In this document: positions 1 to 64,000 of the stretch, in pieces
Numbering within the stretch: the stretch's first letter is position 1
Layout of the letters: each line of letters starts with the position of its first letter
Origin: a virus
Direction: 5' to 3' (one strand)
DNA length: 64,000 nt
Virus record (IMG/VR): IMGVR_UViG_3300043570_003617
Made by a program: the position numbers and the translations under genes
Notes under the pieces: model-generated
Databases searched by the model: none
Seen by the model: the letters and a program-made list of their open reading frames with translations, nothing else
What the model was told of the DNA's origin: nothing

Positions 1-908
1 AAATTCCTGGACTTTACTACTTTTTCATTGGTGAAGAAGTTGGTTGTATTGGTTCTGGATTAGCCGCTAAGAGTGGTGACTTCAATGGCAAATACGATAG
101 AATTATTTCATTTGATAGAAGAGACGTTGGTTCTGTAATTACTTACCAATCATCTTCAAGATGTTGTTCAGATGCTTTCGCAGATGCTTTAGCACTTCAG
201 TTGAACAAATCTGGATATGGATTGTCATATAAAAAAGATGAAGGCGGTGTTTATACTGACTCAGCTGAGTTTGTTGATATCATTCCAGAGTGTACTAACC
301 TTTCAGTTGGTTATTATAAAGAACACACTGTAAATGAATCACAAAATATTAAACACTTAGAAAAACTTGCTGAAGCTTGTTTGAAAGTTGATTGGGAAAA
401 TCTTCCAACTAAAAGAGATCCTTCTAAAACAGAGTATAAGTCTTATAATTACGGAGCTAGAACAAAAACTTATGAAACTTATGATTCTACTCACACAGGT
501 AGATCATCTAACTGGAGAAATAGAGACTATGGATACCACGATGATTGGTATGACCAAAGTGATGTGACTACTGATGGTTGGGATGGTTGGGATAAAAGTC
601 CTAGCACTAGTTCTTGGCCAGGTGAAGAAGAATATGGCCAATTTAAGAAAAGTCGTAAAAGAAATAAGTCAAAATCTTATTTTGATAGTGGTGGCGAATT
701 GGTTCCTTTCAAAGAAAATCAAAAGGTTTATAGCACCGATGCTTTATCTAAGAATAATCAAAACTATTACGATAGTATAATTGATAAAATTATTGACGAG
801 GAAATGACTAAAGAAGATATTGAGGTTATTAAAGAACAATATCTAGATATGACTAAGGATAATGATAGATTATTTTATCAATATCTTTTAGGAAATATTA
901 TCGACTAA
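1..908 (+). CDS. Zn-metallopeptidase-like protein (M28/M42-type EEVG motif), 5' end truncated by window edge
   Basis: Frame is open from nt 3 with no stop, so the gene starts upstream of the window. Motif FIGEEVGCIGSGLAA resembles the metal-binding EE motif of M20/M28/M42 peptidases. Confidence 0.45.
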   Translation, partial: IPGLYYFFIGEEVGCIGSGLAAKSGDFNGKYDRIISFDRRDVGSVITYQSSSRCCSDAFADALALQLNKSGYGLSYKKDEGGVYTDSAEFVDIIPECTNLSVGYYKEHTVNESQNIKHLEKLAEACLKVDWENLPTKRDPSKTEYKSYNYGARTKTYETYDSTHTGRSSNWRNRDYGYHDDWYDQSDVTTDGWDGWDKSPSTSSWPGEEEYGQFKKSRKRNKSKSYFDSGGELVPFKENQKVYSTDALSKNNQNYYDSIIDKIIDEEMTKEDIEVIKEQYLDMTKDNDRLFYQYLLGNIID

Positions 909-1110
909 AATCAATAATATCAGTAGACTTAATTATTTCATCAGGAGCATTAGAAATTTTAGAATTAGGAACATTATGACTAACTTTATAAGAAACTTTA
1001 GACAACTTCTCAAGTATTTTAACCGGAGTAACCATGTCATTATACCAATATTCTACAAGAACAATGTCACCTTCTTTATAAAACGATTTAAACTCTAATA
1101 AAAACTTCAT
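898..1110 (-). CDS. hypothetical small protein
   Basis: 70-aa ORF fills the gap between flanking genes. TATATA-type motif lies directly upstream on the minus strand. Confidence 0.35.
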   Translation of the reverse strand: MKFLLEFKSFYKEGDIVLVEYWYNDMVTPVKILEKLSKVSYKVSHNVPNSKISNAPDEIIKSTDIIDFSR

Positions 1111-1125
1111 AAACTATATATAAAA

Positions 1126-2073
1126 ATGTCAATACTTATTTTTAACGATGAAATGTACAGCTTTCTACAATTCGCTCAAAGAGATTCTATTATAGCTGCT
1201 TTATTTTTACAAGGAGACTCATCGCATATCAATGATGAAGGTAACTATATTAAAAGAGTCAATGATGAAATTGATGTAGTTTCATTTTTACCAAAATCTA
1301 AATATGAAAAGGTTGAAGATAATTGGGAAAATGGTCGAGTTAAAATTAAAATTGGAAGATTTGTTAGAAAGTTCTTAACAGAGTTCTCATTTAAGAATTT
1401 TAAAGTGACTGATACTCTTATTGAAAAATTTGTAAATCTTTATAAATCTTATTTTTCAAGAGACACTTCTAAATTGAAAATTTTTGAAGGTGAAGAAATT
1501 CTAAAGTATTATTTAGAGGATAACTACCACACGGTGAATGGTAGTAGATTTGGCACTCTTTGGAATTCTTGTATGAGACAACCAGAAAGAAATAAGTTTA
1601 TGAAACTTTATGCTAAAAATAAAGATAAAGTTAAATTGTTAGTTTTCTTTTCAGATGATGATAAAGTAAGAGCAAGAGCTTTATTATGGGAAGGGGTTAA
1701 AGACCATAAAGATTCTACTAAAGAATATAAATTTATGGATAGAATTTATTATGTTTATGATCATGATATTAACTTTTTCAAAGATTGGGCTAAAGAAAAT
1801 GGTTACATTTCCAAATGGGAACAAAGTGCTAAAACAGAACTTTTATTTGATATTGATGGTGAGGTAAAAAGGTTACAACTTTATGTGAATTTAGATGATA
1901 GTGGATTATCTTATTTTCCTTATTTAGACACATTTAAAAATTTCTATGTTAGTAAAAGTAGATTTTCAAATAGTCAAAATTACAACTTTGATTATGTATT
2001 AGTACAAAGTAATGGTCAAGTCGAAAGAGAACCTGAACCAGATGAATACTTTGATGAAGACGATAATAATTAA
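1126..2073 (+). CDS. hypothetical protein, paralog of 24427..25950 over a shared ~250-aa domain of unknown function
   Basis: Shared blocks GxLxNSCM, RALLW, KFMDRIY, AKENG[YW] and YPYLDT[FL]K with ORF 24427..25950. TATATA motif abuts the ATG. Confidence 0.7.
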   Translation: MSILIFNDEMYSFLQFAQRDSIIAALFLQGDSSHINDEGNYIKRVNDEIDVVSFLPKSKYEKVEDNWENGRVKIKIGRFVRKFLTEFSFKNFKVTDTLIEKFVNLYKSYFSRDTSKLKIFEGEEILKYYLEDNYHTVNGSRFGTLWNSCMRQPERNKFMKLYAKNKDKVKLLVFFSDDDKVRARALLWEGVKDHKDSTKEYKFMDRIYYVYDHDINFFKDWAKENGYISKWEQSAKTELLFDIDGEVKRLQLYVNLDDSGLSYFPYLDTFKNFYVSKSRFSNSQNYNFDYVLVQSNGQVEREPEPDEYFDEDDNN

Positions 2074-2075
2074 AT

Positions 2076-2105
2076 AAAAAACCCACCAATTAGGTGGGTT
2101 TTTTA
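2076..2105. terminator. bidirectional rho-independent terminator
   Basis: Stem AAACCCACC / GGTGGGTTT with loop AATTA, flanked by an A-run and a T-run, between convergent genes. Confidence 0.75.
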
Positions 2106-2864
2106 TTAAAATTCTTTTTGTTCCGAACGATACTTATCATATCGATTAGCAATTTGTATCAAGAATTTATTTCTAACAATATCTTCATTATTAAATTCAA
2201 ATAAACAAAGGTCATTCATTCCATCAACCATTTTAATAAAGTCGTTATATCCTGAGTCTCTTTTTCTAACATCATATTGTGATGTATCTCCCATCATAAC
2301 TGCTCTAGAGTCATTACCTAAACGAGTAACCCATAACATTATTTGTTTAATAGAAGCGTTTTGACACTCATCTAATAACATTATACAATTATCATAAGTA
2401 GAACCTCTCATATAAGCTAACGGCTCAAATACAATCTCTTCTGTTGAGAATAGAAAGTCAACTGTTGTTTTTCCTATAATTTTACAAAATGTTGTATAAT
2501 AAGATTGTTTGTAAGGATGTAACTTATCTTCCATACTTCCTGGTAAAAAACCTAAGTTTTCTCCAGATTCTTGAATAGGTTTTGTAATAATAATTTTTTC
2601 AATTTTTTTGTCAGCTAAAAGTGCTAAAGCTGCGTAACAAGTAGTGTAAGTTTTTGATGTTCCTGCGGGACCGTGAACAACTGTTAATATGTTGTTTCTA
2701 ATACCTTTATACAATTCTTGTTGTTTCTCACTAAGATGTACATTTGATTTTTGAAATTCTTCTTTAGTTAGAGAATTTTTCTTTCTTAGATTCTTTTTGT
2801 ATTCAAAATCTTGAACACCTTCTTGAATTTGACCACTTACTTCGTTTTTATATTTACTCATCAA
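2106..2864 (-). CDS. phoH: PhoH-like ATPase
   Basis: Walker A VVHGPAGTSKTY and Walker B-like IMLLDECQN. Length and architecture are typical of phage PhoH. Confidence 0.85.
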   Translation of the reverse strand: MMSKYKNEVSGQIQEGVQDFEYKKNLRKKNSLTKEEFQKSNVHLSEKQQELYKGIRNNILTVVHGPAGTSKTYTTCYAALALLADKKIEKIIITKPIQESGENLGFLPGSMEDKLHPYKQSYYTTFCKIIGKTTVDFLFSTEEIVFEPLAYMRGSTYDNCIMLLDECQNASIKQIMLWVTRLGNDSRAVMMGDTSQYDVRKRDSGYNDFIKMVDGMNDLCLFEFNNEDIVRNKFLIQIANRYDKYRSEQKEF

Positions 2865-2934
2865 AAAGTTATTATTTTTAATTATATATTGGTATTATCT
2901 GCTTACCTTTTATTGATGACATAGAGATATAAAC

Positions 2935-2948
2935 TTTTAATATATAAG
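2935..2948 (+). promoter_or_regulatory. putative promoter, TTTTAATATATAAG box
   Basis: Instance of the recurring AT-rich TATATA motif, ~22 nt upstream of the GTG start at 2970. Confidence 0.4.
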
Positions 2949-2969
2949 TGAAACCATAACCTTAAACTT

Positions 2970-3185
2970 GTGAAAAAGGAAGATGATTTAATTTATGACT
3001 TAATATTCTCAGATGTAGACTCTTTTATAATAGATGTCTCCGAATATGCGGATGATATTTATAAATATGAAGAATTTATTTCTAAAATAAAAAAAGTTCT
3101 TAAAAAATCAAAAGTATCAATTTCCAAAAGTGCGGTTGAAGTGGATAGTAAAACCGTAATTTGGAAATTAAAAGTTAAAAAATAA
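2970..3185 (+). CDS. hypothetical protein (GTG start)
   Basis: 71-aa ORF immediately upstream of and co-oriented with the giant gene. No in-frame ATG, so a GTG start is inferred. Confidence 0.45.
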   Translation: MKKEDDLIYDLIFSDVDSFIIDVSEYADDIYKYEEFISKIKKVLKKSKVSISKSAVEVDSKTVIWKLKVKK

Positions 3186-3187
3186 AT

Positions 3188-6100
3188 ATGTGGACATACA
3201 ATAGTACTTATAACAAATGGTCATCAACTGATGATAAACTTATTAAAAGTGATTTTGATTTCTTAAAACAAGAATTAAAAGCTACAAGATTTTATGCTAA
3301 ATCTCTTAGTGGTGCTACTTATTTACCTATTAACGGAACCGATGATGTTTATGATATATTGGGAAAATATCAACCAAGAAATTGGTATATTAGTGTAGCT
3401 GGTTCTCCTTATAGTATTACAACAATACCTTCACAACACGCTACTCCAATAGATATTGATACTTCTTATAACTACTATACTAAATATCTATCCGAATATG
3501 GATTAACACTTAAAAATCTATTTACTCCAAATAGATTGATAAAAGATTCAATGGGTAACTACAACTATGTTGATGTTGCTACAACTGATTTATTAGATCT
3601 TTCAATTAGTGATATAAATCTTACTATAGATGGTGTTAGATTAATTAATGGTCAAAAAGTTTTAGTTAAAAACCAAATAAGTAATATTACTTTACTAAAT
3701 ACAATTAATCCAAATACTTATTTCACAGGAAACTATATAATTATTCAAGATTTGGGAGGAACTGTTGAATATGAATATTATAATGAAGAAAATGGAATTT
3801 ATAAATATTCAAATGGGAGTTTAGTTAGAGATGTTGATTTAGATGATTATAAAAGATGTATAAGATATAGCGTTTCTGTTAAATTGGGAACTAATAATAA
3901 AGGTAAACAATTTCACTTATCTAGATTATTAGATGGTTATTATCCAACTACTTCATTAAATCAACCAATTGAATTTAAAGAAAAACACAATTGGATACTA
4001 AGAAATAGAGTTGATTATAATAATTTATTTGAAATAAACTACTATGATGTAATTAAACACGGAACTCAATCTTATTCATTTGATGCTGTTATATATAACA
4101 TACCAACTAGAACAATATCTGTTGGTGAGTTTGGTGTTATATTAAATACACAAGAAGGTAAATCTAATATTATACCAAATAAATATAAAGTTAATCTTAG
4201 AGGTATTTCTGAAACTACTAACTATTATTGGATATGTGGTGATGAAAATACAGTTTTAAAAGTTAGAAAACACGATTTTAATATTGAAAGAATATTGACT
4301 GAAAATGTTCCTTCTTTACAACCGCTTATTGTTAAAACAAATCTTAAATCAATATCATTTTTTAATGATTTAAGAGGTGTTGTTGTTGGTGAGTTGAATA
4401 CAATTTTATACACTAAAAATGGTGGATACAAATGGGAAAGAATTGAACTTGATGATTTTAACACATTTAATTATAACAAAGTTTTATACACTACAAATAG
4501 TAGTTTCTTTATTGCTGGAAATGTTGGTGTTTTAATTGAAATGGTTGAAACTATAGGTGGTTGGACTGCTTATAAAAGAAGAGTTTCTAGAAAAATTGAT
4601 GAGGACGATGAGTACCTATTAGTTGATAATATAAATGATCTGTATAAAACAACTATCTCTACTTGGGGATTGAGTTATTCATATAGCACACAATCTATTC
4701 CTACTGATAAAGAATTACTTTTCTTAGCGTGTAATAATAATATTATATCAGCTTATGATATAAATAATTCTTTTAGTGCAGTAGGCACTGATTTTATTTA
4801 TTTTGATTTTGGAGCTGACTATGGAGATATTAAAAATATAACAAGAAGAAAAGAAACAAATTATTTTTACTTTACTGGAACTGATAAAATAAGTGGTGAA
4901 GATGGTGTTTTTTCATTTAATATTAGTAGTTTTAATTATCTAGGAATTGGTAATTCTTATTCTAATACTACTATTTCCTCAATTCCTGCTACATCTGAGT
5001 ATTCTAATATTTATCCAAATGAAATTTTCGATTACAATGGAGATGAATTATTAATATGTGGTAATACTTCTTTATTGAAATTATCTGGATATAGTCCAAT
5101 TAATTTTACAACATTAGATTCGACATTTGAAGATAAGTTAAAATCTAAACTTTTAGTTTTAGATTATGATATAGCAAGTAAGTTAAATTTCTTCACAGAT
5201 GCTGGTGAATATAGATTACCAAACTCTTTGAATTTTAATAGTGATAATATTACTACAACTGGATCTTATATAGGATTCAAGCCTATTGAACACGCTCTTA
5301 CAACAACCAATACTGGTACTTATTCTGAGAAAAACTGGATAGAGTATTGGAGAGATAGAGAAAAAACTTTTGAATTTTATAATAATAATCCACTTAGTGA
5401 TTCTAGTAAAGTTTTAATATCTACAACATTCTCACATGTTTTTTACGGATCTTCTTTTAGTTTTGTCGGATCTAATATCACTGGTTCTGCTTCACAACTG
5501 GTTAAATTGGCACCTAAAATATTAGATAAAAATTCAAGTAGATATAATGGATATGGTTTGACAGCAATATCAGCACCTACATCAAATCATAATATTTTCT
5601 TATATGATTATTTAATGGTTGTTAGATTATTGTCAAGTACCTTCTCTGCTAATGTTGGTGATGTTATGAAACTTGAATCAGTGGTTGTTGATGGTGAGTT
5701 TGTTATTAACAAAATAAGAACATTCGGTAGTTATAAATACGCTTATATGTTTACTGATTTTAATCAAAATATAATAACTGACTTACAATCAACAACTCAT
5801 AGTGTAACTTTAACTAACTTAAATAAATATACAACATCTGATGAATTAAAATCTAGATTTAATCAACATCCAATATCAACTGGATATAAATTAGATACTG
5901 TTAATTATGTACCAACTAGTTCAACTAAATGGACTTGGGGAATGCCAAACATTTCTGGTAATATTTTTTCTACACTCGGTGTTGGTTTTAATTACACAGC
6001 TGTTGGTGGTAATTTACTTATAAATATAAATTGTTTATCAAATTCTGGAACTAATTATAGTTCAGACTTTGCTACTCTTCCAGTAAATACTTTATGGAAG

Positions 6101-9100
6101 TTTAGTGATGTTTCAGGAAATTATATTTACTACACACAGACATCTCTTGGATCTAATTTACCAATATCATACTATGAGTTTCCACTTATTTATGTGAGTG
6201 GTACTCCTTGGATTCCTTTATCTGGTGATATTATAACAGTTGAAGCTATAGGTCTTGGTGGTTATTTAGGATCAAGTTTATTTGAAATAAGTGCTAGATT
6301 TAATAGCGATACTTCTTACTATAACTTACAAACTTCATTTAATACAGGATCTGTATTACCTATAGTAAATCAAGGATTTACTTATAGTTTCTCAGGTGGT
6401 GTTTCGGCTTCTTCTGTAATTACAAGTTTAACTTATAGTTTCTCAGGTGGTTTTTCATCAAGTAATGTTCCAGTAGTAATTGCTGGTAAAGGAACAATTG
6501 GCTTTAGTGGTGATGGTGGTCCTGCTCCAGATGCTGAATTAGATCGTCCGATGGGATTAGCTTACGACATGAATGGTAATTTGTATATAACAGATACTAA
6601 TAATGGTCGTCTTAGAATGGTTGATCTTAGTACTACAATAAATACTATTTCTGGTAACAATCCAGGTTCTTATGGACCAGATTCAGTTTTTGCCTTCTCT
6701 AGTGATTTATACGAACCTAGTGATGTTGCTATTGATAATATTAATAGAATCTATATATCTACAATTTCTGGAAGTGGATCAGCTCCATATAATGTTGTTA
6801 GAAGAATAGATGTAAGTGGAACAATAGATGTTTACGCTGGAACTCCTGGTATTGGAGGTGCATATGGTGGTAATGGAGTTCCTGCTAGTATGTCTAAATT
6901 AAATTCACCACAGGCTATTTGTATTGACAATAACAATAATATTCTTTATATATGTGACACATATAATAATAAAGTTAGAAAGGTAGACTTAATTGCGGAT
7001 ATTATAACTGATTTTGCTGGTACTGGATTAATTGGTTTTGGTGGTGATGGTGGACTCGCTTTAGGAGCTAGATTAAATCTTCCAACCGGAATCACTGTTG
7101 ATTCAATTGGCGATGTTTATATAGCAGATAGTGGTAATAATAGAATCCGAAAAGTTTCCTTTTTAAGTGGTAGAATAAGTACTGTGGCTGGAAACGGAGC
7201 ACCGGGATATGGTGGTGATGGTATGCCTGCTGTATTAACTAGATTGAATAATCCAACTGGTGTCGCTGTTGATATGGCTGGTAATATGTATATTGCTGAT
7301 AAAGATAATAATAGAATAAGATTAGTTAAACCAAACGGTATAATATCAACATTTACATTAACTCCTGGTATTGAAAAACCTAATAAGGTAATAATTACTC
7401 CAACACAAGATATAGCTTATTCAACTTCGTTTAGTGATCTAGGTGGATCTGTTTATTTTCTTGAAAAACCAGAAGTATCAGCTACTTTATCAGGTCAATT
7501 AACATTTTTACCAGTTGATGGAGACATTTCTACTTTAGAGTTAGATGGTGTTCCATATGTTTATACTTTTAGAAATAGCCCTTCATTACCTGGTGATATA
7601 CAAACTAGTACTACAATCAATAATGTGTTAAACAATCTTTTAACCGGTATAACACCTTCATTATCATCATCAAGTGTTTTAGGTGATTTTATTAATTTAG
7701 AAGCAGCTTCTGGATATGGATCAACACCAAATGGAAATTCAAATTGGTTTTTAAATTTTTATTCAATTGTTACAACACCTGAAACTTTAGCAACTTTAAG
7801 TGGATCAATGAGTTTTCTACCATTAGATGGAGATACTTCTATATTAACTTTAAATGGCACATCAAGTACATATACTTTTAGGGATACACCATCGTTATCA
7901 AATGAGATTCAAATAGTTGGTACAATTAATGGGTGTTTGAATAAACTTATACTTGGTATAACATCATCTGCTATTTCAACATATTTATTATCAACTTCTG
8001 TTACTTCAACAAGCTTTAATTTAATATCTGCTTCTGGATATGGATCAATTCCTAATTCAACAATAGCTACATTGAACCCATCTTGGTCATTATCTTTATC
8101 TTCAACTACTGGTGGTGCTTTTGCTGAAGTTTCAAATGATATGGTTTATACTAGTGGTTTCTTAAAATTTGGATATTCACCAACATATAATTTAATGGAT
8201 TATTTAACAAGTATAAATAACATCGGTGATCCAAATCCAACATTCTATGCTAGTAAAGAATATTTAGCAATGCCGGAATATAGAGGTATACCATTTGGAA
8301 GTTTAACATCATCAACAGCTTATATAGACACTAATGGAATGACTTATTCTGGTGGTGCTATGTCAATGAATGGTAATAAAATACTACTTGGTGATGATTT
8401 AAAATTAGAATGGGATAGTGTATTCATAAATACATTTGTTGATGTTAATATTTATGGATCGGCTACATACTCAACTACTAAATTATTAGTTCTTAATAAA
8501 TATTATGATTTTAATAATTCAGCATATGCTATTGAATTTCATAAAAGACTAAACTTTACACTTGGTGATGCTAATATACTATCTGGTGGATCATTAGACA
8601 TTATTTCAAGAAGACATTTATATCAAATCAGTGAAGATTTACAATATTTAAATAATATACAAAGATCTGAAGGTAAAATAACTGAAGTATATCAAGGACT
8701 AACATATTCAAATTATGAAAATGAACTAAACTTTAAAATACCAACTGATTCTTATGCTAGGATTTTACTTTCAGACGCTGAAACTATTCAATCATTAAGT
8801 TCAATAATATATGTAGATGATAAAAATGAGTTAGCTCTTAATATAACTAAATTATCCAAAGAGTATATTGTTCCAATTTCTAATACTTCTAATTTTGCAG
8901 GAAAATTATATATTTCTTGTTCAGAAAAACATGATTTATTTACTGGAGATTCAGCTGTTTTAGAATTCAATGGAGGAAGTCAATCATCACAAACTCTTAA
9001 TCAACAATATTTTGGATATCATGTTATTACAAAAATAACAGATTTTGACTTTGTTACAGATATTGACTATGGATCTTCTGTGTTGGTTGGAAATGATATT

Positions 9101-10465
9101 GGATCTGTTAAATATATTAAACAAGATCCTTTCTTTAACTATCAACCAGTTGATATAATAGACTATGGTGTTGATCTTAAAGGAGAACAATCAATTGAAT
9201 TATCTGTTGAAAATATTAAATTATCAGGAACTAAATATAGCTTAATAGATGTTGATTATGAAAAATATAGATTTAGATTAATTGATGGATTAAACTTTGA
9301 AACCTTGAATCTTTCTTACCAATGGTTGCTTGAAGCTGAAATATCAGGAGCTGTTATTGGATTAGATGGCGCTGATATTGTTTGGTATAAAGGAACTTGG
9401 GAATCAGGAAGATGGTTTGGTGGTACATGGCAATCAGGTGTTTGGATGTCAGGTGATTGGTATGGTGGTGTTTGGAATTCAAATATAACAACTGATAAGA
9501 TATTATCTGTTAAAGTTGATACAAAAACCAATGATAAAGAACAATCACTATGGTTCGATGGTAGATGGTATGATGGTACTTGGAACAATGGTACTTGGAA
9601 TAACGGTAGATGGTATGGCGGTACTTGGAATAATGGTATGTGGAATAAAGGTATTTGGAATGATGGTACTTGGAACAATGGTTTGTTTGAAGGTGGTATA
9701 TGGGTATTAGGTACTTGGAATTCTGGCACTTTCAATACTAATAGTGAGCCTGCTTATTGGTTAGATGGTCAATGGAAAGGCGGTGACTTTGAAAATGGTA
9801 TGTGGTATAACGGAAACTGGGAACAAAAGAATGGTTTGTCTAGATTCGGAACAAATGCCTTCAACAGTAGAACAGCTACTTGGCATGGTGGTAAATGGAT
9901 TAGTGGTAGTTTCTACTCTAAATTACTAACTGATATTAATGGAAATCCGGATGTTTCTGAAACTCATAAGTACTCTATTTGGAAGACAGGTCAATGGTCA
10001 TCTGGAGAGTGGTATGGTGGTATTGCTTATAATATGGATTTCAAAACAGGAACTTGGTATGGTGGTATATTAGAAGATATTCAAATAGTTGGTATTGACA
10101 CCACTGAAAATACATTTATTCTGAATGGTATATTTAAGTTTAATTTAGGAGATACTATTACTATAATTAATAATCAAGTTAATAATATCTACTCGGTATT
10201 TGGTTCTAATTCTAGTCCAAGTAAATATATAATTTTAAAACAAGACGAAGATATTGTAAACGAAAGAACTATTATTTATGTTAATAGAAATTTATCAGCT
10301 ATTGGATCAGCCGTTGCTTCACCAGTAAATACTGGATTAAGAGTAGTTAGTAGATTTAAGAATCTAAACTGGAAATCAGGTATATGGACAAATGGTATAT
10401 TTGAGAATGGACTTTGGGAAGGTGGTATCTGGTATAATGGTATATTTGAAGCTACTTGGTCATAA
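3188..10465 (+). CDS. giant 2425-aa virion-associated repeat protein with an NHL-repeat propeller, a duplicated ~110-aa domain and a C-terminal Trp-pentapeptide (G-x-W-x-x) repeat region
   Basis: Uninterrupted 7.3 kb ORF. NHL-like blades (DRPMGLAYDMNGNLYITDTNNGRLRMVDL; LNLPTGITVDSIGDVYIADSGNNRIRKV) lie at ~nt 6490-7330. A tandem duplicated domain (ATLSG..FLP.DGD.S.L.L.G..YTFR..PSL) lies at ~7470-8080. Period-5 repeats GTWNNGTWNNGRWYGGTWNNGMWNKG occupy ~9300-10465. Confidence 0.9.
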   Translation: MWTYNSTYNKWSSTDDKLIKSDFDFLKQELKATRFYAKSLSGATYLPINGTDDVYDILGKYQPRNWYISVAGSPYSITTIPSQHATPIDIDTSYNYYTKYLSEYGLTLKNLFTPNRLIKDSMGNYNYVDVATTDLLDLSISDINLTIDGVRLINGQKVLVKNQISNITLLNTINPNTYFTGNYIIIQDLGGTVEYEYYNEENGIYKYSNGSLVRDVDLDDYKRCIRYSVSVKLGTNNKGKQFHLSRLLDGYYPTTSLNQPIEFKEKHNWILRNRVDYNNLFEINYYDVIKHGTQSYSFDAVIYNIPTRTISVGEFGVILNTQEGKSNIIPNKYKVNLRGISETTNYYWICGDENTVLKVRKHDFNIERILTENVPSLQPLIVKTNLKSISFFNDLRGVVVGELNTILYTKNGGYKWERIELDDFNTFNYNKVLYTTNSSFFIAGNVGVLIEMVETIGGWTAYKRRVSRKIDEDDEYLLVDNINDLYKTTISTWGLSYSYSTQSIPTDKELLFLACNNNIISAYDINNSFSAVGTDFIYFDFGADYGDIKNITRRKETNYFYFTGTDKISGEDGVFSFNISSFNYLGIGNSYSNTTISSIPATSEYSNIYPNEIFDYNGDELLICGNTSLLKLSGYSPINFTTLDSTFEDKLKSKLLVLDYDIASKLNFFTDAGEYRLPNSLNFNSDNITTTGSYIGFKPIEHALTTTNTGTYSEKNWIEYWRDREKTFEFYNNNPLSDSSKVLISTTFSHVFYGSSFSFVGSNITGSASQLVKLAPKILDKNSSRYNGYGLTAISAPTSNHNIFLYDYLMVVRLLSSTFSANVGDVMKLESVVVDGEFVINKIRTFGSYKYAYMFTDFNQNIITDLQSTTHSVTLTNLNKYTTSDELKSRFNQHPISTGYKLDTVNYVPTSSTKWTWGMPNISGNIFSTLGVGFNYTAVGGNLLININCLSNSGTNYSSDFATLPVNTLWKFSDVSGNYIYYTQTSLGSNLPISYYEFPLIYVSGTPWIPLSGDIITVEAIGLGGYLGSSLFEISARFNSDTSYYNLQTSFNTGSVLPIVNQGFTYSFSGGVSASSVITSLTYSFSGGFSSSNVPVVIAGKGTIGFSGDGGPAPDAELDRPMGLAYDMNGNLYITDTNNGRLRMVDLSTTINTISGNNPGSYGPDSVFAFSSDLYEPSDVAIDNINRIYISTISGSGSAPYNVVRRIDVSGTIDVYAGTPGIGGAYGGNGVPASMSKLNSPQAICIDNNNNILYICDTYNNKVRKVDLIADIITDFAGTGLIGFGGDGGLALGARLNLPTGITVDSIGDVYIADSGNNRIRKVSFLSGRISTVAGNGAPGYGGDGMPAVLTRLNNPTGVAVDMAGNMYIADKDNNRIRLVKPNGIISTFTLTPGIEKPNKVIITPTQDIAYSTSFSDLGGSVYFLEKPEVSATLSGQLTFLPVDGDISTLELDGVPYVYTFRNSPSLPGDIQTSTTINNVLNNLLTGITPSLSSSSVLGDFINLEAASGYGSTPNGNSNWFLNFYSIVTTPETLATLSGSMSFLPLDGDTSILTLNGTSSTYTFRDTPSLSNEIQIVGTINGCLNKLILGITSSAISTYLLSTSVTSTSFNLISASGYGSIPNSTIATLNPSWSLSLSSTTGGAFAEVSNDMVYTSGFLKFGYSPTYNLMDYLTSINNIGDPNPTFYASKEYLAMPEYRGIPFGSLTSSTAYIDTNGMTYSGGAMSMNGNKILLGDDLKLEWDSVFINTFVDVNIYGSATYSTTKLLVLNKYYDFNNSAYAIEFHKRLNFTLGDANILSGGSLDIISRRHLYQISEDLQYLNNIQRSEGKITEVYQGLTYSNYENELNFKIPTDSYARILLSDAETIQSLSSIIYVDDKNELALNITKLSKEYIVPISNTSNFAGKLYISCSEKHDLFTGDSAVLEFNGGSQSSQTLNQQYFGYHVITKITDFDFVTDIDYGSSVLVGNDIGSVKYIKQDPFFNYQPVDIIDYGVDLKGEQSIELSVENIKLSGTKYSLIDVDYEKYRFRLIDGLNFETLNLSYQWLLEAEISGAVIGLDGADIVWYKGTWESGRWFGGTWQSGVWMSGDWYGGVWNSNITTDKILSVKVDTKTNDKEQSLWFDGRWYDGTWNNGTWNNGRWYGGTWNNGMWNKGIWNDGTWNNGLFEGGIWVLGTWNSGTFNTNSEPAYWLDGQWKGGDFENGMWYNGNWEQKNGLSRFGTNAFNSRTATWHGGKWISGSFYSKLLTDINGNPDVSETHKYSIWKTGQWSSGEWYGGIAYNMDFKTGTWYGGILEDIQIVGIDTTENTFILNGIFKFNLGDTITIINNQVNNIYSVFGSNSSPSKYIILKQDEDIVNERTIIYVNRNLSAIGSAVASPVNTGLRVVSRFKNLNWKSGIWTNGIFENGLWEGGIWYNGIFEATWS

Positions 10466-10476
10466 ATTATAATTTA

Positions 10477-10493
10477 AATTTAATATATACAAT
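10477..10493 (+). promoter_or_regulatory. putative promoter AATTTAATATATACAAT abutting the ATG
   Basis: Identical 17-mer also abuts the ATG of 19097; a very similar box abuts 20812. Confidence 0.5.
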
Positions 10494-10895
10494 ATGATTA
10501 AAAAGTATTCACAATTCATAAAAGAAGCTGATGAGGTAGAAACACCTGAAACAGAAAATCAAGAAGTTGCTAAACCTCAATCTGACAATAAATATACAGA
10601 GTTAAAAGAGGAAGTTAAATCTATGATTGAAAAAACTATTGATAAAAGCGGTGGTGATTTCGAATCATTTAAAGATAAATTTGTTAAATCACCAGAAGAC
10701 ACTAAGATTGAAGGATTTATAAATGATTCAGATATCTATGAGTTTTACTTAAAGTTTAGAAATGATATTGATGAATTATTAAATAGTGTTAAATACTTTG
10801 ATGAAGTACCAAGTGAGTCTAATACTTTTGGATTATATGATTATATCATAAGTGGTACTGAAAGAGCTGTTATTGAAGCAGTTAAGACACTTTAG
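10494..10895 (+). CDS. candidate packaged internal protein with T4-like capsid-targeting N-terminus (MIKKYSQFIKE)
   Basis: N-terminus resembles the T4 IPI/IPII/IPIII capsid-targeting sequence MKTYQEFIAE, including an I-x-E cleavage-site-like ending. One of at least 6-7 such ORFs in the window. Confidence 0.6.
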   Translation: MIKKYSQFIKEADEVETPETENQEVAKPQSDNKYTELKEEVKSMIEKTIDKSGGDFESFKDKFVKSPEDTKIEGFINDSDIYEFYLKFRNDIDELLNSVKYFDEVPSESNTFGLYDYIISGTERAVIEAVKTL

Positions 10896-11355
10896 TCCTT
10901 TTCTTCTCTGGTGCTTTTCCTTTAAAATTTAGAAAATCTATATTTTTAGTTTTTACTAAGATAACATCTTCAATTTCACTCAATCTTTTTTCGGGAAAGT
11001 GAAATAAATCATTCATAACTAGAATTATTTCTACTTTATAAGTATTTTCTATACTTCTTAGTTTTTCAATAACATCAATAATACTTTCTTTTTCTTTTCT
11101 TATAATAAAGTTTATTGGATCTATCACTACTTGTGAGATAGAATTTTTAAGCATTCCACCATTTGACATTAATTCATATTCAATATCTATTTGAAAACAA
11201 TTTGTAATAAATCTTACATCTAGATTTTCTATTTTTAGTTTTAAAATAGATTTATCAGAGTCTAGTACAAAGTACATAGACTTTCTTTTCTTATTAAGAA
11301 GGCTTAAAGCCTTGGTTGTTTTGCCTGAACGACATTCTCCGTGAATTATTACCAT
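10882..11355 (-). CDS. P-loop kinase-like protein (possible dNMP kinase)
   Basis: N-terminal Walker A IIHGECRSGKTT resembles the T4 gp1 dNMP kinase loop GVKRSGKDT. 157 aa. Confidence 0.4.
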   Translation of the reverse strand: MVIIHGECRSGKTTKALSLLNKKRKSMYFVLDSDKSILKLKIENLDVRFITNCFQIDIEYELMSNGGMLKNSISQVVIDPINFIIRKEKESIIDVIEKLRSIENTYKVEIILVMNDLFHFPEKRLSEIEDVILVKTKNIDFLNFKGKAPEKKRTKVS

Positions 11356-11789
11356 ATATATTGTCTAATAATAGACCAAGTATCTAGATGTAGATGAAAA
11401 TGATTTATTATTAGATACAAATATACAGAAAATTTAAATATTAAAAAAGACAATGATATGTATTTATGAAAAAATGTAAATTTTATTGGTTTGATAATAA
11501 GATTTAATAAAAATGAAATCACTAAAAGTGATCCAAATACATACCAACTATTTGTTATAAATCCACCAATAATCCAGACAAGTTCTATTGAAGATAAAAC
11601 ACTAGATGTTTCTGAGGCTGAATGTTCTTCTTTACTTCTGTAATCTTTTCTAATTGGTTTTTTACCAGTTACTTTTTCATATTTCTCTATCCACTCTCTA
11701 GTAGAGTATATCTTTCTAAATCTTAGAATAATCGAAAGTATTGAAAAGGCGACTAATAAACCAATTGCATAATATATATGTCCTATCAT
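11349..11789 (-). CDS. small integral membrane protein
   Basis: 3-4 hydrophobic segments. Overlaps the stop of the upstream gene by 7 nt. Confidence 0.5.
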   Translation of the reverse strand: MIGHIYYAIGLLVAFSILSIILRFRKIYSTREWIEKYEKVTGKKPIRKDYRSKEEHSASETSSVLSSIELVWIIGGFITNSWYVFGSLLVISFLLNLIIKPIKFTFFHKYISLSFLIFKFSVYLYLIINHFHLHLDTWSIIRQYIW

Positions 11790-11883
11790 AGTTATTATAT
11801 TTATTAAATATTGTTTGTTTGCTTTTCAAAGAAACAGAAGATGTAAATAATTATATATAGATTATAAAATAATTGATTAATAA

Positions 11884-14610
11884 ATGGCGTCTACACCTCT
11901 TTATAAGTTTCTAAAAGCAAATGGTACTTCGTTTTATGCGTTCCCAGGCGCAGCTGAGGATATATCAGCAGCTTACCAAAATTCAAACTATAGAATGTAT
12001 TTTTCAAAGTTTGTTCTATTGGATTTACCTAAACAAAATTTAACAGCTGGAACAATGTCAAATCCAATTTTATTTGATTTTGACAATAGTTTTAGTAAAT
12101 CACCAGTTGCAACACCCCCTGCGGATTATAAAGAACAACTAATAGAATCATTAAGAAATTATGTAGCCAATCAAGAAGTTGTTATTAGAGAAAGTAGACT
12201 AAATAACACTAAATATTATTACGATACAAATGCTTTAGAAACTCCAACTGAGAAAATATTTTTCAAATGGTGTAAGAAATTAAATTTAATTGATTTTGAA
12301 GCAGCTATTCCTGAAGATGAATACTTTAGTAGTATGGCTGAGTTTCAAAGAAATAATATTAATGATGATAATTATTTTCCAGAGTATTTATGGAAAGAAA
12401 GAGAAATTATTCCTTGGGACACTATTTCATATGATTCGAGTTCTGTTGCTGCTTATTCACAGTATCTTGAAATAGAATTTTCAGGAAAAACTAACTTTAG
12501 AGTTGGTGATAAAATTAAAATATTTGATGTTAGTAATACTACCATAAGCACTAACGGTTTATATAATACAAGTATGGATGGTTCTGATACCCCTGAAGGA
12601 ATTCAAACGAATGTATTATACATAACTCCAGATAATGGAACAACTGGTCAAAAAGTAGTAGTTGATATTCTTACGACAATATCACAACTACCTGAAACAA
12701 CAGGACAAGCTGAGTTAGTTTATCATAGATTAGTTCAATATATTGGTGAAGTAACTGGTGTTAGTAATGTTCAAGAAGCTAATAGAAATTATACTGAGGT
12801 TTATGCTCATATACCAGATCATACTGGACAAACACCTGATATCTTATTTAGAACGATGTTAGATGTTAACTATAAACCAAATTTAACATTCCCTATATTA
12901 CCAAGTCAATATCAATCTGAAGTTATGGGTGCTGAGTTATTTAACTCTCCTTTAGTAAGTTCTCCTCAGAATTATCCAGGTTCTTATTTTGCACAATTTG
13001 ATACTCCAGATTTTACATATGAAACAGCTACTGGTGATTCAATTAGAAGAAGTGGTGATTATTATGGTGTTAATGGAGATATTAACAATCCAATTGTTGA
13101 TGGTTCTACAATAGATGGTATTTCATTAGACTTTAATAATAGTCACTATGTTAAAATGAATATTTTTAATAAAGTTTTAACTAATTTTGATCAGTTTAAT
13201 GCTTTAGAAGTTAATAATAATCCCCCAGAAGATTTTGAATTTAATGCTATTTTATGGTATTACACTGTTCAAAAGCCAGATGCTAATGGTAATCAAGTTT
13301 CTAAAAGTAACTTATATGGTATATCTTTCTTAGATAATCCAGATAACAATCCAATCACTGATGAGATTGGTGTTAGATTCCCAGTTTATAAAAAATTAGT
13401 TTCTAATGGATTACAAGACGGTACTTCATATGCTTTCAGTTTAAATTTGAACTTTAATATATCAAATGATAATCCACAACAATCATATAACCCAGAAGCA
13501 ATAAACTCATTATTTAGTATGAATTTATTTAATCAAGCTATGAGTAGGTTGTCGTCTACTAATGATAGTTTCTTAAATATAATTGCTGAACAAGGTAATG
13601 TAAAAGATGAGATTACTTCATTAAAACAATTGCTTTATACTCAAACAGATTTAGCTACTATAAATGCTAAGATTTCAAATTTAGAAGGTTTATTAAAGTT
13701 ATATTCTACTATGCAATTTGTTAGTAGTGATAGTATTTCTGTTGTTACTAATCCTGGTACTCCAAACACAGTTTCTATGTTTAACCAAGAAACAAGTTAT
13801 ACGAGAATTGATAGTGTTAAAACTACTAGTTTATATCAATCTACTGGTATTATTCCATTAAATTTATCAGTTCCAACTAATAAAAATTTTTTATTAATTA
13901 TTGATAATAATGATGAGGTTGATTTAACTTTACCAAATAATGATAGATTGACTGTTGTTCTTGATAGAGACTTAGATTATAGACAAAAGTTAGATATTTA
14001 TATTAAAGGATCTAATTTAGCTTCTCAAAATAAAAAATTAGATATTTATATAAATAGTACAGTTGCAACAACTGCAGCAAGTTCGATAAATACTTCAGAA
14101 GTTTTATTATTGGGTGATATTGATTTACCAGTATTCTTTAATACTGTTAATTCACTTCCTAATTCTGCTTATTTGTGGAAAGATTTCAATTTTGATATTG
14201 ATTTTAATAAAACTATTCAATATACAACTGGTGATATACTTGAAGTTCCATTAGTAGGAAATACTACAATTATAAATAATTCAATAAAACCAGGTGATGT
14301 ATTTACACTTAATAATTTTTATGTAGGAACTTCTTCTATATTTGATTTCTCAGGACAATATAAAGTTGATTCATTAGGTGGTTCAACTAGTTCATACATT
14401 TACTTAAATGCGGATAGTAATCCAGATTTAGTAGCTTATGGATCTTCAGCTTCTTTACCATTTTATTTTCATGGTACTTCTTCTACTTTACTATCAAATA
14501 CTCCTTATTTCAGTTTGAATAAAGGTAAAAAAATTAGTATTACTAGAATTTCAACTTCAAATACTTCATTAACTGAAAAATACCACATTGATATCGAAGA
14601 TATAAAATAA
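11884..14610 (+). CDS. hypothetical large (908 aa) structural-module protein
   Basis: Long ORF in the co-oriented structural block. Ser/Thr/Asn-rich. No recognisable catalytic motif. Confidence 0.7.
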   Translation: MASTPLYKFLKANGTSFYAFPGAAEDISAAYQNSNYRMYFSKFVLLDLPKQNLTAGTMSNPILFDFDNSFSKSPVATPPADYKEQLIESLRNYVANQEVVIRESRLNNTKYYYDTNALETPTEKIFFKWCKKLNLIDFEAAIPEDEYFSSMAEFQRNNINDDNYFPEYLWKEREIIPWDTISYDSSSVAAYSQYLEIEFSGKTNFRVGDKIKIFDVSNTTISTNGLYNTSMDGSDTPEGIQTNVLYITPDNGTTGQKVVVDILTTISQLPETTGQAELVYHRLVQYIGEVTGVSNVQEANRNYTEVYAHIPDHTGQTPDILFRTMLDVNYKPNLTFPILPSQYQSEVMGAELFNSPLVSSPQNYPGSYFAQFDTPDFTYETATGDSIRRSGDYYGVNGDINNPIVDGSTIDGISLDFNNSHYVKMNIFNKVLTNFDQFNALEVNNNPPEDFEFNAILWYYTVQKPDANGNQVSKSNLYGISFLDNPDNNPITDEIGVRFPVYKKLVSNGLQDGTSYAFSLNLNFNISNDNPQQSYNPEAINSLFSMNLFNQAMSRLSSTNDSFLNIIAEQGNVKDEITSLKQLLYTQTDLATINAKISNLEGLLKLYSTMQFVSSDSISVVTNPGTPNTVSMFNQETSYTRIDSVKTTSLYQSTGIIPLNLSVPTNKNFLLIIDNNDEVDLTLPNNDRLTVVLDRDLDYRQKLDIYIKGSNLASQNKKLDIYINSTVATTAASSINTSEVLLLGDIDLPVFFNTVNSLPNSAYLWKDFNFDIDFNKTIQYTTGDILEVPLVGNTTIINNSIKPGDVFTLNNFYVGTSSIFDFSGQYKVDSLGGSTSSYIYLNADSNPDLVAYGSSASLPFYFHGTSSTLLSNTPYFSLNKGKKISITRISTSNTSLTEKYHIDIEDIK

Positions 14611-14656
14611 TGCGTCTTTTGATTTTAATATATAAGTTAAAATAAAAAGATACATT

Positions 14657-15811
14657 ATGTCAATAGGATGTGGAGCAAATTTATTTGGTACAAAAAGTCA
14701 GTTTATCAAAACTAATGGTGGAGATTTTATTGCTGTTGATGGTTCAAACACCAGAGAGAGACTAATATTATCGGATTTAAGAATACCCTATAAACAAATA
14801 TTAAAGAGCAGAATAATACTTAAAACTGGTCAAACAAATTACTTATTAAATCATTTAGGTCTTGGTGATAATGCCACATTCCTTTGTATGAAAGCTGTTT
14901 ATGATACTAAAGCTGTTATAGAAGCTGATAGATATGTAAATTGGAGTTATTATGATGACTTAACTAGAATTAATAGTTTTGCTGATATGATGGTTTTGAC
15001 TGGTAATTCAACTCACAGAATTCCTCAATTATATCTTACAAATCCTAGTGATAAATATCCAGTTTTTATAGATGTTATGGTTGGTGTTATTGATGATAGT
15101 TATTCAATATTTACTGATACTATTAATCAAAGTGGTACATCATTTACAGGTTTAGAATATACGGATATTCATAGTCATGTTGTTGGTGAATCACTTGTTA
15201 TTAATGATAAAAGTTCTCCAGTTAAACCTTTAATTTATATTAGATTGAGTGATATTAATTCAATTGAAAGAAGCGGTCAAATTTTAATTATAGATGATTC
15301 TAGTTTAGGTATTATATTTTTACAATTCTTAACTGAAAATGATACTTATCAAGCACATTCATTACTAAATTATGTTTTAGAACATCCAAGTACTAATATA
15401 GATACTTTAAGTCCGGTAAGTGATAGTCTTGATCCTATTCTTCATTTTTATGATAAGGTTGGTGCTGAATATATTGCATTTAATGGAGCTACTGCTGGTG
15501 TTCCTTATGATACAAGTTTTGGTAATACCTTCTCAACTTCGATATCATTAATAACTTATGGTACAACATATTCTTGGGCACCAAATGGTGTCATAGACAA
15601 GTCTGAATTGATTTACTTATTAGTTGATTATATTGAAGATAATAGAGATGGATATATGAGTTTCTTACCTTCTAACCTAATTATCTCAGGAACAGCTGGT
15701 AATATTGATAATATACTAAACCCAGGTACATATTCAGTAACATTTAATTTCTCTGATATAGCTCATAATTATTTAGATGGTGTAATAGTAAACCTTAATA
15801 TAACTGCTTAA
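14657..15811 (+). CDS. hypothetical protein (384 aa)
   Basis: ORF in the structural block with a TTTTAATATATAAG box ~20 nt upstream. Confidence 0.65.
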   Translation: MSIGCGANLFGTKSQFIKTNGGDFIAVDGSNTRERLILSDLRIPYKQILKSRIILKTGQTNYLLNHLGLGDNATFLCMKAVYDTKAVIEADRYVNWSYYDDLTRINSFADMMVLTGNSTHRIPQLYLTNPSDKYPVFIDVMVGVIDDSYSIFTDTINQSGTSFTGLEYTDIHSHVVGESLVINDKSSPVKPLIYIRLSDINSIERSGQILIIDDSSLGIIFLQFLTENDTYQAHSLLNYVLEHPSTNIDTLSPVSDSLDPILHFYDKVGAEYIAFNGATAGVPYDTSFGNTFSTSISLITYGTTYSWAPNGVIDKSELIYLLVDYIEDNRDGYMSFLPSNLIISGTAGNIDNILNPGTYSVTFNFSDIAHNYLDGVIVNLNITA

Positions 15812-15828
15812 AAAAATTAAAAAGAAAA

Positions 15829-17019
15829 ATGATTTTTATTTACAATAGATTTTTGAGACCAATAACATCAAGTGATAATAATATTCAAGTGTTGGATAAT
15901 ACTGGTTCTGTGGTTTATACAATAAATCCATTTTCTGTAGGAACTACAAGAGTTTCAAATAATGTATTAGAAATTTCTTTTAAGAGTGGTAAAACAATAT
16001 CTATTCCATTTTCTTCAATTAATGAGTCTAAAACAGCTTTAAGTTTATTTCAATCACAACTTGATACACTTTTAGAAAAGACTCCAACATTAATGGATGT
16101 TCAAATTAAAAATTATATTGATAGTATATCTTCTTCGGGAACCTCAGGTAAAAGTGGAACTTCAGGCGTTGATGGTAATTTCTACGGATCATCGGGATCA
16201 TCGGGAACTTCAGGTGTTAATGGATCAAGTGGATCTTCTGGTACTTCTGGATCATCAGGTACAAGTGGATCTTCTGGTACTTCTGGATCATCAGGTACAA
16301 GTGGATCTTCTGGTACTTCTGGATCTTCTGGTACTTCTGGATCATCAGGCACAAGTGGATCTTCTGGTATATCAGGTATGAGTGGATCTTCCGGTACATC
16401 AGGTATGAGTGGATCTTCCGGTACATCAGGTATGAGTGGGTCTTCTGGTACATCAGGTATGAGTGGATCATCAGGTACAAGTGGATCTTCTGGGTCATCA
16501 GGTACAAGTGGATCTTCTGGGTCATCAGGTACAAGTGGATCTTCTGGTTCAAGTGGGTCATCTGGGACATCAGGTTCTGCTGGTACATCTGGTACATCAC
16601 CTTCAACCAATTTAACACTTAGTGGTGATTTAGTTGTTAGTGGTCAATCAACATTTACAGAAGTAACGGAAGTTATAAATTCAACACCATCAGGTGCTAC
16701 GGCTTCAACAGTAACTTATGACTTTTCTTCTGGTAATATTTGGTATCATGGAACTGCATCACAGAATTATATAGCAAATTTTATAAATATACCTACTACA
16801 AATTTTAGAACAATAACTACAACTGTTGTTATTGCACAAGGCGGAACTGCTTATATACCTACGACCGTGAAGATTAATGGAACTGCTTCTACTGTTAAAT
16901 GGTCTGGTGGAACTGCATCAGGTAGTGCTAATAAAGTTGATATAATTGGATTTAGTTTTATCTATACAAATAGTGGTATTCCTACTCAAGTTTTAGGTCA
17001 AATAAATTCATTTAATTAA
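15829..17019 (+). CDS. collagen-like (Gly-X-Y) repeat protein, probable fibre component
   Basis: About 160 residues of (GSSGTS)n / GMSGSSGTS triplet repeats, followed by a globular Thr-rich C-terminal domain. Confidence 0.8.
   Translation: MIFIYNRFLRPITSSDNNIQVLDNTGSVVYTINPFSVGTTRVSNNVLEISFKSGKTISIPFSSINESKTALSLFQSQLDTLLEKTPTLMDVQIKNYIDSISSSGTSGKSGTSGVDGNFYGSSGSSGTSGVNGSSGSSGTSGSSGTSGSSGTSGSSGTSGSSGTSGSSGTSGSSGTSGSSGISGMSGSSGTSGMSGSSGTSGMSGSSGTSGMSGSSGTSGSSGSSGTSGSSGSSGTSGSSGSSGSSGTSGSAGTSGTSPSTNLTLSGDLVVSGQSTFTEVTEVINSTPSGATASTVTYDFSSGNIWYHGTASQNYIANFINIPTTNFRTITTTVVIAQGGTAYIPTTVKINGTASTVKWSGGTASGSANKVDIIGFSFIYTNSGIPTQVLGQINSFN
16130..16615. repeat. tandem nucleotide repeats (18/36-nt units) encoding the collagen-like tract
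   Basis: Near-identical units ggatcttctggtacttctggatcatcaggtacaagt are repeated. They generate spurious ORFs in other frames and on the opposite strand. Confidence 0.85.
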
Positions 17020-17020
17020 T

Positions 17021-19078
17021 ATGTTATCAAGAATTAGCAATTTTTCAGGACCTTTATCAATTCTATTCAAAAGAAATTTAGATCAAAATAATTTGATTTT
17101 AGATTTACGATCAAAAATTGGACTATCTGAAATAACTTGGCAAGACCAATCATCATATAATAACGACGCTACTTTTTATGGTTCAGTTGTTACGGATTCC
17201 ATAAATGGTGAAATTGTTCTTTCATTAGATGGTGTAAATGAATACATATTTCCAACAAATGGATTTGGTAATATTTTAGACACAGGGTTTACTTATGAAG
17301 TTTGGGCTCGTCCGGGTACCTCATCAAATGGAGTTCTTTTATTAGAGACTGGGCAAGCAGCAACAAGTAGTCTTTGGAATGACAATCAAATGGCTTTTGT
17401 TTCAAATAAAATTAATGTAGGATTATTTGATCCAAATGACTTCACACCTAATTATATTACAGGTCCTACATTCTCGGTTGACACATGGTATAATATAGTA
17501 ATGACATATGATGGCACCACACTAATTGAATATGTTAATGGTGTTTCAGTTGGTAGTAGTATTGGTGTTAAGTCAAATCCATCAAGTACTTATTTATCTT
17601 TAGGTAGACCAGGTTTGGCTACTAATTACCTTGGTGGTTCAACAGGTCATTTTAAAGGTTATATAGGTGTTTGGAGAATATGGGATGGCCCTCTTGATAA
17701 CACTGAAATTCTTTTAAATTATAACACAAACAGAGAGGCATATGATACATTTATTACAAATAACACAATACTTTATTTAGATGCTGGATCTGCGTCATCT
17801 TATCCAGGTTCTGGTAGTGTTTGGTATGATTTAAGTGTACAGGATAATGATGCTACACTGACAAATACAACATATAATAGTATAAATGGTGGTTATTTTA
17901 CATTTAATGGTGTTGTAAATAGCAAAGGAGCATTGACATCATCCAAATATAATGTGGTTTACTCTGGTAAAACTGTATTTGTTACTGCTTATCTATCAAG
18001 TAACATGATTAATAATACTTATAGAGCAATTTTAGGTTCCTCAGCGGGTGTTAGAAATTTTAACTTTTATTTATATAGAAATATCAGTGGTAATTATCAG
18101 TTGCATTACTCGGCTAATAGTGTTGGTGGATTGAGTGATACTTTAACTTCTTTTACACCAGGTACTTGGTTCACTGCTGCAGTGACACAAACTACTGGTG
18201 GTTTAATGAGTTATTACTTTAATGGTCAACCAGTTGGTACTGGAACCGCTGCCTTTTCTCAATATTTATCAGGAAGTACTGAGAATGTTGCTGTTGCTGA
18301 TAATTTTTGGGATGGTAGAATTGGTTTGGCTTCTGTTTATAAAGTTGCTTTATCATCTTCTGAGATATTACAAAATCACAATGGTGTTAAGAATAGATAT
18401 TCCAATTTTGTAGATACTAACTTAGTACTTTATTTTAATCCTAATAAAGATTTAAATTATCCAAATTCTATTAATGATTTAAGTGGTAATTCATTAAATG
18501 GTACTTTATCAAATAACACATTTACGGCACCATATCTAACTTTTAATGGATCAAGTTCAACAGTATTGGTATCTGATAATTCATTATTAGAACCAGGAAC
18601 TGGTGATTTCAGTGTTGAAGTTTGGGTTAATTATTCGGTAATTGCGGGTGGTAGTAGATGTGTGCTTAGTAAAACAGATGGGCCTAATAGTGTGGAATGG
18701 GGATATGGTATTAGAACTAACTCATCCGGTTTGACCTATATGGAAGTTGGTAATGGAACTACAACATTAAATTCACCAACATATACCGTAACAACAAACA
18801 CTTGGTATCAAATTGTTGGTGTATTTACTAATGTTGCGTCAAACTCAATTGCACTTTATGTAAATGGAGTGAGTCAAGGTACTTCAACTTCTCATTCATT
18901 TACCAGTGTTAAAAATACAACACATAATATATCAATCGGTTCATTTGATAACAATATTGGTGGTTATGGTCAGTGGTTTAACGGAAAAATGGGTATAGTG
19001 AGAATTTATAACTCTGCTTTAACTGCTTCTGATGTTTCTAAAAACTTTGAAGCTGATAGAGACATTTATGAAATTTAA
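17021..19078 (+). CDS. LamG/concanavalin-A-like lectin repeat protein (probable fibre or receptor-binding)
   Basis: Three copies of the jelly-roll signature: DTWYNIVMTYDGTTLIEYVNGVSVG, GTWFTAAVTQTTGGLMSYYFNGQPVG and NTWYQIVGVFTNVASNSIALYVNGVSQG. Confidence 0.55.
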   Translation: MLSRISNFSGPLSILFKRNLDQNNLILDLRSKIGLSEITWQDQSSYNNDATFYGSVVTDSINGEIVLSLDGVNEYIFPTNGFGNILDTGFTYEVWARPGTSSNGVLLLETGQAATSSLWNDNQMAFVSNKINVGLFDPNDFTPNYITGPTFSVDTWYNIVMTYDGTTLIEYVNGVSVGSSIGVKSNPSSTYLSLGRPGLATNYLGGSTGHFKGYIGVWRIWDGPLDNTEILLNYNTNREAYDTFITNNTILYLDAGSASSYPGSGSVWYDLSVQDNDATLTNTTYNSINGGYFTFNGVVNSKGALTSSKYNVVYSGKTVFVTAYLSSNMINNTYRAILGSSAGVRNFNFYLYRNISGNYQLHYSANSVGGLSDTLTSFTPGTWFTAAVTQTTGGLMSYYFNGQPVGTGTAAFSQYLSGSTENVAVADNFWDGRIGLASVYKVALSSSEILQNHNGVKNRYSNFVDTNLVLYFNPNKDLNYPNSINDLSGNSLNGTLSNNTFTAPYLTFNGSSSTVLVSDNSLLEPGTGDFSVEVWVNYSVIAGGSRCVLSKTDGPNSVEWGYGIRTNSSGLTYMEVGNGTTTLNSPTYTVTTNTWYQIVGVFTNVASNSIALYVNGVSQGTSTSHSFTSVKNTTHNISIGSFDNNIGGYGQWFNGKMGIVRIYNSALTASDVSKNFEADRDIYEI

Positions 19079-19079
19079 C

Positions 19080-19096
19080 AATTTAATATATACAAT
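19080..19096 (+). promoter_or_regulatory. putative promoter AATTTAATATATACAAT abutting the ATG
   Basis: 17-mer identical to the one upstream of 10494. Confidence 0.5.
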
Positions 19097-20053
19097 ATGA
19101 TTAAAAGATATTTAGAATTTATAAAAGAAAATCTCAACGGTTTTAATTCACTTGGTGAGTGGATTGAATCTCTTATGGAGGATGAGTATGTTAGAAACAT
19201 TATAGCTCGTTATACAAAAGATTCTGACCATTCTATTGACTTATCAAATGCTATTAATATCTTAGATGATAAAACTAAACAAGAGATAAAAGCTCAAATA
19301 GACCATTATTTAGAAAACGGTATTGAGGAAAAAGAACCTCAGTTTTTAGTTTCTACAGATTTAGAACCTTTAACAGAATCTGAAATTACAGTTGCTGGAA
19401 AAGGTATATTTATTTCTTTCTTAAAATCATTAACAAGTTTAGGTCAAAAAGAGGTTCAACCATCTTGGGAAAAATGTCCTGATGGATTCTTATTATTTTA
19501 TCATTATCCTAATTTACAATCAGAAGATGTTAAACAAGTATTCTCAAGATTTAAGTCTTTAACTAGATATTTAGATATAGTTGATTATCAAAAGAACGAG
19601 ACAGATCTTTACTTTGGTATTAAATGTGATGGTAATTTCGAATACGGTGTTCATTATGATGTGTTAAAACCAATTGGTCAGTTTAGATTATCACAATCTG
19701 TTATTAAATGGATTTGTCAAATAGAATCTAAATCAGCTTCTTCATTAAAGAAAGAATTAGTTAATTTAACTTTAGCTGATGTTATTACATTAGGTAAGAT
19801 TAAAACAGATATGTTAACATTTAATCCAGGATATCACGAAAAGAAATTATCACCTATGTTAAAAGATAGAGTTATTTCATTTGGTTACTTTGGTGTTGGT
19901 AGATGGGATAATGGTAAAATTGATGAAGGTGAATTAATGAATGTTAAAAATAACTTTACTACTTGGTTACTTACTAAAAGATGGGGAAGTAAAGTTTTAA
20001 TAAGTGTTAAACCAAATTCTTTTTGGTTATACTTACATTTGAAATTAAAGTAA
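19097..20053 (+). CDS. candidate packaged internal protein with T4-like capsid-targeting N-terminus (MIKRYLEFIKE)
   Basis: CTS-like N-terminus. 318 aa. Confidence 0.6.
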   Translation: MIKRYLEFIKENLNGFNSLGEWIESLMEDEYVRNIIARYTKDSDHSIDLSNAINILDDKTKQEIKAQIDHYLENGIEEKEPQFLVSTDLEPLTESEITVAGKGIFISFLKSLTSLGQKEVQPSWEKCPDGFLLFYHYPNLQSEDVKQVFSRFKSLTRYLDIVDYQKNETDLYFGIKCDGNFEYGVHYDVLKPIGQFRLSQSVIKWICQIESKSASSLKKELVNLTLADVITLGKIKTDMLTFNPGYHEKKLSPMLKDRVISFGYFGVGRWDNGKIDEGELMNVKNNFTTWLLTKRWGSKVLISVKPNSFWLYLHLKLK

Positions 20054-20055
20054 TT

Positions 20056-20796
20056 ATGAAAATTAAAAACTATAAATTATTTTTAGAGTCAAATGATTTT
20101 GACTTTGATTTTTTAGCAAACATTGGTAAAATGAAACAAGCTATTATTAAAATAGTTCAACTTCATGAGAAAAAGTGTTATGATGATATTAAACTATCAT
20201 CTTATGAAAGATTTAAAGCTTCATTGAATGATTTAATTGATAGTGCTGTTAAAGGTGAATTTACAATAACAGAAGATTACTTATCTGTAATTAATTTGTT
20301 TGAAAAAGAAGTTTATAATAAAAGTTTATTTTCCTCTTATGAGGAATCAATGTTTAGTCATTTAGATGATTTGATATCTTGTTTTAATAGTTTATTGGAT
20401 AATGAAGAGAGAGATGAAGAAGATATTATGAGATTAGGAAAAGAAGCTGATCATATCTTAGATAAGATGGATGATTCTTGGGTTTATGAGAACGAATCTG
20501 ATAATAGTAATTTTGAAATTAACACTGATGGTATTGATGATGCTATTGCTGGTTTAGAAGATAGATTATCAAAAGAAACTGATGCCATGTGGACTTCTGA
20601 AGAAGAATTTGAAAAAGATATTGAATCCTATATTGGTAAAAAAATAGAAGATTTTGATTATTCTGAAAAACTTCAAGCTTTTCAATATATTGAAAATAAA
20701 GAATGGGTAAAAAATATACTTGAAGGTGGTTCTGAGAAAGATAAAAATTTTGTTAATAATTTTCTTTCACAAATGAAAGATTTATTTGAACTATAA
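20056..20796 (+). CDS. acidic hypothetical protein; start re-assigned to internal ATG (MKIKNYKLFLES), weaker CTS-like N-terminus
   Basis: Track ORF 20023 overlaps the upstream gene. The in-frame ATG at 20056 follows the upstream stop by 2 nt and gives a KxYxxF-type N-terminus. Confidence 0.55.
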   Translation: MKIKNYKLFLESNDFDFDFLANIGKMKQAIIKIVQLHEKKCYDDIKLSSYERFKASLNDLIDSAVKGEFTITEDYLSVINLFEKEVYNKSLFSSYEESMFSHLDDLISCFNSLLDNEERDEEDIMRLGKEADHILDKMDDSWVYENESDNSNFEINTDGIDDAIAGLEDRLSKETDAMWTSEEEFEKDIESYIGKKIEDFDYSEKLQAFQYIENKEWVKNILEGGSEKDKNFVNNFLSQMKDLFEL

Positions 20797-20811
20797 TTTA
20801 ATATATAAAAT
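20795..20811 (+). promoter_or_regulatory. putative promoter AATTTAATATATAAAAT abutting the ATG
   Basis: Variant of the recurring motif. Confidence 0.45.
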
Positions 20812-21123
20812 ATGAAATACTTAAAGAAATATAATGAGAGTCAAGATCAACAAGATCCTGAGTTTTCTATAACTAAGATTAAAGAAGAATATTCACAAGA
20901 TAAAGTTCAGAATATGTTAGAAAAAGAAATCAAACAATGGATTCCAGATGAGGAAGATCCTGATTTTTATTCTACTTCAGGAAATGGTGAAGCTGAAGAT
21001 GTTATTATCAATCAAATGATTGGTTGGTTTGATAAAAAGTATTATGCTTTATCTGATGAAAACTTTGAGAAAGTTAAACAATTGGTACTAAAAGAGTATG
21101 AGTTCTTAAACTTTAACTACTAA
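20812..21123 (+). CDS. small acidic hypothetical protein (MKYLKKYNES N-terminus)
   Basis: ORF with motif promoter. Weak resemblance to the CTS family. Confidence 0.55.
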   Translation: MKYLKKYNESQDQQDPEFSITKIKEEYSQDKVQNMLEKEIKQWIPDEEDPDFYSTSGNGEAEDVIINQMIGWFDKKYYALSDENFEKVKQLVLKEYEFLNFNY

Positions 21124-21132
21124 ACTAAAAAT

Positions 21133-21166
21133 GAAAACTTTTCTATAACAAGAAAAGTTTTTTTGT
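21133..21166 (+). terminator. rho-independent terminator
   Basis: Stem GAAAACTTTTCT / AGAAAAGTTTTT followed by a T-run. Confidence 0.7.
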
Positions 21167-21169
21167 TTT

Positions 21170-21502
21170 ATGAAACAACCAAGTTTATTCCCAGTGGCTA
21201 TGAAGATTGCTGTTCAAACTATTGGACAAGATTTAGTCAGTGTTCAACCAATGACTGGACCAGGCGGAATGTCCAAAGAAGAAAAAGAAAGAATTGAAGC
21301 CGAGATTAAACAAAAAAATCGTGATGGTAAAATTGATTCTTTAATTGAAGGAACCGAATATAAGGAAGAAAAATTAGAACAACATCCTGATTATAAACCA
21401 GGTAGTGGTGGTCAACTATTTTATATGGATTATAAATACAATTCTTCTACTCACAAGAAAACAAGAAGAAGTAAAAAGAAAAAGAAAGATGGTAGTATTT
21501 AA
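21170..21502 (+). CDS. small Lys-rich hypothetical protein with a gp23-like IxxDLxSVQPMxxPxG motif
   Basis: IGQDLVSVQPMTGPGG resembles AFDICGVQPMNSPTGQ of T4 major capsid protein gp23. The protein is only 110 aa, so it is not itself a major capsid protein. Confidence 0.5.
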   Translation: MKQPSLFPVAMKIAVQTIGQDLVSVQPMTGPGGMSKEEKERIEAEIKQKNRDGKIDSLIEGTEYKEEKLEQHPDYKPGSGGQLFYMDYKYNSSTHKKTRRSKKKKKDGSI

Positions 21503-21538
21503 GAGATGATGAAAACATGTTAGAGTAATATATACTCT

Positions 21539-21874
21539 ATGTTTAATATTTACTTAATATGTGCTGAATTTGAAGGAAGAAGATTGTATAAAATAGGTTA
21601 TACAAGAAGAGAAGTTTCTAAAAGAATTAAAGAGTTAAAAACCGGAAATGGTTCGGATTTATATCTTATAAATTCCTTTAAGTCAAAATGGGGAACAAAA
21701 ATAGAATCCCAACTACATAGAACATTTAAAAGTAAAAAGATAAATGGTGAGTGGTTTGATTTAACTGATGAAGATGTGAAATCATTTATGGATAAATGTA
21801 AATTATCACATGAGACTATAGAAATGATAACTACACATAATACTTACTACTTAGAGACAGGTAAACTATTTTAA
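21539..21874 (+). CDS. T5orf172 / MUG113 (GIY-YIG superfamily) domain protein
   Basis: YKIGYTRREVSKRIKELKTG plus QLHRTFKSKKINGEWFDLTDEDV match the T5orf172 hallmark (KIGxT ... lH..F ... GEWF). Confidence 0.7.
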   Translation: MFNIYLICAEFEGRRLYKIGYTRREVSKRIKELKTGNGSDLYLINSFKSKWGTKIESQLHRTFKSKKINGEWFDLTDEDVKSFMDKCKLSHETIEMITTHNTYYLETGKLF

Positions 21875-21909
21875 TAAATAGAATATAAATAAAAAATAAA
21901 CTTTCGAAT

Positions 21910-22182
21910 ATGAGCTCAATGAAAGAAATAGCAATTAGAGATTATGTCTCTAAAATTGATTTTAAAAATGATGATTGGAAACTACCACAAATCAAAGAAG
22001 ATATGCGTAGATTTTTAGGTGAAGAGCCAGGAATTGATGTTATCTACAAAAAAGATGTAATGGTAAATGAAGTATCAGGAGAAGCAAAGGAATTTGTAGA
22101 TGTTGATAAAATTCAAATCATTTTTACCGATACTGATGATAAATTCAAAAAAATAGAATTTATCTTAGGAGAAAAAATTTAA
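21910..22182 (+). CDS. hypothetical small protein
   Basis: 90-aa ORF, co-oriented and tightly spaced with neighbours. Confidence 0.5.
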   Translation: MSSMKEIAIRDYVSKIDFKNDDWKLPQIKEDMRRFLGEEPGIDVIYKKDVMVNEVSGEAKEFVDVDKIQIIFTDTDDKFKKIEFILGEKI

Positions 22183-22188
22183 TATTAA

Positions 22189-22554
22189 ATGTCTGATGAA
22201 ATTTTAATGACTGCTGATATAGTAGACTATCTTGGTAAATACGAGAATGGTGTTCTTGTTTTGCTTTCCATAGGATATAAAGGTAACTTCAGTGAAGGCA
22301 CTATTTACTATTCAAATGAAATGTTATCTTTAACTGTTGATGAAAGTATAGAAGAAGAATTAGGCATGAAGATTGAATTTTGGGATGGATATAGAGATTT
22401 ACTTATTTCAGTACTTAAAAAAGTTGTACCTTACAACGAGATTATCAATCGATTAGATGAAGTAGATTTTACAATCTATGTAGAAGATGATGAATCAGAA
22501 GAAGGTGAAGAAGTAAATGATGATGATATAGACTCAGAAGAAGATGAGTTATAA
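22189..22554 (+). CDS. hypothetical protein with acidic C-terminal tail
   Basis: ORF; C-terminus is EDDESEEGEEVNDDDIDSEEDEL. Confidence 0.5.
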   Translation: MSDEILMTADIVDYLGKYENGVLVLLSIGYKGNFSEGTIYYSNEMLSLTVDESIEEELGMKIEFWDGYRDLLISVLKKVVPYNEIINRLDEVDFTIYVEDDESEEGEEVNDDDIDSEEDEL

Positions 22555-22605
22555 ATTAAACTAAATCATAGTTATTGAATATAAATTAAAAATAGTCAAT
22601 AATTA

Positions 22606-24354
22606 ATGCTTATTAGTGAATTAGGAATTAGAGGATTCAAAAGTTATGGTAATAACGAACAAGTCTTAAAATTAAATACAGAAAAAGGAGAATTAATTCT
22701 TCTTGTTGGAAATAACGGAGCAGGTAAATCATCTTTGTTAGATTCCTTCGATTACACACTTTATGGTAAAGTTAGAGGTCGCAAAAAGAAATGGGCCACT
22801 TTATCAACACTTCCAAATAGAATTAATGGTGAACTACTTAATAGAATTAAATTTAATTCTTTAGGTACTGATGTTGAAATTAAACGAGGTATTTCACCTG
22901 GTGTCTTAGAACTTACCGAGAATGGAGTAGTCAACGAAAGAGCCGGTAAAGGTAATGTTGATGAAAAGATTGAAAAGTATATCGGTATGGATATCGAAAC
23001 TTTCAAATCTTTTATTTCTATGTCAATAAACGACTTCAAAAATTTTATTTCATTATCAAATGAAGAAAAACAACTTCTTTTAGATAAGTTATTCAACTTA
23101 GAAGTTATTAATATTTTAAATGGTATCTTAAAAGATATCGCTAAAAACAATAAAGTTAGAGCCGCTTCTTTTGATGCTGAAATTAGAACTTTAGATGATT
23201 CAATTTTATCTATTCAAAGGTCTATTGATAAAGCTATTGAAAGACAAAAAGAAGAAGCTAGATTAGCTTTAGAAAGAGAGAAAGAAGATATTCAAGCTGA
23301 GATTGATAGAATCACTGGTGAAATGAATTCTAAAAAAGATGATTATAAATCTTTAAGAGATAAAATTGATAAAATCAAAGAAAAAGAAACTGAACTAAAC
23401 AATGAATTGGATAATGAGAAAAAGCAATATATTAATACACAAAATGACATTAAAAATGTACAACGAGAAATTGACTTATATGATTCTGGTAAATGTCCCA
23501 CTTGTAGAACAGATTTTAATTCTGATCACTTTGTTGCGTTAAGAGATTCTTTTGTTGAAAAGAAATTAGGTTTTGAAAATATCAAACTTGAGATTGAGGC
23601 CAATATTACTAAAGTTAAAGAAAGACAAGTTAAATTAAAATCTTTATCTGAATCTACAACAACTGCTTTTAATGATTTAAGTTATTTATTAAAGAGTTAC
23701 AAATCAGATATTGATAAACTAGTTCAAAAGAAAGCTAGTCAAACTGTACCGGTTAATACAACTCCTTCTGTTAATATTCAAGAGTTTCAAAATACAATTG
23801 AAGAACTTGAAGATAAGAAAATAGTAAGTAAAGATAATATCACCGTATGTAAAGAAAAGGATCTTTACTACAAAGAGATGAATCGAATCTTTGGTGAAGA
23901 TGGTGTTAAGAAATCTATCATCTCTGGAATAATCAAACCAATAAATCACTTTATTGCTGAGAATATTAAAAAGATGAGTTTACCATTTGAAGTAAGATTA
24001 GATGAGACTTTTACTGCTGAGATTAAACAATTAGGTTCACCAATTGAACATGATTCTTTATCAACTGGTGAAACTAAAAAAGTTAATATTAGTATCTTAA
24101 TTGCTTACTTGAAATTGATTAGAACTAAGCGTCATATCAATATACTCTTCTTAGATGAGGTTTTCTCATCAATTGATATCGAAGGTATAGATTCTATTTT
24201 GGCTCTCTTAAAATCGTTTGCAAATGATTATAACATCAATATCTTTGTTGTCCATCATGCTATTTTGAACCAAGAGATGTTTGATAGAATATTGAAGATT
24301 AATAAAGAGGTTTTCTCTTCAATAGAAGAAGTTGATTTAAGTTATGGTGGTTAA
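22606..24354 (+). CDS. SbcC/Rad50-like recombination ATPase (T4 gp46-like)
   Basis: N-terminal Walker A GNNGAGKSSLLD, long coiled coil, CPTC zinc hook, C-terminal signature LSTGETKKV and D-loop LFLDEVFSSID. Same architecture as T4 gp46, which also has CPTC. Confidence 0.75.
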   Translation: MLISELGIRGFKSYGNNEQVLKLNTEKGELILLVGNNGAGKSSLLDSFDYTLYGKVRGRKKKWATLSTLPNRINGELLNRIKFNSLGTDVEIKRGISPGVLELTENGVVNERAGKGNVDEKIEKYIGMDIETFKSFISMSINDFKNFISLSNEEKQLLLDKLFNLEVINILNGILKDIAKNNKVRAASFDAEIRTLDDSILSIQRSIDKAIERQKEEARLALEREKEDIQAEIDRITGEMNSKKDDYKSLRDKIDKIKEKETELNNELDNEKKQYINTQNDIKNVQREIDLYDSGKCPTCRTDFNSDHFVALRDSFVEKKLGFENIKLEIEANITKVKERQVKLKSLSESTTTAFNDLSYLLKSYKSDIDKLVQKKASQTVPVNTTPSVNIQEFQNTIEELEDKKIVSKDNITVCKEKDLYYKEMNRIFGEDGVKKSIISGIIKPINHFIAENIKKMSLPFEVRLDETFTAEIKQLGSPIEHDSLSTGETKKVNISILIAYLKLIRTKRHINILFLDEVFSSIDIEGIDSILALLKSFANDYNINIFVVHHAILNQEMFDRILKINKEVFSSIEEVDLSYGG

Positions 24355-24381
24355 GAAGATTAAAAAATTATGAATATAAAA

Positions 24382-24410
24382 AAACCTCTGATAAATCAGA
24401 GGTTTTTCTT
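24382..24410. terminator. bidirectional rho-independent terminator between convergent genes
   Basis: Stem AAACCTCTGAT / ATCAGAGGTTT, with A-run upstream and T-run downstream. Confidence 0.75.
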
Positions 24411-24426
24411 TTAATATATTTATAGA

Positions 24427-25950
24427 TTAATTACAATCGTAACAACTAGTATTACCTCTTCCGTCACAATTTCCACATTCAACATTACCTCGACCGCGAC
24501 AATCAGAACATTCTATTTCTCCATTTCCATTACAATCTTCACAATTGTTATTTCCTCTACCATCACAATCTGGACATTCTATTTCATTTCCTTCTTCATC
24601 TTCAATGTTTCCAGATCCATCACAATTACTACATTCAATATCACCTGATCCTGAACAATCATTACAACTAATTTCACCTCCTCCTGAACACTCATCACAA
24701 TCAACTTCACCATTTCCATAACAATCACCACATTCAACTTCACCAGAACCACCACAAGTTTCACATGATGATGAATCACCACCACCTGTATCTTCTAATG
24801 TTAAATAATCTCCTTTTTGTTCACTACTTAATATCCCTCTACCTTCTTGAAAATACTTCAAAGTATCTAAGTAAGGATAGTTGCTATAATTTTTCTTGTC
24901 TAAATTTACAGTTAAATCTAAACTAACATTCGATCCATCTGGAGCATAAGCTTTATTATCATCACTACTATTGTTATAGTATTTAGAATACCAACCATTT
25001 TCTTTAGCATAATCTCTAAATAATTGAATATCTGAATCATTTATTGCATAGATTCTATCCATGAACTTTTTACCATCTGTTAAAGTCCAAAGTAAAGCTC
25101 TTCCTGTTATTTTATCTGTATCATCTTGTGATTTGAATATAACTAAACTAACTTGGTCAGGATTCTCTGTGTATATTTCTAACCAACTAGCTCTAGCGTT
25201 AGCCATACAAGAGTTTCCTAAAGTACCACTTCTTTGGTAATAGTTTTGATAGTTATACCAAAAGTATATTTTTTCTCCAGTTACTTCTTCAAAGAAAGAA
25301 AATTTATCATTCATTTTATCAATAGTCGCTTTGAATAGATTAACAAATGTTTCATAATCTTTATCTAAAATACCTTCAACACCAGCAGCTTTTAATAAAG
25401 CTCTTGATGCTCTACCAACTTTAACCTCTTGTCTATTCTTAGACCATATTTGATTGATTCTATCATCAGTATTTCTTAACTTCTCTACATTATAAACACC
25501 TTGACCATTTGGAAATTTAACCCAAGCATAAGTCTTACCTGATGTTTCTGATGTTACTTTAGCAACAACTTCACCTATCTCAGTTGAGTTTGGTGTGTGA
25601 ACACTTCCTTCAGGTGTATATCCTAACTTATCAAATAACTCTTGATTAGATTCTGAGTGTTTCAACCAACCACCACCTGATCCTATAAATCTAACAGTTT
25701 CTTTAGCATCGCCAAGTATTTCTTGAGCTTTTCTATCTGGAGTAAATGAAACAATATCATTCTTACTTAAATCTATATCAAAATAATTTGTTTGTGTAGT
25801 AATGTCTTTATTTTCAGTGTCTAATAAAGCTTTAGAAATTGGGTGGTCTATTTTAGCGAGTGCTTTTCTAAATTTATCAGAGAAAACCACATCAGATTCT
25901 AGTATTAATTCCAATGATTCATTAATGAAGTCTGAATATCTTTTTAACAT
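24427..25950 (-). CDS. CTS-like N-terminus (MLKRYSDFINE) protein with a conserved paralog domain and a C-terminal array of ~11 CxxCxGxG zinc-finger-like repeats
   Basis: The central ~250 aa are homologous to ORF 1126..2073. The C-terminus reads CETCGGSGEVECGDCYGNGEVDCDECSGGGE..., DnaJ-type Cys-rich repeats. Confidence 0.75.
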   Translation of the reverse strand: MLKRYSDFINESLELILESDVVFSDKFRKALAKIDHPISKALLDTENKDITTQTNYFDIDLSKNDIVSFTPDRKAQEILGDAKETVRFIGSGGGWLKHSESNQELFDKLGYTPEGSVHTPNSTEIGEVVAKVTSETSGKTYAWVKFPNGQGVYNVEKLRNTDDRINQIWSKNRQEVKVGRASRALLKAAGVEGILDKDYETFVNLFKATIDKMNDKFSFFEEVTGEKIYFWYNYQNYYQRSGTLGNSCMANARASWLEIYTENPDQVSLVIFKSQDDTDKITGRALLWTLTDGKKFMDRIYAINDSDIQLFRDYAKENGWYSKYYNNSSDDNKAYAPDGSNVSLDLTVNLDKKNYSNYPYLDTLKYFQEGRGILSSEQKGDYLTLEDTGGGDSSSCETCGGSGEVECGDCYGNGEVDCDECSGGGEISCNDCSGSGDIECSNCDGSGNIEDEEGNEIECPDCDGRGNNNCEDCNGNGEIECSDCRGRGNVECGNCDGRGNTSCYDCN

Positions 25951-25975
25951 ATTAAAAATTTAATTTTATTTATAA

Positions 25976-25998
25976 GGTTATATATTAAATATATAAAG
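25976..25998. promoter_or_regulatory. palindromic divergent promoter region (GGTTATATATTAAATATATAAAG)
   Basis: Inverted arms TTATATAT / ATATATAA. The motif AATTTAATATATAAC reads on the minus strand (toward 24427..25950) and TTAAATATATAAAG on the plus strand (toward 26019). Confidence 0.45.
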
Positions 25999-26018
25999 TA
26001 TAAAAAAAAATAAGCTTT

Positions 26019-26831
26019 ATGAAGAAAATTAAATTATTAATTTTAATGTGTTTATTTTCGGTAGTCGGATATTCACAGGTTATTGACACTGCCTACCTAA
26101 ATGTAATATCTTGGAATATTCAAAACTTTGGAAGATCAAAATCTGAATCTGATAGTGTTATGAAATATATCTGTTCAAAAGTTAAATTACATGATATCGT
26201 AGTTATTCAAGAAGTTTCTACATCGGAGTTTGGAGCACAAGCAGTAGCAAAATTAGATGACCTTTTAGATAGAACAGGAACATCTTGGGATTATGTAGTA
26301 TCTGATCCAACAACTGGTCCAGGTTCTGAAAGATACGCTTACTTATATAAGAAATCGAGAGTTAAATTAAAAGAATCAGGTTTAGAAAAAACCTTACAAG
26401 ACAAGATAAATAGAGAACCATTTAGGGCAGTATTTGTATTTAAGAAAAATGAATATTATTTATTTAATTTACACTTAGTACCAACTGATAAAAACCCAGC
26501 TGTTGAAGCGGCTCATTTAGCTTCTTTGGGCGAAACATATAAAGGTAAAAGAATCATATTTATGGGTGACTTAAATTTATCACAAGCTAGTCCGGGATTT
26601 GATGGTGTTAAGAAATGGGCTAAACCAACTTTAATAGGAAAGAAAACATCATTAAAGATGAAAGAAGGAGAAGCTGGAGAAAAACTGAATATGGAATATG
26701 ACAACTTTTTCATATCATCTAATATAATTTTAAAGAGTAGTGATGTTATAAACTTCTTTTCAGAGTTCAAAGAATTGAAAACTGCAAGAAAAGTATCGGA
26801 TCATTGTCCTATTTATTGTATAATAAAATAA
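26019..26831 (+). CDS. secreted endonuclease/exonuclease/phosphatase (EEP, DNase I-like) family protein
   Basis: Signal peptide MKKIKLLILMCLFSVVGYSQ. Catalytic blocks IVVIQEV and SDHCPIY (SDHxP). Confidence 0.7.
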   Translation: MKKIKLLILMCLFSVVGYSQVIDTAYLNVISWNIQNFGRSKSESDSVMKYICSKVKLHDIVVIQEVSTSEFGAQAVAKLDDLLDRTGTSWDYVVSDPTTGPGSERYAYLYKKSRVKLKESGLEKTLQDKINREPFRAVFVFKKNEYYLFNLHLVPTDKNPAVEAAHLASLGETYKGKRIIFMGDLNLSQASPGFDGVKKWAKPTLIGKKTSLKMKEGEAGEKLNMEYDNFFISSNIILKSSDVINFFSEFKELKTARKVSDHCPIYCIIK

Positions 26832-26844
26832 TTTAAATAAATAT

Positions 26845-27036
26845 ATGTTAATTGTAAAAGTAGAAGGAAAACAAACTTTAGAAAAAGCTTTGAAAGTTCT
26901 TAAAAGAAAATGGGACAAAACTAAAGCTATGAAAGAGTTGAGAGAAAGAAAAGAATTTACTAAAAGATCTGTTAAAAGAAGAGCTGAGATAACAAGAGCA
27001 TCTTATGTTCAGAAGAAGTATAGAAGTAATGATTAA
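26845..27036 (+). CDS. rpsU: ribosomal protein bS21 homolog
   Basis: MLIVKVEGKQTLEKALKVLKRKWDKTKAMKELRERKEFTKRSVKRR aligns by eye with bacterial S21 ([47 protein letters not shown]). 63 aa, basic. Confidence 0.75.
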   Translation: MLIVKVEGKQTLEKALKVLKRKWDKTKAMKELRERKEFTKRSVKRRAEITRASYVQKKYRSND

Positions 27037-27328
27037 TAAGTTACTTAGTTTATTTCCTAATCAAAATCATAAAACATATGATCTGGGAAAATTACAAAAT
27101 TCTGGTTTTATAAAACCGATAGAAGATTTATCGGGTTGTCCTAATTGTAAAAGTAAAAATATAACCTGGAAATTCTTTATACCAATTGGTGGTTCTAAGC
27201 CAACTATTCCATCACAAAATATTTGTAATGATTGTGGGTATAAAGATGAAAAAGGTCAGTTTGAAATGACAAACAAATCAATTTTAAGAGAAAAAAAAAT
27301 TAATAAAATATTAGATGAGCTTCAATAA
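27029..27328 (+). CDS. small zinc-ribbon protein (start at internal ATG overlapping the bS21 stop)
   Basis: CPNC...CNDC pairs. The track ORF 27005 starts inside bS21; the in-frame ATG at 27029 gives an ATGA-type overlap. Confidence 0.5.
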   Translation: MINKLLSLFPNQNHKTYDLGKLQNSGFIKPIEDLSGCPNCKSKNITWKFFIPIGGSKPTIPSQNICNDCGYKDEKGQFEMTNKSILREKKINKILDELQ

Positions 27329-27530
27329 AAGATATATCAAAAGAGAAAATTTAGAGTATGCTGCTAGTCAAGGATTAGACTATCTAATTAGTTATATAAC
27401 AAAACCTGATGCTCTTATCATAGAATCAGATGGTATTTCAAAACAAGTTTGTGATATTGTTGGTGAAACAAAAAACAAGACTGAAATGAAAGAAAAATTG
27501 AAAAATATAGGATTCTATGAATTTAAGTAA
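27315..27530 (+). CDS. hypothetical small protein
   Basis: 71-aa ORF overlapping its neighbours by 14 nt at each end, suggesting operon-like coupling. Confidence 0.45.
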   Translation: MSFNKRYIKRENLEYAASQGLDYLISYITKPDALIIESDGISKQVCDIVGETKNKTEMKEKLKNIGFYEFK

Positions 27531-28230
27531 AAACTATTACTCAATTCTTGGTGTTAATAATATATCTGATGAAAAATCAATAAAAAAAGCTTATTATAAA
27601 TTATCATTTACTCACCACCCGGATAAGGGTGGAGACCCTGTTACTTTTGGTGAAATGACAGAAGCATATGATGTTCTCTGTGGTGAACAAAGAAAAGATT
27701 ATGATATGAAGAGTAAGTTTGGTAATAGTTACAACGAATATTTTGAATTATTTGATATTAATGTAGAGTTTGATTATAATAAAGAAAAGTCAAACTATGA
27801 AAAGTTCAAAAAGAATGAAGTTTTAGATATCTATTTAGATATAGATGAATCATTTGATGGTACTTTAGAATACGAAAGATGGGTTAAATGTAAAACTTGT
27901 GATGGTACAGGTAAAGACCTTTCTGCTAAAATTTTTATTAAAGATAATGATGGTAATATTCTAAGAACATTTGATGCTGATGACGGATGTGACTTTTGTG
28001 AAGGTTCTGGTAAAGACTATAAAGGTGATTCTTGTAACTTCTGTAATGGTAAAGGTAAAATAGGTTTAACACCTTGTAAAAAATGTAATGGTGAAAAACG
28101 AATTTTAGGTAAACAAAAACTATCAGGTATTAAATTAACCGGTGATGAAACCAAAATGGAGTCAATGGGTAATTGTTCTAAAGATGTAGCAGGAATGGTT
28201 GGTTATCTTTTATTAAAAAAGAAAGTTTAA
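27517..28230 (+). CDS. DnaJ-like protein (J domain plus CxxCxGxG zinc-finger repeats)
   Basis: YYSILGV...AYYKLSFTHHPDKGG (HPD motif). Four C-x-x-C-x-G-x-G-type units: CKTCDGTGK, CDFCEGSGK, CNFCNGKGK, CKKCNGEKR. Confidence 0.75.
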   Translation: MNLSKNYYSILGVNNISDEKSIKKAYYKLSFTHHPDKGGDPVTFGEMTEAYDVLCGEQRKDYDMKSKFGNSYNEYFELFDINVEFDYNKEKSNYEKFKKNEVLDIYLDIDESFDGTLEYERWVKCKTCDGTGKDLSAKIFIKDNDGNILRTFDADDGCDFCEGSGKDYKGDSCNFCNGKGKIGLTPCKKCNGEKRILGKQKLSGIKLTGDETKMESMGNCSKDVAGMVGYLLLKKKV

Positions 28231-28869
28231 TTACCAAACTTTTTTCTCATTTTCACCTAACCAACTAAATAATCTTGTTTCTTCAACATCATGTAATATT
28301 ATAGTATGTTGGTCATTTGCATCCCAATTGTAAAACCATTTATAATTAAACAAAGCAATATCAACATCCATATTCTGAATTAAAACATCACTGAATATTC
28401 TACATCCATTTGCCCAATTTATATTATTATATGTATTTAAACAAAGAGTAATTGCTCTAGATTTCGGCGCTGATCCATATATAGTACAATCTATAAGTGT
28501 ATTGTTTTCTTGACTTGGTTTAAGTCCTGCAAAAAATGTATGATTTGGTTGTAACTTGTCTAAAATTATATCAAACGACCTTATTGGTCTAGCATCAACA
28601 TCAACGTAAATACCACCAAAATCTCTTAATAATAACAAACGAATTCTATCACATATGAATGCCCACTTATATAGATCCGGATTTTTAATATAATTTTGTA
28701 GAAATGGATCATCTTTATAAACATCTGTTAAAAGTTCGTTACCCCATAGGCGACACTCCCAATCAGGATTAATTTTTTTCATTTCTTTTGTAAATTGAAC
28801 ACAATGTGGTGGTATCTCATTTTCACCTATCCATATTTGATGTATAATCTTTGGAATATTACTTTTCAT
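28231..28869 (-). CDS. glycosyltransferase, DXD-motif sugar-binding (GT32-like) family
   Basis: N-terminal IPKIIHQIWIG and DVDARP (DXD) are characteristic of Gly_transf_sug/GT32 enzymes. Confidence 0.6.
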   Translation of the reverse strand: MKSNIPKIIHQIWIGENEIPPHCVQFTKEMKKINPDWECRLWGNELLTDVYKDDPFLQNYIKNPDLYKWAFICDRIRLLLLRDFGGIYVDVDARPIRSFDIILDKLQPNHTFFAGLKPSQENNTLIDCTIYGSAPKSRAITLCLNTYNNINWANGCRIFSDVLIQNMDVDIALFNYKWFYNWDANDQHTIILHDVEETRLFSWLGENEKKVW

Positions 28870-28884
28870 ATCTTATCATTTATT

Positions 28885-28900
28885 ATGATATATTAAATTT
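28885..28900 (-). promoter_or_regulatory. putative promoter (minus strand AAATTTAATATATCATA) for the glycosyltransferase gene
   Basis: Recurring motif ~13 nt upstream of the minus-strand ATG at 28869. Confidence 0.4.
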
Positions 28901-28967
28901 TTAAAAAAGTTTAAAAAGTAGACAAAAGCTATTTTAAAATCTACTTGTCCTCAGATAAGTGGATTTT

Positions 28968-31900
28968 TTAAGATAAAGAAAAAGATGCTAGTCCTGTATT
29001 GGTTGTTGTTATACTTAAAGTATAAGGATATACCACATTCGCTGTTAGTGTTCTTGTCGTGTTAACACTAATACTACTAGTATTAGAGTTGTGTGTCATT
29101 GTTCTACTACCACCTGTAATAGTTCCCGTTCCCCCTATAACTAAAGTAGCTGTAGTATATTGAGTTCCAAAAAATATAAAACTAGAATTAGCAGACGAAG
29201 TTAAGTTAATAGTCACAGGTGATGATGATACTGTTATAGTACCTGTTATAGTAGCCGAAGTTGTTGATGTATTACCAGATATTGTATATGGTAGTGCAGC
29301 AAATCCTACTCCAACTTTACCAGAAATTCCACTAAAATATTCTGCAGCGTAAATTCCAGTACTATTAACTGATACTATTCCAACACCAACACCAACACCA
29401 ACACCACTAACTGGAGTATTTGAATTTTGAGTTTTAATACTATCTAATCCTATAGAAATATTATCTATAAAGTTAAAATTAGCATTTGAATAATCAATAA
29501 ACGGTGATATTCCTTGGAATGGAATCTCAACCCCTTTATTTATAGTATCTTCTGTAAAGTATTGGAAGAATGGTATCATATCTACTTCATAAAAGTGTAA
29601 ATTATCAATTGTATAATCTACAGTTTGTGAAATATTACCATAGAATCTCATTCCTAAATTTCTTTTATTAAAGAAATATTCTGTTTTCTTTGTTTTCTTA
29701 GTATTTAAATGATTTACATTTTGATAAATTGGTAAAAATGTAGCATCTATAACAGTTGATGCGGTAACACCATCTAAATCATAGTAAATATTTCTTACTA
29801 TTTTATTTATATTATCAAAATGTATGCTTGGTACTGTAGTAAATCCAAAAAGACCATATCCACCACCTTGATCAGTCCATGTATTAGGCATTACATCGTC
29901 TAGTGTTCCAGAATCAAGAGAACCATTACTTGATACAATTGACAATCCAGGAAAAGCAGTTACAATATTTTCATTGGATAATCCATAATAAGGAACACCA
30001 GCCATTGAGTGTGTTACTAAATCAAAATCAACTTTTGTATATCTATTTCTACCAAGATCATACATAGCTCTATTTCTCAATGAAATATCCATTAACGAGT
30101 ATGGTGTGATGTTTAATATTCCACCATCTCCAATAGCCTGTACTTTAAGTTCTTCTCCTGTTAAAGGATAAACACCTTTATCTTCTGTTCTTGAGAATGT
30201 CAAGGAGCTAATACTGCCTCTTGAAAAGGTCCAACCTTGTGAAGTAAATCCAGACTCATTTAAATTATCAAAATAGTTTTCAAATTTTCCAGAATCTCCT
30301 ATAAAGTCAGCAAATATTTTATATTTTGTACCTAGTCTATATTTTCTAATAGTTGTTGAAAAACTATCTCTAAATATTGAATCACTTTCTAAAACATCTA
30401 GTGTTGGATAACCATATAAATTATTCTCTGAGTAGTATGAAGTTCTAAATCTACTTAATAAATTTTGAGGTTTTCCAATATTAACAGCACTTGAATCATC
30501 ATAATTAACATCAATCCAAGAGTTAAATGTAAATACACTAGCACTTTGTTCTGATTGAATAGAAGTAATTCTAGATTTATTATTTGACTTAAATGACATT
30601 TTTTGTATAACACCTTTAGACTTATTAACAGAAGATGTACCGCCCTCATTAGATGTGTCGGATCCCCACTCTTGGTCTATTACAACATGGTAATCATTTA
30701 TTATATATTTAACAGTATGTTCACCATCATATTGAGGATTTATTAATTTATTGGATTTATCAATAGTAATCACATCTTTAGAAACTAAATTATGTTTAAA
30801 TGAAAACGTTAATCCAACATATCCTATATTATCAGAATCTTTATAATATAAAGTATCTGAGAAAGTAGCTGATGGGTATTTAACCGTATTGAAGTGACCA
30901 CCGTCAAATATACCATCTATCCAATGAGAATCATACATTTCAGTAATTAGTGGATATCCCTTGAATAGTCCATAATTCCAAATACCTTTGAAATATCCAT
31001 TTAAGAATCCACCTGATAACCAAACATTTTTGGTTATATACATTCTGTGATTCTCAGAGTCTCTTTCAATTCTTCTTAAAGGAAAGTTATTATCAAATTC
31101 TACTATTATACTATCTACTGTTTTATTAATTATTGTAAAGTAGTTTTTAAGTAATCTTCTATTATCATTTATGTCAATAGCAACTATATTACCAATTGAG
31201 ATATTATCACCTACTGCAAATTTAGCAACGGATGAAGTAGGTCCTTGTATTTGTACTCTCCATTTTTTTAACATATTATAAGAAAAGTGTTGATAAACAT
31301 CATAAAACTCATACATTCCATCATCAACTCTCCATCCACTATTCCAAACTCCATTCTCCCAAATTCCTGACTTGAATGTTCCATTTCCTATTTTTGAAAA
31401 AATACTACTAACAGATAAATATTGTGTAGCATTGACTGTATTTCCTTGACCAACATTTGCTGAGTATGTAGCTCCTGTTAATCCTATAGCTGATAAAGTT
31501 GTTGGATTAGAGTATACTGAAGAATTTGTTAATAAATATTTTCTATTATTACCTGAGTGATATCCGCCTTCAACTTTTATATTTGATATATAAAATCCAC
31601 TATATGTTGCTGAAGTTGTTCCTACATAAGGACCAACAAAATAAATATATTTATTTCCTTTTAATCCATAAAAGGCTTGAGGTATTGCATAATCATATGA
31701 CGAGTAAGTACCATATGTTTGTGTCGTCAGGTCATAATTCATACTATGTGTTAGTGTGCCTAACAATATACTTCCCACAGGTGGTGAAAAAACCTCAGAG
31801 TTGTTTGATGGTAATGATGTAGATAAGTAAATGTTTACTGGATGATTTGAAATATTTTGATAGTTAAACGTTATATTAAAGCTATTATATTGTATAAATT

Positions 31901-32603
31901 TGGCTATGTAGTTATTTCTTCTATACCCAGATTTAGCCGTTTTTAATCCATTTACTCCACCAACTGGATTTTTCCCATTATTAGAAGAGTCATACCAAAA
32001 ATAAACATCTTGATCTCTATCATATAACCATCCAAGTGATACATGACTTTGAGATGTGCCTAGAAATTTTGGATTGGTTAACTCATATCCAGCTAATTTA
32101 TAGTAAGAAAAACCTTGTATTGTAAAGTCTATTTCAGTTGCAGTTAATCCTAAAATACCAGTATTTCCAATTAATCCAGCGTTAGCTCTATATAACATAT
32201 ATGTAGAACTATTAAAATCGGAATTTGGACTTGAGTAGTGATAAAAATATTGATTATTAGCGCCTGGTGTCGTAGATGGTGTAGTTCCACTAGCTTGATT
32301 AAAGTTTAGTTTGTCAATTGGATTTTTACCCCCTAATGAGTTTATACCCCAAGGTGTCATGGAAAAATTAGAGGCGGTTGCGTAAAATGAACGCATGGTT
32401 GTTTTAAATTGATAAGTCTTATTTGCTTTCCAAGAATATGGTGTTGATGTATATGTTAAAGTATATCCGGTGGTGCTTAACGTAGACCTAACAGGTGATG
32501 TATTAATATTCATTCTATTAGGTGATGTTGAGAGAACCCAATCCGGACTAGTTGATGCCCCTATTCCCACACCGGTAACCGTATATCCTGTAATCCATGC
32601 CAT
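28968..32603 (-). CDS. giant 1211-aa virion protein with Trp-pentapeptide-like repeats and a Ser/Thr-rich C-terminus
   Basis: Uninterrupted ORF with G-x-W-x-x repeats (FKSGIWENGVWNSGWRVDDG), a GVGVGVGVG tract and a Thr/Ser-rich tail. Co-transcribed with the upstream giant gene (30-nt gap). Confidence 0.85.
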   Translation of the reverse strand: MAWITGYTVTGVGIGASTSPDWVLSTSPNRMNINTSPVRSTLSTTGYTLTYTSTPYSWKANKTYQFKTTMRSFYATASNFSMTPWGINSLGGKNPIDKLNFNQASGTTPSTTPGANNQYFYHYSSPNSDFNSSTYMLYRANAGLIGNTGILGLTATEIDFTIQGFSYYKLAGYELTNPKFLGTSQSHVSLGWLYDRDQDVYFWYDSSNNGKNPVGGVNGLKTAKSGYRRNNYIAKFIQYNSFNITFNYQNISNHPVNIYLSTSLPSNNSEVFSPPVGSILLGTLTHSMNYDLTTQTYGTYSSYDYAIPQAFYGLKGNKYIYFVGPYVGTTSATYSGFYISNIKVEGGYHSGNNRKYLLTNSSVYSNPTTLSAIGLTGATYSANVGQGNTVNATQYLSVSSIFSKIGNGTFKSGIWENGVWNSGWRVDDGMYEFYDVYQHFSYNMLKKWRVQIQGPTSSVAKFAVGDNISIGNIVAIDINDNRRLLKNYFTIINKTVDSIIVEFDNNFPLRRIERDSENHRMYITKNVWLSGGFLNGYFKGIWNYGLFKGYPLITEMYDSHWIDGIFDGGHFNTVKYPSATFSDTLYYKDSDNIGYVGLTFSFKHNLVSKDVITIDKSNKLINPQYDGEHTVKYIINDYHVVIDQEWGSDTSNEGGTSSVNKSKGVIQKMSFKSNNKSRITSIQSEQSASVFTFNSWIDVNYDDSSAVNIGKPQNLLSRFRTSYYSENNLYGYPTLDVLESDSIFRDSFSTTIRKYRLGTKYKIFADFIGDSGKFENYFDNLNESGFTSQGWTFSRGSISSLTFSRTEDKGVYPLTGEELKVQAIGDGGILNITPYSLMDISLRNRAMYDLGRNRYTKVDFDLVTHSMAGVPYYGLSNENIVTAFPGLSIVSSNGSLDSGTLDDVMPNTWTDQGGGYGLFGFTTVPSIHFDNINKIVRNIYYDLDGVTASTVIDATFLPIYQNVNHLNTKKTKKTEYFFNKRNLGMRFYGNISQTVDYTIDNLHFYEVDMIPFFQYFTEDTINKGVEIPFQGISPFIDYSNANFNFIDNISIGLDSIKTQNSNTPVSGVGVGVGVGIVSVNSTGIYAAEYFSGISGKVGVGFAALPYTISGNTSTTSATITGTITVSSSPVTINLTSSANSSFIFFGTQYTTATLVIGGTGTITGGSRTMTHNSNTSSISVNTTRTLTANVVYPYTLSITTTNTGLASFSLS

Positions 32604-32633
32604 ATTTCTATATATTAATTTATTGTTTTTTTC

Positions 32634-35600
32634 TTAAGCCTGTTGTCCACCTTGAGCGACATATGTGTAAGTTGGTGTGTCAGCTACAGCATTTGCTATC
32701 TGAGTTTCTTTTTCTTCTGTATTTAAAAATATATTCCAAACATGAGTTGAAGATGTTCCACTCCAAGACATTCCTCTGAATAATATCTGTTTAACATAAT
32801 CACTAGTTACTAATCCATTAAACTCAAATGATGATCCATACCAGTTACCATTTCTCCATAATCCTTTTTCCCAGAATATATTAAACGCATTCATATATTT
32901 ACAAACTCCATTCTCCCAAATCATACCAGTAGCTGTTCCTAAATTAAAATTACCATTCTTCCATCTAGATATGTAAAAATCACTACTTTCTAAATCTCCA
33001 TTTTGCCAATAACAAGTACTATCATTTAAATTAAATGATGATTGTGTTGATCCATTTCTCTTAACATAAGGATTAAAGGAACTACCAATAAATTTACCTC
33101 TTTTAAATGAGCCATCCAACCAAACAGATGAAGACATTTCACCATTTGAGTGGTTAAATGTACCAGACTGCCATAAACCATTTTTAAATTTAGCGACTAA
33201 TCCTCTGGATTTTATAAGTCTTGCTCTTGTTGGAATTGTATATATTGGTTGATTATTTATAAATTTATCTTTTATATCTGTGAATATCCCACTTCTCCAA
33301 AGACCCCAATATGAATAACTAAATGAATCAACAAAGTCAGATGCGACACCACAAGTTAAACCACCTATTGTACTTCCACCACTTCCTTGTAATTCTCCTT
33401 GTAAAAAAATACCATTGTTCCAAACTCTACCTCTGAAAATACCACCACTAAATTCACCTGTGTACCAAGTTGAGTTAGTTAATCCATTTGCATTACCAAA
33501 TTTACCATTGTTAAAAGTTCCACTTTCCCATGTATAATTACTTTGTGTTAATGAATCACTTTGTGTCCATCCGTATCCAGAAACAAATAAACCATTGTTA
33601 AAAGTTCCTTTTTTCCATCTTCCATTACTTACAAACTGACCACCATTAAATGTTCCATTATTCCAAATTGCTGAGTTTGAAGCAGTTTGTGATATATTTG
33701 ATCCAAAAACACCCTCATTGAAATAACCATCATTCCATTCTATACTAGCATTAATATTTTTATTTAATGATGTATCTTCAGCATATAAAGTTGCATTTTC
33801 TACAACAGCATAACTAACAGTTCCATTATAGAACTTTGTATCTAGTGTAGAAACTTGATTACTTCCTATTAGACCATTTTCAAATAATCCATTATACCAT
33901 TTAGAATTCCAGAATCTACCACCTGAGAAAGTACCACCCTCCCAATCACTCTTATAAAAATCACCATTTATAAAATTACCATTTTGCCAAGAATATCTAT
34001 CGTTAGATACTGTTGCTGATGATGGTGGATAAATATTACCAAGGGTTACACCATCTTTATAATATGATCTTATTCTATTTGAATTGTATAAAGGGAAGTA
34101 AGTTGTTGGATTAGCATCAAAACTTCTTGATCCATAGAAAGAACCATTTACAAATGATCCATTAACCCATGTTGATTCTTTTATAACACCACTTGAGAAA
34201 GTACCACTTATCCATATAGAATTTTGTATAATACCATCATTCCAAACGTCTGTTCCTTTTACAAATGATGAATATAAATAAGTTGCAGAAGATAAAATAT
34301 TTGACTTATCTGAATATATTGAATCTGTAACTACCAAACTTCTTAGTTTATTTAAGTTGGTATATTCTTTATCTGAAGAATCATATGTTTCAGATTGTAT
34401 TATAGATTCTTTTATATAAGGTCTTTTGAATATTCCAGATTTTATGTCAGATTTATCTATTTTTAAACTTTTTATATAATTGTATCTATTCTTAGCATCT
34501 TTTGTATAGAAATAACTTGCGGTAACTCCAATAATTTGACTAGACGAACCAGTTATTATTTCTTGTAGCTCATAAACTCCAAATTGATTAGAACCTGAAG
34601 AAGCATCTGATTTTGATACAACTTTATAAGCATCTGGTAGTCTTGATGCAGAAACAGAAGTAATTGACACATTCAAATTATTAATTGGTACATTATCTAA
34701 TGTATATCCACCAGATGAAATTGTTATTACTGAACTTGTTATTGATAAAACTTTTGAATATGAATATGAAGCATATGTATATGTTAAACTACTATCAATA
34801 AGATTACCACCAGCAACAGTTCCATCATATATAACTAAATCGTCATTTAATACTGTGTCAAATTCTAATAAATATTGACCAGAATATGTTAGAGATATAA
34901 TATAACTGTATATTGAACTACTTGGACCCAAAGATATACTGGGATTACTAAAAATTATTCTATTATAATAATCATTATAATCTACCGTATCTAAGAAAAC
35001 AACACTTCCAACTGATAAGTAATCTAAATCACCTTCAGGAAAGAATTTATCAAAAGAAGAAGTTGCTATTAAGTATCCACTTGAAGTAGCAACAGATAAA
35101 TTATATTGACCACCAATAGAATTTTGTATTGTAATATTTGAATCATTATTATAGTTTATATGATTTCCACTATTCCATTGTGAATTTTCAAATAAACCAC
35201 TATCAAAATCAGAGTCTATTATATAAGCATTTGATATATCAACTATACTACCTAATGATGTTGACGGAGTAGCATAACTCACAGGAACTTCTGATGTATT
35301 AAAATTCATAACATGATTACCAATTAAAGGTGGTTCATTTGATATAGATGGATAATCTATATCATAAAGTTTAGCCCAAATATCAATTGAATAAAGTTTG
35401 TTTATATTTATATTAACATATCTATATGTTTTAAAATTAGTAGCACTAGTACCCTGTGTGTTAAATAAATAAGAATTTTCTTCAGGAGTTGATAAGAAAG
35501 CTGAAAATTCAATACCTCTTTTGAAGAATCGGTCATTATAAATATCATAATCTTCAACATATTCAGACCAAGCATTTATTCTAAACTTTTTATCAAAGAA

Positions 35601-37244
35601 GTTTATTACATTTTTACTATTATCATTTATTTTTAATCCTTTAATATAAAATTTGTCACCTGTTTTTAATCTATTATACGATGCCTCTGTTATATAGAAT
35701 TTATAAACCTTTTGAACAGTTCCACTTATAGATGAAAATTGAGATGATAATGTTGGATGCTCTGCAGCATTTATTTCATCATATCCTAATATCTTAATTA
35801 TATCATCACTATTATAAGTTGAATTATGAAAAACAGAATTCTTAAAATAAGAATTTACAGATTTAACACCTTCAAATAAAGTGTTATTAGCTCTTATATT
35901 TCTTAACTCAGAATTAGATACATGTGAGTTATTTAATTCACATGTATCAAAATCAGCAGTAATTATAGTATTTAAATACTCACTTGATGATCCAGTTATG
36001 TATTTTTCAACTATAGAATATGTAGCGGATTGAGAACCAATAACAGTTCTTATGATAGTTCCGTTATTTATTATAGAACTTTCTATATTTGAGTTTATTA
36101 TATAATTAAGACCCTTTCCACCATTATTATATGATTTTGATTTTTGATAAGGAAGTCCATATTCATCTATTCCTGAAAAATAACTATCAACTAAATTATA
36201 AAGTGAATTAAAAGTTCCTTTTTTCCAAGTTGTGTTTAATAAAGTACCCGTGTTCCAAGTAGATTTATCACCTTCCCAAGTTATTTGTTTATTTTGTCTT
36301 CCAAATATACCTGTGTTCCAGATACCATCAAAATCACCATCTCTAAAGTTATTTTTACTTAAAAGTGGTTGAAAATATGTAACATCAACAACCCAATCTG
36401 ATTGAGTGGGTCCAACAATCCATTTATAAACATATCCTTCTTTATACTGTTTACCATTATAAGTAAAGTCACCATTCATTATTTTAATTCTATCATTATT
36501 ATAATAGATTGGTGATAAAGCATATGAATAAGAAGCTGTTATATTAGTTGTGTCTGTAAATTCGGTTGTTATATTAGTCCAACTTTGTGTTCTTCCATTT
36601 CTAACAAAAAAACCAGGTGACCCTACAACACCACCATTAAGACCCCAACGAGCACCTGATATAGCAAATGTTGTATAGTCTTGGTCAATAAAGGATATTG
36701 TATTTTGATAACGATTAAATTTATAATCAAAAAATCCATCTCTTGTAGTTACTTGTCTGTTAGCATGTAAAAACTCTTGTTGATTTCTAATATAGTAAAC
36801 TTTAATAAAATTATCTATTATGTCCTCTTTCCAAGGTTTAACTCCAGTATAGTTTATATCAAGAACAACTTTACAATTATCTATATAAAGAACTTTATAA
36901 CCATCTCTTCCCTTTTTATACTTATCAGATTCTATTAATAAATCACTGTCATAATTACCATTAACAATAAAAACTCGATCACCTACTTTTAATGCTGAAT
37001 TTATTTCAGTATAAAATAAAGTTTTTAGAATACCTTTTACCTCATACGACTCAACCCAGTTAATTAACCTTGGACTAAATGATCTATCAATTGTTGAATT
37101 CATACCTAATATAGGATCATATCCAACTAATTTTATATTAGATCCTAATGATAAAAGCTCAGCTCTTGATATCAACATTGGTTTTGTTGATATTAAATTG
37201 CTTATTTCTTGTGTCGCTGAGTTGGTCAGTGAAAATGTTGCCAT
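32634..37244 (-). CDS. giant 1536-aa virion protein with extensive Trp/Phe pentapeptide-like repeats
   Basis: Repeats such as NGNFINGDFYKSDWEGGTFSGGRFWNSKWYNGLFENG and ESGTFNNGKFGNANGLTNSTWYTGEFSGGIFRGRVWNNGIF. A TATATA-motif promoter lies upstream on the minus strand at 37264..37279. Confidence 0.85.
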   Translation of the reverse strand: MATFSLTNSATQEISNLISTKPMLISRAELLSLGSNIKLVGYDPILGMNSTIDRSFSPRLINWVESYEVKGILKTLFYTEINSALKVGDRVFIVNGNYDSDLLIESDKYKKGRDGYKVLYIDNCKVVLDINYTGVKPWKEDIIDNFIKVYYIRNQQEFLHANRQVTTRDGFFDYKFNRYQNTISFIDQDYTTFAISGARWGLNGGVVGSPGFFVRNGRTQSWTNITTEFTDTTNITASYSYALSPIYYNNDRIKIMNGDFTYNGKQYKEGYVYKWIVGPTQSDWVVDVTYFQPLLSKNNFRDGDFDGIWNTGIFGRQNKQITWEGDKSTWNTGTLLNTTWKKGTFNSLYNLVDSYFSGIDEYGLPYQKSKSYNNGGKGLNYIINSNIESSIINNGTIIRTVIGSQSATYSIVEKYITGSSSEYLNTIITADFDTCELNNSHVSNSELRNIRANNTLFEGVKSVNSYFKNSVFHNSTYNSDDIIKILGYDEINAAEHPTLSSQFSSISGTVQKVYKFYITEASYNRLKTGDKFYIKGLKINDNSKNVINFFDKKFRINAWSEYVEDYDIYNDRFFKRGIEFSAFLSTPEENSYLFNTQGTSATNFKTYRYVNININKLYSIDIWAKLYDIDYPSISNEPPLIGNHVMNFNTSEVPVSYATPSTSLGSIVDISNAYIIDSDFDSGLFENSQWNSGNHINYNNDSNITIQNSIGGQYNLSVATSSGYLIATSSFDKFFPEGDLDYLSVGSVVFLDTVDYNDYYNRIIFSNPSISLGPSSSIYSYIISLTYSGQYLLEFDTVLNDDLVIYDGTVAGGNLIDSSLTYTYASYSYSKVLSITSSVITISSGGYTLDNVPINNLNVSITSVSASRLPDAYKVVSKSDASSGSNQFGVYELQEIITGSSSQIIGVTASYFYTKDAKNRYNYIKSLKIDKSDIKSGIFKRPYIKESIIQSETYDSSDKEYTNLNKLRSLVVTDSIYSDKSNILSSATYLYSSFVKGTDVWNDGIIQNSIWISGTFSSGVIKESTWVNGSFVNGSFYGSRSFDANPTTYFPLYNSNRIRSYYKDGVTLGNIYPPSSATVSNDRYSWQNGNFINGDFYKSDWEGGTFSGGRFWNSKWYNGLFENGLIGSNQVSTLDTKFYNGTVSYAVVENATLYAEDTSLNKNINASIEWNDGYFNEGVFGSNISQTASNSAIWNNGTFNGGQFVSNGRWKKGTFNNGLFVSGYGWTQSDSLTQSNYTWESGTFNNGKFGNANGLTNSTWYTGEFSGGIFRGRVWNNGIFLQGELQGSGGSTIGGLTCGVASDFVDSFSYSYWGLWRSGIFTDIKDKFINNQPIYTIPTRARLIKSRGLVAKFKNGLWQSGTFNHSNGEMSSSVWLDGSFKRGKFIGSSFNPYVKRNGSTQSSFNLNDSTCYWQNGDLESSDFYISRWKNGNFNLGTATGMIWENGVCKYMNAFNIFWEKGLWRNGNWYGSSFEFNGLVTSDYVKQILFRGMSWSGTSSTHVWNIFLNTEEKETQIANAVADTPTYTYVAQGGQQA

Positions 37245-37312
37245 TTATTGATTGAATTCTTTTATGTATATATTATTTATTAAGACGTTCTTTGTTATTA
37301 AACTTTATTTAA

Positions 37313-37330
37313 TTATCTTTGTAAAATAGT
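37313..37330 (+). promoter_or_regulatory. putative promoter with Bacteroidota-like -7 box TATCTTTG (TAnnTTTG), and TTTG ~19 nt further upstream
   Basis: TTAATTATCTTTGTA 15-mer shared (14/15 identical) with the region upstream of ligA at 61613..61625. Ends 0-3 nt before the Sir2 ATG. Confidence 0.45.
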
Positions 37331-38065
37331 ATGGATAAGAAAAAGGTATTGATTTTTACTGGAGCAGGAGTTTCAGCTGAAAGTGGCGTTGCTACTTTTA
37401 GAACTGGTGATGATGGTCTTTGGTATAATCATAAAGTAGAAGATGTTGCCACACCTAGTGGGTGGCGTAGAGATAGGGAAAAAGTTCTTAATTTCTACAA
37501 TATGCGACGTGCTCAAATGAAAGATGTTGAGCCAAATTTAGCGCATAAAATAATTGCTGAATTAGAAAGTGATTATGATGTTACTGTTGTAACTCAGAAT
37601 GTTGATGATTTACACGAAAGATCTGGTTCAACTAATGTTATTCACTTACATGGTGAGTTAACAAAGGCTAGAGGTTGTATGTATGACCACAAAACATCAC
37701 CATTAGATACAGTTATTGATGTGGGATATAATCCAATTAATATTGGAGATAAGTGCCCAACAACTGGTTCTCAACTAAGACCTCACATTGTTTGGTTTGG
37801 TGAAGATTTGGATCCACAATTTGTTGATATGGCTACAGTTGCTGCTAAAGAATGTGATGTTTGTATTGTTGTTGGAACTTCGATGAAAGTTTCTCCTGCT
37901 AATACAATTCCATTTTTGACTAAAGAAAGTGCTAAGATTTACTATGTGGATTTATCAGACCTTGATTTCTATGTACCAGAATATAGAACTGATTTATTTC
38001 ATCATTATCAAGAATTGGCATCAACTGGTATGGAAAAAGTTAAAAATAATTTAAAAAATATTTAA
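37331..38065 (+). CDS. Sir2-family NAD-dependent deacetylase/ADP-ribosyltransferase (sirtuin)
   Basis: Core motifs GAGVSAESGVATFR, TQNVDDLHERSG, IHLHGEL, IVWFGEDL and VVGTSMKV are all present. Confidence 0.75.
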   Translation: MDKKKVLIFTGAGVSAESGVATFRTGDDGLWYNHKVEDVATPSGWRRDREKVLNFYNMRRAQMKDVEPNLAHKIIAELESDYDVTVVTQNVDDLHERSGSTNVIHLHGELTKARGCMYDHKTSPLDTVIDVGYNPINIGDKCPTTGSQLRPHIVWFGEDLDPQFVDMATVAAKECDVCIVVGTSMKVSPANTIPFLTKESAKIYYVDLSDLDFYVPEYRTDLFHHYQELASTGMEKVKNNLKNI

Positions 38066-38066
38066 T

Positions 38067-38306
38067 ATGAACGAGAAATATTACAAAGATATGTTTGGTG
38101 GTACTAAATATGGCGACTATATGGTTTATGGTTTAGATAAATCTGAATCTAAATATAGTGATTACTCAGATTTACTTAATCAAATGGGTAGTTATTATAA
38201 CGTAGCTACTTTTCAAGAAGAATCTGAAGAAGAAAAAACTATCCGTTTAGCTAAAGAAAAGGCTGAAAAAAGAAATAATAAGATTGACCAACTTTTAGGA
38301 GAATAA
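38067..38306 (+). CDS. hypothetical small protein
   Basis: 79-aa ORF starting 2 nt after the Sir2 stop. Confidence 0.45.
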   Translation: MNEKYYKDMFGGTKYGDYMVYGLDKSESKYSDYSDLLNQMGSYYNVATFQEESEEEKTIRLAKEKAEKRNNKIDQLLGE

Positions 38307-38307
38307 T

Positions 38308-38871
38308 ATGTCACAAATATCAATTGTTCATTGGATTACGGCTTTTTTAATAGTTGTTCCTTTATTTGGATTGATTATTTCAATTCCAAGTTTTGTATCT
38401 ATGTATAAACTTGGATTCAAAGCTTATGTAGAACAATTAGTGCTTTTGAAAACAATGTTGAAAAAGATATCATCTGGATATAAAATTACTCAAAATCAAG
38501 TTTATAATTACAGCGGTGTTAGTTATAATGGTCCAAAATCAGTAACACAAGTTGAAACTAATCATTTCTTTCCAATAGTTATTAATAAAGATAATTTATT
38601 AGTTCTTAATAAGAAAGAAGGCCCTTTTAATACACTTCACATTCAATATTGTAAACATATAGATGATGAATGGAATAATAATATAGTTGAGATAAAAACC
38701 TCAAATTGTTTATTTACTCAAATTCTAAATGATAGATTTCAAAAGAAAGTTGATAATCTTATGAAAGAATCTGTTCAACTTGATGGTGTTGAAAATTTGA
38801 ATCAATTATTAAATAGTGAAATAACTTCTATCAAAAGAGAAGATAAACTTAAAGCCATATTAAATGATTAA
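38308..38871 (+). CDS. membrane-anchored hypothetical protein
   Basis: N-terminal transmembrane helix WITAFLIVVPLFGLIISIPSFV. 187 aa. Confidence 0.5.
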   Translation: MSQISIVHWITAFLIVVPLFGLIISIPSFVSMYKLGFKAYVEQLVLLKTMLKKISSGYKITQNQVYNYSGVSYNGPKSVTQVETNHFFPIVINKDNLLVLNKKEGPFNTLHIQYCKHIDDEWNNNIVEIKTSNCLFTQILNDRFQKKVDNLMKESVQLDGVENLNQLLNSEITSIKREDKLKAILND

Positions 38872-39028
38872 AAGAGACATTGTAATAGTAGACCACATCA
38901 ACATGATAAGTGCTACTAAAGTTGATCCTGATATTTTAGAAAGACTTAATCTTCGTGTTAAGAATGTTCGCAAGTATAGAGGTAAAATTGAAAGACGAAA
39001 AGAAAAAATTAAAAGAATTTATGAATAA
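38864..39028 (+). CDS. hypothetical 54-aa ORF (not in supplied track), ATGATTAA overlap with upstream stop
   Basis: ATG at 38864 overlaps the TAA of 38308..38871. The ORF runs into the frame of the next ORF. Basic protein MIKRDIVIVDHINMISATKVDPDILERLNLRVKNVRKYRGKIERRKEKIKRIYE. Confidence 0.25.
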   Translation: MIKRDIVIVDHINMISATKVDPDILERLNLRVKNVRKYRGKIERRKEKIKRIYE

Positions 39029-39212
39029 TAGAGACGTTATTGATATATTTGGTCAATTACTAAATGGTAATAAAGAAATTATGATGTTGAAGGCTAGACA
39101 AACTGGTAAGTCAAGTGTTGCCTCTCATTTAATGGACTGGAAAAAACTATATGATAAACATGAAAGAGTTAGATTAAGAAAAGAAACCATAAAACGACTT
39201 TTTAATATATAA
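38964..39212 (+). CDS. short ORF with terminase-large-subunit-like Walker A segment (EIMMLKARQTGKSSVASHLM)
   Basis: Resembles the T4 gp17 region [30 protein letters not shown]. At 82 aa it is far too short for a terminase. The track start at 38955 is GTG; the first ATG is at 38964. Confidence 0.35.
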   Translation: MFASIEVKLKDEKKKLKEFMNNRDVIDIFGQLLNGNKEIMMLKARQTGKSSVASHLMDWKKLYDKHERVRLRKETIKRLFNI

Positions 39213-39236
39213 CTCAACAAAAAGAAATAAAATTTT

Positions 39237-48100: not shown

Positions 48101-50023
48101 ATGACAAACATTTTAAATTTTATGGCAAATTATTGGTGGATTGCAGCAATTCTCCTTTGTGTAGTAATGTATAAATTCATTCTACGAGTATTTTTCGGAC
48201 TAGTTATTGTTCCAGAGGACAAGATTGGTTTAGTAACAAAAAAGTTCGTTCTTTTTGGAGAACACAAAGAACTTACAGGTGATCGTATTATCGCGGTAAA
48301 TGGTGAAGCTGGTTTTCAAGCAAAGATGCTTTCACCGGGTCTTCACTGGTGGATGTGGCCTTGGCAGTACAACATCGATATGCAAGGATTTGTTGTTATT
48401 CCAGAAGGACATATTGGATTGGTATCAGCAAAAGATGGTTTAGTACCAAAGACAGGACGTATCTTAGGTCGTAGAGTAGAATGTGAAAACTTCCAAGACT
48501 CTGTTACCTTCTTAACTAACGGTGGTCAAAAAGGTCGTCAATCATCTTTTATCACGAATGGTGTTTATAAAATCAACACACACTTATTCGAAGTTTCTAT
48601 TGTTAAACAAGCTACTATTCAAGAAAATATGGTGGGTGTAATCACATCATTAGATGGTGATCCATTAGAGAATGGTCAAATCGCTGGTAAAAATGTTGAA
48701 GGACACAATAACTTCCAAGACTTTGATAAATTCTTAGAGTTAGGTGGTAATCGTGGTTTACAACAACAAACTATCTTAGCTGGTACTTATAACTTAAATC
48801 CTTGGGCTGTTCAAGTAGAAGAAGTACAAATGACTGAGATTCCAATTGGTCACGTTGGAGTTGTTATCTCTTTCGTTGGTGAAGATGGTGTTGACGTAAC
48901 TGGTGTTAACTTCAAACACGGTAACTTAGTTGGTAAAGGACAAAAAGGTGTTTGGGCTGAACCGTTCGGACCTGGTAAATACCCAATCAACAAGTACACT
49001 AATAAGATTGAGTTAGTACCAACAACTAACCTTGTATTGAATTGGGCTAACGCTCGTACTGAGTCTCACAACTTAGATAAAGGACTTAATACAATCACTG
49101 TTCGTTCTAAAGATGGTTTCCCATTCAACTTAGATGTATCACAGATTATCCACATTCCAATGACAGAAGCACCTAAAGTGATTGCTCGATTTGGTAATAT
49201 GAATAACTTAGTATCTCAAGTTTTAGAACCAACAATTGGTAACTACTTCCGTAACTCGGCTCAAGACTCTGATGTAATCGCCTTCTTAACTACTCGTAAA
49301 GAACGTCAAGATTCAGCGAAACAACACATTTCTAAAGTATTAGATGAGTATAATGTTCACGCTGTTGATACTTTGATTGGTGATATCGTTCCACCACAAG
49401 AGTTGATGAAAACGTTAACTGATCGTAAGATTGCTCAAGAACAAGAAGTGACTTTTGAAACTCAAAAGAAAGCCGCTATCTCTCGTCAAACTTTTGAAAA
49501 AGAAACTGCCATCGCTGATATGCAGGGTGAGGTTGTAAAAGCTGACCAAGGTGTACAAATTGCTGAACGTCACGCTGATGCTTCTGTTAAGAAAGCTAAG
49601 GGTGATGCTGAATCTGTTAAAATTGCGGCTGAGGCAAGTGCTGAATCAACAAAGTTGAAAGCAGAAGCAGATGCTACAAGAACATCATTGATTGGTAACG
49701 CTGAGGCTGAGGCTATTCTTTCTAAGGGTAAATCTACAGCTGAGGCTTATAGATTGGCTGTTGACGCTATGGGTAAAGAAAACTTTACTACTTACAAAGT
49801 AACTGAAGAAATCGGCAGAAACAATGTGAAAATCATGCCAGACTTGTTAATCAACGGTGGTGGACAAAGTGGGAACGGTGCAATAGATGGATTATTGGGA
49901 GTTCAAATCTTAAACATGATGGGTAACCAAATTGGTAAGAGTATGAACGACACAACAGTGAAGTCAGTAACTACTGATGTACCTGTTGAAGATCTTTCTG
50001 TCCAAAAGAAAGACAAGAAGTAA
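48101..50023 (+). CDS. SPFH / band-7 (flotillin-like) membrane protein
   Basis: N-terminal transmembrane segment, then an SPFH domain, then an Ala/Glu-rich coiled coil (AEASAESTKLKAEADATRTSLIGNAEAEAIL) as in flotillin/YqiK. Confidence 0.75.
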   Translation: MTNILNFMANYWWIAAILLCVVMYKFILRVFFGLVIVPEDKIGLVTKKFVLFGEHKELTGDRIIAVNGEAGFQAKMLSPGLHWWMWPWQYNIDMQGFVVIPEGHIGLVSAKDGLVPKTGRILGRRVECENFQDSVTFLTNGGQKGRQSSFITNGVYKINTHLFEVSIVKQATIQENMVGVITSLDGDPLENGQIAGKNVEGHNNFQDFDKFLELGGNRGLQQQTILAGTYNLNPWAVQVEEVQMTEIPIGHVGVVISFVGEDGVDVTGVNFKHGNLVGKGQKGVWAEPFGPGKYPINKYTNKIELVPTTNLVLNWANARTESHNLDKGLNTITVRSKDGFPFNLDVSQIIHIPMTEAPKVIARFGNMNNLVSQVLEPTIGNYFRNSAQDSDVIAFLTTRKERQDSAKQHISKVLDEYNVHAVDTLIGDIVPPQELMKTLTDRKIAQEQEVTFETQKKAAISRQTFEKETAIADMQGEVVKADQGVQIAERHADASVKKAKGDAESVKIAAEASAESTKLKAEADATRTSLIGNAEAEAILSKGKSTAEAYRLAVDAMGKENFTTYKVTEEIGRNNVKIMPDLLINGGGQSGNGAIDGLLGVQILNMMGNQIGKSMNDTTVKSVTTDVPVEDLSVQKKDKK

Positions 50024-50037
50024 TCACTTCTATTAAA

Positions 50038-50074
50038 AGAAAACCCTTTGGTTAATTTCAAAGGGTTTTTTTAT
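50038..50074 (+). terminator. rho-independent terminator
   Basis: Stem AACCCTTTG / CAAAGGGTT with loop GTTAATTTC, followed by TTTTTTT. Confidence 0.7.
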
Positions 50075-50086
50075 TTTAAAATATTT

Positions 50087-50341
50087 ATGTATATTTGTAT
50101 TATGCCAAGATATAAAAAAGGAGATATTGTAATTTGCGTAACTAATAAAATGTATGGAATGACATTTCTATTAGAAGTTGGTGAACAATATCAAATTGAT
50201 GCCTTTACTGAAGTGGGTGAAAAGAATTTAGTAAGTGTAACTAATATTAAAAATAATCAAGATATTGGTATATTTGATGATAAACACTTCATGCCATTAG
50301 ATATTTGGCGTGAATTTCAATTAAGAAAGATATTAGAATAA
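50087..50341 (+). CDS. hypothetical small protein (start moved out of the terminator hairpin; alternative ATG at 50102)
   Basis: The track ORF begins with TTG inside the terminator stem. The in-frame ATGs at 50087 and 50102 are more plausible. Confidence 0.4.
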   Translation: MYICIMPRYKKGDIVICVTNKMYGMTFLLEVGEQYQIDAFTEVGEKNLVSVTNIKNNQDIGIFDDKHFMPLDIWREFQLRKILE

Positions 50342-51084
50342 TGTATAATAAAATCTACGACTTCTGTAAAGTTAGAAATCTTGGTGGTACTTACTCAAAT
50401 AGTAATGAACCTACACCAAGAGTTCAATTTCTTATGCAACTTTTAGACTCTGAAGGTATTAACTATGAGTTGGATACTTATCAGTCAAGAGGTAATACTT
50501 GCTTCAATCTTATTTTAAAAGGTGACTCTGATAGAATGGTAGTTGCACATCACGATATTGTAAATCCTAATATTGATAACGCTAATGATAATTCAGCATC
50601 TGTTATCAATGCTATTATGATTAAGAAGTTAATGCCTAAAATGAACGTTGTTCTTTTAGATGGTGAAGAATGTGGTGGATTAGGTTCTCAAAGAGTCTCA
50701 GATCAAATCAATGACGGTTATTTCAATACCATTGATTGGGTTCTTAACTTAGAATTGACTGGCAAAGGTGGTAAATATTTCTTTATTGGTAATTATCCTG
50801 GTAAACTATCTAATCATATTAAATCAATCTTTGATTGTCCAATTACAAACACTCCTTATAATGATTCTGTAACGTTTAGAAAGAACGGAATAGATTCTGT
50901 TGTAATTAATCCAATACCGCCTCTAAACGAAGGCAAGACATCTTGTGTTAAGTGGAATGATGATACTTACTTAGACTTCTCTATGTTGTATAACTGCCAC
51001 TCTTCAAAAGACACTATTGATACAATTGATATCAATGATATGAAAGATTTTGTTGAAGATGTTGTTCTTAAAATACTAGCCTAA
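50341..51084 (+). CDS. M28/M20-like zinc peptidase-like protein
   Basis: Metal-ligand-like blocks MVVAHHDIV (HxD) and LLDGEECGGLGSQ (EE). Confidence 0.45.
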   Translation: MYNKIYDFCKVRNLGGTYSNSNEPTPRVQFLMQLLDSEGINYELDTYQSRGNTCFNLILKGDSDRMVVAHHDIVNPNIDNANDNSASVINAIMIKKLMPKMNVVLLDGEECGGLGSQRVSDQINDGYFNTIDWVLNLELTGKGGKYFFIGNYPGKLSNHIKSIFDCPITNTPYNDSVTFRKNGIDSVVINPIPPLNEGKTSCVKWNDDTYLDFSMLYNCHSSKDTIDTIDINDMKDFVEDVVLKILA

Positions 51085-51101
51085 AAATTTAATATATAAA
51101 G
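51085..51101 (+). promoter_or_regulatory. putative promoter AAATTTAATATATAAAG
   Basis: Recurring motif ~25 nt upstream of the ATG at 51126. Confidence 0.45.
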
Positions 51102-51125
51102 AGTAATAAAAAACTCTTATATTAA

Positions 51126-51539
51126 ATGAATAATTTTAAGGACTTTCAAGAAATTCTGCTTCTAGAAAAAAGAATCGACCAAATATCTTCAACTATTGAA
51201 GTTACTTTTGGATTTGATGTAATCAAAACAACACATGCTGATGATAGATCTGACTTTGCTAAAAGAGGATTAGGTGGTAATCAAAATCCTATTTCAAATG
51301 CTGAAATGTCTGAATTTGTTTCTTACTTTAAGAGGGATATATCTGAAGGTATTGCTACAGGTGATATAGTGCATCAAACAGAATTTGTTATTAGAAGTTT
51401 AGATAGAGAGTTATCTATGGCTATAATAGCGGAAGAAGTTACTCAAAACTATTGGAAGTTAGTTATTAAAACTGTTTTTAGAGAATCTGATGAACATAAA
51501 TTAAAAACTGGAGTAGACCAATTAATTTATGAAAAATAA
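51126..51539 (+). CDS. hypothetical protein (MNNFKDFQEI N-terminus)
   Basis: 137-aa ORF with promoter motif upstream. Confidence 0.55.
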   Translation: MNNFKDFQEILLLEKRIDQISSTIEVTFGFDVIKTTHADDRSDFAKRGLGGNQNPISNAEMSEFVSYFKRDISEGIATGDIVHQTEFVIRSLDRELSMAIIAEEVTQNYWKLVIKTVFRESDEHKLKTGVDQLIYEK

Positions 51540-51549
51540 AAAACAGGCG

Positions 51550-51601
51550 AGTATCTGAATCGTTCCTGCCTGTTTATTAAAACCAGTATCTAAATCGTTC
51601 C
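51550..51601. repeat. 17-nt direct repeat AGTATCT[G/A]AATCGTTCC (2 copies, 35-nt spacing) in the convergent intergenic region
   Basis: Copies at 51550-51566 and 51585-51601 with one mismatch. The first copy lies in the loop of an ACAGGC/GCCTGT hairpin. Confidence 0.6.
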
Positions 51602-51651
51602 CGTTTCAACAATACAAATATAATAAATATTAATTTATATACCAAATTTAA

Positions 51652-51688
51652 AACAAAAAAACCTCAGATTTCTCTGAGGTTTTTTTGT
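51652..51688. terminator. bidirectional rho-independent terminator
   Basis: Stem ACCTCAGA / TCTGAGGT with loop TTTC, T-run after and A-run before. Serves convergent genes 51126..51539 and 51702..52799. Confidence 0.75.
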
Positions 51689-51701
51689 TAGAATTATAAT
51701 C

Positions 51702-52799
51702 TTAACCAACCGTTAAGAAGATCTTCCTTGACATGCGGTCTACTGAAAGAACTTTCACTTTGATATCTTGTCCCGGTGAGAACTTTTTACCAAGTTTCTC
51801 CATTTCTGAAGTGTGAATAAGACCAACTGTCTCATCATCAAGGTTTACTAAAGTACCAAAAGCTTTGGTGTCTTTAACGGTACCGTCAATGATTTGACCG
51901 TTTTTAATGTTATCCCAAAGAGTTTCACGAAGAATTTGAGTCAAGATAATTTTATCTTTAATCACTTCTTTGATGTAGAAATCAATTTCGAATCCTGGTG
52001 AGATTGAAGTTAATTTCTCAGCCCAATCTGGGTTAACATTTGCTTTGTGAATCATACCTGTAAGACATTCGTTGAATTCAACAAACACACCAAATGGTGT
52101 AGTTCCTGTAACGTGTCCTTGGTAAACTTGTCCGTGTTGAAGTTCTTTAACTGCTTCTGGGATAAGTGTTTGTAAATACTTACGTCTTGAAACGATGTAT
52201 GTACCTTCATTTTGAGAGTAAGATTCAATCATAACATTGAATGTCTGACCAACAATTGAATTTTGATTGTGTAGTTTATTGATACCAGCTAATGTGTTTG
52301 GCATAAATCCTGGAAGTTTAACACCACCGTGAGTTAATTCAACATCATACCCTGCTGGGTTAAGACTCTTAACATTTACCATAACTGGTTCACCTTCTTT
52401 AAGAGCTTTAAGATTAGCGTGAGCTCTTGATTCATAAAGAGAAGATACACTTCCTTTAATCATAAAAACATCTTGGTTAACATCTGTGATTAAAACATCA
52501 ATCATATCACCCATGTTGATATCTTTAAGATATTTAGTTTCACTGATTTTGTCATCTATGCGGATATCATCTTTATATCCTCTTACTCCAAAAACATATT
52601 GGTCAGCTGATTTACCAACATATTTTGCTGATACTACTTGTCCATTCTCTGGGATGCAAACTTCATCAAGATTGTATAATTTCAACATTTCTTGGTATTC
52701 CTTTGAATTTTTGTTTCTGCCACCTTTTGCAGAAAACTCTACATCATTAAAGATGTCGGCTAGATCTTCATTTCCGATTGTTTGTTTGTTCATATTCAT
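51702..52799 (-). CDS. ribosomal protein S1-like protein with multiple S1 RNA-binding domains
   Basis: At least three canonical S1 units: GEPVMVNVKSLNPAGYDVELTHGGVKLPGFMP, GQVYQGHVTGTTPFGVFVEFNECLTGMIHKANV and GQIIDGTVKDTKAFGTLVNLDDETVGLIHTSEM. Confidence 0.7.
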   Translation of the reverse strand: MNMNKQTIGNEDLADIFNDVEFSAKGGRNKNSKEYQEMLKLYNLDEVCIPENGQVVSAKYVGKSADQYVFGVRGYKDDIRIDDKISETKYLKDINMGDMIDVLITDVNQDVFMIKGSVSSLYESRAHANLKALKEGEPVMVNVKSLNPAGYDVELTHGGVKLPGFMPNTLAGINKLHNQNSIVGQTFNVMIESYSQNEGTYIVSRRKYLQTLIPEAVKELQHGQVYQGHVTGTTPFGVFVEFNECLTGMIHKANVNPDWAEKLTSISPGFEIDFYIKEVIKDKIILTQILRETLWDNIKNGQIIDGTVKDTKAFGTLVNLDDETVGLIHTSEMEKLGKKFSPGQDIKVKVLSVDRMSRKIFLTVG

Positions 52800-52854
52800 A
52801 TTTTTTATAAGTTACAATAATATAGTGTTGAGAAGTTAAAATGTTTAGTTAATG

Positions 52855-53259
52855 TTAAAAATTTCTTTTAATATTATTTCTAGTCATATAATCACGAACT
52901 CTTGCTGCTTCTTCAAACTTTTCTTGTTTGATTAGCTTATCAAGTTTAATGTTTAACTCTCTTGTGACTTCTTCTATTCCCTTTTCTTTAGAAAGTTGTT
53001 GAATATCATCAATAAAAGAACTGTAAAAATTCTCCATTTGTGATATGTCTACAAAATAAACAGGAGATGGAAGTGCCTTTTGTTGTTCAGACTTTTCACC
53101 TTCAGAAATTTCTTTTAATTTATCACTGCTTTTTAACTTTTTAATAAATTCATCAGTGAGTGCTGAGTTTTCTACTAAGTATTTAGCAAGGTGATAAGGT
53201 CTGTTTTTAAACATCTTTAATAAGATTACCAGACTTCTATATAATTCCTCGTTTTCCAT
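52855..53259 (-). CDS. UVR-domain-containing protein
   Basis: C-terminal KFEEAARVRDYM matches the UvrB/UvrC-type UVR motif (FExAAxLRD). Confidence 0.45.
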   Translation of the reverse strand: MENEELYRSLVILLKMFKNRPYHLAKYLVENSALTDEFIKKLKSSDKLKEISEGEKSEQQKALPSPVYFVDISQMENFYSSFIDDIQQLSKEKGIEEVTRELNIKLDKLIKQEKFEEAARVRDYMTRNNIKRNF

Positions 53260-53289
53260 ATTGTTTTTATAAAAAACTAACTTGATTGT

Positions 53290-53979
53290 TTATATTTTTT
53301 CAAATAAAATATTAAAGTAATACTCAAATGAGTATTGAGTAGATGGTTGTTCTTGATTAAATAACAATCTAATACTCGATCCATCAAAAGCTGTTTCAGT
53401 TTGTATTTTTTGAAACTTATTTGAATCAATTCCAATAGTTGAATTCCAAGTATTTTTGAATCTTAAAACATTTTGACTTCTTAGGTCTTTATATTTTATA
53501 TAAAGATCAATTTTACTTAATTTATATCTATTTGAAACATTTTTATCTATATATTCTCTAATTGTGGTATTTACATCATTTTTTCTAGTTAAAGATGCTT
53601 TCATTCCCTCAAATGTTCTATATCTCTTTAGATTAGCAAATAAGAAATTAGACAAAATATCATCTAGTTTTATATCTATTATCCACTTTGTACTATTCTC
53701 TTTTTGATAATCTGTTTGTGTTTCGTCAATATTCAATGAATGATTGATTTGTTTATCAACTGGTGCTGAATAAATTGGCGAATCGATTGATGTTTCTGCT
53801 GATAAATTAATTTGTTCACCACTTGTTCGTTGATAATAAATTATATTTTGATTTTCAATATAAATAGTGTCTTCAATTTCTAACATTTTAGATCCAAAGT
53901 AATTACTTTCTTCAGTCATATTGAAAGTACCATATGTTTTAGTATTGATATATTCAGATGATATATACGTTCTTCTCAT
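53290..53979 (-). CDS. hypothetical structural-module protein
   Basis: 229-aa ORF, co-transcribed downstream of the two giant minus-strand genes. Confidence 0.6.
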   Translation of the reverse strand: MRRTYISSEYINTKTYGTFNMTEESNYFGSKMLEIEDTIYIENQNIIYYQRTSGEQINLSAETSIDSPIYSAPVDKQINHSLNIDETQTDYQKENSTKWIIDIKLDDILSNFLFANLKRYRTFEGMKASLTRKNDVNTTIREYIDKNVSNRYKLSKIDLYIKYKDLRSQNVLRFKNTWNSTIGIDSNKFQKIQTETAFDGSSIRLLFNQEQPSTQYSFEYYFNILFEKI

Positions 53980-53981
53980 TA

Positions 53982-56900
53982 TTATAAACTTAAATTTTGG
54001 TTTGGGTTAATTAATATTCCAATATTAACATATTGACCTTCAGCTCCGGCAAATACCGTTGGATTAACTGTTGGATTAATAACCTGACTAGGTGTATTTA
54101 TTGAAGTTGATACATAGTAATCAAATTCCCAGGATGAAGAAAATATAAAGAAGTCTGTTGTAGTATATCCAAATTCATCTAACATGGGATATATAGATTT
54201 TTGATCTTTATTGTTTTTAAGTTTTAACACAGAACCGTCTTTATTAATTTTTCTTATTTTTCTTTCTTTCATTATTCCAAACTCAGATAAATCAACATCA
54301 AATATGTAGTTACCCACAGAAGCAGTAAATGTATTTTTTGAGAAAAGTTGTATATCATAAAAAACAGGCATATAATAACCACTAAATCTATAGATGATAT
54401 TGGATGTTATATTTTTACTACCACTATAGTTAATCATAGGCTTAGGAGTGTTTGAGTTTTTAGATATCTCTGCTGATATACTTATATTATTATAATCATT
54501 TAAATTGCTTAAATCATTAGATATTGATTCAATTGTTCTTGATGATTTTAAATTTTTTGGAGTACTAATAGGCTTTCTATCTAATGAATTATATTTCATA
54601 TTTACTTGCTCTGGTTTTTCACAAGTAATATAATAAGGAAGTTCTTGTATACTATCATAGTTATACTTACTTATAGAACCATCTTCTTCTATAATTATAT
54701 AGTTTAAATAATCAGTAAATTCATATTTATTAGTAATATTATTTATTGATTGTATAAAGTTATGAGCCGTTAATTTCTTGTTTAAATCATTATATAAACT
54801 ATCTCTATCTTTTTCTGATAAATTAGGAATTGTATTATCTGTTATAGTTATATTAATTAAAATATTTTTCCATTTTTTATTAATATAAATATTTATACCA
54901 TTCTCTAAAGTTGAAAATGATGAATTACTATTAATCATATAATATGAATCATTCATCTCTATTATAGGATTTATAGATGGTGTATAAATGATAGACGTGT
55001 CTGGTTTTAAACTATAAACTCTCGTCCAATCAGTTGACACACCTGGCTCATTTCCTGTTTCAGATCCATAAGGAATTACACCACCTGGTGTTGTTTTATA
55101 CAAAACATCATTATGTATTGAATAAGTAGATGATATTAATGTTGGATAATATTTACTAGGATTCCACAATCTAATAGGTTTCCATTTTGGAGAAGTTGAT
55201 TGTGTTTCTATCCAATAATAGAAATAAGCTGTCTTAGTAGAATTGACAAATGCTGATCTAAAGTCCGGTCTATGATGATTACTAGATGTCATTGACATAT
55301 AATATTTACCTTTAAAAAGAACCTTTTCACTAGCAGTATAACCAGTTGTATCTGATTTATATGGACTCCAAAAATCATCAGTTCCCCCAATTATAGAATC
55401 ATAAACATAATAATCTTCGTAATTGAAAACAACATCTTTATAGATATCATTTCCTATACCAGCACCAGGATAAGATGAAGTTGGGCTCCAAAATACATTT
55501 TTAGTTGGTTTATAATAATTCCAATATGGTTGATTATAAGGAGCAGATTTTGTTTTCTGAGTCATACTAGAAGTTAAATAAAAATTTGATGGATTTGATA
55601 CTATGTTATTAGCAACAGTCGATTTATATAAAATATCATCTATAACTACTATATCATTAACAACATAAGTTTTATCCATTTTCCAATCATCAAAAATAGT
55701 CCAATTCATTAAATTAGCAGATGATATTATATCACCACTTGAGGTAACAGACCATTCATTGTCAGATAATAAAATAGAAAATTTATATCCATCAAATCTA
55801 TTTGATGTTTTTAAATTAACACTTGGTTTACCTAAATCATCCTTTTTAATAGATTCAACATCATATATGAAAAATTTAATACCTTTAAATAAAGTAATAT
55901 TAGGAATAGATTTATCACCACTATTAAATAATGAGTATTTCTTTACATTTTTCTTTATTTTACCAGAATCAAAAGAAGCTTTTCTTTCAAAAAAGTATGA
56001 GAAGTAGTCAAAACTATAAGTAGCTGAAACTGTACCAACTGAGTATGTCCCTAAGTTTAAATATTTATCTAACTCAAATCTAAATGTATTATCAATTGAA
56101 CCATTTATATTATTCTCAACGTGTAACGAATGATGTATATAAGATGATGTTGATGAGTTTATTGTATAGAAGTAATCTAAATTTCTATCGACTCTTTTTG
56201 GATTTGGATCAAAAGGATTAACAGTTCTATTATAATTCTCAAATAATAAAGAGTTATTTAATAAGTAAGGCACGTCATTTACAGAGTTAGAGTTTTGAAA
56301 TCCCCATCTACAATAAACAGGATTTTTTCTCCATATTTGAGATAAGTCTCCATTTTCTATTTTAAATGTTTCGTAATTAGCTGTATACTCTGAGGCAACC
56401 GGTATATTAACTACATTATTTCTGTATGTAAAGTCATCATAATCTTTTGGATTTGAATTACTTAACAAATCAACAAGATACATCTTTGTCTCATCTGTTT
56501 TGGTTATTTCATACTTTTTTTCATACTCATATTTAGAATATTCAGTATCAACAATCTTTGTATCAAACTCTTTAATATCGGTAAATTTTAATTTGTAAAT
56601 TTTAAATTTCTTAGGTGGATTATTTTTATCAACGGCTACAAAAATAACTTTTTTAGTATAAGAAGGATCATTTTCATTAATCCAATAAATATAATTATTT
56701 TCACTAAACTGAAATGTGTAGTCACTATAAACTTTTATACTACCATCTGTTTTATCTTTTACCAAATTGTGAAACATACCATCTATTTCAATTATCCAAA
56801 TATCAGCAGATTCCCACTCATCTATAACAAAGTTTGTTAAATCATAGTTAATTAGTTTTTTATCAGATGTTATTAAACCAGTATTTTTATTTAATAAAGA

Positions 56901-58037
56901 TTGTTTTCCAACTAATTTTATATCAGAAATAATTCTCCATTTAGTAGATATTTGAGGTGTGAATTGTTGAGTAGTAACTGTTCCATTTGTTACTGATTGT
57001 AAAATATTATTACCAGTTTCTGTGAACTTTTCAACTTTATAATATTCTCCTAAATATTCAACATAGTAAACTTTATGGTCTAGAAATCCTTCCATGAAAG
57101 GATCACCAGTTGGTGAGTAAAGTATATTATTTTCTAATATAACAGCATCTGTTTTTATAAATGGTGTTATATAAGGTGATAAGGTTTTTACTTGAATCAT
57201 ATCATCTAAATAAAAGCCATAATATCTATTCATGGAATATTTTCTAAATGAGTCAGAATTGGCGGGCGTATCATCAAAGAGAAAGGATAGGTTAAGAATA
57301 TTTGGAAAAACAATAGAGTTGTTTTGATATCCATCAAATACCATTTTTTCAAACTCAAATATTTCTTTTTCTTCTTCATAAACATTTTCAAAGAACATTG
57401 ATTTACTAGTATATCCGGAATTTTTATAATCAATTCCGTTCCATTTTGTGAATTCTAAATTATCAAAACTCATTTCAAACGGAGTTAAAGGAAAAAAAGA
57501 ATTATTATTAAAATTTCTATCTAACCATTCTCCTAAATAAGAAAATTTTGTTAAATCAAATATTTTAACTGTTTTGAAATTTTGAAAAATAGAAGATTTA
57601 ATATTCTTTCTAGTTATTTTACCAATTCCCGGACCATCAACTCTAAATATTATGAATTTTTTAGGTAGGTTATTAGGTGAGATATAAAGAGGCGCAAAGT
57701 ATTCAAATTCTTCTTCGTAATTTTTATTATTTACAATATTTCTAGCACCATATTGATATAACTCATCATATTGTGATGCAAAATCATCACTCATTGAATC
57801 AACATCATTATCATATTTAATATGATAAGCAGTATCTGTTGGTAAGTCTCCATAAAAATAACTTACTAACTCATCATAGTAATTATCTTTTATAAAAGAA
57901 ACATTTTTATATTTACTAGCTGATAATTCTTCTTTTGATTCTATACTATCTAAAGAAAGACTATAGCTACTACCCACCACAATTTTGATGTTAGTAGTTA
58001 ATCCCACATTTGTACTTAAAATACCAAAACTTTTCAC
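53982..58037 (-). CDS. giant 1351-aa hypothetical virion protein
   Basis: Uninterrupted 4 kb ORF, Tyr/Trp/Asn-rich. Lies 2 nt upstream of the next gene on the same strand. Confidence 0.85.
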   Translation of the reverse strand: MKSFGILSTNVGLTTNIKIVVGSSYSLSLDSIESKEELSASKYKNVSFIKDNYYDELVSYFYGDLPTDTAYHIKYDNDVDSMSDDFASQYDELYQYGARNIVNNKNYEEEFEYFAPLYISPNNLPKKFIIFRVDGPGIGKITRKNIKSSIFQNFKTVKIFDLTKFSYLGEWLDRNFNNNSFFPLTPFEMSFDNLEFTKWNGIDYKNSGYTSKSMFFENVYEEEKEIFEFEKMVFDGYQNNSIVFPNILNLSFLFDDTPANSDSFRKYSMNRYYGFYLDDMIQVKTLSPYITPFIKTDAVILENNILYSPTGDPFMEGFLDHKVYYVEYLGEYYKVEKFTETGNNILQSVTNGTVTTQQFTPQISTKWRIISDIKLVGKQSLLNKNTGLITSDKKLINYDLTNFVIDEWESADIWIIEIDGMFHNLVKDKTDGSIKVYSDYTFQFSENNYIYWINENDPSYTKKVIFVAVDKNNPPKKFKIYKLKFTDIKEFDTKIVDTEYSKYEYEKKYEITKTDETKMYLVDLLSNSNPKDYDDFTYRNNVVNIPVASEYTANYETFKIENGDLSQIWRKNPVYCRWGFQNSNSVNDVPYLLNNSLLFENYNRTVNPFDPNPKRVDRNLDYFYTINSSTSSYIHHSLHVENNINGSIDNTFRFELDKYLNLGTYSVGTVSATYSFDYFSYFFERKASFDSGKIKKNVKKYSLFNSGDKSIPNITLFKGIKFFIYDVESIKKDDLGKPSVNLKTSNRFDGYKFSILLSDNEWSVTSSGDIISSANLMNWTIFDDWKMDKTYVVNDIVVIDDILYKSTVANNIVSNPSNFYLTSSMTQKTKSAPYNQPYWNYYKPTKNVFWSPTSSYPGAGIGNDIYKDVVFNYEDYYVYDSIIGGTDDFWSPYKSDTTGYTASEKVLFKGKYYMSMTSSNHHRPDFRSAFVNSTKTAYFYYWIETQSTSPKWKPIRLWNPSKYYPTLISSTYSIHNDVLYKTTPGGVIPYGSETGNEPGVSTDWTRVYSLKPDTSIIYTPSINPIIEMNDSYYMINSNSSFSTLENGINIYINKKWKNILINITITDNTIPNLSEKDRDSLYNDLNKKLTAHNFIQSINNITNKYEFTDYLNYIIIEEDGSISKYNYDSIQELPYYITCEKPEQVNMKYNSLDRKPISTPKNLKSSRTIESISNDLSNLNDYNNISISAEISKNSNTPKPMINYSGSKNITSNIIYRFSGYYMPVFYDIQLFSKNTFTASVGNYIFDVDLSEFGIMKERKIRKINKDGSVLKLKNNKDQKSIYPMLDEFGYTTTDFFIFSSSWEFDYYVSTSINTPSQVINPTVNPTVFAGAEGQYVNIGILINPNQNLSL

Positions 58038-58067
58038 TATTTAAAATTATTTTATTTTATTTGACTT

Positions 58068-61000
58068 TTATTGACTAGTAAAACTAACTGATTCTGATGG
58101 AACAGCATATTCAACTGATGTTGCCATAACTACTTTACTTCTATTTATGTTAAATTTAATACTAAATGTAAAAGGTCTATTTTCTGCTTCATTTTCTAAA
58201 AAGAATTTAATTTTCTTAACGTGTTTAACTGTATTACTTGATCCATTTAAGTTAATAAAACTATAGTTTGGTCCTTCTTGATTTGAATCTAACGAATTCA
58301 TTTTAAAGTAGATATTTATAGGTATTATAGTTGAATTAACATCTCCTGAGTTTATAGTTTTAACTTTATCAGAATTTGTTTCTACTATTGTTTCTAAATT
58401 AGGAACGACTGGATGAATAGTTGTTAAAAGTTTAGTTGTTGATGATCCTGAACCATCTTCATCTATCCATTTAGATGAATCCAACAAAGATTTATTACTA
58501 CCTATAAATGATAAAATAGAAGTTTCGTTATATCCTAAATTATATTCTGTTGAACTTAGTACATCAGTAAGTGAGTTAGTTGGTGGTGTATCACTTGAAG
58601 AATCTGTAGTAAATAAATTACCAATATTTTCCGTTAATTTTGTAACTGATGTTTCTAATACAGAGTCATAATTTACTGTCCAAATATATTGATTGTTTAA
58701 TTGTGTTCTTGTTTGTCCAGATATATCTGATGTTATTAACTCATTTTGGTCACTAACCCAGAAAGTTTGAGGAGCTCCTGTGTTATAAACATCTGGATTT
58801 TGTAAATAAGTTCTGCCTGATAATAAACCAAGTTCTGAACTCGTTGACTTATTTCTAAATTTAACAATAAAGTCTTTAATAACATAGATGCTATTAGAAT
58901 AAACTCTACCAGATGGTGCTCCTACTCCAGTAAATGGAGTTAAATAATTCTCACATTCAATATTAAATGTGGTTTCACTTCCATTACCGACAACATATTC
59001 ATTATTACCTCTAAGAATAACAACTTCAAGTTCACCTTTAGCTCTTTTAATTTTCTCTTCAAGTGAACTAATTCTTTCTTGTAAAGACTTTAAGTAAGTA
59101 TATAAATCTTGTGCTGTTCCATTCTCGTCTTTGAACCCCGAAAGTATTTTATTACTATCGTGATGAAAAGTAAGATTATTAACAACAACTGTATCTGATA
59201 AGTGTTCATCTAAACCTTTAGCAGATAATTCTTGATTCATTTTTATTTTTAAGTCTTCACTAGTTGCTGCCTTTAATATAAAGTCGGTGTCATTAAGAAC
59301 ATTATTTAAGTCAGTTGGAAAATCAACAGTTAAAATTTCAGACCAATCAGATTCAGTAGGAGACTCTGGCCAACCTACTTCTGAAATTGACTTTATCCTC
59401 ATTTCAACTTTCTCATTAGGTTGAATTGCAATATCAATTTGATTAATATTTGGAGTATCAGCTTTTTCAATATCTTCTATCTGCCAAGTATAAGCACTTG
59501 TAGCTGGATCATATGTTCTTTTTCTGGCATCTGTCTTAAATTCAACCCAGTTAGAGAAAGCCGCTTTTGTTTGAGTGCTATCTACTGCAAATGTTTCAAC
59601 AGGTGGTTCAGTACCATCTTTAGAAACATATCTATATTGAATTCTAAATTGAACAATCTCTTGTGGTCTTGTTCCTCTAGTTACAATAGCATCTGGCATT
59701 GTCCAGAATCCTCTGACTCTAAATTTAGGATCAACTTTATTATTCGGATTTTTAGATAAATCTATAATTTCTTGTGTTACTGTAGAAAGTAATTTAGATC
59801 TACTATCTTTTTTTCTAATCAATTCTTCAGATTCTAATGATGCTTGTTTTTTAGCTGATTCTGATTGAAATCTAACAAACTTAATTTTGTTATTTTTACT
59901 AACTAAAGCATCAGATATTTGTTCAATTTCTGACTTCAAAGTCATTTGATAATTATGTTTTTGTTTAATTAAATTTGAATCTGGTGTATCTGTTAAGTGT
60001 TTATTAATTTGAACAACTTTGAAGTTTGTTAAATTAAGAGTTGGTGCAATTGGTGTTCCAGCTAATTTATTAGGAGTTTTTTTAGCAACTAAATCCTGAA
60101 GAACTTCACCATAATCATAAACATAATCAATATAAAATTGTTCCATTGTTAAACCATCTTCAGGTGCTGTTGAATCTAATGTTAAATCATTAGTCCAAAA
60201 TCCAGTACCTAAACTAAAATTTCTTGCTAATAAATTATTATCAGCGTTTAATGGTTTAATAAAAATAACATCTCTTTCATTATAACCAACACTAATCTTT
60301 ACAGATTTTGCATAAATAACTGGTGAGTAAATTTTAATAGTTGATATTCCAACTGGGATAGGTTCCATACCTTCAACTCTTTCTAGTCTAACTCTTGGGT
60401 TTGATTCAGAGGTTGAAACTTCAATTACTTTATATCTTGTTGATGTTTTATTAGAATTAACAATTATTTCACTACCAATAGTTAATTGTTGAATTTGATT
60501 ATTAGATCTTACAACATAATTTAGAGTATCTAATACATAAAAAAGTTTTCTATTTAATCTATCTTCTTGTATTCTAAGAACACTAAAAACACCATCATAT
60601 AAAAGTTCATTAGGATCTAAATCAAATACTTGCTCATCAAATTTAGGATTAAGTGGCTCAACAACACCTGGTGTTGTATTATGCCAATTTTCAAAATCTG
60701 TTATATCAATAGATGAATTGCCTCTAAATAAAGTATTAAAACTATTTAAGGCTGATTGACCAAGTGCTGTGAAAGCACCTGAAGCATCTTTTGCAAAATC
60801 AACAATATATCTTCTTGATTGAATTTTTCTTACATTATCTTCAATCTTACCAGTTAAATCCAATTCAATAGAAACAATAGGACTTAATAAACTATCAAAA
60901 AACCAGTTATTCAAAGCTTTAAATTTAGTAATTGATCCAATTGATCCGACATCAGTTGGTTCTTTATTTAAATCTACAGTTATAATTTTCTTATAAGTAT

Positions 61001-61271
61001 TTTGATTCGTTGTTTGAATCAAAGCACCAGCAGCATCAATACTATAAAGTGAATTAATATTATTGTTAAGTCTATCTATCTCACCTTTCAACGATGTGAA
61101 AGAAGGCACAGTATAGTTTCTTAATACTCCGTTTTCATCATAAATTTGAATATTTACAGATGGGTTTTGAGTTGTTGCTAATGAATTTATTTTACTTAAA
61201 ATATCTACGATATTCTTGTTAAATGAAATGACCTGGTCAGCTACGGCCGGAAATGAACTTTGAATAGGCAT
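58068..61271 (-). CDS. giant 1067-aa hypothetical virion protein (baseplate or tail candidate)
   Basis: Uninterrupted 3.2 kb ORF, first gene of the minus-strand structural operon, with a promoter motif upstream. Confidence 0.85.
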   Translation of the reverse strand: MPIQSSFPAVADQVISFNKNIVDILSKINSLATTQNPSVNIQIYDENGVLRNYTVPSFTSLKGEIDRLNNNINSLYSIDAAGALIQTTNQNTYKKIITVDLNKEPTDVGSIGSITKFKALNNWFFDSLLSPIVSIELDLTGKIEDNVRKIQSRRYIVDFAKDASGAFTALGQSALNSFNTLFRGNSSIDITDFENWHNTTPGVVEPLNPKFDEQVFDLDPNELLYDGVFSVLRIQEDRLNRKLFYVLDTLNYVVRSNNQIQQLTIGSEIIVNSNKTSTRYKVIEVSTSESNPRVRLERVEGMEPIPVGISTIKIYSPVIYAKSVKISVGYNERDVIFIKPLNADNNLLARNFSLGTGFWTNDLTLDSTAPEDGLTMEQFYIDYVYDYGEVLQDLVAKKTPNKLAGTPIAPTLNLTNFKVVQINKHLTDTPDSNLIKQKHNYQMTLKSEIEQISDALVSKNNKIKFVRFQSESAKKQASLESEELIRKKDSRSKLLSTVTQEIIDLSKNPNNKVDPKFRVRGFWTMPDAIVTRGTRPQEIVQFRIQYRYVSKDGTEPPVETFAVDSTQTKAAFSNWVEFKTDARKRTYDPATSAYTWQIEDIEKADTPNINQIDIAIQPNEKVEMRIKSISEVGWPESPTESDWSEILTVDFPTDLNNVLNDTDFILKAATSEDLKIKMNQELSAKGLDEHLSDTVVVNNLTFHHDSNKILSGFKDENGTAQDLYTYLKSLQERISSLEEKIKRAKGELEVVILRGNNEYVVGNGSETTFNIECENYLTPFTGVGAPSGRVYSNSIYVIKDFIVKFRNKSTSSELGLLSGRTYLQNPDVYNTGAPQTFWVSDQNELITSDISGQTRTQLNNQYIWTVNYDSVLETSVTKLTENIGNLFTTDSSSDTPPTNSLTDVLSSTEYNLGYNETSILSFIGSNKSLLDSSKWIDEDGSGSSTTKLLTTIHPVVPNLETIVETNSDKVKTINSGDVNSTIIPINIYFKMNSLDSNQEGPNYSFINLNGSSNTVKHVKKIKFFLENEAENRPFTFSIKFNINRSKVVMATSVEYAVPSESVSFTSQ

Positions 61272-61291
61272 TTTGTTTCTATTGATTTTTC

Positions 61292-61307
61292 TTATATATT
61301 AAATTCT
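61292..61307 (-). promoter_or_regulatory. putative promoter (minus strand GAATTTAATATATAAG)
   Basis: Recurring motif ~22 nt upstream of the minus-strand ATG at 61271. Confidence 0.45.
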
Positions 61308-61359
61308 ACTCATTTCTTTAATATTTGTTTTTAATAATTTTATTTCATATATTTGTTAC

Positions 61360-61602
61360 ATGATGAAAATATGGACAGTTACATTTAATGATGGTGGTTG
61401 GCATAGTGGATCTCTGCCAAATTTCACTGTAGTAGCCAATTCAAAAGATGAAGCTATTGAAAAAGTTTTAGAAAAGAATCCTAGATATAAAACAGGATAT
61501 GATAAATGGGCTTCAGAATTCACTATTGAAGGCTATGTAATTGAAGTTTATGATGAAAAAACATATAACAGAAATAAAAATTTAGAAAATCTCTCTATTT
61601 AA
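61360..61602 (+). CDS. hypothetical small protein
   Basis: 80-aa ORF upstream of ligA. Confidence 0.45.
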   Translation: MMKIWTVTFNDGGWHSGSLPNFTVVANSKDEAIEKVLEKNPRYKTGYDKWASEFTIEGYVIEVYDEKTYNRNKNLENLSI

Positions 61603-61612
61603 AATAAATTAA

Positions 61613-61625
61613 CTATCTTTGTATC
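61613..61625 (+). promoter_or_regulatory. putative promoter with -7-like box TATCTTTG (TAnnTTTG)
   Basis: TTAACTATCTTTGTA is 14/15 identical to the sequence upstream of the Sir2 gene. Confidence 0.45.
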
Positions 61626-63455
61626 ATGATTGAACAACTAAAAGAACAAATTATTAAAGCGAATGACGCTTATAGATTGGGACAACCAATCATATCTGAT
61701 ACTAAGTATGACCAATTAGTTGAAGAATTATCTTTATTATCACCAGATGATGAATTACTTACAAAAGTAGGTGTTGAAATCACTGATGAAACTCGTAAAG
61801 GTAAACTACCTATTGAAATGGCTTCGATGAATAAAATCAAATCAATGAATGATGTTGATGATTGGTCTCGTCTTAAAGGTATTTCTAAAAAAGAAATGGT
61901 TATCATCACACCTAAATATGATGGACTTTCATTATGTGTTAATGAAATGACATCTGAAGCTTGGACTCGTGGTGATGGTGAGTTTGGTCAAAAATCAAGT
62001 GAACATTACTCTTTAATTCAAAATCACTTAAACTTAGAAAAAGATTCATTTAGATTTACTTATGGTGAAGTAATGATTCCTAAGCAAGTTTTTATTGACA
62101 AATTCTCTACTGACTTTGCAAATCCTCGTAACTTAGTTGCCGGTTTGTTAAACTCTAAAACTGTAAGTGAGTCTTTAAAAGATTGTCAGTATATTAAATA
62201 CGGTGCCGTTTGTAATACAATATTCGACACTAAACAAGAAGTTCTTAACGAACTTAATAAAGGTCAAAAAATTAAAGTACAATATTATATATGTGAACTT
62301 GGTGATTTATCAGAAGGTTTACTTATTGAATTATTCCATAAATTTTCAACTGAATTTGAAATTGATGGTTTAATCATCGAACTTAATGATTTAAGTTTAC
62401 AAAATAAATTAGGTCGCGAGACTTCATCAAACAATCCTGTTTGGGCTCGCGCATTCAAACACCCAAGTTTTGAACAATCTGCTGAAACAGATGTTATCGG
62501 AATTTCTTGGAATATCTCTAAACAAGGTTTATTAAAACCAATTCTACACATCACTCCTGTTAAATTAGATGGTGTTACAGTGTCTAACGTGACTGGTAAC
62601 AACGCCAGATTCGTAAAAGACTTAGGACTTGGTGTAGGAGCTAAAGTTGTCGTAAAACGCTCTGGAATGGTTATTCCAATCATTGCTGATGTTATCACTC
62701 CAGTTGAATTTATTCAACCTACAATCGAAGGTGTTGAAGTAGATTGGAATGAAGCAGGTATCGAGTTAATTACTTTAACTGAAACTGACGACCAAAAGTT
62801 AAAAAAGATTGTTGCTTTCTTTGAAATATTAGAATCTGACAATGTGTCAGAAGGAGTTATCACTCAATTATGGGAAGCTGGTTACAAAACAATCAAAGAT
62901 ATTCTTACTCTTAAAACTTCTGACTTAGAGAAGATTGACCGTTTTGGTAAGAGAAAAGCTGATATTGTTTATAAGTCTATTCAAAAGTCTGTTAGTAATG
63001 TCCAGTTGTCTAAACTACAACATGCTACAGGTATCTTCAAAGGATTAGGTTCTAAGAAATTAGTTCTTTTAGAAGACTTCAAAACTAAACCTAGTGTTGA
63101 CCAAGTAATGTCGATTGAAGGATTTGCTGAAGTATCTGCTAAATCATACATTGACTCATATGACATATTCTTTGATTTTATTAAAGATTTACCTGTCACA
63201 ATTGTCGAAAAAGTTCAAGCTGTTAAAGTTGGCACAGACCTTGAGGGTAAATCATTTGTCTTTACCGGAGTTCGTAGACCAGATTTAGAATCTGATATTG
63301 AATCTCGTGGTGGAAAAATTGGTTCTGGTGTATCAAAAACAACAACTTACCTTGTAATGAAGTCGATTGGTAGTGGTTCTTCTAAAGAGAAGAAAGCCAT
63401 TGACTTGGGTGTTGAAGTGATTACAGTAGAACAATTAGAAAAATTATTAAACTAA
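61626..63455 (+). CDS. ligA: NAD-dependent DNA ligase (LigA)
   Basis: Adenylation motif KYDGLS (KxDG), OB/HhH architecture, and a C-terminal BRCT-like segment GKSFVFTGVRRPDLESDIESRGGKIGSGVSKTTTYLV. 609 aa. Confidence 0.85.
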   Translation: MIEQLKEQIIKANDAYRLGQPIISDTKYDQLVEELSLLSPDDELLTKVGVEITDETRKGKLPIEMASMNKIKSMNDVDDWSRLKGISKKEMVIITPKYDGLSLCVNEMTSEAWTRGDGEFGQKSSEHYSLIQNHLNLEKDSFRFTYGEVMIPKQVFIDKFSTDFANPRNLVAGLLNSKTVSESLKDCQYIKYGAVCNTIFDTKQEVLNELNKGQKIKVQYYICELGDLSEGLLIELFHKFSTEFEIDGLIIELNDLSLQNKLGRETSSNNPVWARAFKHPSFEQSAETDVIGISWNISKQGLLKPILHITPVKLDGVTVSNVTGNNARFVKDLGLGVGAKVVVKRSGMVIPIIADVITPVEFIQPTIEGVEVDWNEAGIELITLTETDDQKLKKIVAFFEILESDNVSEGVITQLWEAGYKTIKDILTLKTSDLEKIDRFGKRKADIVYKSIQKSVSNVQLSKLQHATGIFKGLGSKKLVLLEDFKTKPSVDQVMSIEGFAEVSAKSYIDSYDIFFDFIKDLPVTIVEKVQAVKVGTDLEGKSFVFTGVRRPDLESDIESRGGKIGSGVSKTTTYLVMKSIGSGSSKEKKAIDLGVEVITVEQLEKLLN

Positions 63456-63459
63456 AAAT

Positions 63460-63804
63460 ATGAAAAAATCGAATACAATTTTATTTTTTATTGGAGTTTT
63501 TATACCCCTAATGGTGGGTTTAATCATCACCTTTACTTCTTGTGAAGGTAAATCCAAACCAGATCCAGATATCCACTACATTAATATGGATTGTGTAATA
63601 GTTGAAAAAATACCAACTGTTGGATCTTTTGGTAAACGTACCTCAAAAGCATTTTTAATCAGAGGTTTGAAAGACACGACATTGTATAGTGAATATGTTG
63701 ATTTATATCGATATACTATGTCAGACTCTTTATATTATAGTAGTAAAGTTGGTGACACATTACACTTTGATTATATTAGAAAAAATAGATTTTTTAAAAA
63801 ATAA
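63460..63804 (+). CDS. lipoprotein (signal peptide with lipobox FTSC)
   Basis: MKKSNTILFFIGVFIPLMVGLIITFTSCEG is a hydrophobic stretch followed by L-x-x-C. Confidence 0.55.
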   Translation: MKKSNTILFFIGVFIPLMVGLIITFTSCEGKSKPDPDIHYINMDCVIVEKIPTVGSFGKRTSKAFLIRGLKDTTLYSEYVDLYRYTMSDSLYYSSKVGDTLHFDYIRKNRFFKK

Positions 63805-63817
63805 ACATATGATATAC

Positions 63818-64000
63818 TTAGGAATTTTAATAGGATTTATTTTAGGTCTTCCAATTGGATTTATCAAGTGGAAGAAAAAGTCAACACCGGTTGTTGAAAA
63901 GTATTCAAGACGTGGATTATTACAAAAGAATTTCTCTGTTACTGACAATCTAACTAATAGAAAGAACTCAGTTGATGTTCAATATGAAATTGGTGAATTA
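63818..64000 (+). CDS. small membrane protein, 3' end beyond window
   Basis: ATG at 63818. MIYLGILIGFILGLPIGFIKWKKK... is open to the window end. Not in the supplied track. Preferred over the minus-strand shadow 63760..63948. Confidence 0.35.

What the first reader, a model, noticed from the sequence alone, without database searches (positions are those of the whole stretch)
6490..7330. NHL-repeat beta-propeller embedded in a phage giant structural protein
Four to six blades with the NHL signature (…P.G.a.D..Gn.YiaD..NnRIR…) lie in the middle of the 2425-aa protein. They are followed by an internally duplicated ~110-aa domain (7470..8080), then a Trp-solenoid. NHL propellers are ligand and protein-interaction modules that are rare in phage fibres. 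This may be the receptor-recognition module.
Basis: seen in the sequence. Interest (0 to 1): 0.55.

Follow-up and report, generated by a model that had tools for sequence, protein, structure and literature searches.

The report
Optional NHL propeller cassette, megaphage protein
A real six-bladed NHL beta-propeller sits inside a 2425-residue protein of a huge (about 600 kb class) phage, as part of an optional 600-residue plug-in that near-identical relatives lack, so it is most likely an accessory surface-binding module, not the phage's indispensable receptor binder.

Summary
Pfam finds NHL (E 1e-24) and teneurin-type NHL (E 6e-22). AlphaFold2 (pLDDT above 95 here) gives a closed six-bladed propeller at aa 1094-1425 (window 6467-7462). 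It matches solved NHL propellers (teneurin-like protein, E 7e-25; Pizza6, TM 0.87).

New here:
- The host protein belongs to a family of at least 588 relatives, found among deposited phages only in the largest genomes (634-642 kb, Mahaphage clade).
- Its backbone is about 1700 aa. The propeller and two duplicated domains form a ~600-aa cassette at one insertion hot spot.
- The hot spot is a 14-21-aa loop in 80 of 106 homologues.
- Forms with and without the cassette interleave on the backbone tree. One pair is 92.5-97.8% identical in DNA apart from a clean 1815-nt in-frame indel.
- The cassette is under purifying selection but evolves 2-3.5 times faster than the backbone.
- The duplicated domain has no Pfam family and recurs in the exposed central region of giant flagellins.

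Virion location and binding function are inferred, not shown. Verdict: a new variant of a known theme, of moderate interest.

The parts
3188..10465 (+). Giant ORF of 2425 aa. It belongs to a conserved protein family of Mahaphage-clade huge phages with an unannotated backbone.
   Evidence: At least 588 homologues, on contigs up to 642 kb. tblastn hits only in the 634-, 636- and 642-kb phages.
3188..5887 (+). Conserved N-terminal backbone (aa 1-900). It contains a Ycf48-like (BNR-type) propeller segment around aa 383-459 (4334..4564).
   Evidence: 65-81% identity among homologues. Family profile against PDB sequences: Ycf48-like protein, E 5e-8. dN/dS 0.17-0.18.
5888..6298 (+). Insertion hot spot V1 (aa 901-1037). 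It holds a 113-aa lineage-specific insert of unknown fold.
   Evidence: The site is 13-27 aa in most homologues, 130-137 aa in the closest relatives and 189-223 aa in others.
6299..6328 (+). Invariant backbone anchor FNxxTxYYNL (aa 1038-1047), lying between hot spots V1 and V2.
   Evidence: Invariant columns in the 21-sequence alignment A1.
6329..6466 (+). Left end of cassette V2 (aa 1048-1093). A beta-hairpin linker carrying two TYSFSGG repeats.
   Evidence: Strands in the AF2 model, pLDDT 68-81.
6467..7462 (+). Six-bladed NHL beta-propeller (aa 1094-1425). Blade starts are at about aa 1100, 1157, 1219, 1279, 1336 and 1393. The strand at aa 1096-1099 closes blade 6.
   Evidence: Pfam NHL and TEN_NHL. 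AF2 pLDDT above 95. Foldseek PDB hits: 9ifo E 7e-25, Pizza6 TM 0.87, NHLRC2, TRIM71. Bacterial NHL proteins are 40-50% identical.
7463..7792 (+). Duplicated alpha/beta domain, copy 1 (aa 1426-1535). The motif is LPxDGDT..L.LNG..TYTF..PSL..EIQI.GTI..L.NL..ITSS...GYGSIPN..NW.
   Evidence: Self-BLAST E 1e-25. Alignment A3. The profile finds 391 proteins; the top outside hits are giant flagellins. No Pfam family matches.
7793..8137 (+). Duplicated alpha/beta domain, copy 2 (aa 1536-1650). Its end (..YNLT.G..F.TTDYDMI in relatives) echoes the left anchor.
8138..10462 (+). Conserved C-terminal backbone (aa 1651-2425). It holds mixed alpha/beta domains, then the Trp-ladder beta-helix (aa ~2051-2304, 9338..10099) and a C-terminal domain.

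Best explanation
The segment encodes a genuine closed six-bladed NHL beta-propeller. It is not a fixed part of its host protein. Together with a short hairpin linker and two copies of a ~110-aa alpha/beta domain, it forms a ~600-aa cassette. The cassette is inserted into one loop (hot spot V2) of a conserved ~1700-aa protein of the largest known phages (Mahaphage clade, predicted Bacteroidota hosts). That backbone carries a Ycf48-like propeller near its N-terminus and a Trp-ladder parallel beta-helix near its C-terminus. It has at least three sites where extra domains come and go. The most likely working model (inferred, not shown) is as follows. The backbone is a virion-exposed adhesin or fibre-like protein that reaches the outside on the particle at lysis. 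The cassette is an optional outward-facing binding module: the propeller face binds a host-surface or environmental ligand, probably a glycan or surface protein. The two flagellin-outer-domain-like units act as exposed spacers or additional binding surfaces. Gain, loss or exchange of the cassette between otherwise near-identical phages would change adsorption specificity or avidity without touching the core function of the backbone.
For: Shown:
- NHL profile matches and propeller fold.
- Backbone/cassette split. V2 is 14-21 aa in 80 homologues, 575-625 aa in 25, 408 aa in one and 143 aa in one; the last two carry only duplicated-domain copies.
- NHL-bearing forms are not monophyletic on the backbone tree: 13 separate pure clades.
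- P0017 (with cassette) and P0036 (without) are 92.5% and 97.8% identical in DNA on either side of a clean in-frame 1815-nt indel.
- The cassette occurs on 25 independent protein clusters from JGI, ENA and Logan assemblies, so it is not an assembly artefact.
- dN/dS is 0.29-0.46 in the NHL and duplicated domains against 0.12-0.18 in the backbone. The cassette is therefore constrained but evolves faster. Identity to P0013 is 42% in the NHL part against 67-68% in the backbone.
- GC3 is equal in cassette and backbone (0.119 against 0.118), so the cassette is long resident in this lineage.

Supporting the inference of an exposed virion protein:
- All recognisable folds are extracellular types. Many of the closest NHL relatives are bacterial proteins carrying T9SS sorting domains. 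The duplicated domain recurs in the exposed central region of giant flagellins. The beta-helix resembles autotransporter adhesins and tailspikes.
- There is no signal peptide or transmembrane segment.
- The gene lies upstream of a collagen-like tail-fibre gene and a LamG 'virion structural protein' gene on the same strand.
- There are weak but repeated PHROG 'virion structural protein' hits. Another family member's insert matches phrog_37948, 'virion structural protein', at E 2.7e-24.
- Precedents exist. The phi11 Gp45 receptor-binding protein uses a five-bladed propeller (PMC4901313). Beta-propeller lectins occur on eCIS fibres (PMC12923769).
Against: - There is no direct evidence of virion location. 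The backbone has no Pfam family and only marginal PHROG matches. No cultured relative or proteome is available.
- No ligand is known, and no binding-site residues were identified.
- The residues conserved across the phage NHL copies are the generic structural NHL motif, which says nothing about function.
- A higher dN/dS could reflect relaxed constraint and not adaptation.
- The gene is separated from the tail-fibre-like genes by two small opposite-strand ORFs and two unannotated genes.
- The structural models are predictions built on shallow alignments (46 and 32 sequences).
Confidence: 0.55

Rival explanations
1. The NHL propeller is the primary, essential receptor-binding domain of a tail fibre.
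For: It is a propeller fold with precedent in phage receptor-binding proteins (PMC4901313). It evolves faster than the backbone. Tail-fibre-like genes lie nearby.
Against: It is absent from 80 of 106 homologues, including backbones 91-97% identical at protein level. It lies in the middle of the protein, not at the distal C-terminus. Both termini are the conserved parts. It could still be the primary binder in the phages that carry it.
Confidence: 0.17
2. The giant protein is not on the virion. It would act inside the infected cell or be released as a free protein, with the NHL propeller used as a protein- or RNA-binding platform as in TRIM-NHL proteins.
For: No strong structural-protein homology was found. 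Foldseek also matches the RNA-binding TRIM71 and Lin41 NHL domains. PhoH and DNA-metabolism genes are in the neighbourhood.
Against: The closest sequence relatives are bacterial extracytoplasmic or secreted NHL proteins at 40-50% identity, against 18-24% for TRIM-NHL. The accompanying flagellin-outer-domain-like repeats and adhesin-type beta-helix are extracellular folds. The gene neighbourhood points the other way.
Confidence: 0.15
3. The propeller is an enzyme. It could be a lactonase or arylesterase of the SGL/YvrE type, or a polysaccharide-degrading propeller, acting as a depolymerase on the particle.
For: JGI's automatic name is 'sugar lactone lactonase YvrE'. There is a weak Arylesterase match (E 0.0027, 18.3 bits, below the cut-off of 21.3). 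PF08450 (SGL) is precomputed for some orthologues.
Against: In this protein only NHL and TEN_NHL pass their cut-offs, and SGL does not appear even at E up to 1. The best structural matches are non-catalytic NHL propellers. No conserved polar cluster beyond the structural motif was seen.
Confidence: 0.07
4. The cassette is functionless passenger DNA, a neutral insertion tolerated in a surface loop.
For: It is dispensable in most relatives and is gained or lost cleanly.
Against: The reading frame is intact across 25 divergent versions. dN/dS is 0.29-0.46, well below 1. The fold is predicted with very high confidence. The structural NHL residues are conserved down to 25-42% identity.
Confidence: 0.04

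Closest known systems
Bacterial extracytoplasmic NHL-repeat propellers (PF01436; PknD-sensor / Pizza type, T9SS-secreted NHL proteins) and the bacterial teneurin-like protein NHL domain (PDB 9ifo)
   Same: Same repeat signature and the same six-bladed closed propeller. Sequence identity is 40-50% to many bacterial proteins and 33% to 9ifo; TM is 0.87 to Pizza6.
   Different: Here the domain is embedded in the middle of a phage protein with no signal peptide, no T9SS tail and no YD-shell. It is flanked by a different set of domains.
Staphylococcus phage phi11 receptor-binding protein Gp45 (five-bladed propeller platform binding GlcNAc on teichoic acid; PMC4901313), and beta-propeller lectins on eCIS fibres (PMC12923769)
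   Same: A propeller acts as the ligand-binding head of a phage-tail-type adhesion protein. This is the functional analogy proposed here.
   Different: No sequence relationship was found. Those propellers have five blades or are lectin-type, and they are terminal and obligatory. This one is NHL-type, six-bladed, internal and optional.
Accessory display domains on phage structural proteins (Ig-like, BACON and Hoc-type decoration domains)
   Same: These are optional, fast-evolving, exposed modules added to conserved structural proteins. This comparison rests on my own knowledge of the literature and was not checked here.
   Different: The fold differs (propeller plus flagellin-like domains) and the unit is much larger (600 aa). 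It is inserted within a loop, not appended.
Hypervariable outer-domain region of giant flagellins (PMC6248924)
   Same: The duplicated ~110-aa domain matches 4-7 tandem units (by envelope count) in the central region of proteins that have Flagellin_N and, in two of four, Flagellin_C ends. Whole-protein E is 5e-36, per-unit scores are 25-31 bits, and the YTF / vqIgGT / L.NL..aI motif is shared.
   Different: The phage protein has no flagellin N- or C-terminal helices. Only about 10 of the 149 hits other than family member P0019 look like flagellins. Neither Pfam nor the PDB covers the domain.
Autotransporter adhesin passenger beta-helices (TibA, Ag43, pertactin) and phage tailspike beta-helices
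   Different: The ladder is built from G-x-W pentapeptide units. Sequence identity is 7-15%. Sequence-level similarity is instead to MORN-like repeats (RSP1 at E 0.024; a 'PI4P 5-kinase-like' protein of phage PspYZU05). There is no autotransporter barrel.

Membership tests
NHL repeat / six-bladed NHL beta-propeller (Pfam PF01436) | Profile match above the curated gathering score | tested here: met
   85.7 bits against a cut-off of 20, E 9.9e-25, 4 stretches.
NHL repeat / six-bladed NHL beta-propeller (Pfam PF01436) | Five to six tandem ~40-60-aa repeats folding into a closed six-bladed propeller | tested here: met
   The AF2 model has six four-stranded blades at pLDDT above 95. Blade 6 is completed by the N-terminal strand. 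Foldseek to the PDB gives NHL propellers, TM up to 0.87. This is a prediction, not a solved structure.
Teneurin-type NHL domain (PF25021) / teneurin-like toxin architecture | TEN_NHL profile match | tested here: met
   78.5 bits against a cut-off of 27.1, aa 1108-1324. Best PDB fold hit is 9ifo, a teneurin-like protein.
Teneurin-type NHL domain (PF25021) / teneurin-like toxin architecture | Accompanying YD/RHS shell and plug domains | tested here: not met
   No YD, RHS or Tox families in the Pfam scan at E up to 1. It shares the domain but not the teneurin architecture.
SGL / YvrE gluconolactonase propellers (PF08450) | Profile match in this protein | tested here: not met
   Not listed at E up to 1. 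Arylesterase scores 18.3 bits, below its cut-off of 21.3. The JGI name 'sugar lactone lactonase YvrE' is automatic.
SGL / YvrE gluconolactonase propellers (PF08450) | Catalytic metal ligands in the central channel | not tested
   Model coordinates could not be inspected residue by residue.
Phage tail fibre / receptor-binding protein | Physical presence on the virion tail | not testable with these tools
   No cultured relative or proteome is available. Only weak PHROG 'virion structural protein' hits were found.
Phage tail fibre / receptor-binding protein | Homology to a known fibre or baseplate-attachment domain | tested here: not met
   No tail-category PHROG or Pfam match for the backbone. 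No sequence match to solved fibres.
Phage tail fibre / receptor-binding protein | Location in a tail / structural gene module | tested here: inconclusive
   A collagen-like tail-fibre gene (15829..17019) and a LamG virion protein gene (17021..19078) lie 5-7 kb downstream on the same strand. Unannotated and opposite-strand ORFs intervene, and PhoH lies upstream. The synteny is conserved in relatives.
Flagellin | Flagellin_N and Flagellin_C terminal helical domains | tested here: not met
   Both are absent from the phage protein. Only the central repeat unit is shared.
Diversity-generating retroelement target | Template/variable repeat pair near the variable region | tested here: not met
   No such direct repeat in the window involves 6300-8200.
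Ycf48 / BNR-type propeller (N-terminal backbone) | Sequence-profile match to solved Ycf48-like proteins | tested here: inconclusive
   E 5e-8, but only over about 77 positions (aa ~383-459), two stretches. One homologue hits PF14870 at 3e-10. The full propeller was not modelled.

The most novel reading that the evidence does not exclude
The ~1700-aa backbone is a dedicated plug-in display scaffold of the largest known phages. It would have at least three loop hot spots into which whole bacterial surface-protein modules are inserted, deleted or exchanged between nearly identical phages. The modules include an NHL propeller, flagellin outer-domain units and a domain shared with another giant virion protein. 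This would be a cassette-based way of retargeting adsorption, distinct from C-terminal fibre swapping and from DGR mutagenesis. The duplicated unit would also define a new domain family shared by giant flagellins and megaphage proteins.
Probability: 0.3. Interest if true: 0.6.

Novelty: new variant of a known kind. Interest (0 to 1): 0.42.

Why it matters
Nothing is known experimentally about how the 500-700 kb phages recognise their hosts. This work picks out one conserved, very large protein family of that clade. It shows that the family carries exchangeable extracellular-type binding modules, with natural with/without pairs that differ almost only by the cassette. That gives a concrete candidate for adsorption and host-range studies. 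It also gives a defined soluble domain (aa 1094-1425) to express and test. The presence/absence marker can be correlated with host assignments in metagenomes. Finally, the work flags an unannotated ~110-aa domain shared with the exposed region of giant flagellins.

Tried and rejected
- The word-indexed homologue search with the duplicated domain (aa 1426-1655) returned nothing, not even the protein itself. I treated this as a tool artefact and replaced it with the exhaustive profile search.
- Recent horizontal acquisition of the cassette was rejected. The raised GC (0.345 against 0.263) comes entirely from codon positions 1 and 2; GC3 is the same.
- A specific bacterial donor could not be named. 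Hits at 40-50% identity come from many phyla.
- A DGR or other repeat-driven diversification mechanism was rejected, because no TR/VR-like repeat was found.
- A single ancestral gain defining a subclade was rejected, because cassette-bearing forms are not monophyletic.
- The Trp repeat was first considered MORN-like, from the RSP1 hit (E 0.024) and a MORN-type phage protein. The high-confidence model instead gives a beta-helix. Both leads are reported.
- The two ORFs that follow the giant gene and the LamG gene share a 50-nt stretch. As proteins they are alike only in their first 11 residues, so they are not paralogous chaperones.
- PDB sequence searches with the neighbouring 908-aa and 384-aa proteins and with the duplicated-domain profile gave nothing significant.
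- Source names for non-flagellin carriers of the duplicated domain were uninformative.
- No tRNA genes are present in the window.
Full report
**1. The observation**

The window has about 28% G+C. The ORF at 3188..10465 (+) encodes 2425 aa. The flagged interval 6490..7330 corresponds to aa ~1102-1381.

- Pfam reports NHL (PF01436) at E 9.9e-25, 85.7 bits against a cut-off of 20, in four stretches. It also reports the teneurin-type NHL domain (PF25021) at E 6.2e-22, aa 1108-1324.
- I predicted aa 1029-1660 with a 46-row alignment of phage orthologues and bacterial NHL proteins. The model has mean pLDDT 86.9, above 95 over the repeats.
- The order of strands gives five canonical blades. These start near aa 1100, 1157, 1219, 1279 and 1336, and each ends in an x-I-x-T-x-A-G strand.
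- A sixth blade (aa 1393-1425) is degenerate in sequence. Its missing fourth strand is supplied by VVIA at aa 1096-1099. This is a classic velcro closure.
- Foldseek against the PDB returns only NHL propellers at the top: a bacterial teneurin-like protein (9ifo, 33% identity, E 6.6e-25), the designed Pizza6 proteins (TM 0.87 on the target), NHLRC2, TRIM71, Thin and the teneurins.

The domain is aa 1094-1425, window 6467..7462.

**2.

- *The duplication is real.* Aa 1426-1535 and aa 1536-1650 are 53% identical over 88 aa (E 1e-25). Each is predicted as a small alpha/beta unit.
- *The Trp repeat does not follow directly.* About 400 aa of mixed domains come first. I modelled aa 1650-2425 with 32 homologues. 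The model has pLDDT 80.6 overall and above 90 in the repeat.
- *At sequence level the repeat also resembles MORN-type repeats.* Hits are RSP1 at E 0.024 and a 'PI4P 5-kinase-like' protein of Pseudomonas phage PspYZU05.

**3. What the host protein is**

- The only nucleotide match among 50,697 deposited phage records is the 642-kb uncultured phage LR756502 (73% identity).
- By tblastn, the backbone is found only in LR745206 (634 kb), LR756502 (642 kb) and, at 30% identity, LR756504 (636 kb).
- These are the curated largest phage genomes of Al-Shayeb et al. 2020. They belong to the Mahaphage clade and have predicted Bacteroidetes hosts (PMC7162821).
- The protein database holds at least 588 relatives. 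Some are on contigs of 481-642 kb.
- The neighbourhood is phage-like and conserved: PhoH upstream, and 908-aa and 384-aa proteins downstream. A collagen-like tail-fibre protein (15829..17019) and a triple LamG protein follow; the LamG protein matches phrog_8510 'virion structural protein'.
- The backbone itself has no Pfam family. Its PHROG hits to a 'virion structural protein' family are marginal: 7 of 21 members, best E 7e-5.
- A family profile against PDB sequences picks up a Ycf48-like (BNR-type) propeller segment at aa ~383-459 (E 5e-8).
- There is no signal peptide and no hydrophobic segment. The maximum 19-residue Kyte-Doolittle mean is 1.42.

**4. The main new result: the propeller is part of an optional cassette**

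Alignment of 21 diverse homologues shows that the conserved parts are aa 1-900 and aa 1651-2425, plus a ten-residue invariant anchor, FNxxTxYYNL, at aa 1038-1047.

- Between the anchor and the C-terminal backbone lies hot spot V2. Among 106 homologues with recognisable anchors it has these lengths:

| V2 length | Number of homologues |
|---|---|
| 14-21 aa | 80 |
| 575-625 aa (linker + NHL + two duplicated domains) | 25 |
| 408 aa (P0056) | 1 |

- P0030, which lacked the strict anchor pattern and was measured separately, has 143 aa at V2. P0056 and P0030 carry only duplicated-domain copies.
- A second hot spot, V1 (aa 901-1037), is 13-27 aa in most homologues. It is 130-137 aa in this protein's closest relatives and 189-223 aa in others.
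- A third site, inside the N-terminal part, is expanded in P0021, P0035, P0112 and P0117.
- P0117's insert there matches phrog_37948, 'virion structural protein', at E 2.7e-24.

On a neighbour-joining tree of the C-terminal backbone, the 25 NHL-bearing proteins fall into 13 separate pure clades. These clades interleave with cassette-less forms.

- P0017 (2339 aa, with cassette) and P0036 (1733 aa, without) are 91% and 97% identical in the flanking protein.
- At DNA level, 1-2818 aligns at 92.5% and 4634-7020 at 97.8%. The 1815 nt between them are cleanly absent, in frame. The two come from different samples.
- In relatives, the right end of the cassette (..TYNLT.G..FVTTDYDMI) repeats the left anchor (..YYNLQ.SV.V). 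The short forms keep a few residues from each edge. This is compatible with deletion or exchange between short repeats. That mechanism is inference.

**5. Evolutionary behaviour**

Nei-Gojobori dN/dS of the query against two orthologues:

| Region | vs P0002 | vs P0009 |
|---|---|---|
| N-terminal backbone | 0.18 | 0.17 |
| C-terminal backbone | 0.12 | 0.13 |
| NHL propeller | 0.31 | 0.45 |
| Duplicated domains | 0.29 | 0.46 |
| V1 | 0.39 | 0.35 |

- The cassette is therefore under purifying selection, so it is functional. It evolves two to three and a half times faster than the backbone.
- Identity to P0013 is 42% in the NHL part against 67-68% in the backbone.
- The raised G+C of the cassette comes from codon positions 1 and 2. 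GC3 is 0.119 against 0.118, so there is no sign of recent import.
- No TR/VR-type repeat lies near the cassette.

**6. Relatives of the modules**

- *NHL part.* It is 40-50% identical to thousands of bacterial NHL proteins from many phyla. Many of these carry the T9SS sorting domain of Bacteroidota. No donor can be named.
- *NHL in other phages.* Among deposited phage genomes the NHL part has no significant match (best E 0.06). BFVD holds viral propellers, including an 'NHL protein' of an uncultured myovirus and several giant-virus proteins. They share 18% identity or less, best E 5e-11. NHL propellers in phages are thus rare but not unheard of.
- *Duplicated domain.* A profile of 22 copies was searched against 1.84 billion representative proteins. 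It found 391 proteins at E up to 1e-3, many with 3-9 tandem units.
- *Link to giant flagellins.* Of the ten outside hits scanned, four (P0241, P0244, P0246, P0250) have Flagellin_N, and two of these also Flagellin_C. The repeats fill their central region. That region forms the exposed outer domains of the filament; this last point is from the literature and my own knowledge (giant flagellins: PMC6248924, abstract only).
- *Strength of the match.* Per-unit scores are 25-31 bits, with a coherent shared motif: YTF, vqIgGT, L.NL..aI, G..i.ltA.
- *Limits.* Only about 10 of the 149 hits other than family member P0019 have flagellin termini. The rest are unannotated. Neither Pfam nor PDB sequences cover this unit.

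**7. Interpretation**

- *Shown:* the propeller, the duplication, the beta-helix prediction, the backbone/cassette architecture, the presence/absence polymorphism and the selection pattern.
- *Inferred:* the protein is exposed on the virion and the cassette binds something.

The inference rests on four points. Every recognisable fold is of an extracellular type. There is no export signal, so the particle is the obvious route to the outside. The gene neighbourhood is structural. And there is precedent for propellers as binding heads: phi11 Gp45 (PMC4901313) and eCIS fibre lectins (PMC12923769).

Most relatives do without the cassette, including near-identical ones. It therefore cannot be the indispensable receptor binder of this protein family. 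An accessory or alternative adhesion module fits best.

Rivals are listed with their weights: an essential receptor-binding domain, a non-virion protein, an enzyme, and a neutral passenger.

**8. Verdict**

The propeller itself is an ordinary member of the NHL family. What is unusual is its setting: a swappable internal cassette in a conserved giant protein of the largest phages. I rate this a new variant of a known kind, with interest 0.42.

Noticed in passing
window 10477-10526 and 19080-19129: A 50-nt stretch is 90% identical at two places. Each copy covers the 17 nt upstream and the first 11 codons (MIKKYSQFIKE / MIKRYLEFIKE) of an ORF. One ORF follows the giant gene and the other follows the LamG gene. 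The rest of the two proteins is unrelated. This may be a shared translation-initiation or promoter element.
   Followed up: partly
window 32634-37244 (- strand), aa ~1010-1470 of the 1536-aa ORF: A second giant ORF in the window carries the same kind of G-x-W/F aromatic repeat as the Trp beta-helix of the studied protein (BLASTP E 1e-9). It has an internal DNA repeat at 33482-33630. It is probably a paralogous beta-helix module. It has no PHROG match.
   Followed up: partly
window 4334-4564 (aa ~383-459 of the giant ORF): The conserved N-terminal backbone contains a Ycf48-like (BNR-type) propeller segment (E 5e-8 to PDB Ycf48-like proteins). The protein therefore carries two unrelated propellers.
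   Followed up: partly
window 5888-6298 (aa 901-1037): A second lineage-specific insert (hot spot V1, 113 extra residues) is found only in the closest orthologues. Its fold and function are unknown. Other relatives carry unrelated 190-220-aa inserts at the same site.
   Followed up: no
window 16141-16648: There is a 9/18-nt periodic DNA repeat (24 overlapping copies) inside the collagen-like tail-fibre gene 15829..17019 (Pfam Collagen E 3e-21).
   Followed up: no
window 28968-32603, 53982-58037 and 58068-61271 (all - strand): Three further very large ORFs (1211, 1351 and 1067 aa) have no functional annotation. Only the 1067-aa one matches a PHROG (phrog_29329, unknown function, E 5e-92).
   Followed up: no
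P0117 aa 825-1052 (homologue, N-terminal insertion site): A relative carries a different insert at a third hot spot. It matches phrog_37948, 'virion structural protein' (E 2.7e-24). This shows the scaffold accepts several kinds of module.
   Followed up: partly
window 7463-8152 as protein query: The word-indexed homologue search returned no hit at all for the duplicated domain, not even the parent protein. The exhaustive HMM search found 391. This is probably an index or composition artefact of the tool for this Ser/Thr-rich sequence.
   Followed up: yes
whole window: ARAGORN found no tRNA genes in these 64 kb, although huge phages often carry many. The window also encodes an SbcC-like nuclease subunit (22606..24354) and an NAD-dependent DNA ligase (61626..63455).
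   Followed up: no

What the first reader, a model, noticed from the sequence alone, without database searches (positions are those of the whole stretch)
10477..10493. Conserved TATATA-type promoter box placed 0-30 nt from start codons on both strands
The motif AATTTAATATATA[AC][AG] recurs immediately upstream of many genes: 10494 and 19097 (identical 17-mer ending at the ATG), 20812, 51126, 14657, 2970, 1126, and on the minus strand upstream of 61271, 40954, 37244, 28869 and 25950 (the last within a palindrome, 25976..25998, that also reads toward 26019). Its position relative to the ATG implies leaderless or 5-25-nt leaders without Shine-Dalgarno sequences. The box is not sigma-70-like and not the T4 late TATAAATA, but it is reminiscent in AT content. 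It may be the recognition site of a phage-encoded sigma or late transcription factor.
Basis: seen in the sequence. Interest (0 to 1): 0.65.

Follow-up and report, generated by a model that had tools for sequence, protein, structure and literature searches.

The report
Late promoter box of a huge phage
The repeated TTAATATATA box is a real, strongly conserved phage promoter, most likely this huge Bacteroidota phage's version of the phage T4 late promoter, and about a third of its copies in this window (over half in a complete relative) sit so close to the start codon that the mRNAs should have no leader at all.

Summary
Observation confirmed. AATATATA (extended aaaTT-AATATATA-[AC]) is the most enriched intergenic 8-mer in the window. 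There are 16 copies in 3.3 kb of intergenic DNA against 8 in 60.7 kb of coding DNA. Dinucleotide shuffles of the intergenic DNA itself give 2.7±1.7. Every intergenic copy points at a same-strand start codon.

The spacing is bimodal, not an even 0-30 nt: 4-5 nt or 17-28 nt.

The window comes from a T4-superfamily huge phage. It is syntenic with the 642-kb record LR756502.1, whose predicted host phylum is Bacteroidota. That complete genome shows the same box (29-fold intergenic enrichment) and the same spacing: 116 copies at 4-8 nt, almost none at 9-17, about 67 at 18-29.

The box is kept upstream of orthologues in LR756502.1 and in 21 of 25 metagenomic relatives. These relatives encode a very conserved homologue of gp55, the T4 late sigma factor. 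I found no multisubunit-RNAP catalytic motif.

More distant relatives (Lak-A1, Tenacibaculum phage pT24) are enriched for AATAAATA, a common T4 late-promoter variant that differs from this box by one base.

Virion genes, and genes with a T4-like capsid-targeting N-terminus, preferentially carry the box.

Best reading: a clade-specific variant of the gp55-type late promoter, placed where the host -7 element sits, producing either leaderless mRNAs or short leaders without Shine-Dalgarno sequences. No transcription start sites have been mapped.

The parts
10482..10489 (+). Box AATATATA (extended 10477-10493), 4 nt before ATG 10494: class I, predicted leaderless. The gene product begins MIKKYSQFIKE, which resembles a T4 capsid-targeting sequence.
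   Evidence: conserved at 4 nt in LR756502.1
19085..19092 (+). Box AATATATA, 4 nt before ATG 19097 (class I). The 17-mer is identical to the one at 10477. The product begins MIKRYLEFIKE.
20800..20807 (+). Box AATATATA, 4 nt before ATG 20812 (class I).
21527..21534 (+). Box AATATATA with weaker flanks, 4 nt before ATG 21539 (class I). The gene is T5orf172/MUG113-like.
32609..32616 (-). Box AATATATA, 5 nt before the ATG at 32603 of a 1211-aa protein (class I).
   Evidence: conserved at 4 nt in LR756502.1
44316..44323 (-). Box AATATATA, 5 nt before the ATG at 44310 of a 47-aa ORF (class I). That ORF overlaps the start of 43158-44192, whose product begins MKKNLKKYNDFINEE.
1115..1122 (-). Palindromic TATATATA inside a 15-nt divergent intergenic region (1111-1125). 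It lies 4 nt before the ATG at 1110 (minus strand) and 3 nt before ATG 1126 (plus strand).
   Evidence: the LR756502.1 orthologue has AATATATA at 4 nt
2883..2890 (-). Box AATATATA, 21 nt before the ATG at 2861 of a PhoH-like gene (class II).
   Evidence: 18 nt in LR756502.1
2939..2946 (+). Box AATATATA, 23 nt before GTG 2970 (class II). That 71-aa ORF heads the 2425-aa NHL-repeat gene.
11852..11859 (+). Box TATATATA, 24 nt before ATG 11884 of a 908-aa gene (class II).
14627..14634 (+). Box AATATATA, 22 nt before ATG 14657 (class II).
   Evidence: 21 nt in LR756502.1
25979..25986 (-). Box AATATATA, 28 nt before the ATG at 25950 (class II). It is one arm of the back-to-back pair. The 507-aa product begins MLKRYSDFINE.
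   Evidence: the LR756502.1 orthologue has the box at 5 nt
25988..25995 (+). Box AATATATA, 23 nt before ATG 26019 (class II). It is the other arm of the pair. The gene belongs to the Exo_endo_phos family.
28887..28894 (-). Variant box AATATATC, 17 nt before the ATG at 28869 of a glycosyltransferase gene (class II).
37267..37274 (-). Box AATATATA, 22 nt before the ATG at 37244 of a 1536-aa gene (class II).
39204..39211 (+). Box AATATATA, 25 nt before ATG 39237 of a phosphohydrolase gene (class II). It overlaps the last codons of the upstream ORF.
   Evidence: 24 nt in LR756502.1
40978..40985 (-). Box AATATATA, 23 nt before the ATG at 40954 (class II).
51091..51098 (+). Box AATATATA, 27 nt before ATG 51126 (class II).
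61293..61300 (-). Box AATATATA, 21 nt before the ATG at 61271 of a 1067-aa gene (class II).
   Evidence: An exact AATATATA lies about 20-24 nt upstream of the orthologue in 21 of 25 IMG/VR loci and in LR756502.1.
61614..61621 (+). Comparison class: host-type -7 element TATCTTTG, 4 nt before ATG 61626 of the NAD-dependent DNA ligase gene. Similar elements lie at 61348-61355 (4 nt before 61360), 37314-37321 (9 nt before the Sir2-like gene 37331) and 45342-45349 (23 nt before 45373).

Best explanation
The box aaaTT-AATATATA-[AC] is the promoter of the phage's own, non-early transcription class. It is a clade-specific variant of the T4-type late promoter: a single 8-10-bp all-A/T element at the -10 position with no -35 element. 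The inferred mechanism is that a phage-encoded minimal sigma of the gp55 family directs the host RNA polymerase core to it.

The 8-mer occupies roughly -12 to -5, the same place as the host Bacteroidota -7 element TAnnTTTG. Transcription would therefore start at the A about 5 nt downstream. Two architectures follow.
- Class I: the box lies 4-5 nt (up to 8) before the ATG. The transcript begins at or next to the AUG, giving a leaderless mRNA.
- Class II: the box lies 17-28 nt before the start codon. This gives an A-rich leader of about 13-24 nt with no Shine-Dalgarno sequence, and matches the spacing of T4 late promoters.

Shown here: the motif, its enrichment, orientation, spacing and conservation; the presence of a gp55 homologue in relatives; and the association with virion genes.

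Inferred: the transcription start position, the identity of the recognising factor, the late timing, and leaderless translation.
For: (1) Enrichment and orientation in the window.

(2) The complete relative LR756502.1 (642 kb) is syntenic with the window.
- AATATATA is its most enriched intergenic 8-mer: 215 copies in 45 kb against 106 in 597 kb.
- Of 339 copies, 216 lie within 80 nt upstream of a same-strand start. Spacing counts are 55, 29, 17, 10 and 5 at 4-8 nt, a near-empty gap at 9-17 nt, then about 67 at 18-29 nt. The reverse orientation is flat.
- Without relying on gene calls, ATG follows the box at offset 4 in 60 of 339 copies, against about 5 per offset as background.
- Only ATG is enriched there, not GTG or TTG. 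Of the 135 such ATGs at offsets 4-7, 117 open ORFs of at least 50 codons.

(3) Geometry.
- In Flavobacterium johnsoniae the -7 element spans -12 to -5, with 4-5 nt to the transcription start (PMC6847099).
- The phage's own TAnnTTTG boxes show the same 3-7 nt peak.
- An A sits 5 nt after the box in 84% of class II sites.

(4) Conservation.
- 10 of about 14 strong boxes are kept upstream of orthologues at 33-82% protein identity.
- 21 of 25 IMG/VR loci keep the exact box before the homologue of the 1067-aa gene.
- The bimodal spacing appears again in those loci.

(5) Recognition factor.
- LR756502.1 217128-217493 encodes a 121-aa protein that matches a T4 gp55 HMM (E 1.7e-4) and phrog_234 'late sigma transcription factor' (E 1e-5, sole hit).
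- It matches the gp55 family by hhalign at 93.8% probability, E 1.8e-7.
- Its homologues in Xanthomonas phages Xoo-sp13 and XacN1 are annotated as late sigma factors.
- It is 92-98% identical in the 80 IMG/VR loci kept, including contigs that also carry the closest relatives of window genes.
- Iyer et al. 2021 place the Lak megaphage among T4-like jumbo phages that have a minimal sigma and gp33 but no RNA polymerase (PMC7824862).
- T4-like gp17, 18, 20, 4, 25, 41, 43, 44, 46, 47, UvsX and UvsW are present.
- No DFDGD catalytic motif was found.

(6) Continuity with T4.
- The T4 late promoter is an 8-bp TATA box at the -10 position with no -35 element, and A at -13 is a common variant (PMC2988020).
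- Lak-A1 and Tenacibaculum phage pT24 are enriched upstream of genes for AATAAATA. LR756504 and LR756501 are enriched for AATATATA.
- In T4, TATAAATA lies 21-28 nt before the ATG, which equals class II spacing.

(7) Gene class.
- The portal, large terminase, gp25, gp5 and sheath-operon genes carry the box.
- 21 of 42 genes of at least 600 aa carry it, against 2 with the host box. The 160-240 kb virion-gene region has 42 boxes and 1 host box. The two box densities are anticorrelated (rho -0.40, p 0.02).
- 15 of 25 genes with a T4-like capsid-targeting N-terminus carry the box, against 217 of 930 other genes (odds ratio 4.9, p 1e-4). None of the 25 has the host box.
Against: - No transcription start or expression-timing data exist for any phage of this clade. 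The start site, the late timing and the leaderless state are all inferred.
- The gp55 homologue was found in relatives, not in the 64-kb window. The window's own genome outside these 64 kb is not available.
- gp33 was not searched for. The only sliding-clamp (gp45) hit was marginal (E 0.015).
- With strict T4 geometry (box at -13 to -6), a 4-nt spacing would put the start on the T of the ATG. The model therefore needs the box one base closer to the start than in T4.
- The box also precedes non-structural genes: PhoH, a glycosyltransferase, a phosphohydrolase, an Exo_endo_phos nuclease and a T5orf172 gene. It also lies further upstream of some replication genes. It may therefore mark all post-early genes rather than strictly late ones.
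- The high A frequency 5 nt after the box sits in a generally A-rich tract. Position +10 is equally A-rich.
Confidence: 0.7

Rival explanations
1. The box is a promoter, but it is read by a different phage factor. Candidates are a full-length sigma-70-family sigma, another DNA-binding activator, or a very divergent phage-encoded RNA polymerase. The phiKZ/AR9 virion polymerases, for example, recognise extended AT-rich consensus sequences with the start 6 nt downstream.
For: - AR9 early promoters read AAATATATATTAT-(6N)-G+1, and phiKZ-like virion-polymerase promoters are AT-rich (PMC5312081).
- The window holds several giant ORFs of unknown function (1067, 1211, 1351 and 1536 aa) with no Pfam, PHROG-function or PDB match.
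- Some huge phages encode their own sigma-70 (PMC7162821).
Against: - No DFDGD-type catalytic motif occurs in any ORF of LR756502.1 or the window.
- The clade is T4-like, and T4-like jumbo phages lack an RNA polymerase.
- The gp55 homologue is present and very conserved.
- The motif grades into the T4 variant AATAAATA in Lak-A1 and pT24.
- I did not screen for full-length sigma factors or for crAss-type polymerases.
Confidence: 0.14
2. The box is read by a host sigma factor, either the housekeeping sigma acting on a degenerate -7 element or a host alternative sigma, with no phage specificity factor involved.
For: The box sits exactly where the host -7 element sits. It shares A-11, T-8 and T-6 with TAnnTTTG.
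Against: - Three of the six near-invariant host positions (T-12, T-7, G-5) are mismatched.
- The phage carries a separate, well-conserved class of true TAnnTTTG promoters on different genes: ligase, Sir2 and UvsW.
- The densities of the two classes are anticorrelated.
- Genes with a capsid-targeting-like N-terminus never carry the host box.
Confidence: 0.06
3. The box is an archaeal or eukaryotic-style TATA box with the transcription start about 25 nt downstream. Class II genes would then be the leaderless ones, and the ATGs of class I genes would be mis-called.
For: - The sequence TTAATATATA resembles a TATA box.
- Class II spacing (17-28 nt) equals a typical distance from TATA box to start site.
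- TFIIB is listed among proteins encoded by some huge phages (figure legend, PMC7162821).
Against: - The sharpest feature of the data is an ATG exactly 4-5 nt after the box: 99 of 339 copies in LR756502.1. These ATGs open long ORFs whose N-termini align from residue 1 with orthologues. This model cannot explain that.
- T4 late promoters show the same 21-28 nt spacing with a bacterial mechanism.
- No archaeal-type polymerase motif was found.
Confidence: 0.03
4. The box is not a promoter. It would be a by-product of AT-rich intergenic composition, or a translation-initiation, RNA-processing or terminator signal.
For: Intergenic DNA is 22% G+C. The 5' regions of mRNAs in Bacteroidota are A-rich (PMC6847099).
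Against: - The box is about 6-fold above dinucleotide shuffles of the intergenic DNA itself.
- It has strict orientation.
- The exact 8-mer is conserved while the flanks diverge.
- The variable 17-28 nt distance in class II does not fit a ribosome-positioning signal.
- The box has no hairpin potential of its own.
Confidence: 0.03

Closest known systems
Bacteriophage T4 late promoter (TATAAATA, read by gp55 with gp33 and the gp45 sliding clamp)
   Same: - A single 8-bp all-A/T box at the -10 position, with an AT-rich downstream segment and no -35 element.
- Present on both strands.
- The 21-28 nt spacing to the ATG equals class II here.
- A gp55-family sigma is encoded by relatives.
- The box drives virion genes and genes with a capsid-targeting-like N-terminus.
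   Different: - The consensus is AATATATA with a TT extension upstream. That is one base from the T4 variant AATAAATA and two from TATAAATA.
- The gp55 homologue is shorter (121 against 185 aa) and lacks the T4 C-terminal region.
- About half the copies abut the ATG at 4-8 nt, predicting leaderless mRNAs, which the T4 region examined does not show.
- There are no Shine-Dalgarno sequences.
- About a quarter of all genes carry the box.
Bacteroidota housekeeping promoter (-33 TTTG / -7 TAnnTTTG)
   Same: The 8-mer has the same position relative to the predicted start (-12 to -5, with 4-5 nt to +1). It shows the same two spacing classes in this phage.
   Different: The sequence differs: there is no TTTG. 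It sits on a different set of genes.
AT-rich early promoters of phiKZ/AR9-type virion RNA polymerases
   Same: An extended, conserved AT-rich element containing ATATAT, with the start a few nucleotides downstream.
   Different: - Those phages encode multisubunit RNA polymerases, and none was detected here.
- AR9 5' UTRs are 26-491 nt long.
- The phage lineages are different.
Leaderless mRNAs of mycobacteria, Deinococcus and archaea
   Same: The promoter element sits at a fixed short distance from an AUG. Only ATG is used at that position. Leaders of 4-12 nt are avoided.
   Different: Here this is predicted for a phage gene class in a host phylum where most transcripts studied in F. johnsoniae have leaders (87% longer than 10 nt). 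It is unverified.

Membership tests
T4-type (gp55-dependent) late promoter | A single 8-bp A/T-only box about one helical turn upstream of the start (-10 position) | tested here: met
   The conserved 8-mer AATATATA lies 4-5 nt before leaderless-type ATGs. It occupies the position of the host -7 element. The start site itself is not mapped.
T4-type (gp55-dependent) late promoter | No conserved -35 element | tested here: met
   In 186 aligned LR756502.1 sites, the only strongly conserved positions upstream of the 8-mer (69-85%) are the TT immediately 5' of it; the others are 60% or less.
T4-type (gp55-dependent) late promoter | Consensus TATAAATA | tested here: not met
   The consensus is AATATATA. 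TATAAATA and AATAAATA show no spacing peak in the window or in LR756502.1. This makes it a variant. AATAAATA is enriched in Lak-A1 and pT24.
T4-type (gp55-dependent) late promoter | The phage encodes a gp55-family sigma | tested here: inconclusive
   Met in the syntenic relative LR756502.1, in 80 IMG/VR loci, and in Lak and other huge phages. No such gene lies in the 64-kb window, and the rest of the window's genome is not available.
T4-type (gp55-dependent) late promoter | The gp33 co-activator and activation by the sliding clamp | not tested
   I did not search for gp33. The only gp45 hit was marginal (E 0.015). Iyer et al. report gp33 in group 2 jumbo phages.
T4-type (gp55-dependent) late promoter | Drives late (virion) genes | tested here: inconclusive
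   The box is enriched on virion genes, on genes of at least 600 aa and on genes with a capsid-targeting-like N-terminus. It also precedes several enzyme genes. No timing data exist.
Bacteroidota sigma-A promoter (TAnnTTTG) | Near-invariant T-12, A-11, T-8, T-7, T-6 and G-5 | tested here: not met
   The box has A-12, A-7 and A-5. True TAnnTTTG boxes form a separate class.
phiKZ/AR9-type virion-polymerase promoter | The phage encodes a multisubunit RNA polymerase | tested here: not met
   No DFDGD or NADFDGD motif occurs in any ORF of at least 50 aa in LR756502.1 or the window. This is a motif screen only.
Leaderless mRNA | The transcript 5' end lies at the A of the AUG | not testable with these tools
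   The only support is fixed spacing (4-5 nt), the geometry of the host -7 element, and the 9-17 nt gap.
Leaderless mRNA | The start codon is AUG, and there is no Shine-Dalgarno sequence | tested here: met
   ATG is enriched at offsets 4-7 while GTG and TTG are not. Shine-Dalgarno-like motifs are at background level.

The most novel reading that the evidence does not exclude
A whole clade of huge (about 0.4-0.7 Mb) Bacteroidota phages expresses roughly a quarter of its genes from a re-tuned gp55-type late promoter (AATATATA). More than a hundred of those genes per genome would be made as truly leaderless mRNAs. Together with leaderless early genes driven by TAnnTTTG boxes at the same spacing, this would give phage messages a translation-initiation mode that host messages rarely use. 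It could be linked to the ribosomal protein S21 and initiation-factor genes that these phages carry.
Probability: 0.45. Interest if true: 0.7.

Novelty: new variant of a known kind. Interest (0 to 1): 0.55.

Why it matters
Huge Bacteroidota phages (the Mahaphage and Lak groups) are uncultured, and I found no description of this motif or their promoters in the literature I searched.

- A sharply defined promoter would let gene classes and operon heads be annotated across hundreds of metagenomic genomes.
- It ties these phages mechanistically to T4 late transcription. It also gives a natural series for studying how gp55 specificity changes: TATAAATA, then AATAAATA, then AATATATA.
- The predicted mass use of leaderless mRNAs, in a host phylum that lacks Shine-Dalgarno sequences, is directly testable. 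It bears on how such phages take over translation.
- The box also marks about 25 genes per genome with T4-like capsid-targeting peptides. These are candidate injected proteins.

Tried and rejected
- My first EM motif run used information content times occupancy as its score. It drifted to a degenerate AT-rich motif (one search timed out). I replaced it with a likelihood criterion.
- Plain phmmer with T4 gp55 found nothing. A family HMM was needed.
- phmmer with T4 gp23, gp19, gp21, gp6 and others found no homologues at E<0.01, so the major capsid gene's promoter could not be checked.
- Pfam, PHROGs and PDB sequence searches gave no function for the 1067-, 1211-, 1351- and 1536-aa proteins.
I did not pursue it.
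- I considered that the identical 17-mers at 10477 and 19080 reflect a gene duplication. The proteins share only their first 11 residues, which turned out to be the capsid-targeting-like motif.
- Rfam and tRNA scans of the window were empty.
- Literature searches for this motif, or for promoters or leaderless mRNAs in huge or Lak phages, found no prior description. The library is incomplete.
Full report
**What the window is.** The window is 29% G+C and densely coded on both strands. It has no tRNA genes and no Rfam matches. Megablast against phage records hits only two uncultured phages of 642 and 635 kb. These belong to the huge-phage set of Al-Shayeb et al. 2020, in which all genomes above 634 kb fall in the 'Mahaphage' clade with Lak phages and have predicted Bacteroidetes hosts (PMC7162821). 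Gene by gene, the window is syntenic with LR756502.1 positions 301.6-360.2 kb, at 33-82% protein identity. LR756502.1 encodes T4-like gp17, gp18, gp20, gp4, gp25, gp41, gp43, gp44, gp46, gp47, UvsX and UvsW. The window itself has the gp46/Rad50-like gene at 22606-24354. This matches the 'group 2' T4-like jumbo phages of Iyer et al. 2021, which have no RNA polymerase of their own but carry a minimal sigma and gp33. That group includes the Lak megaphage (PMC7824862).

**Checking the observation.**
- The 15-mer with up to 2 mismatches occurs 25 times, against 10.8±3.7 in shuffles.
- The core AATATATA occurs 16 times in 3.3 kb of intergenic DNA and 8 times in 60.7 kb of coding DNA.
- Dinucleotide-preserving shuffles of the intergenic regions themselves give 2.7±1.7, maximum 8 in 500. 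The motif is therefore not a by-product of AT-richness.
- A likelihood-based ZOOPS EM search, seeded from upstream 16-mers (every second position), returns AAAAATTTAATATATA as the best motif.
- A weight matrix built from the relative finds 14 window sites scoring at least 12, against 2.9 in shuffles. All 14 are intergenic or at a gene boundary.
- All intergenic copies point toward a same-strand start. For copies between co-directional genes this is 10 of 10.

**The spacing is bimodal.** In the window the 8-mer ends either 4-5 nt or 17-28 nt before the start codon.
- 4-5 nt: 10494, 19097, 20812, 21539, 32603, 44310, 1110.
- 17-28 nt: 2861, 2970, 11884, 14657, 25950, 26019, 28869, 37244, 39237, 40954, 51126, 61271.

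I fetched the whole of LR756502.1. AATATATA is again the most enriched intergenic 8-mer there, with 215 copies in 45 kb against 106 in 597 kb, a 29-fold enrichment. Of 339 copies, 216 lie within 80 nt upstream of a same-strand start. The spacing counts are 55, 29, 17, 10 and 5 at 4, 5, 6, 7 and 8 nt. Spacings of 9-17 nt are almost empty. About 67 copies lie at 18-29 nt. The opposite orientation gives a flat distribution.

Counting ATG triplets without any gene calls gives 60 of 339 at offset 4 and 39 at offset 5, against a background of about 5 per offset. GTG and TTG are not enriched there. Of the 135 ATGs at offsets 4-7, 117 open ORFs of at least 50 codons. The same two classes appear in 22 non-redundant loci from IMG/VR.

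**Where the start site should be.** In Flavobacterium johnsoniae the -7 element TAnnTTTG spans -12 to -5, and probable promoters have 4-5 nt between it and the transcription start (PMC6847099). The phage's own TAnnTTTG boxes (mostly TATATTTG) show the same spacing peak at 3-7 nt and a second group at 15-35 nt. In the window, TATATTTG lies 4 nt before ATG 61360 and TATCTTTG lies 4 nt before the ligase ATG 61626.

The AATATATA 8-mer therefore occupies the position of the -7/-10 element, and the A of the ATG in class I genes falls at the expected +1. In class II sites the base 5 nt after the box is A in 84% of cases. That tract is generally A-rich, so this is only weak support. The empty 9-17 nt interval would correspond to leaders of about 4-12 nt. 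That is the pattern expected if mRNAs are either leaderless or have a leader long enough for normal initiation.

Shine-Dalgarno-like motifs precede 3% of window genes and 5% of LR756502.1 genes, which is at or below the rate in random windows. A 15-nt divergent intergenic region (1111-1125, AAACTATATATAAAA) leaves room for nothing but the box between two start codons. It is conserved in the relative.

**Conservation.**
- Ten of about 14 strong window boxes that have an orthologue in LR756502.1 are retained at a similar distance, although the surrounding intergenic sequence has diverged.
- One box switches class: 25950 is at 28 nt in the window and 5 nt in the relative.
- A few boxes are gained or lost.
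- Upstream of the 1067-aa gene (61271), 21 of 25 IMG/VR relatives at 42-78% protein identity have an exact AATATATA about 20-24 nt before the ATG. Three of the other four have TATATATA.

**Who reads it.** An HMM built from T4 gp55 homologues picks out one ORF in LR756502.1, at 217128-217493, with E 1.7e-4.
- Its only PHROG match is phrog_234, 'late sigma transcription factor', at E 1e-5.
- Profile-profile comparison with the gp55 family gives 93.8% probability and E 1.8e-7 over 95 columns. These include the invariant Y10, N13, F86, N93, A96 and T99 of T4 gp55.
- tblastn finds homologues in all six huge-phage records from the Al-Shayeb study, in 15 Lak phage records, and in cultured jumbo phages. 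Two of those, Xanthomonas phages Xoo-sp13 and XacN1, annotate the gene as a late sigma factor.
- In IMG/VR the protein is 92-98% identical in the 80 loci kept. These include contigs that also hold the closest homologues of window genes, which are only 64-78% identical. That degree of conservation fits a factor locked to hundreds of promoters.
- No ORF in LR756502.1 or the window has the DFDGD catalytic motif of multisubunit RNA polymerases.
- The window itself does not contain the sigma gene.

**Relation to the T4 late promoter.** T4 late promoters are an 8-bp TATA box at the -10 position with an AT-rich downstream segment and no -35 element. A at -13 is the commonest variant (PMC2988020). AATATATA is one base from AATAAATA.

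In 40-kb samples, Lak-A1 (sigma 39% identical) and Tenacibaculum phage pT24 are most enriched upstream of genes for AATAAATA and ATAAATAT. LR756504 (sigma 57% identical) and LR756501 (45%) are enriched for AATATATA. In T4's virion-gene region, 13 of 16 TATAAATA copies lie 21-28 nt before an ATG, which is class II spacing, and none abut one. So class II is the ancestral T4-like layout, and the abutting class I layout is the derived feature of this clade. Lak-A1 shows a few AATAAATA copies at 5-6 nt.

**Gene classes.** In LR756502.1 the portal, large terminase, gp25, gp5 and sheath-operon genes carry the box. Within 60 nt, gp43, gp44, gp46 and gp61 carry neither box type, and UvsW has a host-type box.
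- Among 42 genes of at least 600 aa, 21 have the box and 2 have the host box.
- The 160-240 kb virion-gene region has 42 boxes and 1 host box.
- The two box densities are anticorrelated (rho -0.40, p 0.02).

A further marker turned up. The products of 10494, 19097, 25950 and 44192 begin MIKKYSQFIKE, MIKRYLEFIKE, MLKRYSDFINE and MKKNLKKYNDFINEE. T4 internal proteins IPII and IPIII begin MKTYQEFIAE. This is the 10-residue capsid-targeting sequence. Its residues 4 and 7 direct targeting, and residues 8 and 10 direct cleavage by the prohead protease (PMC9026906). The pattern [YF]xx[FY][ILV]xE occurs in the first 20 residues of 25 LR756502.1 proteins, but only once at residues 40-60. Fifteen of those 25 genes have the box directly upstream, against 217 of 930 other genes (odds ratio 4.9, p 1e-4). 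None has the host box. Proteins built into proheads must be made late, so this supports a late class.

Against a strictly late class, the box also precedes PhoH, a glycosyltransferase, a phosphohydrolase, an Exo_endo_phos nuclease and a T5orf172-type gene. It also lies 60-70 nt upstream of gp44 and gp4. In the window the host-type boxes precede the Sir2-like gene, the NAD-dependent ligase and small ORFs.

**Verdict.** The box is most likely this clade's version of the gp55-type late promoter, placed at -12 to -5. It gives either leaderless mRNAs (about a third of the copies in the window, over half in LR756502.1) or short A-rich leaders without Shine-Dalgarno sequences. The start sites, the timing and the recognising factor are inferred, not shown.

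I found no description of this motif in the literature I could search. It is a new variant of a known kind. The predicted large-scale use of leaderless mRNAs is its most interesting and most testable aspect.

Noticed in passing
window 51533-51650, minus strand: A candidate small RNA gene lies in a convergent intergenic region. The terminator of the upstream gene is followed by a canonical host-type promoter (TAAATTTG, 20 nt, TATATTTG). About 75 nt of non-coding sequence follows, carrying GGAACGATT(T/C)AGATACT twice, each copy in a hairpin loop. It ends in a hairpin plus a T-run. The fold has a z-score of -3.2. There is no Rfam or tRNA match, and the repeat is absent from LR756502.1.
   Followed up: partly
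window 10494, 19097, 25950(-), 44192(-); 25 genes in LR756502.1: N-termini of the form M..(K/R)Yxx-F-I-x-E match the T4 capsid-targeting sequence of IPII and IPIII (MKTYQEFIAE). These are probably prohead-packaged, protease-processed proteins, possibly injected into the host. Most are served by the TATATA box.
   Followed up: partly
window 61348-61355 and 61614-61621 (+); 37314-37321 (+): Host-type TAnnTTTG elements lie only 4 nt (61360, ligase 61626) or 9 nt (Sir2-like 37331) before the ATG. Some presumed early genes are therefore also predicted to be leaderless. LR756502.1 shows the same 3-7 nt peak.
   Followed up: partly
LR756502.1 217128-217493; L042-L121: The gp55-like sigma is 92-98% identical in the 80 IMG/VR loci kept, while other shared proteins are 42-78% identical. 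It is only 121 aa long and lacks the region corresponding to the T4 gp55 C-terminus. It ends in a conserved ...GSNDG(M/Q)GLHSL.
   Followed up: partly
window 1111-1125: A 15-nt divergent intergenic region (AAACTATATATAAAA) lies between the ATG at 1110(-) and ATG 1126(+). It contains nothing but a palindromic TATATATA, possibly a bidirectional leaderless promoter. It is conserved in LR756502.1.
   Followed up: partly
window 28968-37244(-), 53982-61271(-), 3188-10465(+): A run of giant ORFs: 1211, 1536, 1351 (1270 from the first ATG), 1067 and 2425 aa. The first four have no Pfam, PHROG-function or PDB sequence match. The 2425-aa protein has NHL/teneurin-type repeats and a C-terminal W/G-rich repeat region. 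Nearby genes encode a collagen-repeat protein (15829-17019) and a LamG-domain protein (17021-19078). These are presumably virion or fibre proteins.
   Followed up: partly
window 45340-45349: AATATATA on the minus strand (51 nt from the ATG at 45288 of a toprim/primase-like gene) overlaps TATATTTG on the plus strand (23 nt from ATG 45373). The plus-strand host-type box is conserved in LR756502.1. Whether the minus-strand reading is functional is unclear.
   Followed up: no
window about 21130-21165 and about 50040-50080: Intrinsic-terminator-like hairpins with T-runs (aaaacttttctataacaagaaaagttttttt; aaaccctttggttaatttcaaagggttttttt) precede 21170 and 50087. In LR756502.1, GGGTTTTT/AAAAACCC is the second most enriched intergenic 8-mer class.
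   Followed up: no
L122 (Lak-A1), L125 (Tenacibaculum phage pT24): In these more distant relatives that carry a gp55 homologue, the most enriched upstream 8-mers are AATAAATA and ATAAATAT, not AATATATA. Promoter and sigma appear to have changed together within the clade. This rests on 40-kb samples only.
   Followed up: partly

What the first reader, a model, noticed from the sequence alone, without database searches (positions are those of the whole stretch)
19097..21123. Dispersed family of proteins with T4 internal-protein-like capsid-targeting N-termini
At least six ORFs begin with M-[IL]-K-[KR]-Y-x-x-F-I-[KN]-E or a close variant: 10494 (MIKKYSQFIKE), 19097 (MIKRYLEFIKE), 24427- (MLKRYSDFINE), 43158- (MKKNLKKYNDFINE), 40244- (MKYIKKFNEGF) and 20056 (MKIKNYKLFLES); 20812 (MKYLKKYNES) and 1126 (FNDEMYSFLQF) are weaker. 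This closely resembles the 10-residue capsid-targeting sequence MKTYQEFIAE of T4 IPI/IPII/IPIII and Alt, which directs proteins into the prohead and is removed by gp21 at (L/I)-x-E. FIKE, FINE and FNE also end in an I/N-x-E site. If functional, the phage packages a large, diverse set of proteins 100-500 aa long for ejection into the host. In T4-like phages such loci are hypervariable anti-restriction arsenals. Three members are adjacent here (19097, 20056, 20812), forming an IP-locus-like cluster.
Basis: partly seen in the sequence, partly recalled or inferred. Interest (0 to 1): 0.85.

Follow-up and report, generated by a model that had tools for sequence, protein, structure and literature searches.

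The report
Capsid-targeting tags on megaphage proteins
Four otherwise unrelated proteins of this huge, uncultivated phage begin with the same 11-residue tag, which matches residue for residue the signal phage T4 uses to load proteins into its head, so the tag probably marks the proteins this phage carries in its capsid and injects into its host.

Summary
Four genes (starts 10494+, 19097+, 25950-, 44192-) begin M-[IL]-K-[KR]-Y-x-x-F-I-[KN]-E. The motif occurs 4 times in N-terminal positions against once in about 19,000 internal ones (P about 1e-7). Genes 20812 and 40244- carry a conserved "half tag" (MKY[IL]KK[YF]NE), 20056 is degenerate, and 1126 is an untagged paralog of 24427-.

The window is a fragment of a low-GC huge phage related to the 642-kb genome LR756502.1. 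In that genome and in IMG/VR contigs, the tag heads about 137 ORFs in about 60 unrelated families. It is almost always at the first ATG, its synonymous codon usage equals the genomic background, and it is nearly absent from 596 Gbp of cellular genomes.

The relatives encode a T4-type head module: a gp20 portal, a gp21-like protease with aligned catalytic His and Ser, and a gp23 capsid protein. The protease is fused to a scaffold-like region holding 11 tandem 14-residue repeats, each containing Y-S-E-Y-[IL]-A-E, the same core as the tag and as T4's YQEFIAE.

The T4-like capsid-targeting reading is therefore well supported in silico. Packaging, cleavage and any anti-defence role remain unproven, and the protease was not seen in the window's own genome.

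The parts
10494..10895 (+). Tagged gene, 133 aa, acidic (pI 4.5). The tag MIKKYSQFIKE|A is encoded by 10494-10526.
   Evidence: All 11 distinct orthologs in LR756502.1 and IMG/VR keep the tag. TAATATATA lies 4 nt upstream of the ATG.
19097..20053 (+). Tagged gene, 318 aa. The tag MIKRYLEFIKE|N is encoded by 19097-19129. No known family or fold.
   Evidence: Orthologs down to 53% identity keep the tag, including the variant MKIKNYIQFIKE in LR. The AF2 model has mean pLDDT 67, with residues 1-14 below 50, so the tag is not part of the fold. No Foldseek, Pfam, PHROG or NCBIfam match.
20056..20796 (+). Doubtful member, 246 aa, acidic. It starts MKIKNYKLFLES, with no [IL]-x-E site. It begins 3 nt after the stop of 19097 and is present or absent among relatives.
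   Evidence: orthologs in L038, L040, L028; absent in LR and L032.
20812..21123 (+). 'Half-tag' gene, 103 aa, acidic. It starts MKYLKKYNE|S. The variant N-terminus is conserved in orthologs.
   Evidence: TAATATATA lies 4 nt upstream.
21170..21502 (+). Small protein (110 aa, pI 9.4) that copies the N-arm of the gp23-like capsid protein and ends in a poly-lysine tail. It is the conserved last gene of the cluster.
   Evidence: Orthologs of 128-165 aa also copy the MCP propeptide. The window copy lacks that part.
24427..25950 (-). Tagged gene, 507 aa. The tag MLKRYSDFINE|S is encoded by 25918-25950. A second conserved I-L-E site lies at residues 16-18. The protein has an unknown central domain and C-terminal CxxCxGxG zinc-finger repeats.
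   Evidence: At least 5 tagged paralogs exist in LR. Untagged paralogs align from just after the tag.
43158..44192 (-). Tagged gene, 344 aa. The longer tag MKKNLKKYNDFINE|E is encoded by 44151-44192.
   Evidence: TAATATATA lies 123 nt upstream. No ortholog was found in the fetched loci.
40244..40954 (-). 'Half-tag' gene, 236 aa. It starts MKYIKKFNE|G and also has one internal YQIFIDE at residue 198.
   Evidence: TAATATATA lies 23 nt upstream.
1126..2073 (+). Not a member. It is an untagged paralog of the central domain of 24427-25950(-).
   Evidence: BLASTP 37% identity over 243 aa, E = 4e-40; alignment A3.
19084..19092 (+). One of 15 TAATATATA sites, a probable late-promoter element. The others are at 2938, 10481, 11770, 14626, 20799, 21526, 39203 and 51090 (+) and at 25979, 32609, 37267, 40978, 44316 and 61293 (-).
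   Evidence: 15 sites found against 5.8 expected, with 0 of 100 shuffles reaching 15. All lie upstream of a gene in the sense orientation, 4-123 nt from the start. In LR an ATATATA core (preceded by A or T) precedes terL, sheath, portal, protease and MCP.
41987..43096 (-). M16 (pitrilysin-type) metallopeptidase with an intact HxxEH motif, between two tag-related genes. It is an alternative candidate processing enzyme.
   Evidence: Pfam Peptidase_M16 and M16_C. HLMEH motif, and 82% identity to the LR ortholog.

Best explanation
The 11-residue N-terminus M-[ILV]-K-[KR]-Y-x-[QED]-F-I-[NK]-E is a portable capsid-targeting propeptide of the T4 CTS type.

Proposed mechanism (inferred throughout):
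1. Late in infection the tagged proteins are made together with the structural proteins.
2. The tag docks them onto the scaffolding core of the prohead. That core is built from a protease-scaffold fusion whose scaffold part consists of tandem copies of the same heptad, Y-S-E-Y-[IL]-A-E.
3. The capsid shell closes around the core.
4. The gp21-like serine protease cuts after the Glu of every [IL]-x-E. This dismantles the scaffold, trims the capsid protein at I-N-E and releases the cargo from its tag.
5. The mature proteins stay in the head with the DNA and enter the host on ejection.

Shown here: the tag, its position, its portability, protein-level conservation, its restriction to this phage clade, the T4-type head genes and the scaffold repeats in relatives.

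Inferred: binding to the scaffold, cleavage, presence in the virion, and ejection.
For: 1. Position. In the window the motif has 4 N-terminal hits and 1 internal hit (P = 9e-8). In the complete 642-kb relative LR756502.1, 13 of 25 Y..F[IL].E occurrences lie in the first 12 residues, and 22-25 ORFs carry the tag.

2. Portability. A degenerate DNA pattern for the tag found 70 matches in IMG/VR. All are in 24-39% GC contigs of up to 483 kb, and 69 of 70 sit at the first ATG of an ORF of at least 56 aa. Across all fetched loci there are 137 tagged ORFs in about 61 families. Tagged and untagged paralogs of one family differ by exactly the N-terminal add-on.

3. Specificity. The same pattern found only 15 matches in 596 Gbp of cellular genomes, most of them in two ordinary bacterial protein families.

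4. Protein-level selection. Synonymous codon use at the Y, F, I and K positions equals the genomic background. The tag occurs with and without the adjacent promoter, and its P1 Glu (the residue before the predicted cut) lies anywhere from residue 10 to 20.

5. Match to T4. IPII and IPIII start MKTYQEFIAE|A. The residues needed for targeting (4, 7) and for processing (8, 10) (PMC9026906) are the conserved Y, F, I and E of the tag. The P1' residue (immediately after the cut) is mostly S, A, N or G.

6. T4-type head module in relatives.
- Portal_T4, E = 1.3e-57.
- Gp23 MCP, E = 3.7e-28.
- Peptidase_S77 N-domain, E = 4.6e-4.
- BLASTP against T4 gp21 gives E = 4e-6, with T4 His85 and Ser140 aligned.
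- hhalign gives 74% probability, E = 2.7e-5.
- Several family members carry a precomputed PF03420 hit.
- Six IMG/VR contigs carry both this protease and tag genes.

7. Scaffold repeats. The protease is fused to a region with 11 tandem 14-residue repeats containing Y-S-E-Y-[IL]-A-E, found in all 18 distinct homologs. [LI]xE occurs 26 times against 13.1 +- 3.0 in shuffles.

8. Capsid protein site. The MCP propeptide of 39 distinct relatives has an invariant ...EYAE[FY]HxINE|NAY.

9. Shared promoter. Tag genes share the TAATATATA/ATATATA element with terL, sheath, portal, protease and MCP: 15 of 25 tag genes against 224 of 885 other genes (P = 3e-4).

10. Structure. In the AF2 model of the 19097 protein, residues 1-14 have pLDDT below 50, which suggests a tag not packed against the fold.
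Against: - There are no proteomic or biochemical data. Cleavage and packaging rest on analogy.
- The head module was found in relatives (64-85% identical orthologs of the window's tagged genes), not on the window or on its source contig of about 67 kb.
- The S77 Pfam hit is below the gathering score (20.2 against 27 bits). A family profile found no PDB chain.
- The window's tagged proteins are acidic and 133-507 aa long, unlike T4's small basic internal proteins.
- In a few relatives the tag is followed by a signal-peptide or lipoprotein-like hydrophobic segment. That would fit export as well as a membrane-active ejection protein.
- A highly conserved M16 peptidase sits among the tag genes.
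- The predicted MCP site has a different spacing (Y-x-x-F-x-x-I-N-E).
Confidence: 0.7

Rival explanations
1. The tag is a real N-terminal address or interaction helix, but not for the capsid, or it is not cut by the gp21-like protease. For example, it could be a presequence recognised by the conserved phage M16 (pitrilysin/MPP-type) peptidase. It could also be an assembly, oligomerisation or export-related leader for proteins that act in the infected cell.
For: - An active-looking M16 peptidase (HLMEH) lies between tag-related genes. It is 82% identical in LR756502.1, more conserved than its neighbours. From established knowledge, M16 enzymes such as mitochondrial processing peptidase remove N-terminal presequences.
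- Some tags precede a signal or lipoprotein-like hydrophobic segment, e.g. LR 580926 ...FVNE|EINWKGVVAGAMSLLATAC.
- The cargo is acidic rather than DNA-binding.
Against: - The tag ends in [IL]-x-E followed by a small residue, which is the gp21 motif and not an M16/MPP-type site.
- The identical heptad is repeated 11 times inside the protease-scaffold protein and matches the T4 CTS at its functional residues.
- Tag genes share the promoter element of the head genes.
- A propeptide followed by a transmembrane helix is known for a giant-phage ejection protein, SPN3US gp47 (PMC5694885).
Confidence: 0.17
2. The conservation lies in the DNA, not the peptide. A promoter plus initiation-region cassette (TAATATATAcAAT-ATG plus the first codons) is copied between late genes by recombination, or is needed for transcription or translation of near-leaderless late mRNAs. 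The encoded peptide has no function of its own.
For: - In several genes TAATATATA lies only 4-5 nt before the ATG.
- The upstream region plus first codons of 10494 and 19097 are nearly identical in DNA.
- T4 ipII and ipIII likewise share an identical promoter-plus-CTS DNA stretch.
Against: - Synonymous codons at the conserved residues follow the genomic background: TAT/TAC 76/24 against 79/21, TTT/TTC 71/29 against 69/31, AAA/AAG 55/45 against 57/43.
- The x positions vary freely, and the tag occurs 21-123 nt from the promoter or without it.
- The tag can be preceded by 1-9 extra residues.
- Most genes with the same promoter have no tag.
- The heptad recurs internally in the scaffold.
Confidence: 0.08
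3. The motif is a chance or compositional artefact of an AT-rich genome, which is rich in K, I, N, Y, F and E.
For: The genome is 28% GC, and every motif residue has AT-rich codons.
Against: - A six-frame scan of the same DNA gives only 2 other hits.
- N-terminal enrichment has P = 9e-8.
- 69 of 70 IMG/VR matches are at ORF starts.
- The tag is conserved in orthologs down to 34% identity.
Confidence: 0.01

Closest known systems
Capsid targeting sequence (CTS) of phage T4 internal proteins IPII/IPIII (MKTYQEFIAE), IPI and Alt, removed by the prohead protease gp21
   Same: - A short N-terminal propeptide shared by otherwise unrelated proteins.
- The same core, K-x-Y-x-E-F-I-x-E, with the residues critical in T4 (Y4, F7, I8, E10) conserved at the same spacing.
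- It ends in (L/I)-x-E followed by a small residue.
- The conserved promoter plus tag DNA precedes variable cargo.
- It occurs in a phage with gp20-type portal, gp21-type protease and gp23-type MCP.
   Different: - The tag is one residue longer (the P1 Glu, the residue before the cut, is usually residue 11).
- It is used on about 20-25 proteins per genome and about 60 families in the clade, against a handful in T4.
- The window's cargo is acidic and up to 507 aa (758 aa in relatives), not small and basic.
- The host is probably Bacteroidetes and the genome exceeds 500 kb.
- No experimental evidence exists.
T4 prohead core: gp21 protease plus gp22 scaffold (separate genes), and protease-scaffold fusions such as herpesvirus UL26 (assemblin-scaffold), lambda C/Nu3 and P2 gpO (the fusion examples are from established knowledge)
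   Same: - An S77/assemblin-type protease domain with aligned His and Ser.
- The gene lies between portal and MCP.
- The scaffold is rich in [LI]-x-E sites, so it can be degraded.
- An I-V-E site at residue 8 parallels T4 gp21 LIE-9.
   Different: - Protease and scaffold form one 690-740 aa polypeptide.
- The scaffold contains 9-12 exact-period 14-residue repeats, each carrying a CTS-like heptad. I found no description of such a feature for T4 gp22. The T4 gp22 sequence has no such heptad.
Propeptides of ejection and inner-body proteins of phiKZ-like giant phages (phiKZ, 201phi2-1, SPN3US), cleaved by gp175/gp245
   Same: Many head-internal proteins are loaded through N-terminal propeptides and cut after Glu by a gp21-related protease. 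One propeptide is followed by a transmembrane helix (SPN3US gp47) (PMC5694885).
   Different: In those phages the propeptides are mostly longer than 100 residues and have no shared sequence. Their cleavage motif is S/A/G-x-E rather than I/L-x-E. Here the tag is short, uniform and T4-like.

Membership tests
T4-type CTS-bearing head-internal proteins | Short (10-20 aa) N-terminal sequence shared by proteins that are otherwise unrelated | tested here: met
   Four window proteins are similar only in residues 1-15. There are 137 tagged ORFs in about 61 families in relatives.
T4-type CTS-bearing head-internal proteins | Residues shown to matter in T4 IPIII (aromatic at positions 4 and 7 for targeting; I8 and E10 for processing) present with the same spacing | tested here: met
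   Tag logo over 117 unique tags, numbering back from the cut after P1: P7 Y/F 117/117, P4 F/Y 117/117, P3 I/L/V 117/117, P1 E 117/117. These four positions are fixed by the extraction regex, so the logo is informative only at the other positions. The independent evidence is their conservation across orthologs down to 34% identity and the N-terminal enrichment. T4 sequences are and the functional mapping from PMC9026906.
T4-type CTS-bearing head-internal proteins | Ends in the gp21 consensus (L/I)-x-E with cleavage after Glu | tested here: inconclusive
   The sequence motif is present, and the P1' residue (immediately after the cut) is mostly S/A/N/G. Actual cleavage cannot be tested in silico.
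T4-type CTS-bearing head-internal proteins | Phage encodes a T4-type (S77) prohead protease with gp20 portal and gp23 MCP | tested here: met
   Met in the relatives LR756502.1 and IMG/VR contigs, six of which carry both the protease and tag genes. Not verifiable for the window's own genome, because the module lies outside the 64-kb window. The syntenic LR region is 301-358 kb and the LR head module is at 222-229 kb.
T4-type CTS-bearing head-internal proteins | Protein physically present in the mature head, without its propeptide, and ejected into the host | not testable with these tools
   Requires virion proteomics with N-terminal mapping.
T4-type CTS-bearing head-internal proteins | Late expression together with head genes | tested here: inconclusive
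   The TAATATATA/ATATATA element is shared with the structural genes. No transcript data are available.
T4 IP locus (hypervariable anti-restriction internal proteins) | Small basic proteins with anti-restriction function in a hyperplastic locus | tested here: not met
   - The window's tagged proteins have pI 4.3-6.1 and are 103-507 aa long.
- No function was found.
- Only modest presence/absence variation is seen, for 20056.
- One tagged family in relatives is a 2H phosphoesterase (Acb1-like, below the cut-off) plus an exonuclease.
Peptidase S77 (T4 gp21), tested on the relatives' 699-aa protein | Catalytic His and Ser in the conserved motifs GE.xHP and VSSRG | tested here: met
   GEFDHP aligns to T4 His85 and VSSRAAG to T4 Ser140. 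The residues are invariant in 24 family members.
Peptidase S77 (T4 gp21), tested on the relatives' 699-aa protein | Significant match to the family model | tested here: inconclusive
   - Pfam PF03420: E = 4.6e-4, 20.2 bits, below the gathering score of 27.
- Precomputed PF03420 hits on 7 listed relatives.
- hhalign probability 74%.
- No PDB sequence hit.

The most novel reading that the evidence does not exclude
A single heptad code, aromatic-x-[EQD]-aromatic-[IL]-x-E, is both the repeating unit of a protease-scaffold fusion and the address label of the cargo. On this reading, megaphage proteins enter the prohead by mimicking one scaffold repeat and are released by the same cut that dismantles the scaffold. 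The code would be conserved from 170-kb T4 to >600-kb Bacteroidetes megaphages. It would let the whole injected proteome (about 20-25 proteins per genome, about 60 families, nearly all of unknown function) be read directly from metagenomic sequence.
Probability: 0.45. Interest if true: 0.78.

Novelty: new variant of a known kind. Interest (0 to 1): 0.64.

Why it matters
Megaphages of this clade have never been cultivated, and nearly all their genes are unannotated.

- **A readable label for injected proteins.** If the tag is a capsid address, a simple sequence rule identifies which of the roughly 900 genes encode proteins delivered into the host with the DNA. These are the most likely early take-over and anti-defence factors. 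In relatives they include a 2H phosphoesterase-exonuclease fusion and a metallopeptidase-VWA protein.
- **Evolutionary reach of the T4 code.** The T4 CTS would be an ancient, transferable code rather than a T-even peculiarity.
- **A mechanistic hypothesis.** The scaffold repeats suggest that the tag acts as a scaffold-repeat mimic. That bears on what the CTS binds in the prohead core. The review read here says only that the propeptides have affinity for the core (PMC9026906).
- **A practical use.** The tag could serve as a ready-made handle for loading foreign proteins into large capsids.

Tried and rejected
- **Family searches.** PHROGs, Pfam and NCBIfam gave nothing usable for the seven tag-related window proteins. 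The only hit was a weak DnaJ/anti-TRAP-type zinc-finger match in the C-terminus of 24427-.
- **Homolog searches.** The search for homologous proteins on 19097 and 1126 returned only close, unnamed homologs without Pfam domains.
- **Structure of 19097.** The AF2 model has pLDDT 67. Foldseek against the PDB gave no match with E < 0.01 or TM > 0.25.
- **Structure of 1126.** The AF2 model has pLDDT 49, too poor to search with.
- **PDB sequence searches.** A profile of the 24427-/1126 family hit only the zinc-finger part. The LR protease alone and a family profile found no chain; homology to gp21 rests on BLASTP, hhalign, Pfam and synteny.
- **Large window proteins.** PHROGs and Pfam mostly gave nothing, apart from a collagen-like tail fibre (15829), a Laminin_G/virion structural protein (17021) and phrog_29329 (58068-).
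- **ORF 1126 as a tag member.** Rejected.
- **Linking window and protease on one contig.** I looked for a contig carrying both an exact window protein and the protease. None is long enough: the longest is 66.7 kb.
- **Literature.** Searches found no description of CTS-like tags in huge phages or megaphages. This covers only the held library.
Full report
**What the window is**

The window is 28% GC. Its only nucleotide-level relatives among deposited phages are LR756502.1 (642,428 bp) and LR745206.1 (634,780 bp), at about 75% identity over conserved genes. These lengths match the 642- and 634-kb genomes of Al-Shayeb et al. 2020. That paper places its largest genomes in the 'Mahaphage' clade with predicted Bacteroidetes hosts (PMC7162821); linking the records to the paper is my inference.

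The window is syntenic with LR756502.1 positions 301-358 kb. It encodes a ribosomal protein bS21, as do other Bacteroidetes huge phages (PMC9723584). The longest public contig that carries an exact window protein is 66.7 kb, so the rest of this genome is not available.

**Checking the observation**

Four ORFs start with the full motif:
- 10494(+) MIKKYSQFIKE
- 19097(+) MIKRYLEFIKE
- 24427-25950(-) MLKRYSDFINE
- 43158-44192(-) MKKNLKKYNDFINE

Y..F[IL].E occurs six times in all six frames, and four of those are these N-termini. Among 58 likely genes there are 4 hits in 754 N-terminal positions and 1 in 19,391 internal positions (P = 9e-8). The four proteins resemble each other only in residues 1-15.

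The remaining named members do not hold up as well:
- 20812 (MKYLKKYNES) and 40244- (MKYIKKFNEGF) share only the first half of the motif. The variant is conserved in orthologs of 20812, so it is a real but distinct N-terminus.
- 20056 (MKIKNYKLFLES) has no [IL]-x-E, and one ortholog starts quite differently.
- 1126 is an untagged paralog of 24427-.

**The tag is portable, protein-level and specific to this clade**

- A degenerate DNA pattern for M-x-K-[KR]-Y-x-x-F-I-[KN]-E found 70 matches in IMG/VR. All lie in 24-39% GC contigs of up to 483 kb, several contigs have 3-6 matches, and 69 of 70 are at the first ATG of an ORF of 56-758 aa.
- The complete LR756502.1 genome, fetched in 14 pieces, has 22-25 tagged ORFs.
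- All fetched loci together hold 137 tagged ORFs in about 61 sequence families.
- Orthologs of 10494, 19097 and 24427- keep the tag down to 34% identity.
- In the large 24427-/1126 family, tagged and untagged paralogs align from just after the tag, so the tag is a modular add-on.
- Synonymous codon usage at the conserved Y, F, I and K positions equals the genomic background. This argues against a nucleotide-level signal.
- The same pattern gave only 15 matches in 596 Gbp of cellular genomes, mostly from two ordinary bacterial families.
- The consensus is M-I-K-K-Y-x-[QED]-F-I-[NK]-E followed by S/A/E/N/G. The Glu is at residue 11 in 82 of 137 cases, with a range of 10-20.

**Comparison with T4**

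I read T4's own genes. IPII and IPIII start MKTYQEFIAE|A, IPI starts MKTFKEF...ITE|A, and the gp23 maturation site is FGSFLTE|A.

According to the review of Black's work, residues 4 and 7 of the IPIII CTS carry the targeting function and residues 8 and 10 the processing function (PMC9026906). These are the Y, F, I and E that are conserved in the megaphage tag, at the same spacing.

**Is there a T4-type protease?**

It is not in the window, but it is present in the relatives.
- In LR756502.1, phmmer with T4 proteins found terminase gp17 (6e-48), sheath gp18 and portal gp20 (2e-27). It also gave a weak gp21 hit just downstream of the portal.
- Pfam gives Portal_T4 (1.3e-57), then a 699-aa protein whose residues 22-138 match Peptidase_S77 (4.6e-4, below the gathering score), then Gp23 (3.7e-28).
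- BLASTP of its N-domain against T4 gp21 gives E = 4e-6, with GEFDHP on T4 His85 and VSSRAAG on T4 Ser140.
- hhalign of a 24-member family profile gives 74% probability, E = 2.7e-5.
- Several members carry a precomputed PF03420 hit.
- The family is large, with more than 4,000 proteins.
- Six IMG/VR contigs carry both this gene and tag genes. Two of them hold orthologs of 19097 and 10494.

**An unexpected finding in the protease protein**

Its C-terminal 530 residues are scaffold-like. They contain 11 tandem 14-residue repeats, N-I-s-Y-S-E-Y-[IL]-A-E-n-L-D-K. Each repeat holds Y-S-E-Y-[IL]-A-E, the same heptad as the tag and as T4's Y-Q-E-F-I-A-E, and each ends in an [IL]-x-E site.

All 18 distinct homologs examined have 9-12 copies at exactly 14-residue spacing. 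[LI]xE is twice as frequent as in shuffles (26 against 13.1 +- 3.0, 0 of 2000 shuffles reaching 26). T4 gp22 has no such heptad.

Two further parallels with T4:
- The protein has an invariant I-V-E at residue 8, like T4 gp21's LIE-9.
- The capsid protein of 39 distinct relatives has an invariant ...EYAE[FY]HxINE|NAY in its propeptide. That is a plausible maturation site ending, like many tags, in I-N-E.

**Expression**

TAATATATA occurs 15 times in the window against 5.8 expected. Every copy is upstream of a gene in the sense orientation, 4-5 nt or 21-28 nt (twice more than 100 nt) before the start. Six of the seven tag-related genes and the large presumably structural genes have one within 125 nt upstream; 20056 has none and starts 3 nt after the stop of 19097.

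In LR756502.1 an ATATATA core (preceded by A or T) lies 20-35 nt before terL, sheath, portal, protease and MCP. It is enriched before tag genes: 15 of 25 against 224 of 885 (P = 3e-4). I read this as a late promoter, comparable to T4's TATAAATA (established knowledge). Late timing is an inference.

**Most likely mechanism**

Tagged proteins are made late and bind the prohead core through the tag, probably by mimicking a scaffold repeat. They are enclosed by the shell. The S77 protease then frees them by cutting after the tag's Glu, while also chopping the scaffold into 14-mers and trimming the MCP. The proteins are then ejected with the DNA.

The sequence facts are shown. Binding, cleavage, packaging and ejection are inferred. 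I put this explanation at about 0.7.

**Rivals**

1. *A real address, but not for the capsid, or processed by another enzyme (about 0.17).* An intact M16 peptidase lies between tag-related genes and is 82% identical in LR. A few tags in relatives are followed by signal or lipoprotein-like segments. However, the [IL]-x-E ending, the scaffold repeats and the T4 match point to the S77 enzyme. A propeptide followed by a transmembrane helix is known for the giant-phage ejection protein SPN3US gp47 (PMC5694885).
2. *A promoter/initiation DNA cassette (about 0.08).* This is contradicted by the codon analysis, the variable distance to the promoter, the variable offset of the tag, and the internal repeats.
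3. *Compositional chance (about 0.01).* This is excluded by the controls.

**What the cargo does**

This is unknown for all window members. There are no family hits. The medium-confidence model of 19097 has no structural neighbour, and the model of 1126 is unusable.

The window's tagged proteins are acidic, unlike T4's basic internal proteins. Among tagged families in relatives, one is a 2H phosphoesterase plus an RNase T-type exonuclease. It matches 2_5_RNA_ligase2 above the cut-off and Acb1 just below it. Another is a DUF2201 metallopeptidase-VWA protein. The 'anti-restriction arsenal' reading is thus possible but not shown.

**Novelty**

The T4 CTS and gp21 processing are textbook knowledge. 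phiKZ-like giant phages use long, dissimilar propeptides and S/A-x-E sites (PMC5694885, PMC9026906).

I found no description, in the library searched, of any of the following:
- a short, uniform, T4-like tag in phages of more than 500 kb;
- its use on about 60 families;
- a protease-scaffold fusion built of CTS-like repeats.

I class this as a new variant of a known kind.

Noticed in passing
L079:29272-31371 (LR756502.1 225272-227371) and homologs in L091-L170, L186-L265: The gp21-like protease is fused to a scaffold-like region with 9-12 tandem 14-residue repeats (NIsYSEY[IL]AEnLDK). Each repeat carries a CTS-like heptad and an [IL]-x-E site. The fusion recalls the herpesvirus UL26 protease-scaffold arrangement.
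   Followed up: yes
window 21170-21502 (+): A 110-aa basic protein whose N-terminus copies the N-arm of the gp23-like capsid protein (LFPVAMKIAVQTIGQDLVSVQP; GQLFYMDYKY) and which ends in a poly-lysine tail. Orthologs of 128-165 aa also copy the MCP propeptide (KKW.P.L..G.TG), but the window copy has lost about 45 residues of it. It may be a second, MCP-mimicking route into the head, or an assembly regulator.
   Followed up: partly
window 41987-43096 (-): An M16 (pitrilysin/insulinase) metallopeptidase with an intact HLMEH motif. It is 82% identical in LR756502.1 (338077-339189), much more conserved than the neighbouring genes. Its role is unknown.
   Followed up: partly
window 10481, 19084, 20799, 21526 (+), 32609 (-): At these genes TAATATATA ends only 4-5 nt before the ATG. 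If it is a -10-like late promoter element, these mRNAs would be leaderless or nearly so. A second class of sites has 21-28 nt spacing.
   Followed up: partly
window 26845-27036 (+): A phage-encoded ribosomal protein bS21 (precomputed Pfam hit PF01165 on the identical gene in L002).
   Followed up: no
window 24427-25950 (-), residues about 395-507: About a dozen CxxCxGxG repeats of the DnaJ/BSD2 cysteine-rich zinc-finger type at the C-terminus of a tagged protein. The family has at least 8 paralogs in LR756502.1, tagged and untagged, with an unknown central domain (conserved SCM, RALLW, MDRIY, PYLDT).
   Followed up: partly
L011:2550-3860 (-) and L057:39-1433 (+): Two tagged proteins in relatives have recognisable domains. 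One is a 2H phosphoesterase (2_5_RNA_ligase2; Acb1 just below its cut-off) fused to an RNase T-type exonuclease. The other is a DUF2201 metallopeptidase plus a VWA-like domain. Both are candidate injected enzymes.
   Followed up: partly
LR756502.1 ORFs 118688-119167(-), 435737-436228(+), 453659-454624(+), 477035-477451(+), 627751-628086(-), 181675-182793(+): Six of the 11 non-N-terminal, non-scaffold occurrences of the heptad lie within the last 45 residues or so of their ORFs. These may be C-terminal tags (T4 Alt is also processed C-terminally). This was not tested statistically.
   Followed up: no
protein P0232 and P0099: Homologs of window proteins sit on very long public contigs: 816,658 bp (78% identical to the 1126 protein) and 556,833 bp (85% identical to the 19097 protein). 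The first would exceed the largest phage genome reported in PMC7162821 (735 kb), if it is a single non-concatemeric phage genome.
   Followed up: no
window 21539-21874 (+): A T5orf172/MUG113-domain gene sits inside the tag-gene region. I take this to be a homing-endonuclease-like domain (from general knowledge, not tested), so it may be a mobile insertion.
   Followed up: no

What the first reader, a model, noticed from the sequence alone, without database searches (positions are those of the whole stretch)
24427..25950. CTS-tagged protein combining a private paralog domain with an 11-unit CxxCxGxG zinc-finger array
ORF 24427..25950 carries the CTS-like N-terminus. Its central ~250 aa are homologous to ORF 1126..2073 (shared blocks GxLxNSCM, ENPDxVxLxxF, RALLW, KFMDRIY, AKENG[YW], YPYLDT[FL]K), a domain I cannot place in any known family. 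Its C-terminus is an unusually long tandem array (~11 units) of DnaJ-type Cys-rich repeats (CETCGGSGEVECGDCYGNGEVDCDECSGGGE...). A bona fide J-domain protein with four such repeats lies only 1.5 kb away (27517..28230). This points to a candidate ejected effector that mimics or hijacks the DnaK/DnaJ substrate-binding interface, plus a two-member paralog family of unknown function.
Basis: seen in the sequence. Interest (0 to 1): 0.8.

Follow-up and report, generated by a model that had tools for sequence, protein, structure and literature searches.

The report
Tagged megaphage protein with zinc ladder
A giant phage of Bacteroidota encodes a late-gene protein that joins a T4-like capsid-targeting leader, an uncharacterised enzyme-like domain found in thousands of phage proteins, and an unusually long, very acidic ladder of about five zinc sites; it is probably loaded into the phage head, but nothing links it to the DnaK/DnaJ chaperones.

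Summary

The leader M-L-K-R-Y-S-D-F-I-N-E matches the T4 capsid-targeting sequence MKTYQEFIAE at the four positions shown experimentally to matter. It heads four unrelated window ORFs (0.16 expected) and about 23 ORFs in the 642-kb relative LR756502, which has a T4-type head module. The gene carries the TTAATATATA motif; its AATATATA core lies before head and tail genes in that relative.

Best reading: a late protein loaded into the capsid, trimmed at I/L-x-E, carrying an enzyme-like core and a polyanionic zinc rod. Packaging, zinc binding and activity are all inferred. The DnaK/DnaJ-mimic idea is unsupported: there is no J domain, and the array is strongly acidic and lacks exposed hydrophobic residues.

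The parts
24427..25950 (-). Whole gene, 507 aa plus stop codon. A conserved single-copy orthologue in a large clade of megaphages.
   Evidence: ORF; 120 listed full-length orthologues, 458-529 aa, 58-93% identity; conserved neighbourhood.
25897..25950 (-). N-terminal leader, residues 1-18 (MLKRYSDFINESLELILE). CTS-like core K-x-Y-x-x-F-I-x-E, followed by I/L-x-E sites (INE|S, LE|L, ILE|S).
   Evidence: N-terminal enrichment. (critical positions of the T4 CTS and the L/I-x-E rule); pLDDT below 50 for residues 1-18; paralogue and many relatives start just after it. [LIVMF]xE[S/A] before the first strand in 124 of 150 family representatives.
25702..25896 (-). N-terminal helical and beta module, residues 19-83, shared with the paralogue (invariant N55, D65, F69, P71).
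   Evidence: second segment; invariant columns; secondary structure.
25462..25701 (-). Insert of about 80 aa, residues 84-163, absent from the paralogue. Contains a small SH3/KOW-like beta barrel at about residues 125-160.
24775..25461 (-). Core domain, residues 164-392, shared with ORF 1126..2073 and with thousands of phage proteins. GNAT-like alpha/beta fold. Y232, S247, C248, Y260, R284, W288, Y301, P359 and D362 are invariant.
24430..24765 (-). Cys array, residues 396-507. Ten CxxC motifs (nine CxxCxGxG) at an 11-aa period, arranged 5+5. Predicted two-stranded zinc ladder with five Zn(Cys)4 sites. Net charge -25.
24577..24621 (-). Stretch between the CxxC of motif 5 and that of motif 6, residues 444-458 (DGSGNIEDEEGNEIE): the xGxG end of motif 5 plus the acidic turn. 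Predicted tip of the hairpin.
   Evidence: the spacer sits at the centre of the array in 115 of 120 orthologues; the turn resembles the IKDNDGNIL segment in the Cys-rich region of the neighbouring J-protein.
25979..25988 (-). Promoter-like motif TTAATATATA, 28 nt upstream of the ATG. In the window the 10-mer also precedes other tagged genes and large ORFs of unknown function. In the relative its AATATATA core precedes head and tail genes.
   Evidence: 12 hits against 2.0 expected; read against the ORF maps, all 12 lie between ORFs, 10 of them directly upstream of a same-strand start; the relative LR756502.
24380..24407 (.). Bidirectional intrinsic terminator between the convergent SbcC-like gene and the target gene.
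   Evidence: 12-bp stem followed by a T run; minus-strand RNA fold -17.1 kcal/mol, z -5.8.
1126..2073 (+). Untagged paralogue, 315 aa. Short N-terminal module, core domain and acidic tail (EREPEPDEYFDEDDNN). No Cys array.
27517..28230 (+). Neighbouring J-domain protein with four CxxC motifs. Syntenic, but a separate gene on the opposite strand.
   Evidence: PF00226 E 5.9e-15; PF00684 E 2.2e-5, below cut-off. (synteny).
10494..10895 (+). Unrelated 133-aa ORF with the same leader (MIKKYSQFIKE) and the same upstream motif.
19097..20053 (+). Unrelated 318-aa ORF with the same leader (MIKRYLEFIKE) and the same upstream motif.
43158..44192 (-). Unrelated 344-aa ORF with the leader after five extra residues (MKKNLKKYNDFINEE). 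It lies next to an M16 peptidase gene.

Best explanation
This is a conserved late-gene protein of a Mahaphage-type megaphage of Bacteroidota, built from four modules.

1. An 11-18-residue leader that works like the T4 capsid-targeting sequence. It docks the protein in the prohead core. A T4-type prohead protease then removes it after an I/L-x-E site, leaving a mature N-terminus at about S12 or S19.
2. A helical module plus an SH3-like barrel.
3. A divergent GNAT-like core with a fully conserved polar and aromatic constellation (S-C, R, D-R-x-Y, P-Y-x-D). This is the working part of the whole family, either an enzyme or a specific ligand or target binder.
4. A C-terminal two-stranded ladder. 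CxxC motif 1 pairs with 10, 2 with 9, 3 with 8, 4 with 7 and 5 with 6, giving five Zn(Cys)4 sites. This is the DnaJ Cys-rich topology extended from two rungs to five. Its surface is almost purely acidic, so it acts as a rigid polyanionic rod, not as a binding surface for unfolded proteins.

The mature protein would travel in the head and enter the host with the DNA. Untagged relatives do the same job from inside the cell.

Shown: the sequence anatomy, the family size, the fold similarity, the motif enrichment, and the symmetry of the array.
Inferred: zinc binding, the pairing scheme, packaging, cleavage, ejection and the biochemical activity.
For: Leader:
- It matches T4 MKTYQEFIAE at Y4 and F7 (targeting) and at I8 and E10 (processing).
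- Y..FI.E occurs at 4 N-termini in the window against 0.16 expected, and at 12 in LR756502 against about 1 expected.
- It sits on unrelated proteins, including a T4 Rnl1-like RNA ligase, a PPK2 and a methyltransferase.
- It is missing, at a precise boundary, from the paralogue and from many relatives.
- AlphaFold leaves residues 1-18 detached, with pLDDT below 50.

Head module in the relative LR756502:
- Portal_T4, E 1.3e-57, and Gp23, E 3.7e-28.
- A 699-aa ORF between them with a Peptidase_S77 match, E 4.6e-4.

Late expression:
- TTAATATATA is enriched: 12 hits against 2.0 expected. Read against the ORF maps, all 12 lie between ORFs and 10 sit directly upstream of a same-strand start.
- In LR756502 its AATATATA core precedes the tube, portal and capsid genes, and close variants of it precede the sheath, terminase and protease genes.
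- TAATATATA precedes 57% of tagged genes against 14% of other genes.

Ladder:
- 115 of 120 orthologues are symmetric about the spacer: 5+5, 4+4, 3+3 or 6+6.
- The model has ten short strands in a 5|5 pattern at pLDDT 74-89.
- Charge is -25 here and a median of -23 in 107 family arrays. Members without an array have acidic tails.

Core:
- Both models hit only the GNAT superfamily.
- Nine residues are 100% conserved across 154 sequences.
Against: - No virion proteomics exists for any member.
- The S77-like match is below Pfam's cut-off (20.2 against 27 bits) and comes from a relative, not from this window.
- T4 internal proteins are small and basic. This protein is large and very acidic.
- Two tagged proteins in LR756502 have a hydrophobic or lipobox-like segment directly after the leader, which is odd for a capsid cargo.
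- A second, related N-terminal peptide (MKHLK.YKIFES) heads about 40 further ORFs. The leaders may therefore serve some other general purpose.
- The Cellulophaga phi38:1 homologue lies among early or non-structural genes and is untagged.
- I could not inspect model coordinates, so the Cys pairing rests on symmetry and on the strand pattern only.
Confidence: 0.4

Rival explanations
1. It is a cytoplasmic assembly chaperone and is not packaged. The leader has another role, such as the start context of late, nearly leaderless mRNAs, localisation, or a recombination cassette. The zinc array acts like BSD2 or the DnaJ Cys-rich domain, as a holdase for assembling very large virions, possibly together with the neighbouring J-protein and host DnaK.
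For: - BSD2 (an assembly chaperone) and DnaJ Cys-rich domains are the closest structural and sequence matches to the array.
- Synteny with a J-protein is conserved in an orthologue of 64% identity.
- The turn of the array resembles the J-protein's Cys-rich segment (E 2e-4).
- The promoter motif often lies only 4-8 nt from the ATG.
- A second conserved N-terminal peptide class exists.
Against: - The array exposes almost only D, E, N, S and G, with no hydrophobic client-binding surface (sequence; composition).
- Relatives replace it with unstructured acidic tails.
- The leader is conserved at the protein level at exactly the T4 CTS functional positions.
- The target and the J-protein are separate genes on opposite strands.
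Confidence: 0.22
2. It is a prohead core or scaffold component, not an effector. The leader brings it into the core. The acidic rod serves as a spacer or length element, or as a charge element like the acidic half of T4 gp67. The protein is degraded or stays inert.
For: - T4 core protein gp67 has an extremely acidic C-terminal half (sequence printed).
- The number of rungs is discrete and varies between lineages, from 3 to 6 pairs and up to 16 CxxC.
- The gene has a late-type promoter.
Against: - The core domain has an enzyme-like set of invariant residues.
- The family occurs untagged in a 73-kb podophage, among non-structural genes, and in Thermus phage TSP4.
- There are up to 8 or more diverged paralogues per genome, which is unusual for scaffold proteins.
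Confidence: 0.15
3. One reading: an ejected effector whose Cys repeats mimic or hijack the DnaK/DnaJ substrate-binding interface.
For: The repeat motif is the DnaJ-type CxxCxGxG. A J-protein gene lies 1.5 kb away and stays syntenic.
Against: - No J domain, G/F region or DnaJ C-terminal domains.
- PF00684 does not match.
- The charge and composition differ from the E. coli DnaJ Cys-rich domain, which from my memory of the sequence is neutral to basic.
- The array is dispensable in many family members.
- The motif alone is shared by unrelated zinc proteins such as anti-TRAP and BSD2.
Confidence: 0.06

Closest known systems
DnaJ central Cys-rich (CR-type zinc finger) domain and its stand-alone relatives: BSD2, plant DnaJ-like zinc-finger proteins, and anti-TRAP
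   Same: - The same CxxCxGxG motif.
- A predicted hairpin in which motifs from the two arms pair to form Zn(Cys)4 sites.
- Weak HMM matches to Anti-TRAP, BSD2_CRD and DnaJ.
   Different: - Ten motifs (five predicted sites) instead of four (two sites), and up to 16 motifs in relatives.
- A strict 11-aa period.
- Net charge -25.
- Located at the C-terminus of a protein with no J domain.
- Below the cut-off of every Pfam model.
- Interchangeable with a plain acidic tail across the family.
[quoted passage not shown]
   Same: - A leader of the same length at the extreme N-terminus, with the same Y, F, I and E spacing.
- It is followed by I/L-x-E sites.
- It is modular and attached to unrelated proteins.
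- The relative's genome has a T4-type portal and capsid protein and an S77-like ORF.
   Different: - T4 internal proteins are small and basic. This protein is 507 aa and very acidic.
- About 23 leader-bearing ORFs per genome, some of them recognisable enzymes.
- Packaging and cleavage are not demonstrated.
GNAT (GCN5-related N-acetyltransferase) superfamily, including the phage examples Rac and Mom and the aminoacyl-tRNA transferases FemA and ATE1
   Different: - No acetyl-CoA pyrophosphate loop (Q/RxxGxG/A).
- No helix after the strand at residues 321-323.
- An invariant Ser-Cys pair that is not typical of GNATs.
- No sequence-model match.
Polyanionic phage proteins: DNA mimics such as T7 Ocr, and the acidic prohead-core protein T4 gp67
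   Same: Very high density of Asp and Glu on a compact or extended scaffold. 26% of the array residues are acidic, against a 14% proteome background.
   Different: No sequence or fold relationship was tested or found. The rigidity here would come from zinc sites. DNA mimicry is only a hypothesis.

Membership tests
DnaJ-type Cys-rich zinc-finger domain (PF00684, CR-type) | Repeated CxxCxGxG motifs | tested here: met
   Nine CxxCxGxG plus one terminal CxxC, at residues 396, 407, 418, 429, 440, 459, 470, 481, 492 and 503.
DnaJ-type Cys-rich zinc-finger domain (PF00684, CR-type) | Match to the curated family model above its cut-off | tested here: not met
   No PF00684 hit at E<=0.1. Anti-TRAP scores 22.8 bits (cut-off 32) and BSD2_CRD 15.9 bits (cut-off 27). 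NCBIfam DnaJ gives E 0.44.
DnaJ-type Cys-rich zinc-finger domain (PF00684, CR-type) | Nested pairing of motifs in a hairpin (1 with 4, 2 with 3), forming Zn(Cys)4 centres | tested here: inconclusive
   Consistent with the data. 115 of 120 orthologues are symmetric about the central spacer. The AlphaFold strand pattern is 5|5. BSD2 matches structurally. Model coordinates could not be inspected, and zinc binding cannot be tested here.
Type I DnaJ/Hsp40 co-chaperone | J domain with an HPD motif on the same polypeptide | tested here: not met
   No PF00226 hit in the 507-aa protein. The J domain is on a separate neighbouring gene, 27517..28230.
T4-type CTS-bearing internal head proteins | N-terminal peptide of about 10 residues with Tyr and Phe (targeting) and Ile and Glu (processing) at the T4 spacing | tested here: met
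   MLKRYSDFINE against MKTYQEFIAE. The roles of the positions come from PMC9026906. N-terminal enrichment is shown.
T4-type CTS-bearing internal head proteins | The phage encodes a T4-type (Peptidase_S77, gp21) prohead protease and a gp23-type capsid | tested here: inconclusive
   The head module is not in the window. In the relative LR756502, Gp23 scores 3.7e-28 and Portal_T4 1.3e-57. The ORF between them matches PF03420 at E 4.6e-4, 20.2 bits against a cut-off of 27. phmmer against T4 gp21 gives E 0.0036.
T4-type CTS-bearing internal head proteins | Presence in the virion with the leader removed | not testable with these tools
   Needs virion mass spectrometry or N-terminal sequencing.
T4-type CTS-bearing internal head proteins | Small, basic, DNA-associated protein | tested here: not met
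   507 aa with net charge -37.
GNAT acyl-CoA N-acyltransferase superfamily | GNAT alpha/beta fold | tested here: inconclusive
   [not shown]
GNAT acyl-CoA N-acyltransferase superfamily | Motif A pyrophosphate-binding loop Q/R-x-x-G-x-G/A between beta4 and alpha3 | tested here: not met
   The corresponding segment is DRIYAINDSDIQLF and has no Gly. The family consensus is likewise Gly-free.
GNAT acyl-CoA N-acyltransferase superfamily | Match to any acetyltransferase sequence model | tested here: not met
   No Pfam, NCBIfam, PHROG or PDB-sequence match for the core domain.

The most novel reading that the evidence does not exclude
Megaphages of Bacteroidota use a T4-like capsid-targeting leader on dozens of late proteins to pre-load the head with a large injected enzyme kit. 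The kit would include an RNA ligase, PPK2, a methyltransferase and this GNAT-like family. In this family the C-terminal module is a new structural element: a polyanionic rod stiffened by zinc, whose length is tunable from 3 to 8 rungs. The rod would mimic DNA or poly-phosphate in order to engage or block host DNA-binding defences.
Probability: 0.2. Interest if true: 0.85.

Novelty: new variant of a known kind. Interest (0 to 1): 0.6.

Why it matters
- If the leader is a true capsid-targeting signal, it gives a simple sequence rule, M-x-K-x-Y-x-x-F-I-x-E behind a late promoter. That rule would read out the injected proteome of uncultivated megaphages directly from metagenomes. It would also extend a mechanism known mainly from T4 to the largest known phages.
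- The core domain is one of the larger phage-only protein families with no annotation: at least 1,900 50%-identity clusters and several paralogues per genome. It has an enzyme-like invariant site, so assigning it an activity would annotate thousands of genes.
- The 5+5 zinc ladder would be the longest regular extension of the DnaJ Cys-rich topology that I know of. The array gains and loses motifs symmetrically, in equal numbers on the two arms. That makes it an attractive model for repeat evolution and for protein design.

Tried and rejected
- Pfam, PHROGs, NCBIfam and a PDB sequence search on both paralogues, on the phi38:1 and TSP4 homologues and on four to six distant family members gave nothing for the core domain.
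BFVD returned only unannotated family members.
- Source names for clusters were all 'hypothetical protein'.
- I tested the T4 late-promoter consensus TATAAATA. It gives 31 hits against 21 expected, so it is not informative, and I dropped it. The sigma-70 scan was also not enriched.
- I checked whether the other tagged ORFs are hidden paralogues. They are not.
- A weak PRTase fusion (P0343) and a PRTase gene near phi38:1 gp037 are a lead only.
- I rejected adjacent-motif pairing as in anti-TRAP. Arms with odd motif counts (5+5 and 3+3) cannot be tiled by adjacent pairs without crossing the spacer.
- No paper in the held library links capsid targeting with megaphages, or describes long CxxCxGxG arrays in phages.
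- There are no tRNA genes in the window.
Full report
**What the window is**

The window has 29% G+C. Its nearest public relatives are LR756502.1 (642 kb) and LR745206.1 (635 kb). These lengths match two of the four largest complete genomes of Al-Shayeb et al. 2020. That paper places all of its largest genomes in the Mahaphage clade and predicts Bacteroidetes hosts for those above 634 kb (PMC7162821).

The genes around the target are conserved in metagenomic contigs, including a 629,742-bp contig whose orthologue is 64% identical. The order is:
- an SbcC/gp46-like ATPase;
- the target, alone on the opposite strand;
- a secreted-type Exo_endo_phos protein;
- ribosomal protein bS21;
- two small ORFs;
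- a J-domain protein;
- a glycosyltransferase.

**Checking the observation**

ORF 24427..25950 is intact, lies on the minus strand and encodes 507 aa. It is homologous to ORF 1126..2073, with 38% identity over 237 aa and E 3e-38.

A second, weaker segment aligns residues 19-78 with residues 2-63 of the paralogue. The paralogue therefore begins exactly where the 18-residue leader ends. It also lacks an insert of about 80 aa that forms an SH3/KOW-like barrel in the model.

The C-terminus holds 10 CxxC motifs: nine full CxxCxGxG and a terminal CYDC. The period is 11 aa, with one 19-aa step between motifs 5 and 6. 'About 11 units' is therefore a slight overcount. At the DNA level a 33-bp repeat of 3.2 copies at 78% identity survives, which is a trace of tandem duplication.

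The J-domain neighbour is confirmed (PF00226, E 5.9e-15, HPD present, four CxxC).

**The shared domain is not private**

- Word-indexed searches found 916 and 657 clusters at 90% identity for the two paralogues.
- An exhaustive profile search found 5,766 50%-identity clusters at E<=1e-3 and 1,908 at E<=1e-30. The profile included part of the array, so I rely on the 1e-30 figure.
- Family members occur 7-15 times per megaphage genome by tblastn.
- There are 8 in LR756502 by HMM and at least 10 in the BFVD set labelled 'uncultured marine phage'.
- Single untagged copies occur in Cellulophaga podophages (phi38:1 gp037, among non-structural genes) and in Thermus phage TSP4.
- Within the window there are only two copies.
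- No Pfam, PHROG, NCBIfam or PDB-sequence model matches the core.

**Fold of the core**

- The full-length model gives the same class of hits, plus SH3/KOW barrels and the BSD2 DnaJ-type Cys-rich domain.

The similarity is at fold level only:
- The acetyl-CoA loop Q/RxxGxG/A is absent; the segment reads DRIYAINDSDIQLF.
- No GNAT sequence model matches.

Across 154 diverse sequences, Y232, S247, C248, Y260, R284, W288, Y301, P359 and D362 are 100% conserved. G179, F202, Y237, M249, N263, A285, D298, R299, A315, Y360 and G390 are at least 96% conserved. This is the signature of an active site or a specific binding pocket. What it does remains unknown.

**The Cys array**

- In 115 of 120 orthologues the array is symmetric about the acidic spacer: 5+5 (53), 4+4 (49), 3+3 (10) and 6+6 (3).
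- In the wider family the counts run from 4 to 16 CxxC and are mostly even.
- Motifs are gained and lost in equal numbers on the two arms. Arms with odd counts are common. Both facts fit nested pairing (1 with 10 through 5 with 6), which is the DnaJ topology extended. They do not fit pairing of adjacent motifs.
- The model shows ten 3-residue strands in a 5|5 pattern at pLDDT 74-89.
- Each strand reads acidic-I/V-acidic.
- The array has 29 Asp+Glu and 4 Arg in 112 residues, a net charge of -25.
- In 107 family arrays the median net charge is -23.
- The 17 representatives without an array end in short tails that are 38% acidic, against a 14% proteome background.

A C-terminal polyanion is therefore the conserved feature, and the zinc ladder is one way of building it. 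This argues against a DnaJ-like client-binding role.

**The leader**

The T4 CTS is MKTYQEFIAE (PMC8442874). Suppressor experiments put targeting at residues 4 and 7 and processing at residues 8 and 10. The protease gp21 cuts after L/I-x-E (PMC9026906).

The target starts MLKRYSDFINE, which has the same Y-x-x-F-I-x-E. Using that a priori pattern:
- The window has 5 matches in 20,202 aa, 4 of them at N-termini against 0.16 expected.
- LR756502 has 19 matches, 12 of them at N-termini against about 1 expected. With conservative substitutions, 23 ORFs carry it.

The other three window carriers (10494..10895, 19097..20053 and 43158..44192) are unrelated to the family.

In LR756502 the carriers include a T4 Rnl1-like RNA ligase, a PPK2, a SAM methyltransferase and a DHH-like protein. 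Many family members lack the leader and start exactly at the next motif (V-x-Y-S-x-x-F). In 124 of 150 representatives an [LIVMF]-x-E-[S/A] site precedes that motif.

LR756502 has a T4-type head module: TerL, Portal_T4 and Gp23. Between portal and capsid lies a 699-aa ORF whose N-terminus weakly matches Peptidase_S77 and T4 gp21.

**Expression**

The motif TTAATATATA is enriched in the window, with 12 hits against 2.0 expected and 0 of 100 shuffles reaching 12. Read against the ORF maps, all 12 hits lie between ORFs. Ten of them sit directly upstream of a same-strand start. Genes preceded by it include the target, two other tagged genes and large ORFs of unknown function.

In LR756502:
- 130 of 148 hits precede a same-strand ATG within 150 nt.
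- The AATATATA core lies upstream of the tube, portal and capsid genes. Close variants of it lie upstream of the sheath, terminase and protease genes.
- TAATATATA precedes 57% of tagged genes against 14% of other genes.

This fits a late-promoter element. That assignment is an inference.

The gene ends at a strong bidirectional terminator.

**Synthesis**

The best-supported picture is a late protein that is targeted to the prohead by a T4-like leader, trimmed, carried in the head and delivered with the DNA. It has an enzyme-like GNAT-fold core and a rigid polyanionic zinc ladder.

My rough confidence in each step:
- zinc ladder with nested pairing: about 0.8;
- GNAT-like fold: about 0.6;
- capsid targeting: about 0.55;
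- effector role after ejection: about 0.35.

Points against the picture:
- There are no proteomic data.
- The protease match is below threshold.
- The protein is acidic, unlike T4 internal proteins.
- A second leader-like peptide class heads about 40 ORFs.
- Two tagged ORFs have signal-peptide-like segments after the tag.

The last has only the shared motif and synteny in its favour.

**Novelty**

CTS-tagged internal proteins and DnaJ-type zinc fingers are both known. The following appear undescribed in the literature I could search:
- the long, symmetric, acidic ladder;
- the large unannotated family;
- the use of a T4-like leader across many megaphage proteins.

I rate this a new variant of known kinds.

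Noticed in passing
window 10480-10489, 14625-14634, 19083-19092, 20798-20807, 25979-25988(-), 32609-32618(-), 39202-39211, 40978-40987(-), 44316-44325(-), 51089-51098, 61293-61302(-), 2937-2946: The promoter-like motif TTAATATATA has 12 hits against 2.0 expected. Against the ORF maps all 12 lie between ORFs, and 10 sit directly upstream of a same-strand start. In LR756502, 130 of 148 hits precede a same-strand ATG, often only 4-8 nt away, which would imply leaderless or near-leaderless late mRNAs. The AATATATA core precedes head and tail genes there.
   Followed up: partly
window 20056..20796, 20812..21123, 40244..40954; about 42 ORFs in LR756502 (L009-L022): A second conserved N-terminal peptide class, MK[HY][LI]K.[YF]..FE[SG] (for example MKHLKTYKIFES), heads dozens of mostly small ORFs of unknown function. 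About half of them sit behind the same promoter motif. It resembles the CTS-like leader but is distinct from it.
   Followed up: partly
window 41987..43096 (-): A phage-encoded M16 (insulinase/pitrilysin-type) peptidase with an intact HxxEH motif (HLMEH) lies directly next to the tagged ORF 43158..44192. M16 enzymes include presequence-processing peptidases, so it is an alternative candidate for removing the leader.
   Followed up: partly
window 26845..27036 (+): A phage-encoded ribosomal protein bS21 (PF01165, E 6.6e-10), as reported for huge phages of Bacteroidetes. A protein with S1 domains lies at 51702..52799.
   Followed up: partly
window 37331..38065 (+) and 45319..45990 (+): A Sir2-family protein (E 2e-46) and a dephospho-CoA kinase, CoaE (E 3.5e-13). 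These are NAD- and CoA-linked functions in the same phage that carries the GNAT-like family. The link is circumstantial only.
   Followed up: no
window 26019..26831 (+): An endonuclease/exonuclease/phosphatase-family protein whose N-terminus looks like a signal peptide (MKKIKLLILMCLFSVVGYSQ). It is transcribed divergently from the target and is syntenic in relatives.
   Followed up: no
LR756502 395896..396258 (-) and 580926..581384 (+) (loci L017, L020): Two proteins carry the CTS-like leader immediately followed by a hydrophobic or lipobox-like segment (for example ...NEEINWKGVVAGAMSLLATAC). This combination is hard to reconcile with simple capsid cargo.
   Followed up: no
LR756502 491690..492961, 140679..141845, 63708..64268 (loci L019, L011, L010): Recognisable enzymes carry the leader: a T4 Rnl1-like RNA ligase, polyphosphate kinase 2 and a SAM-dependent methyltransferase.
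   Followed up: partly
protein P0232 (orthologue of window ORF 1126..2073): It is recorded on a contig of 816,658 bp. That is longer than the 735-kb genome reported as the largest phage genome in 2020. I did not check whether the contig is a phage genome, a concatemer or a misassembly.
   Followed up: no
window 21539..21874 (+), 40989..41711 (-), 61626..63455 (+), 48101..50023 (+), 2106..2864 (-): Other annotated genes are a T5orf172/MUG113 domain protein, a D12-class N6-adenine DNA methyltransferase, an NAD-dependent DNA ligase with BRCT, an SPFH/Band 7 membrane protein and PhoH. The window has no tRNA genes.
   Followed up: partly
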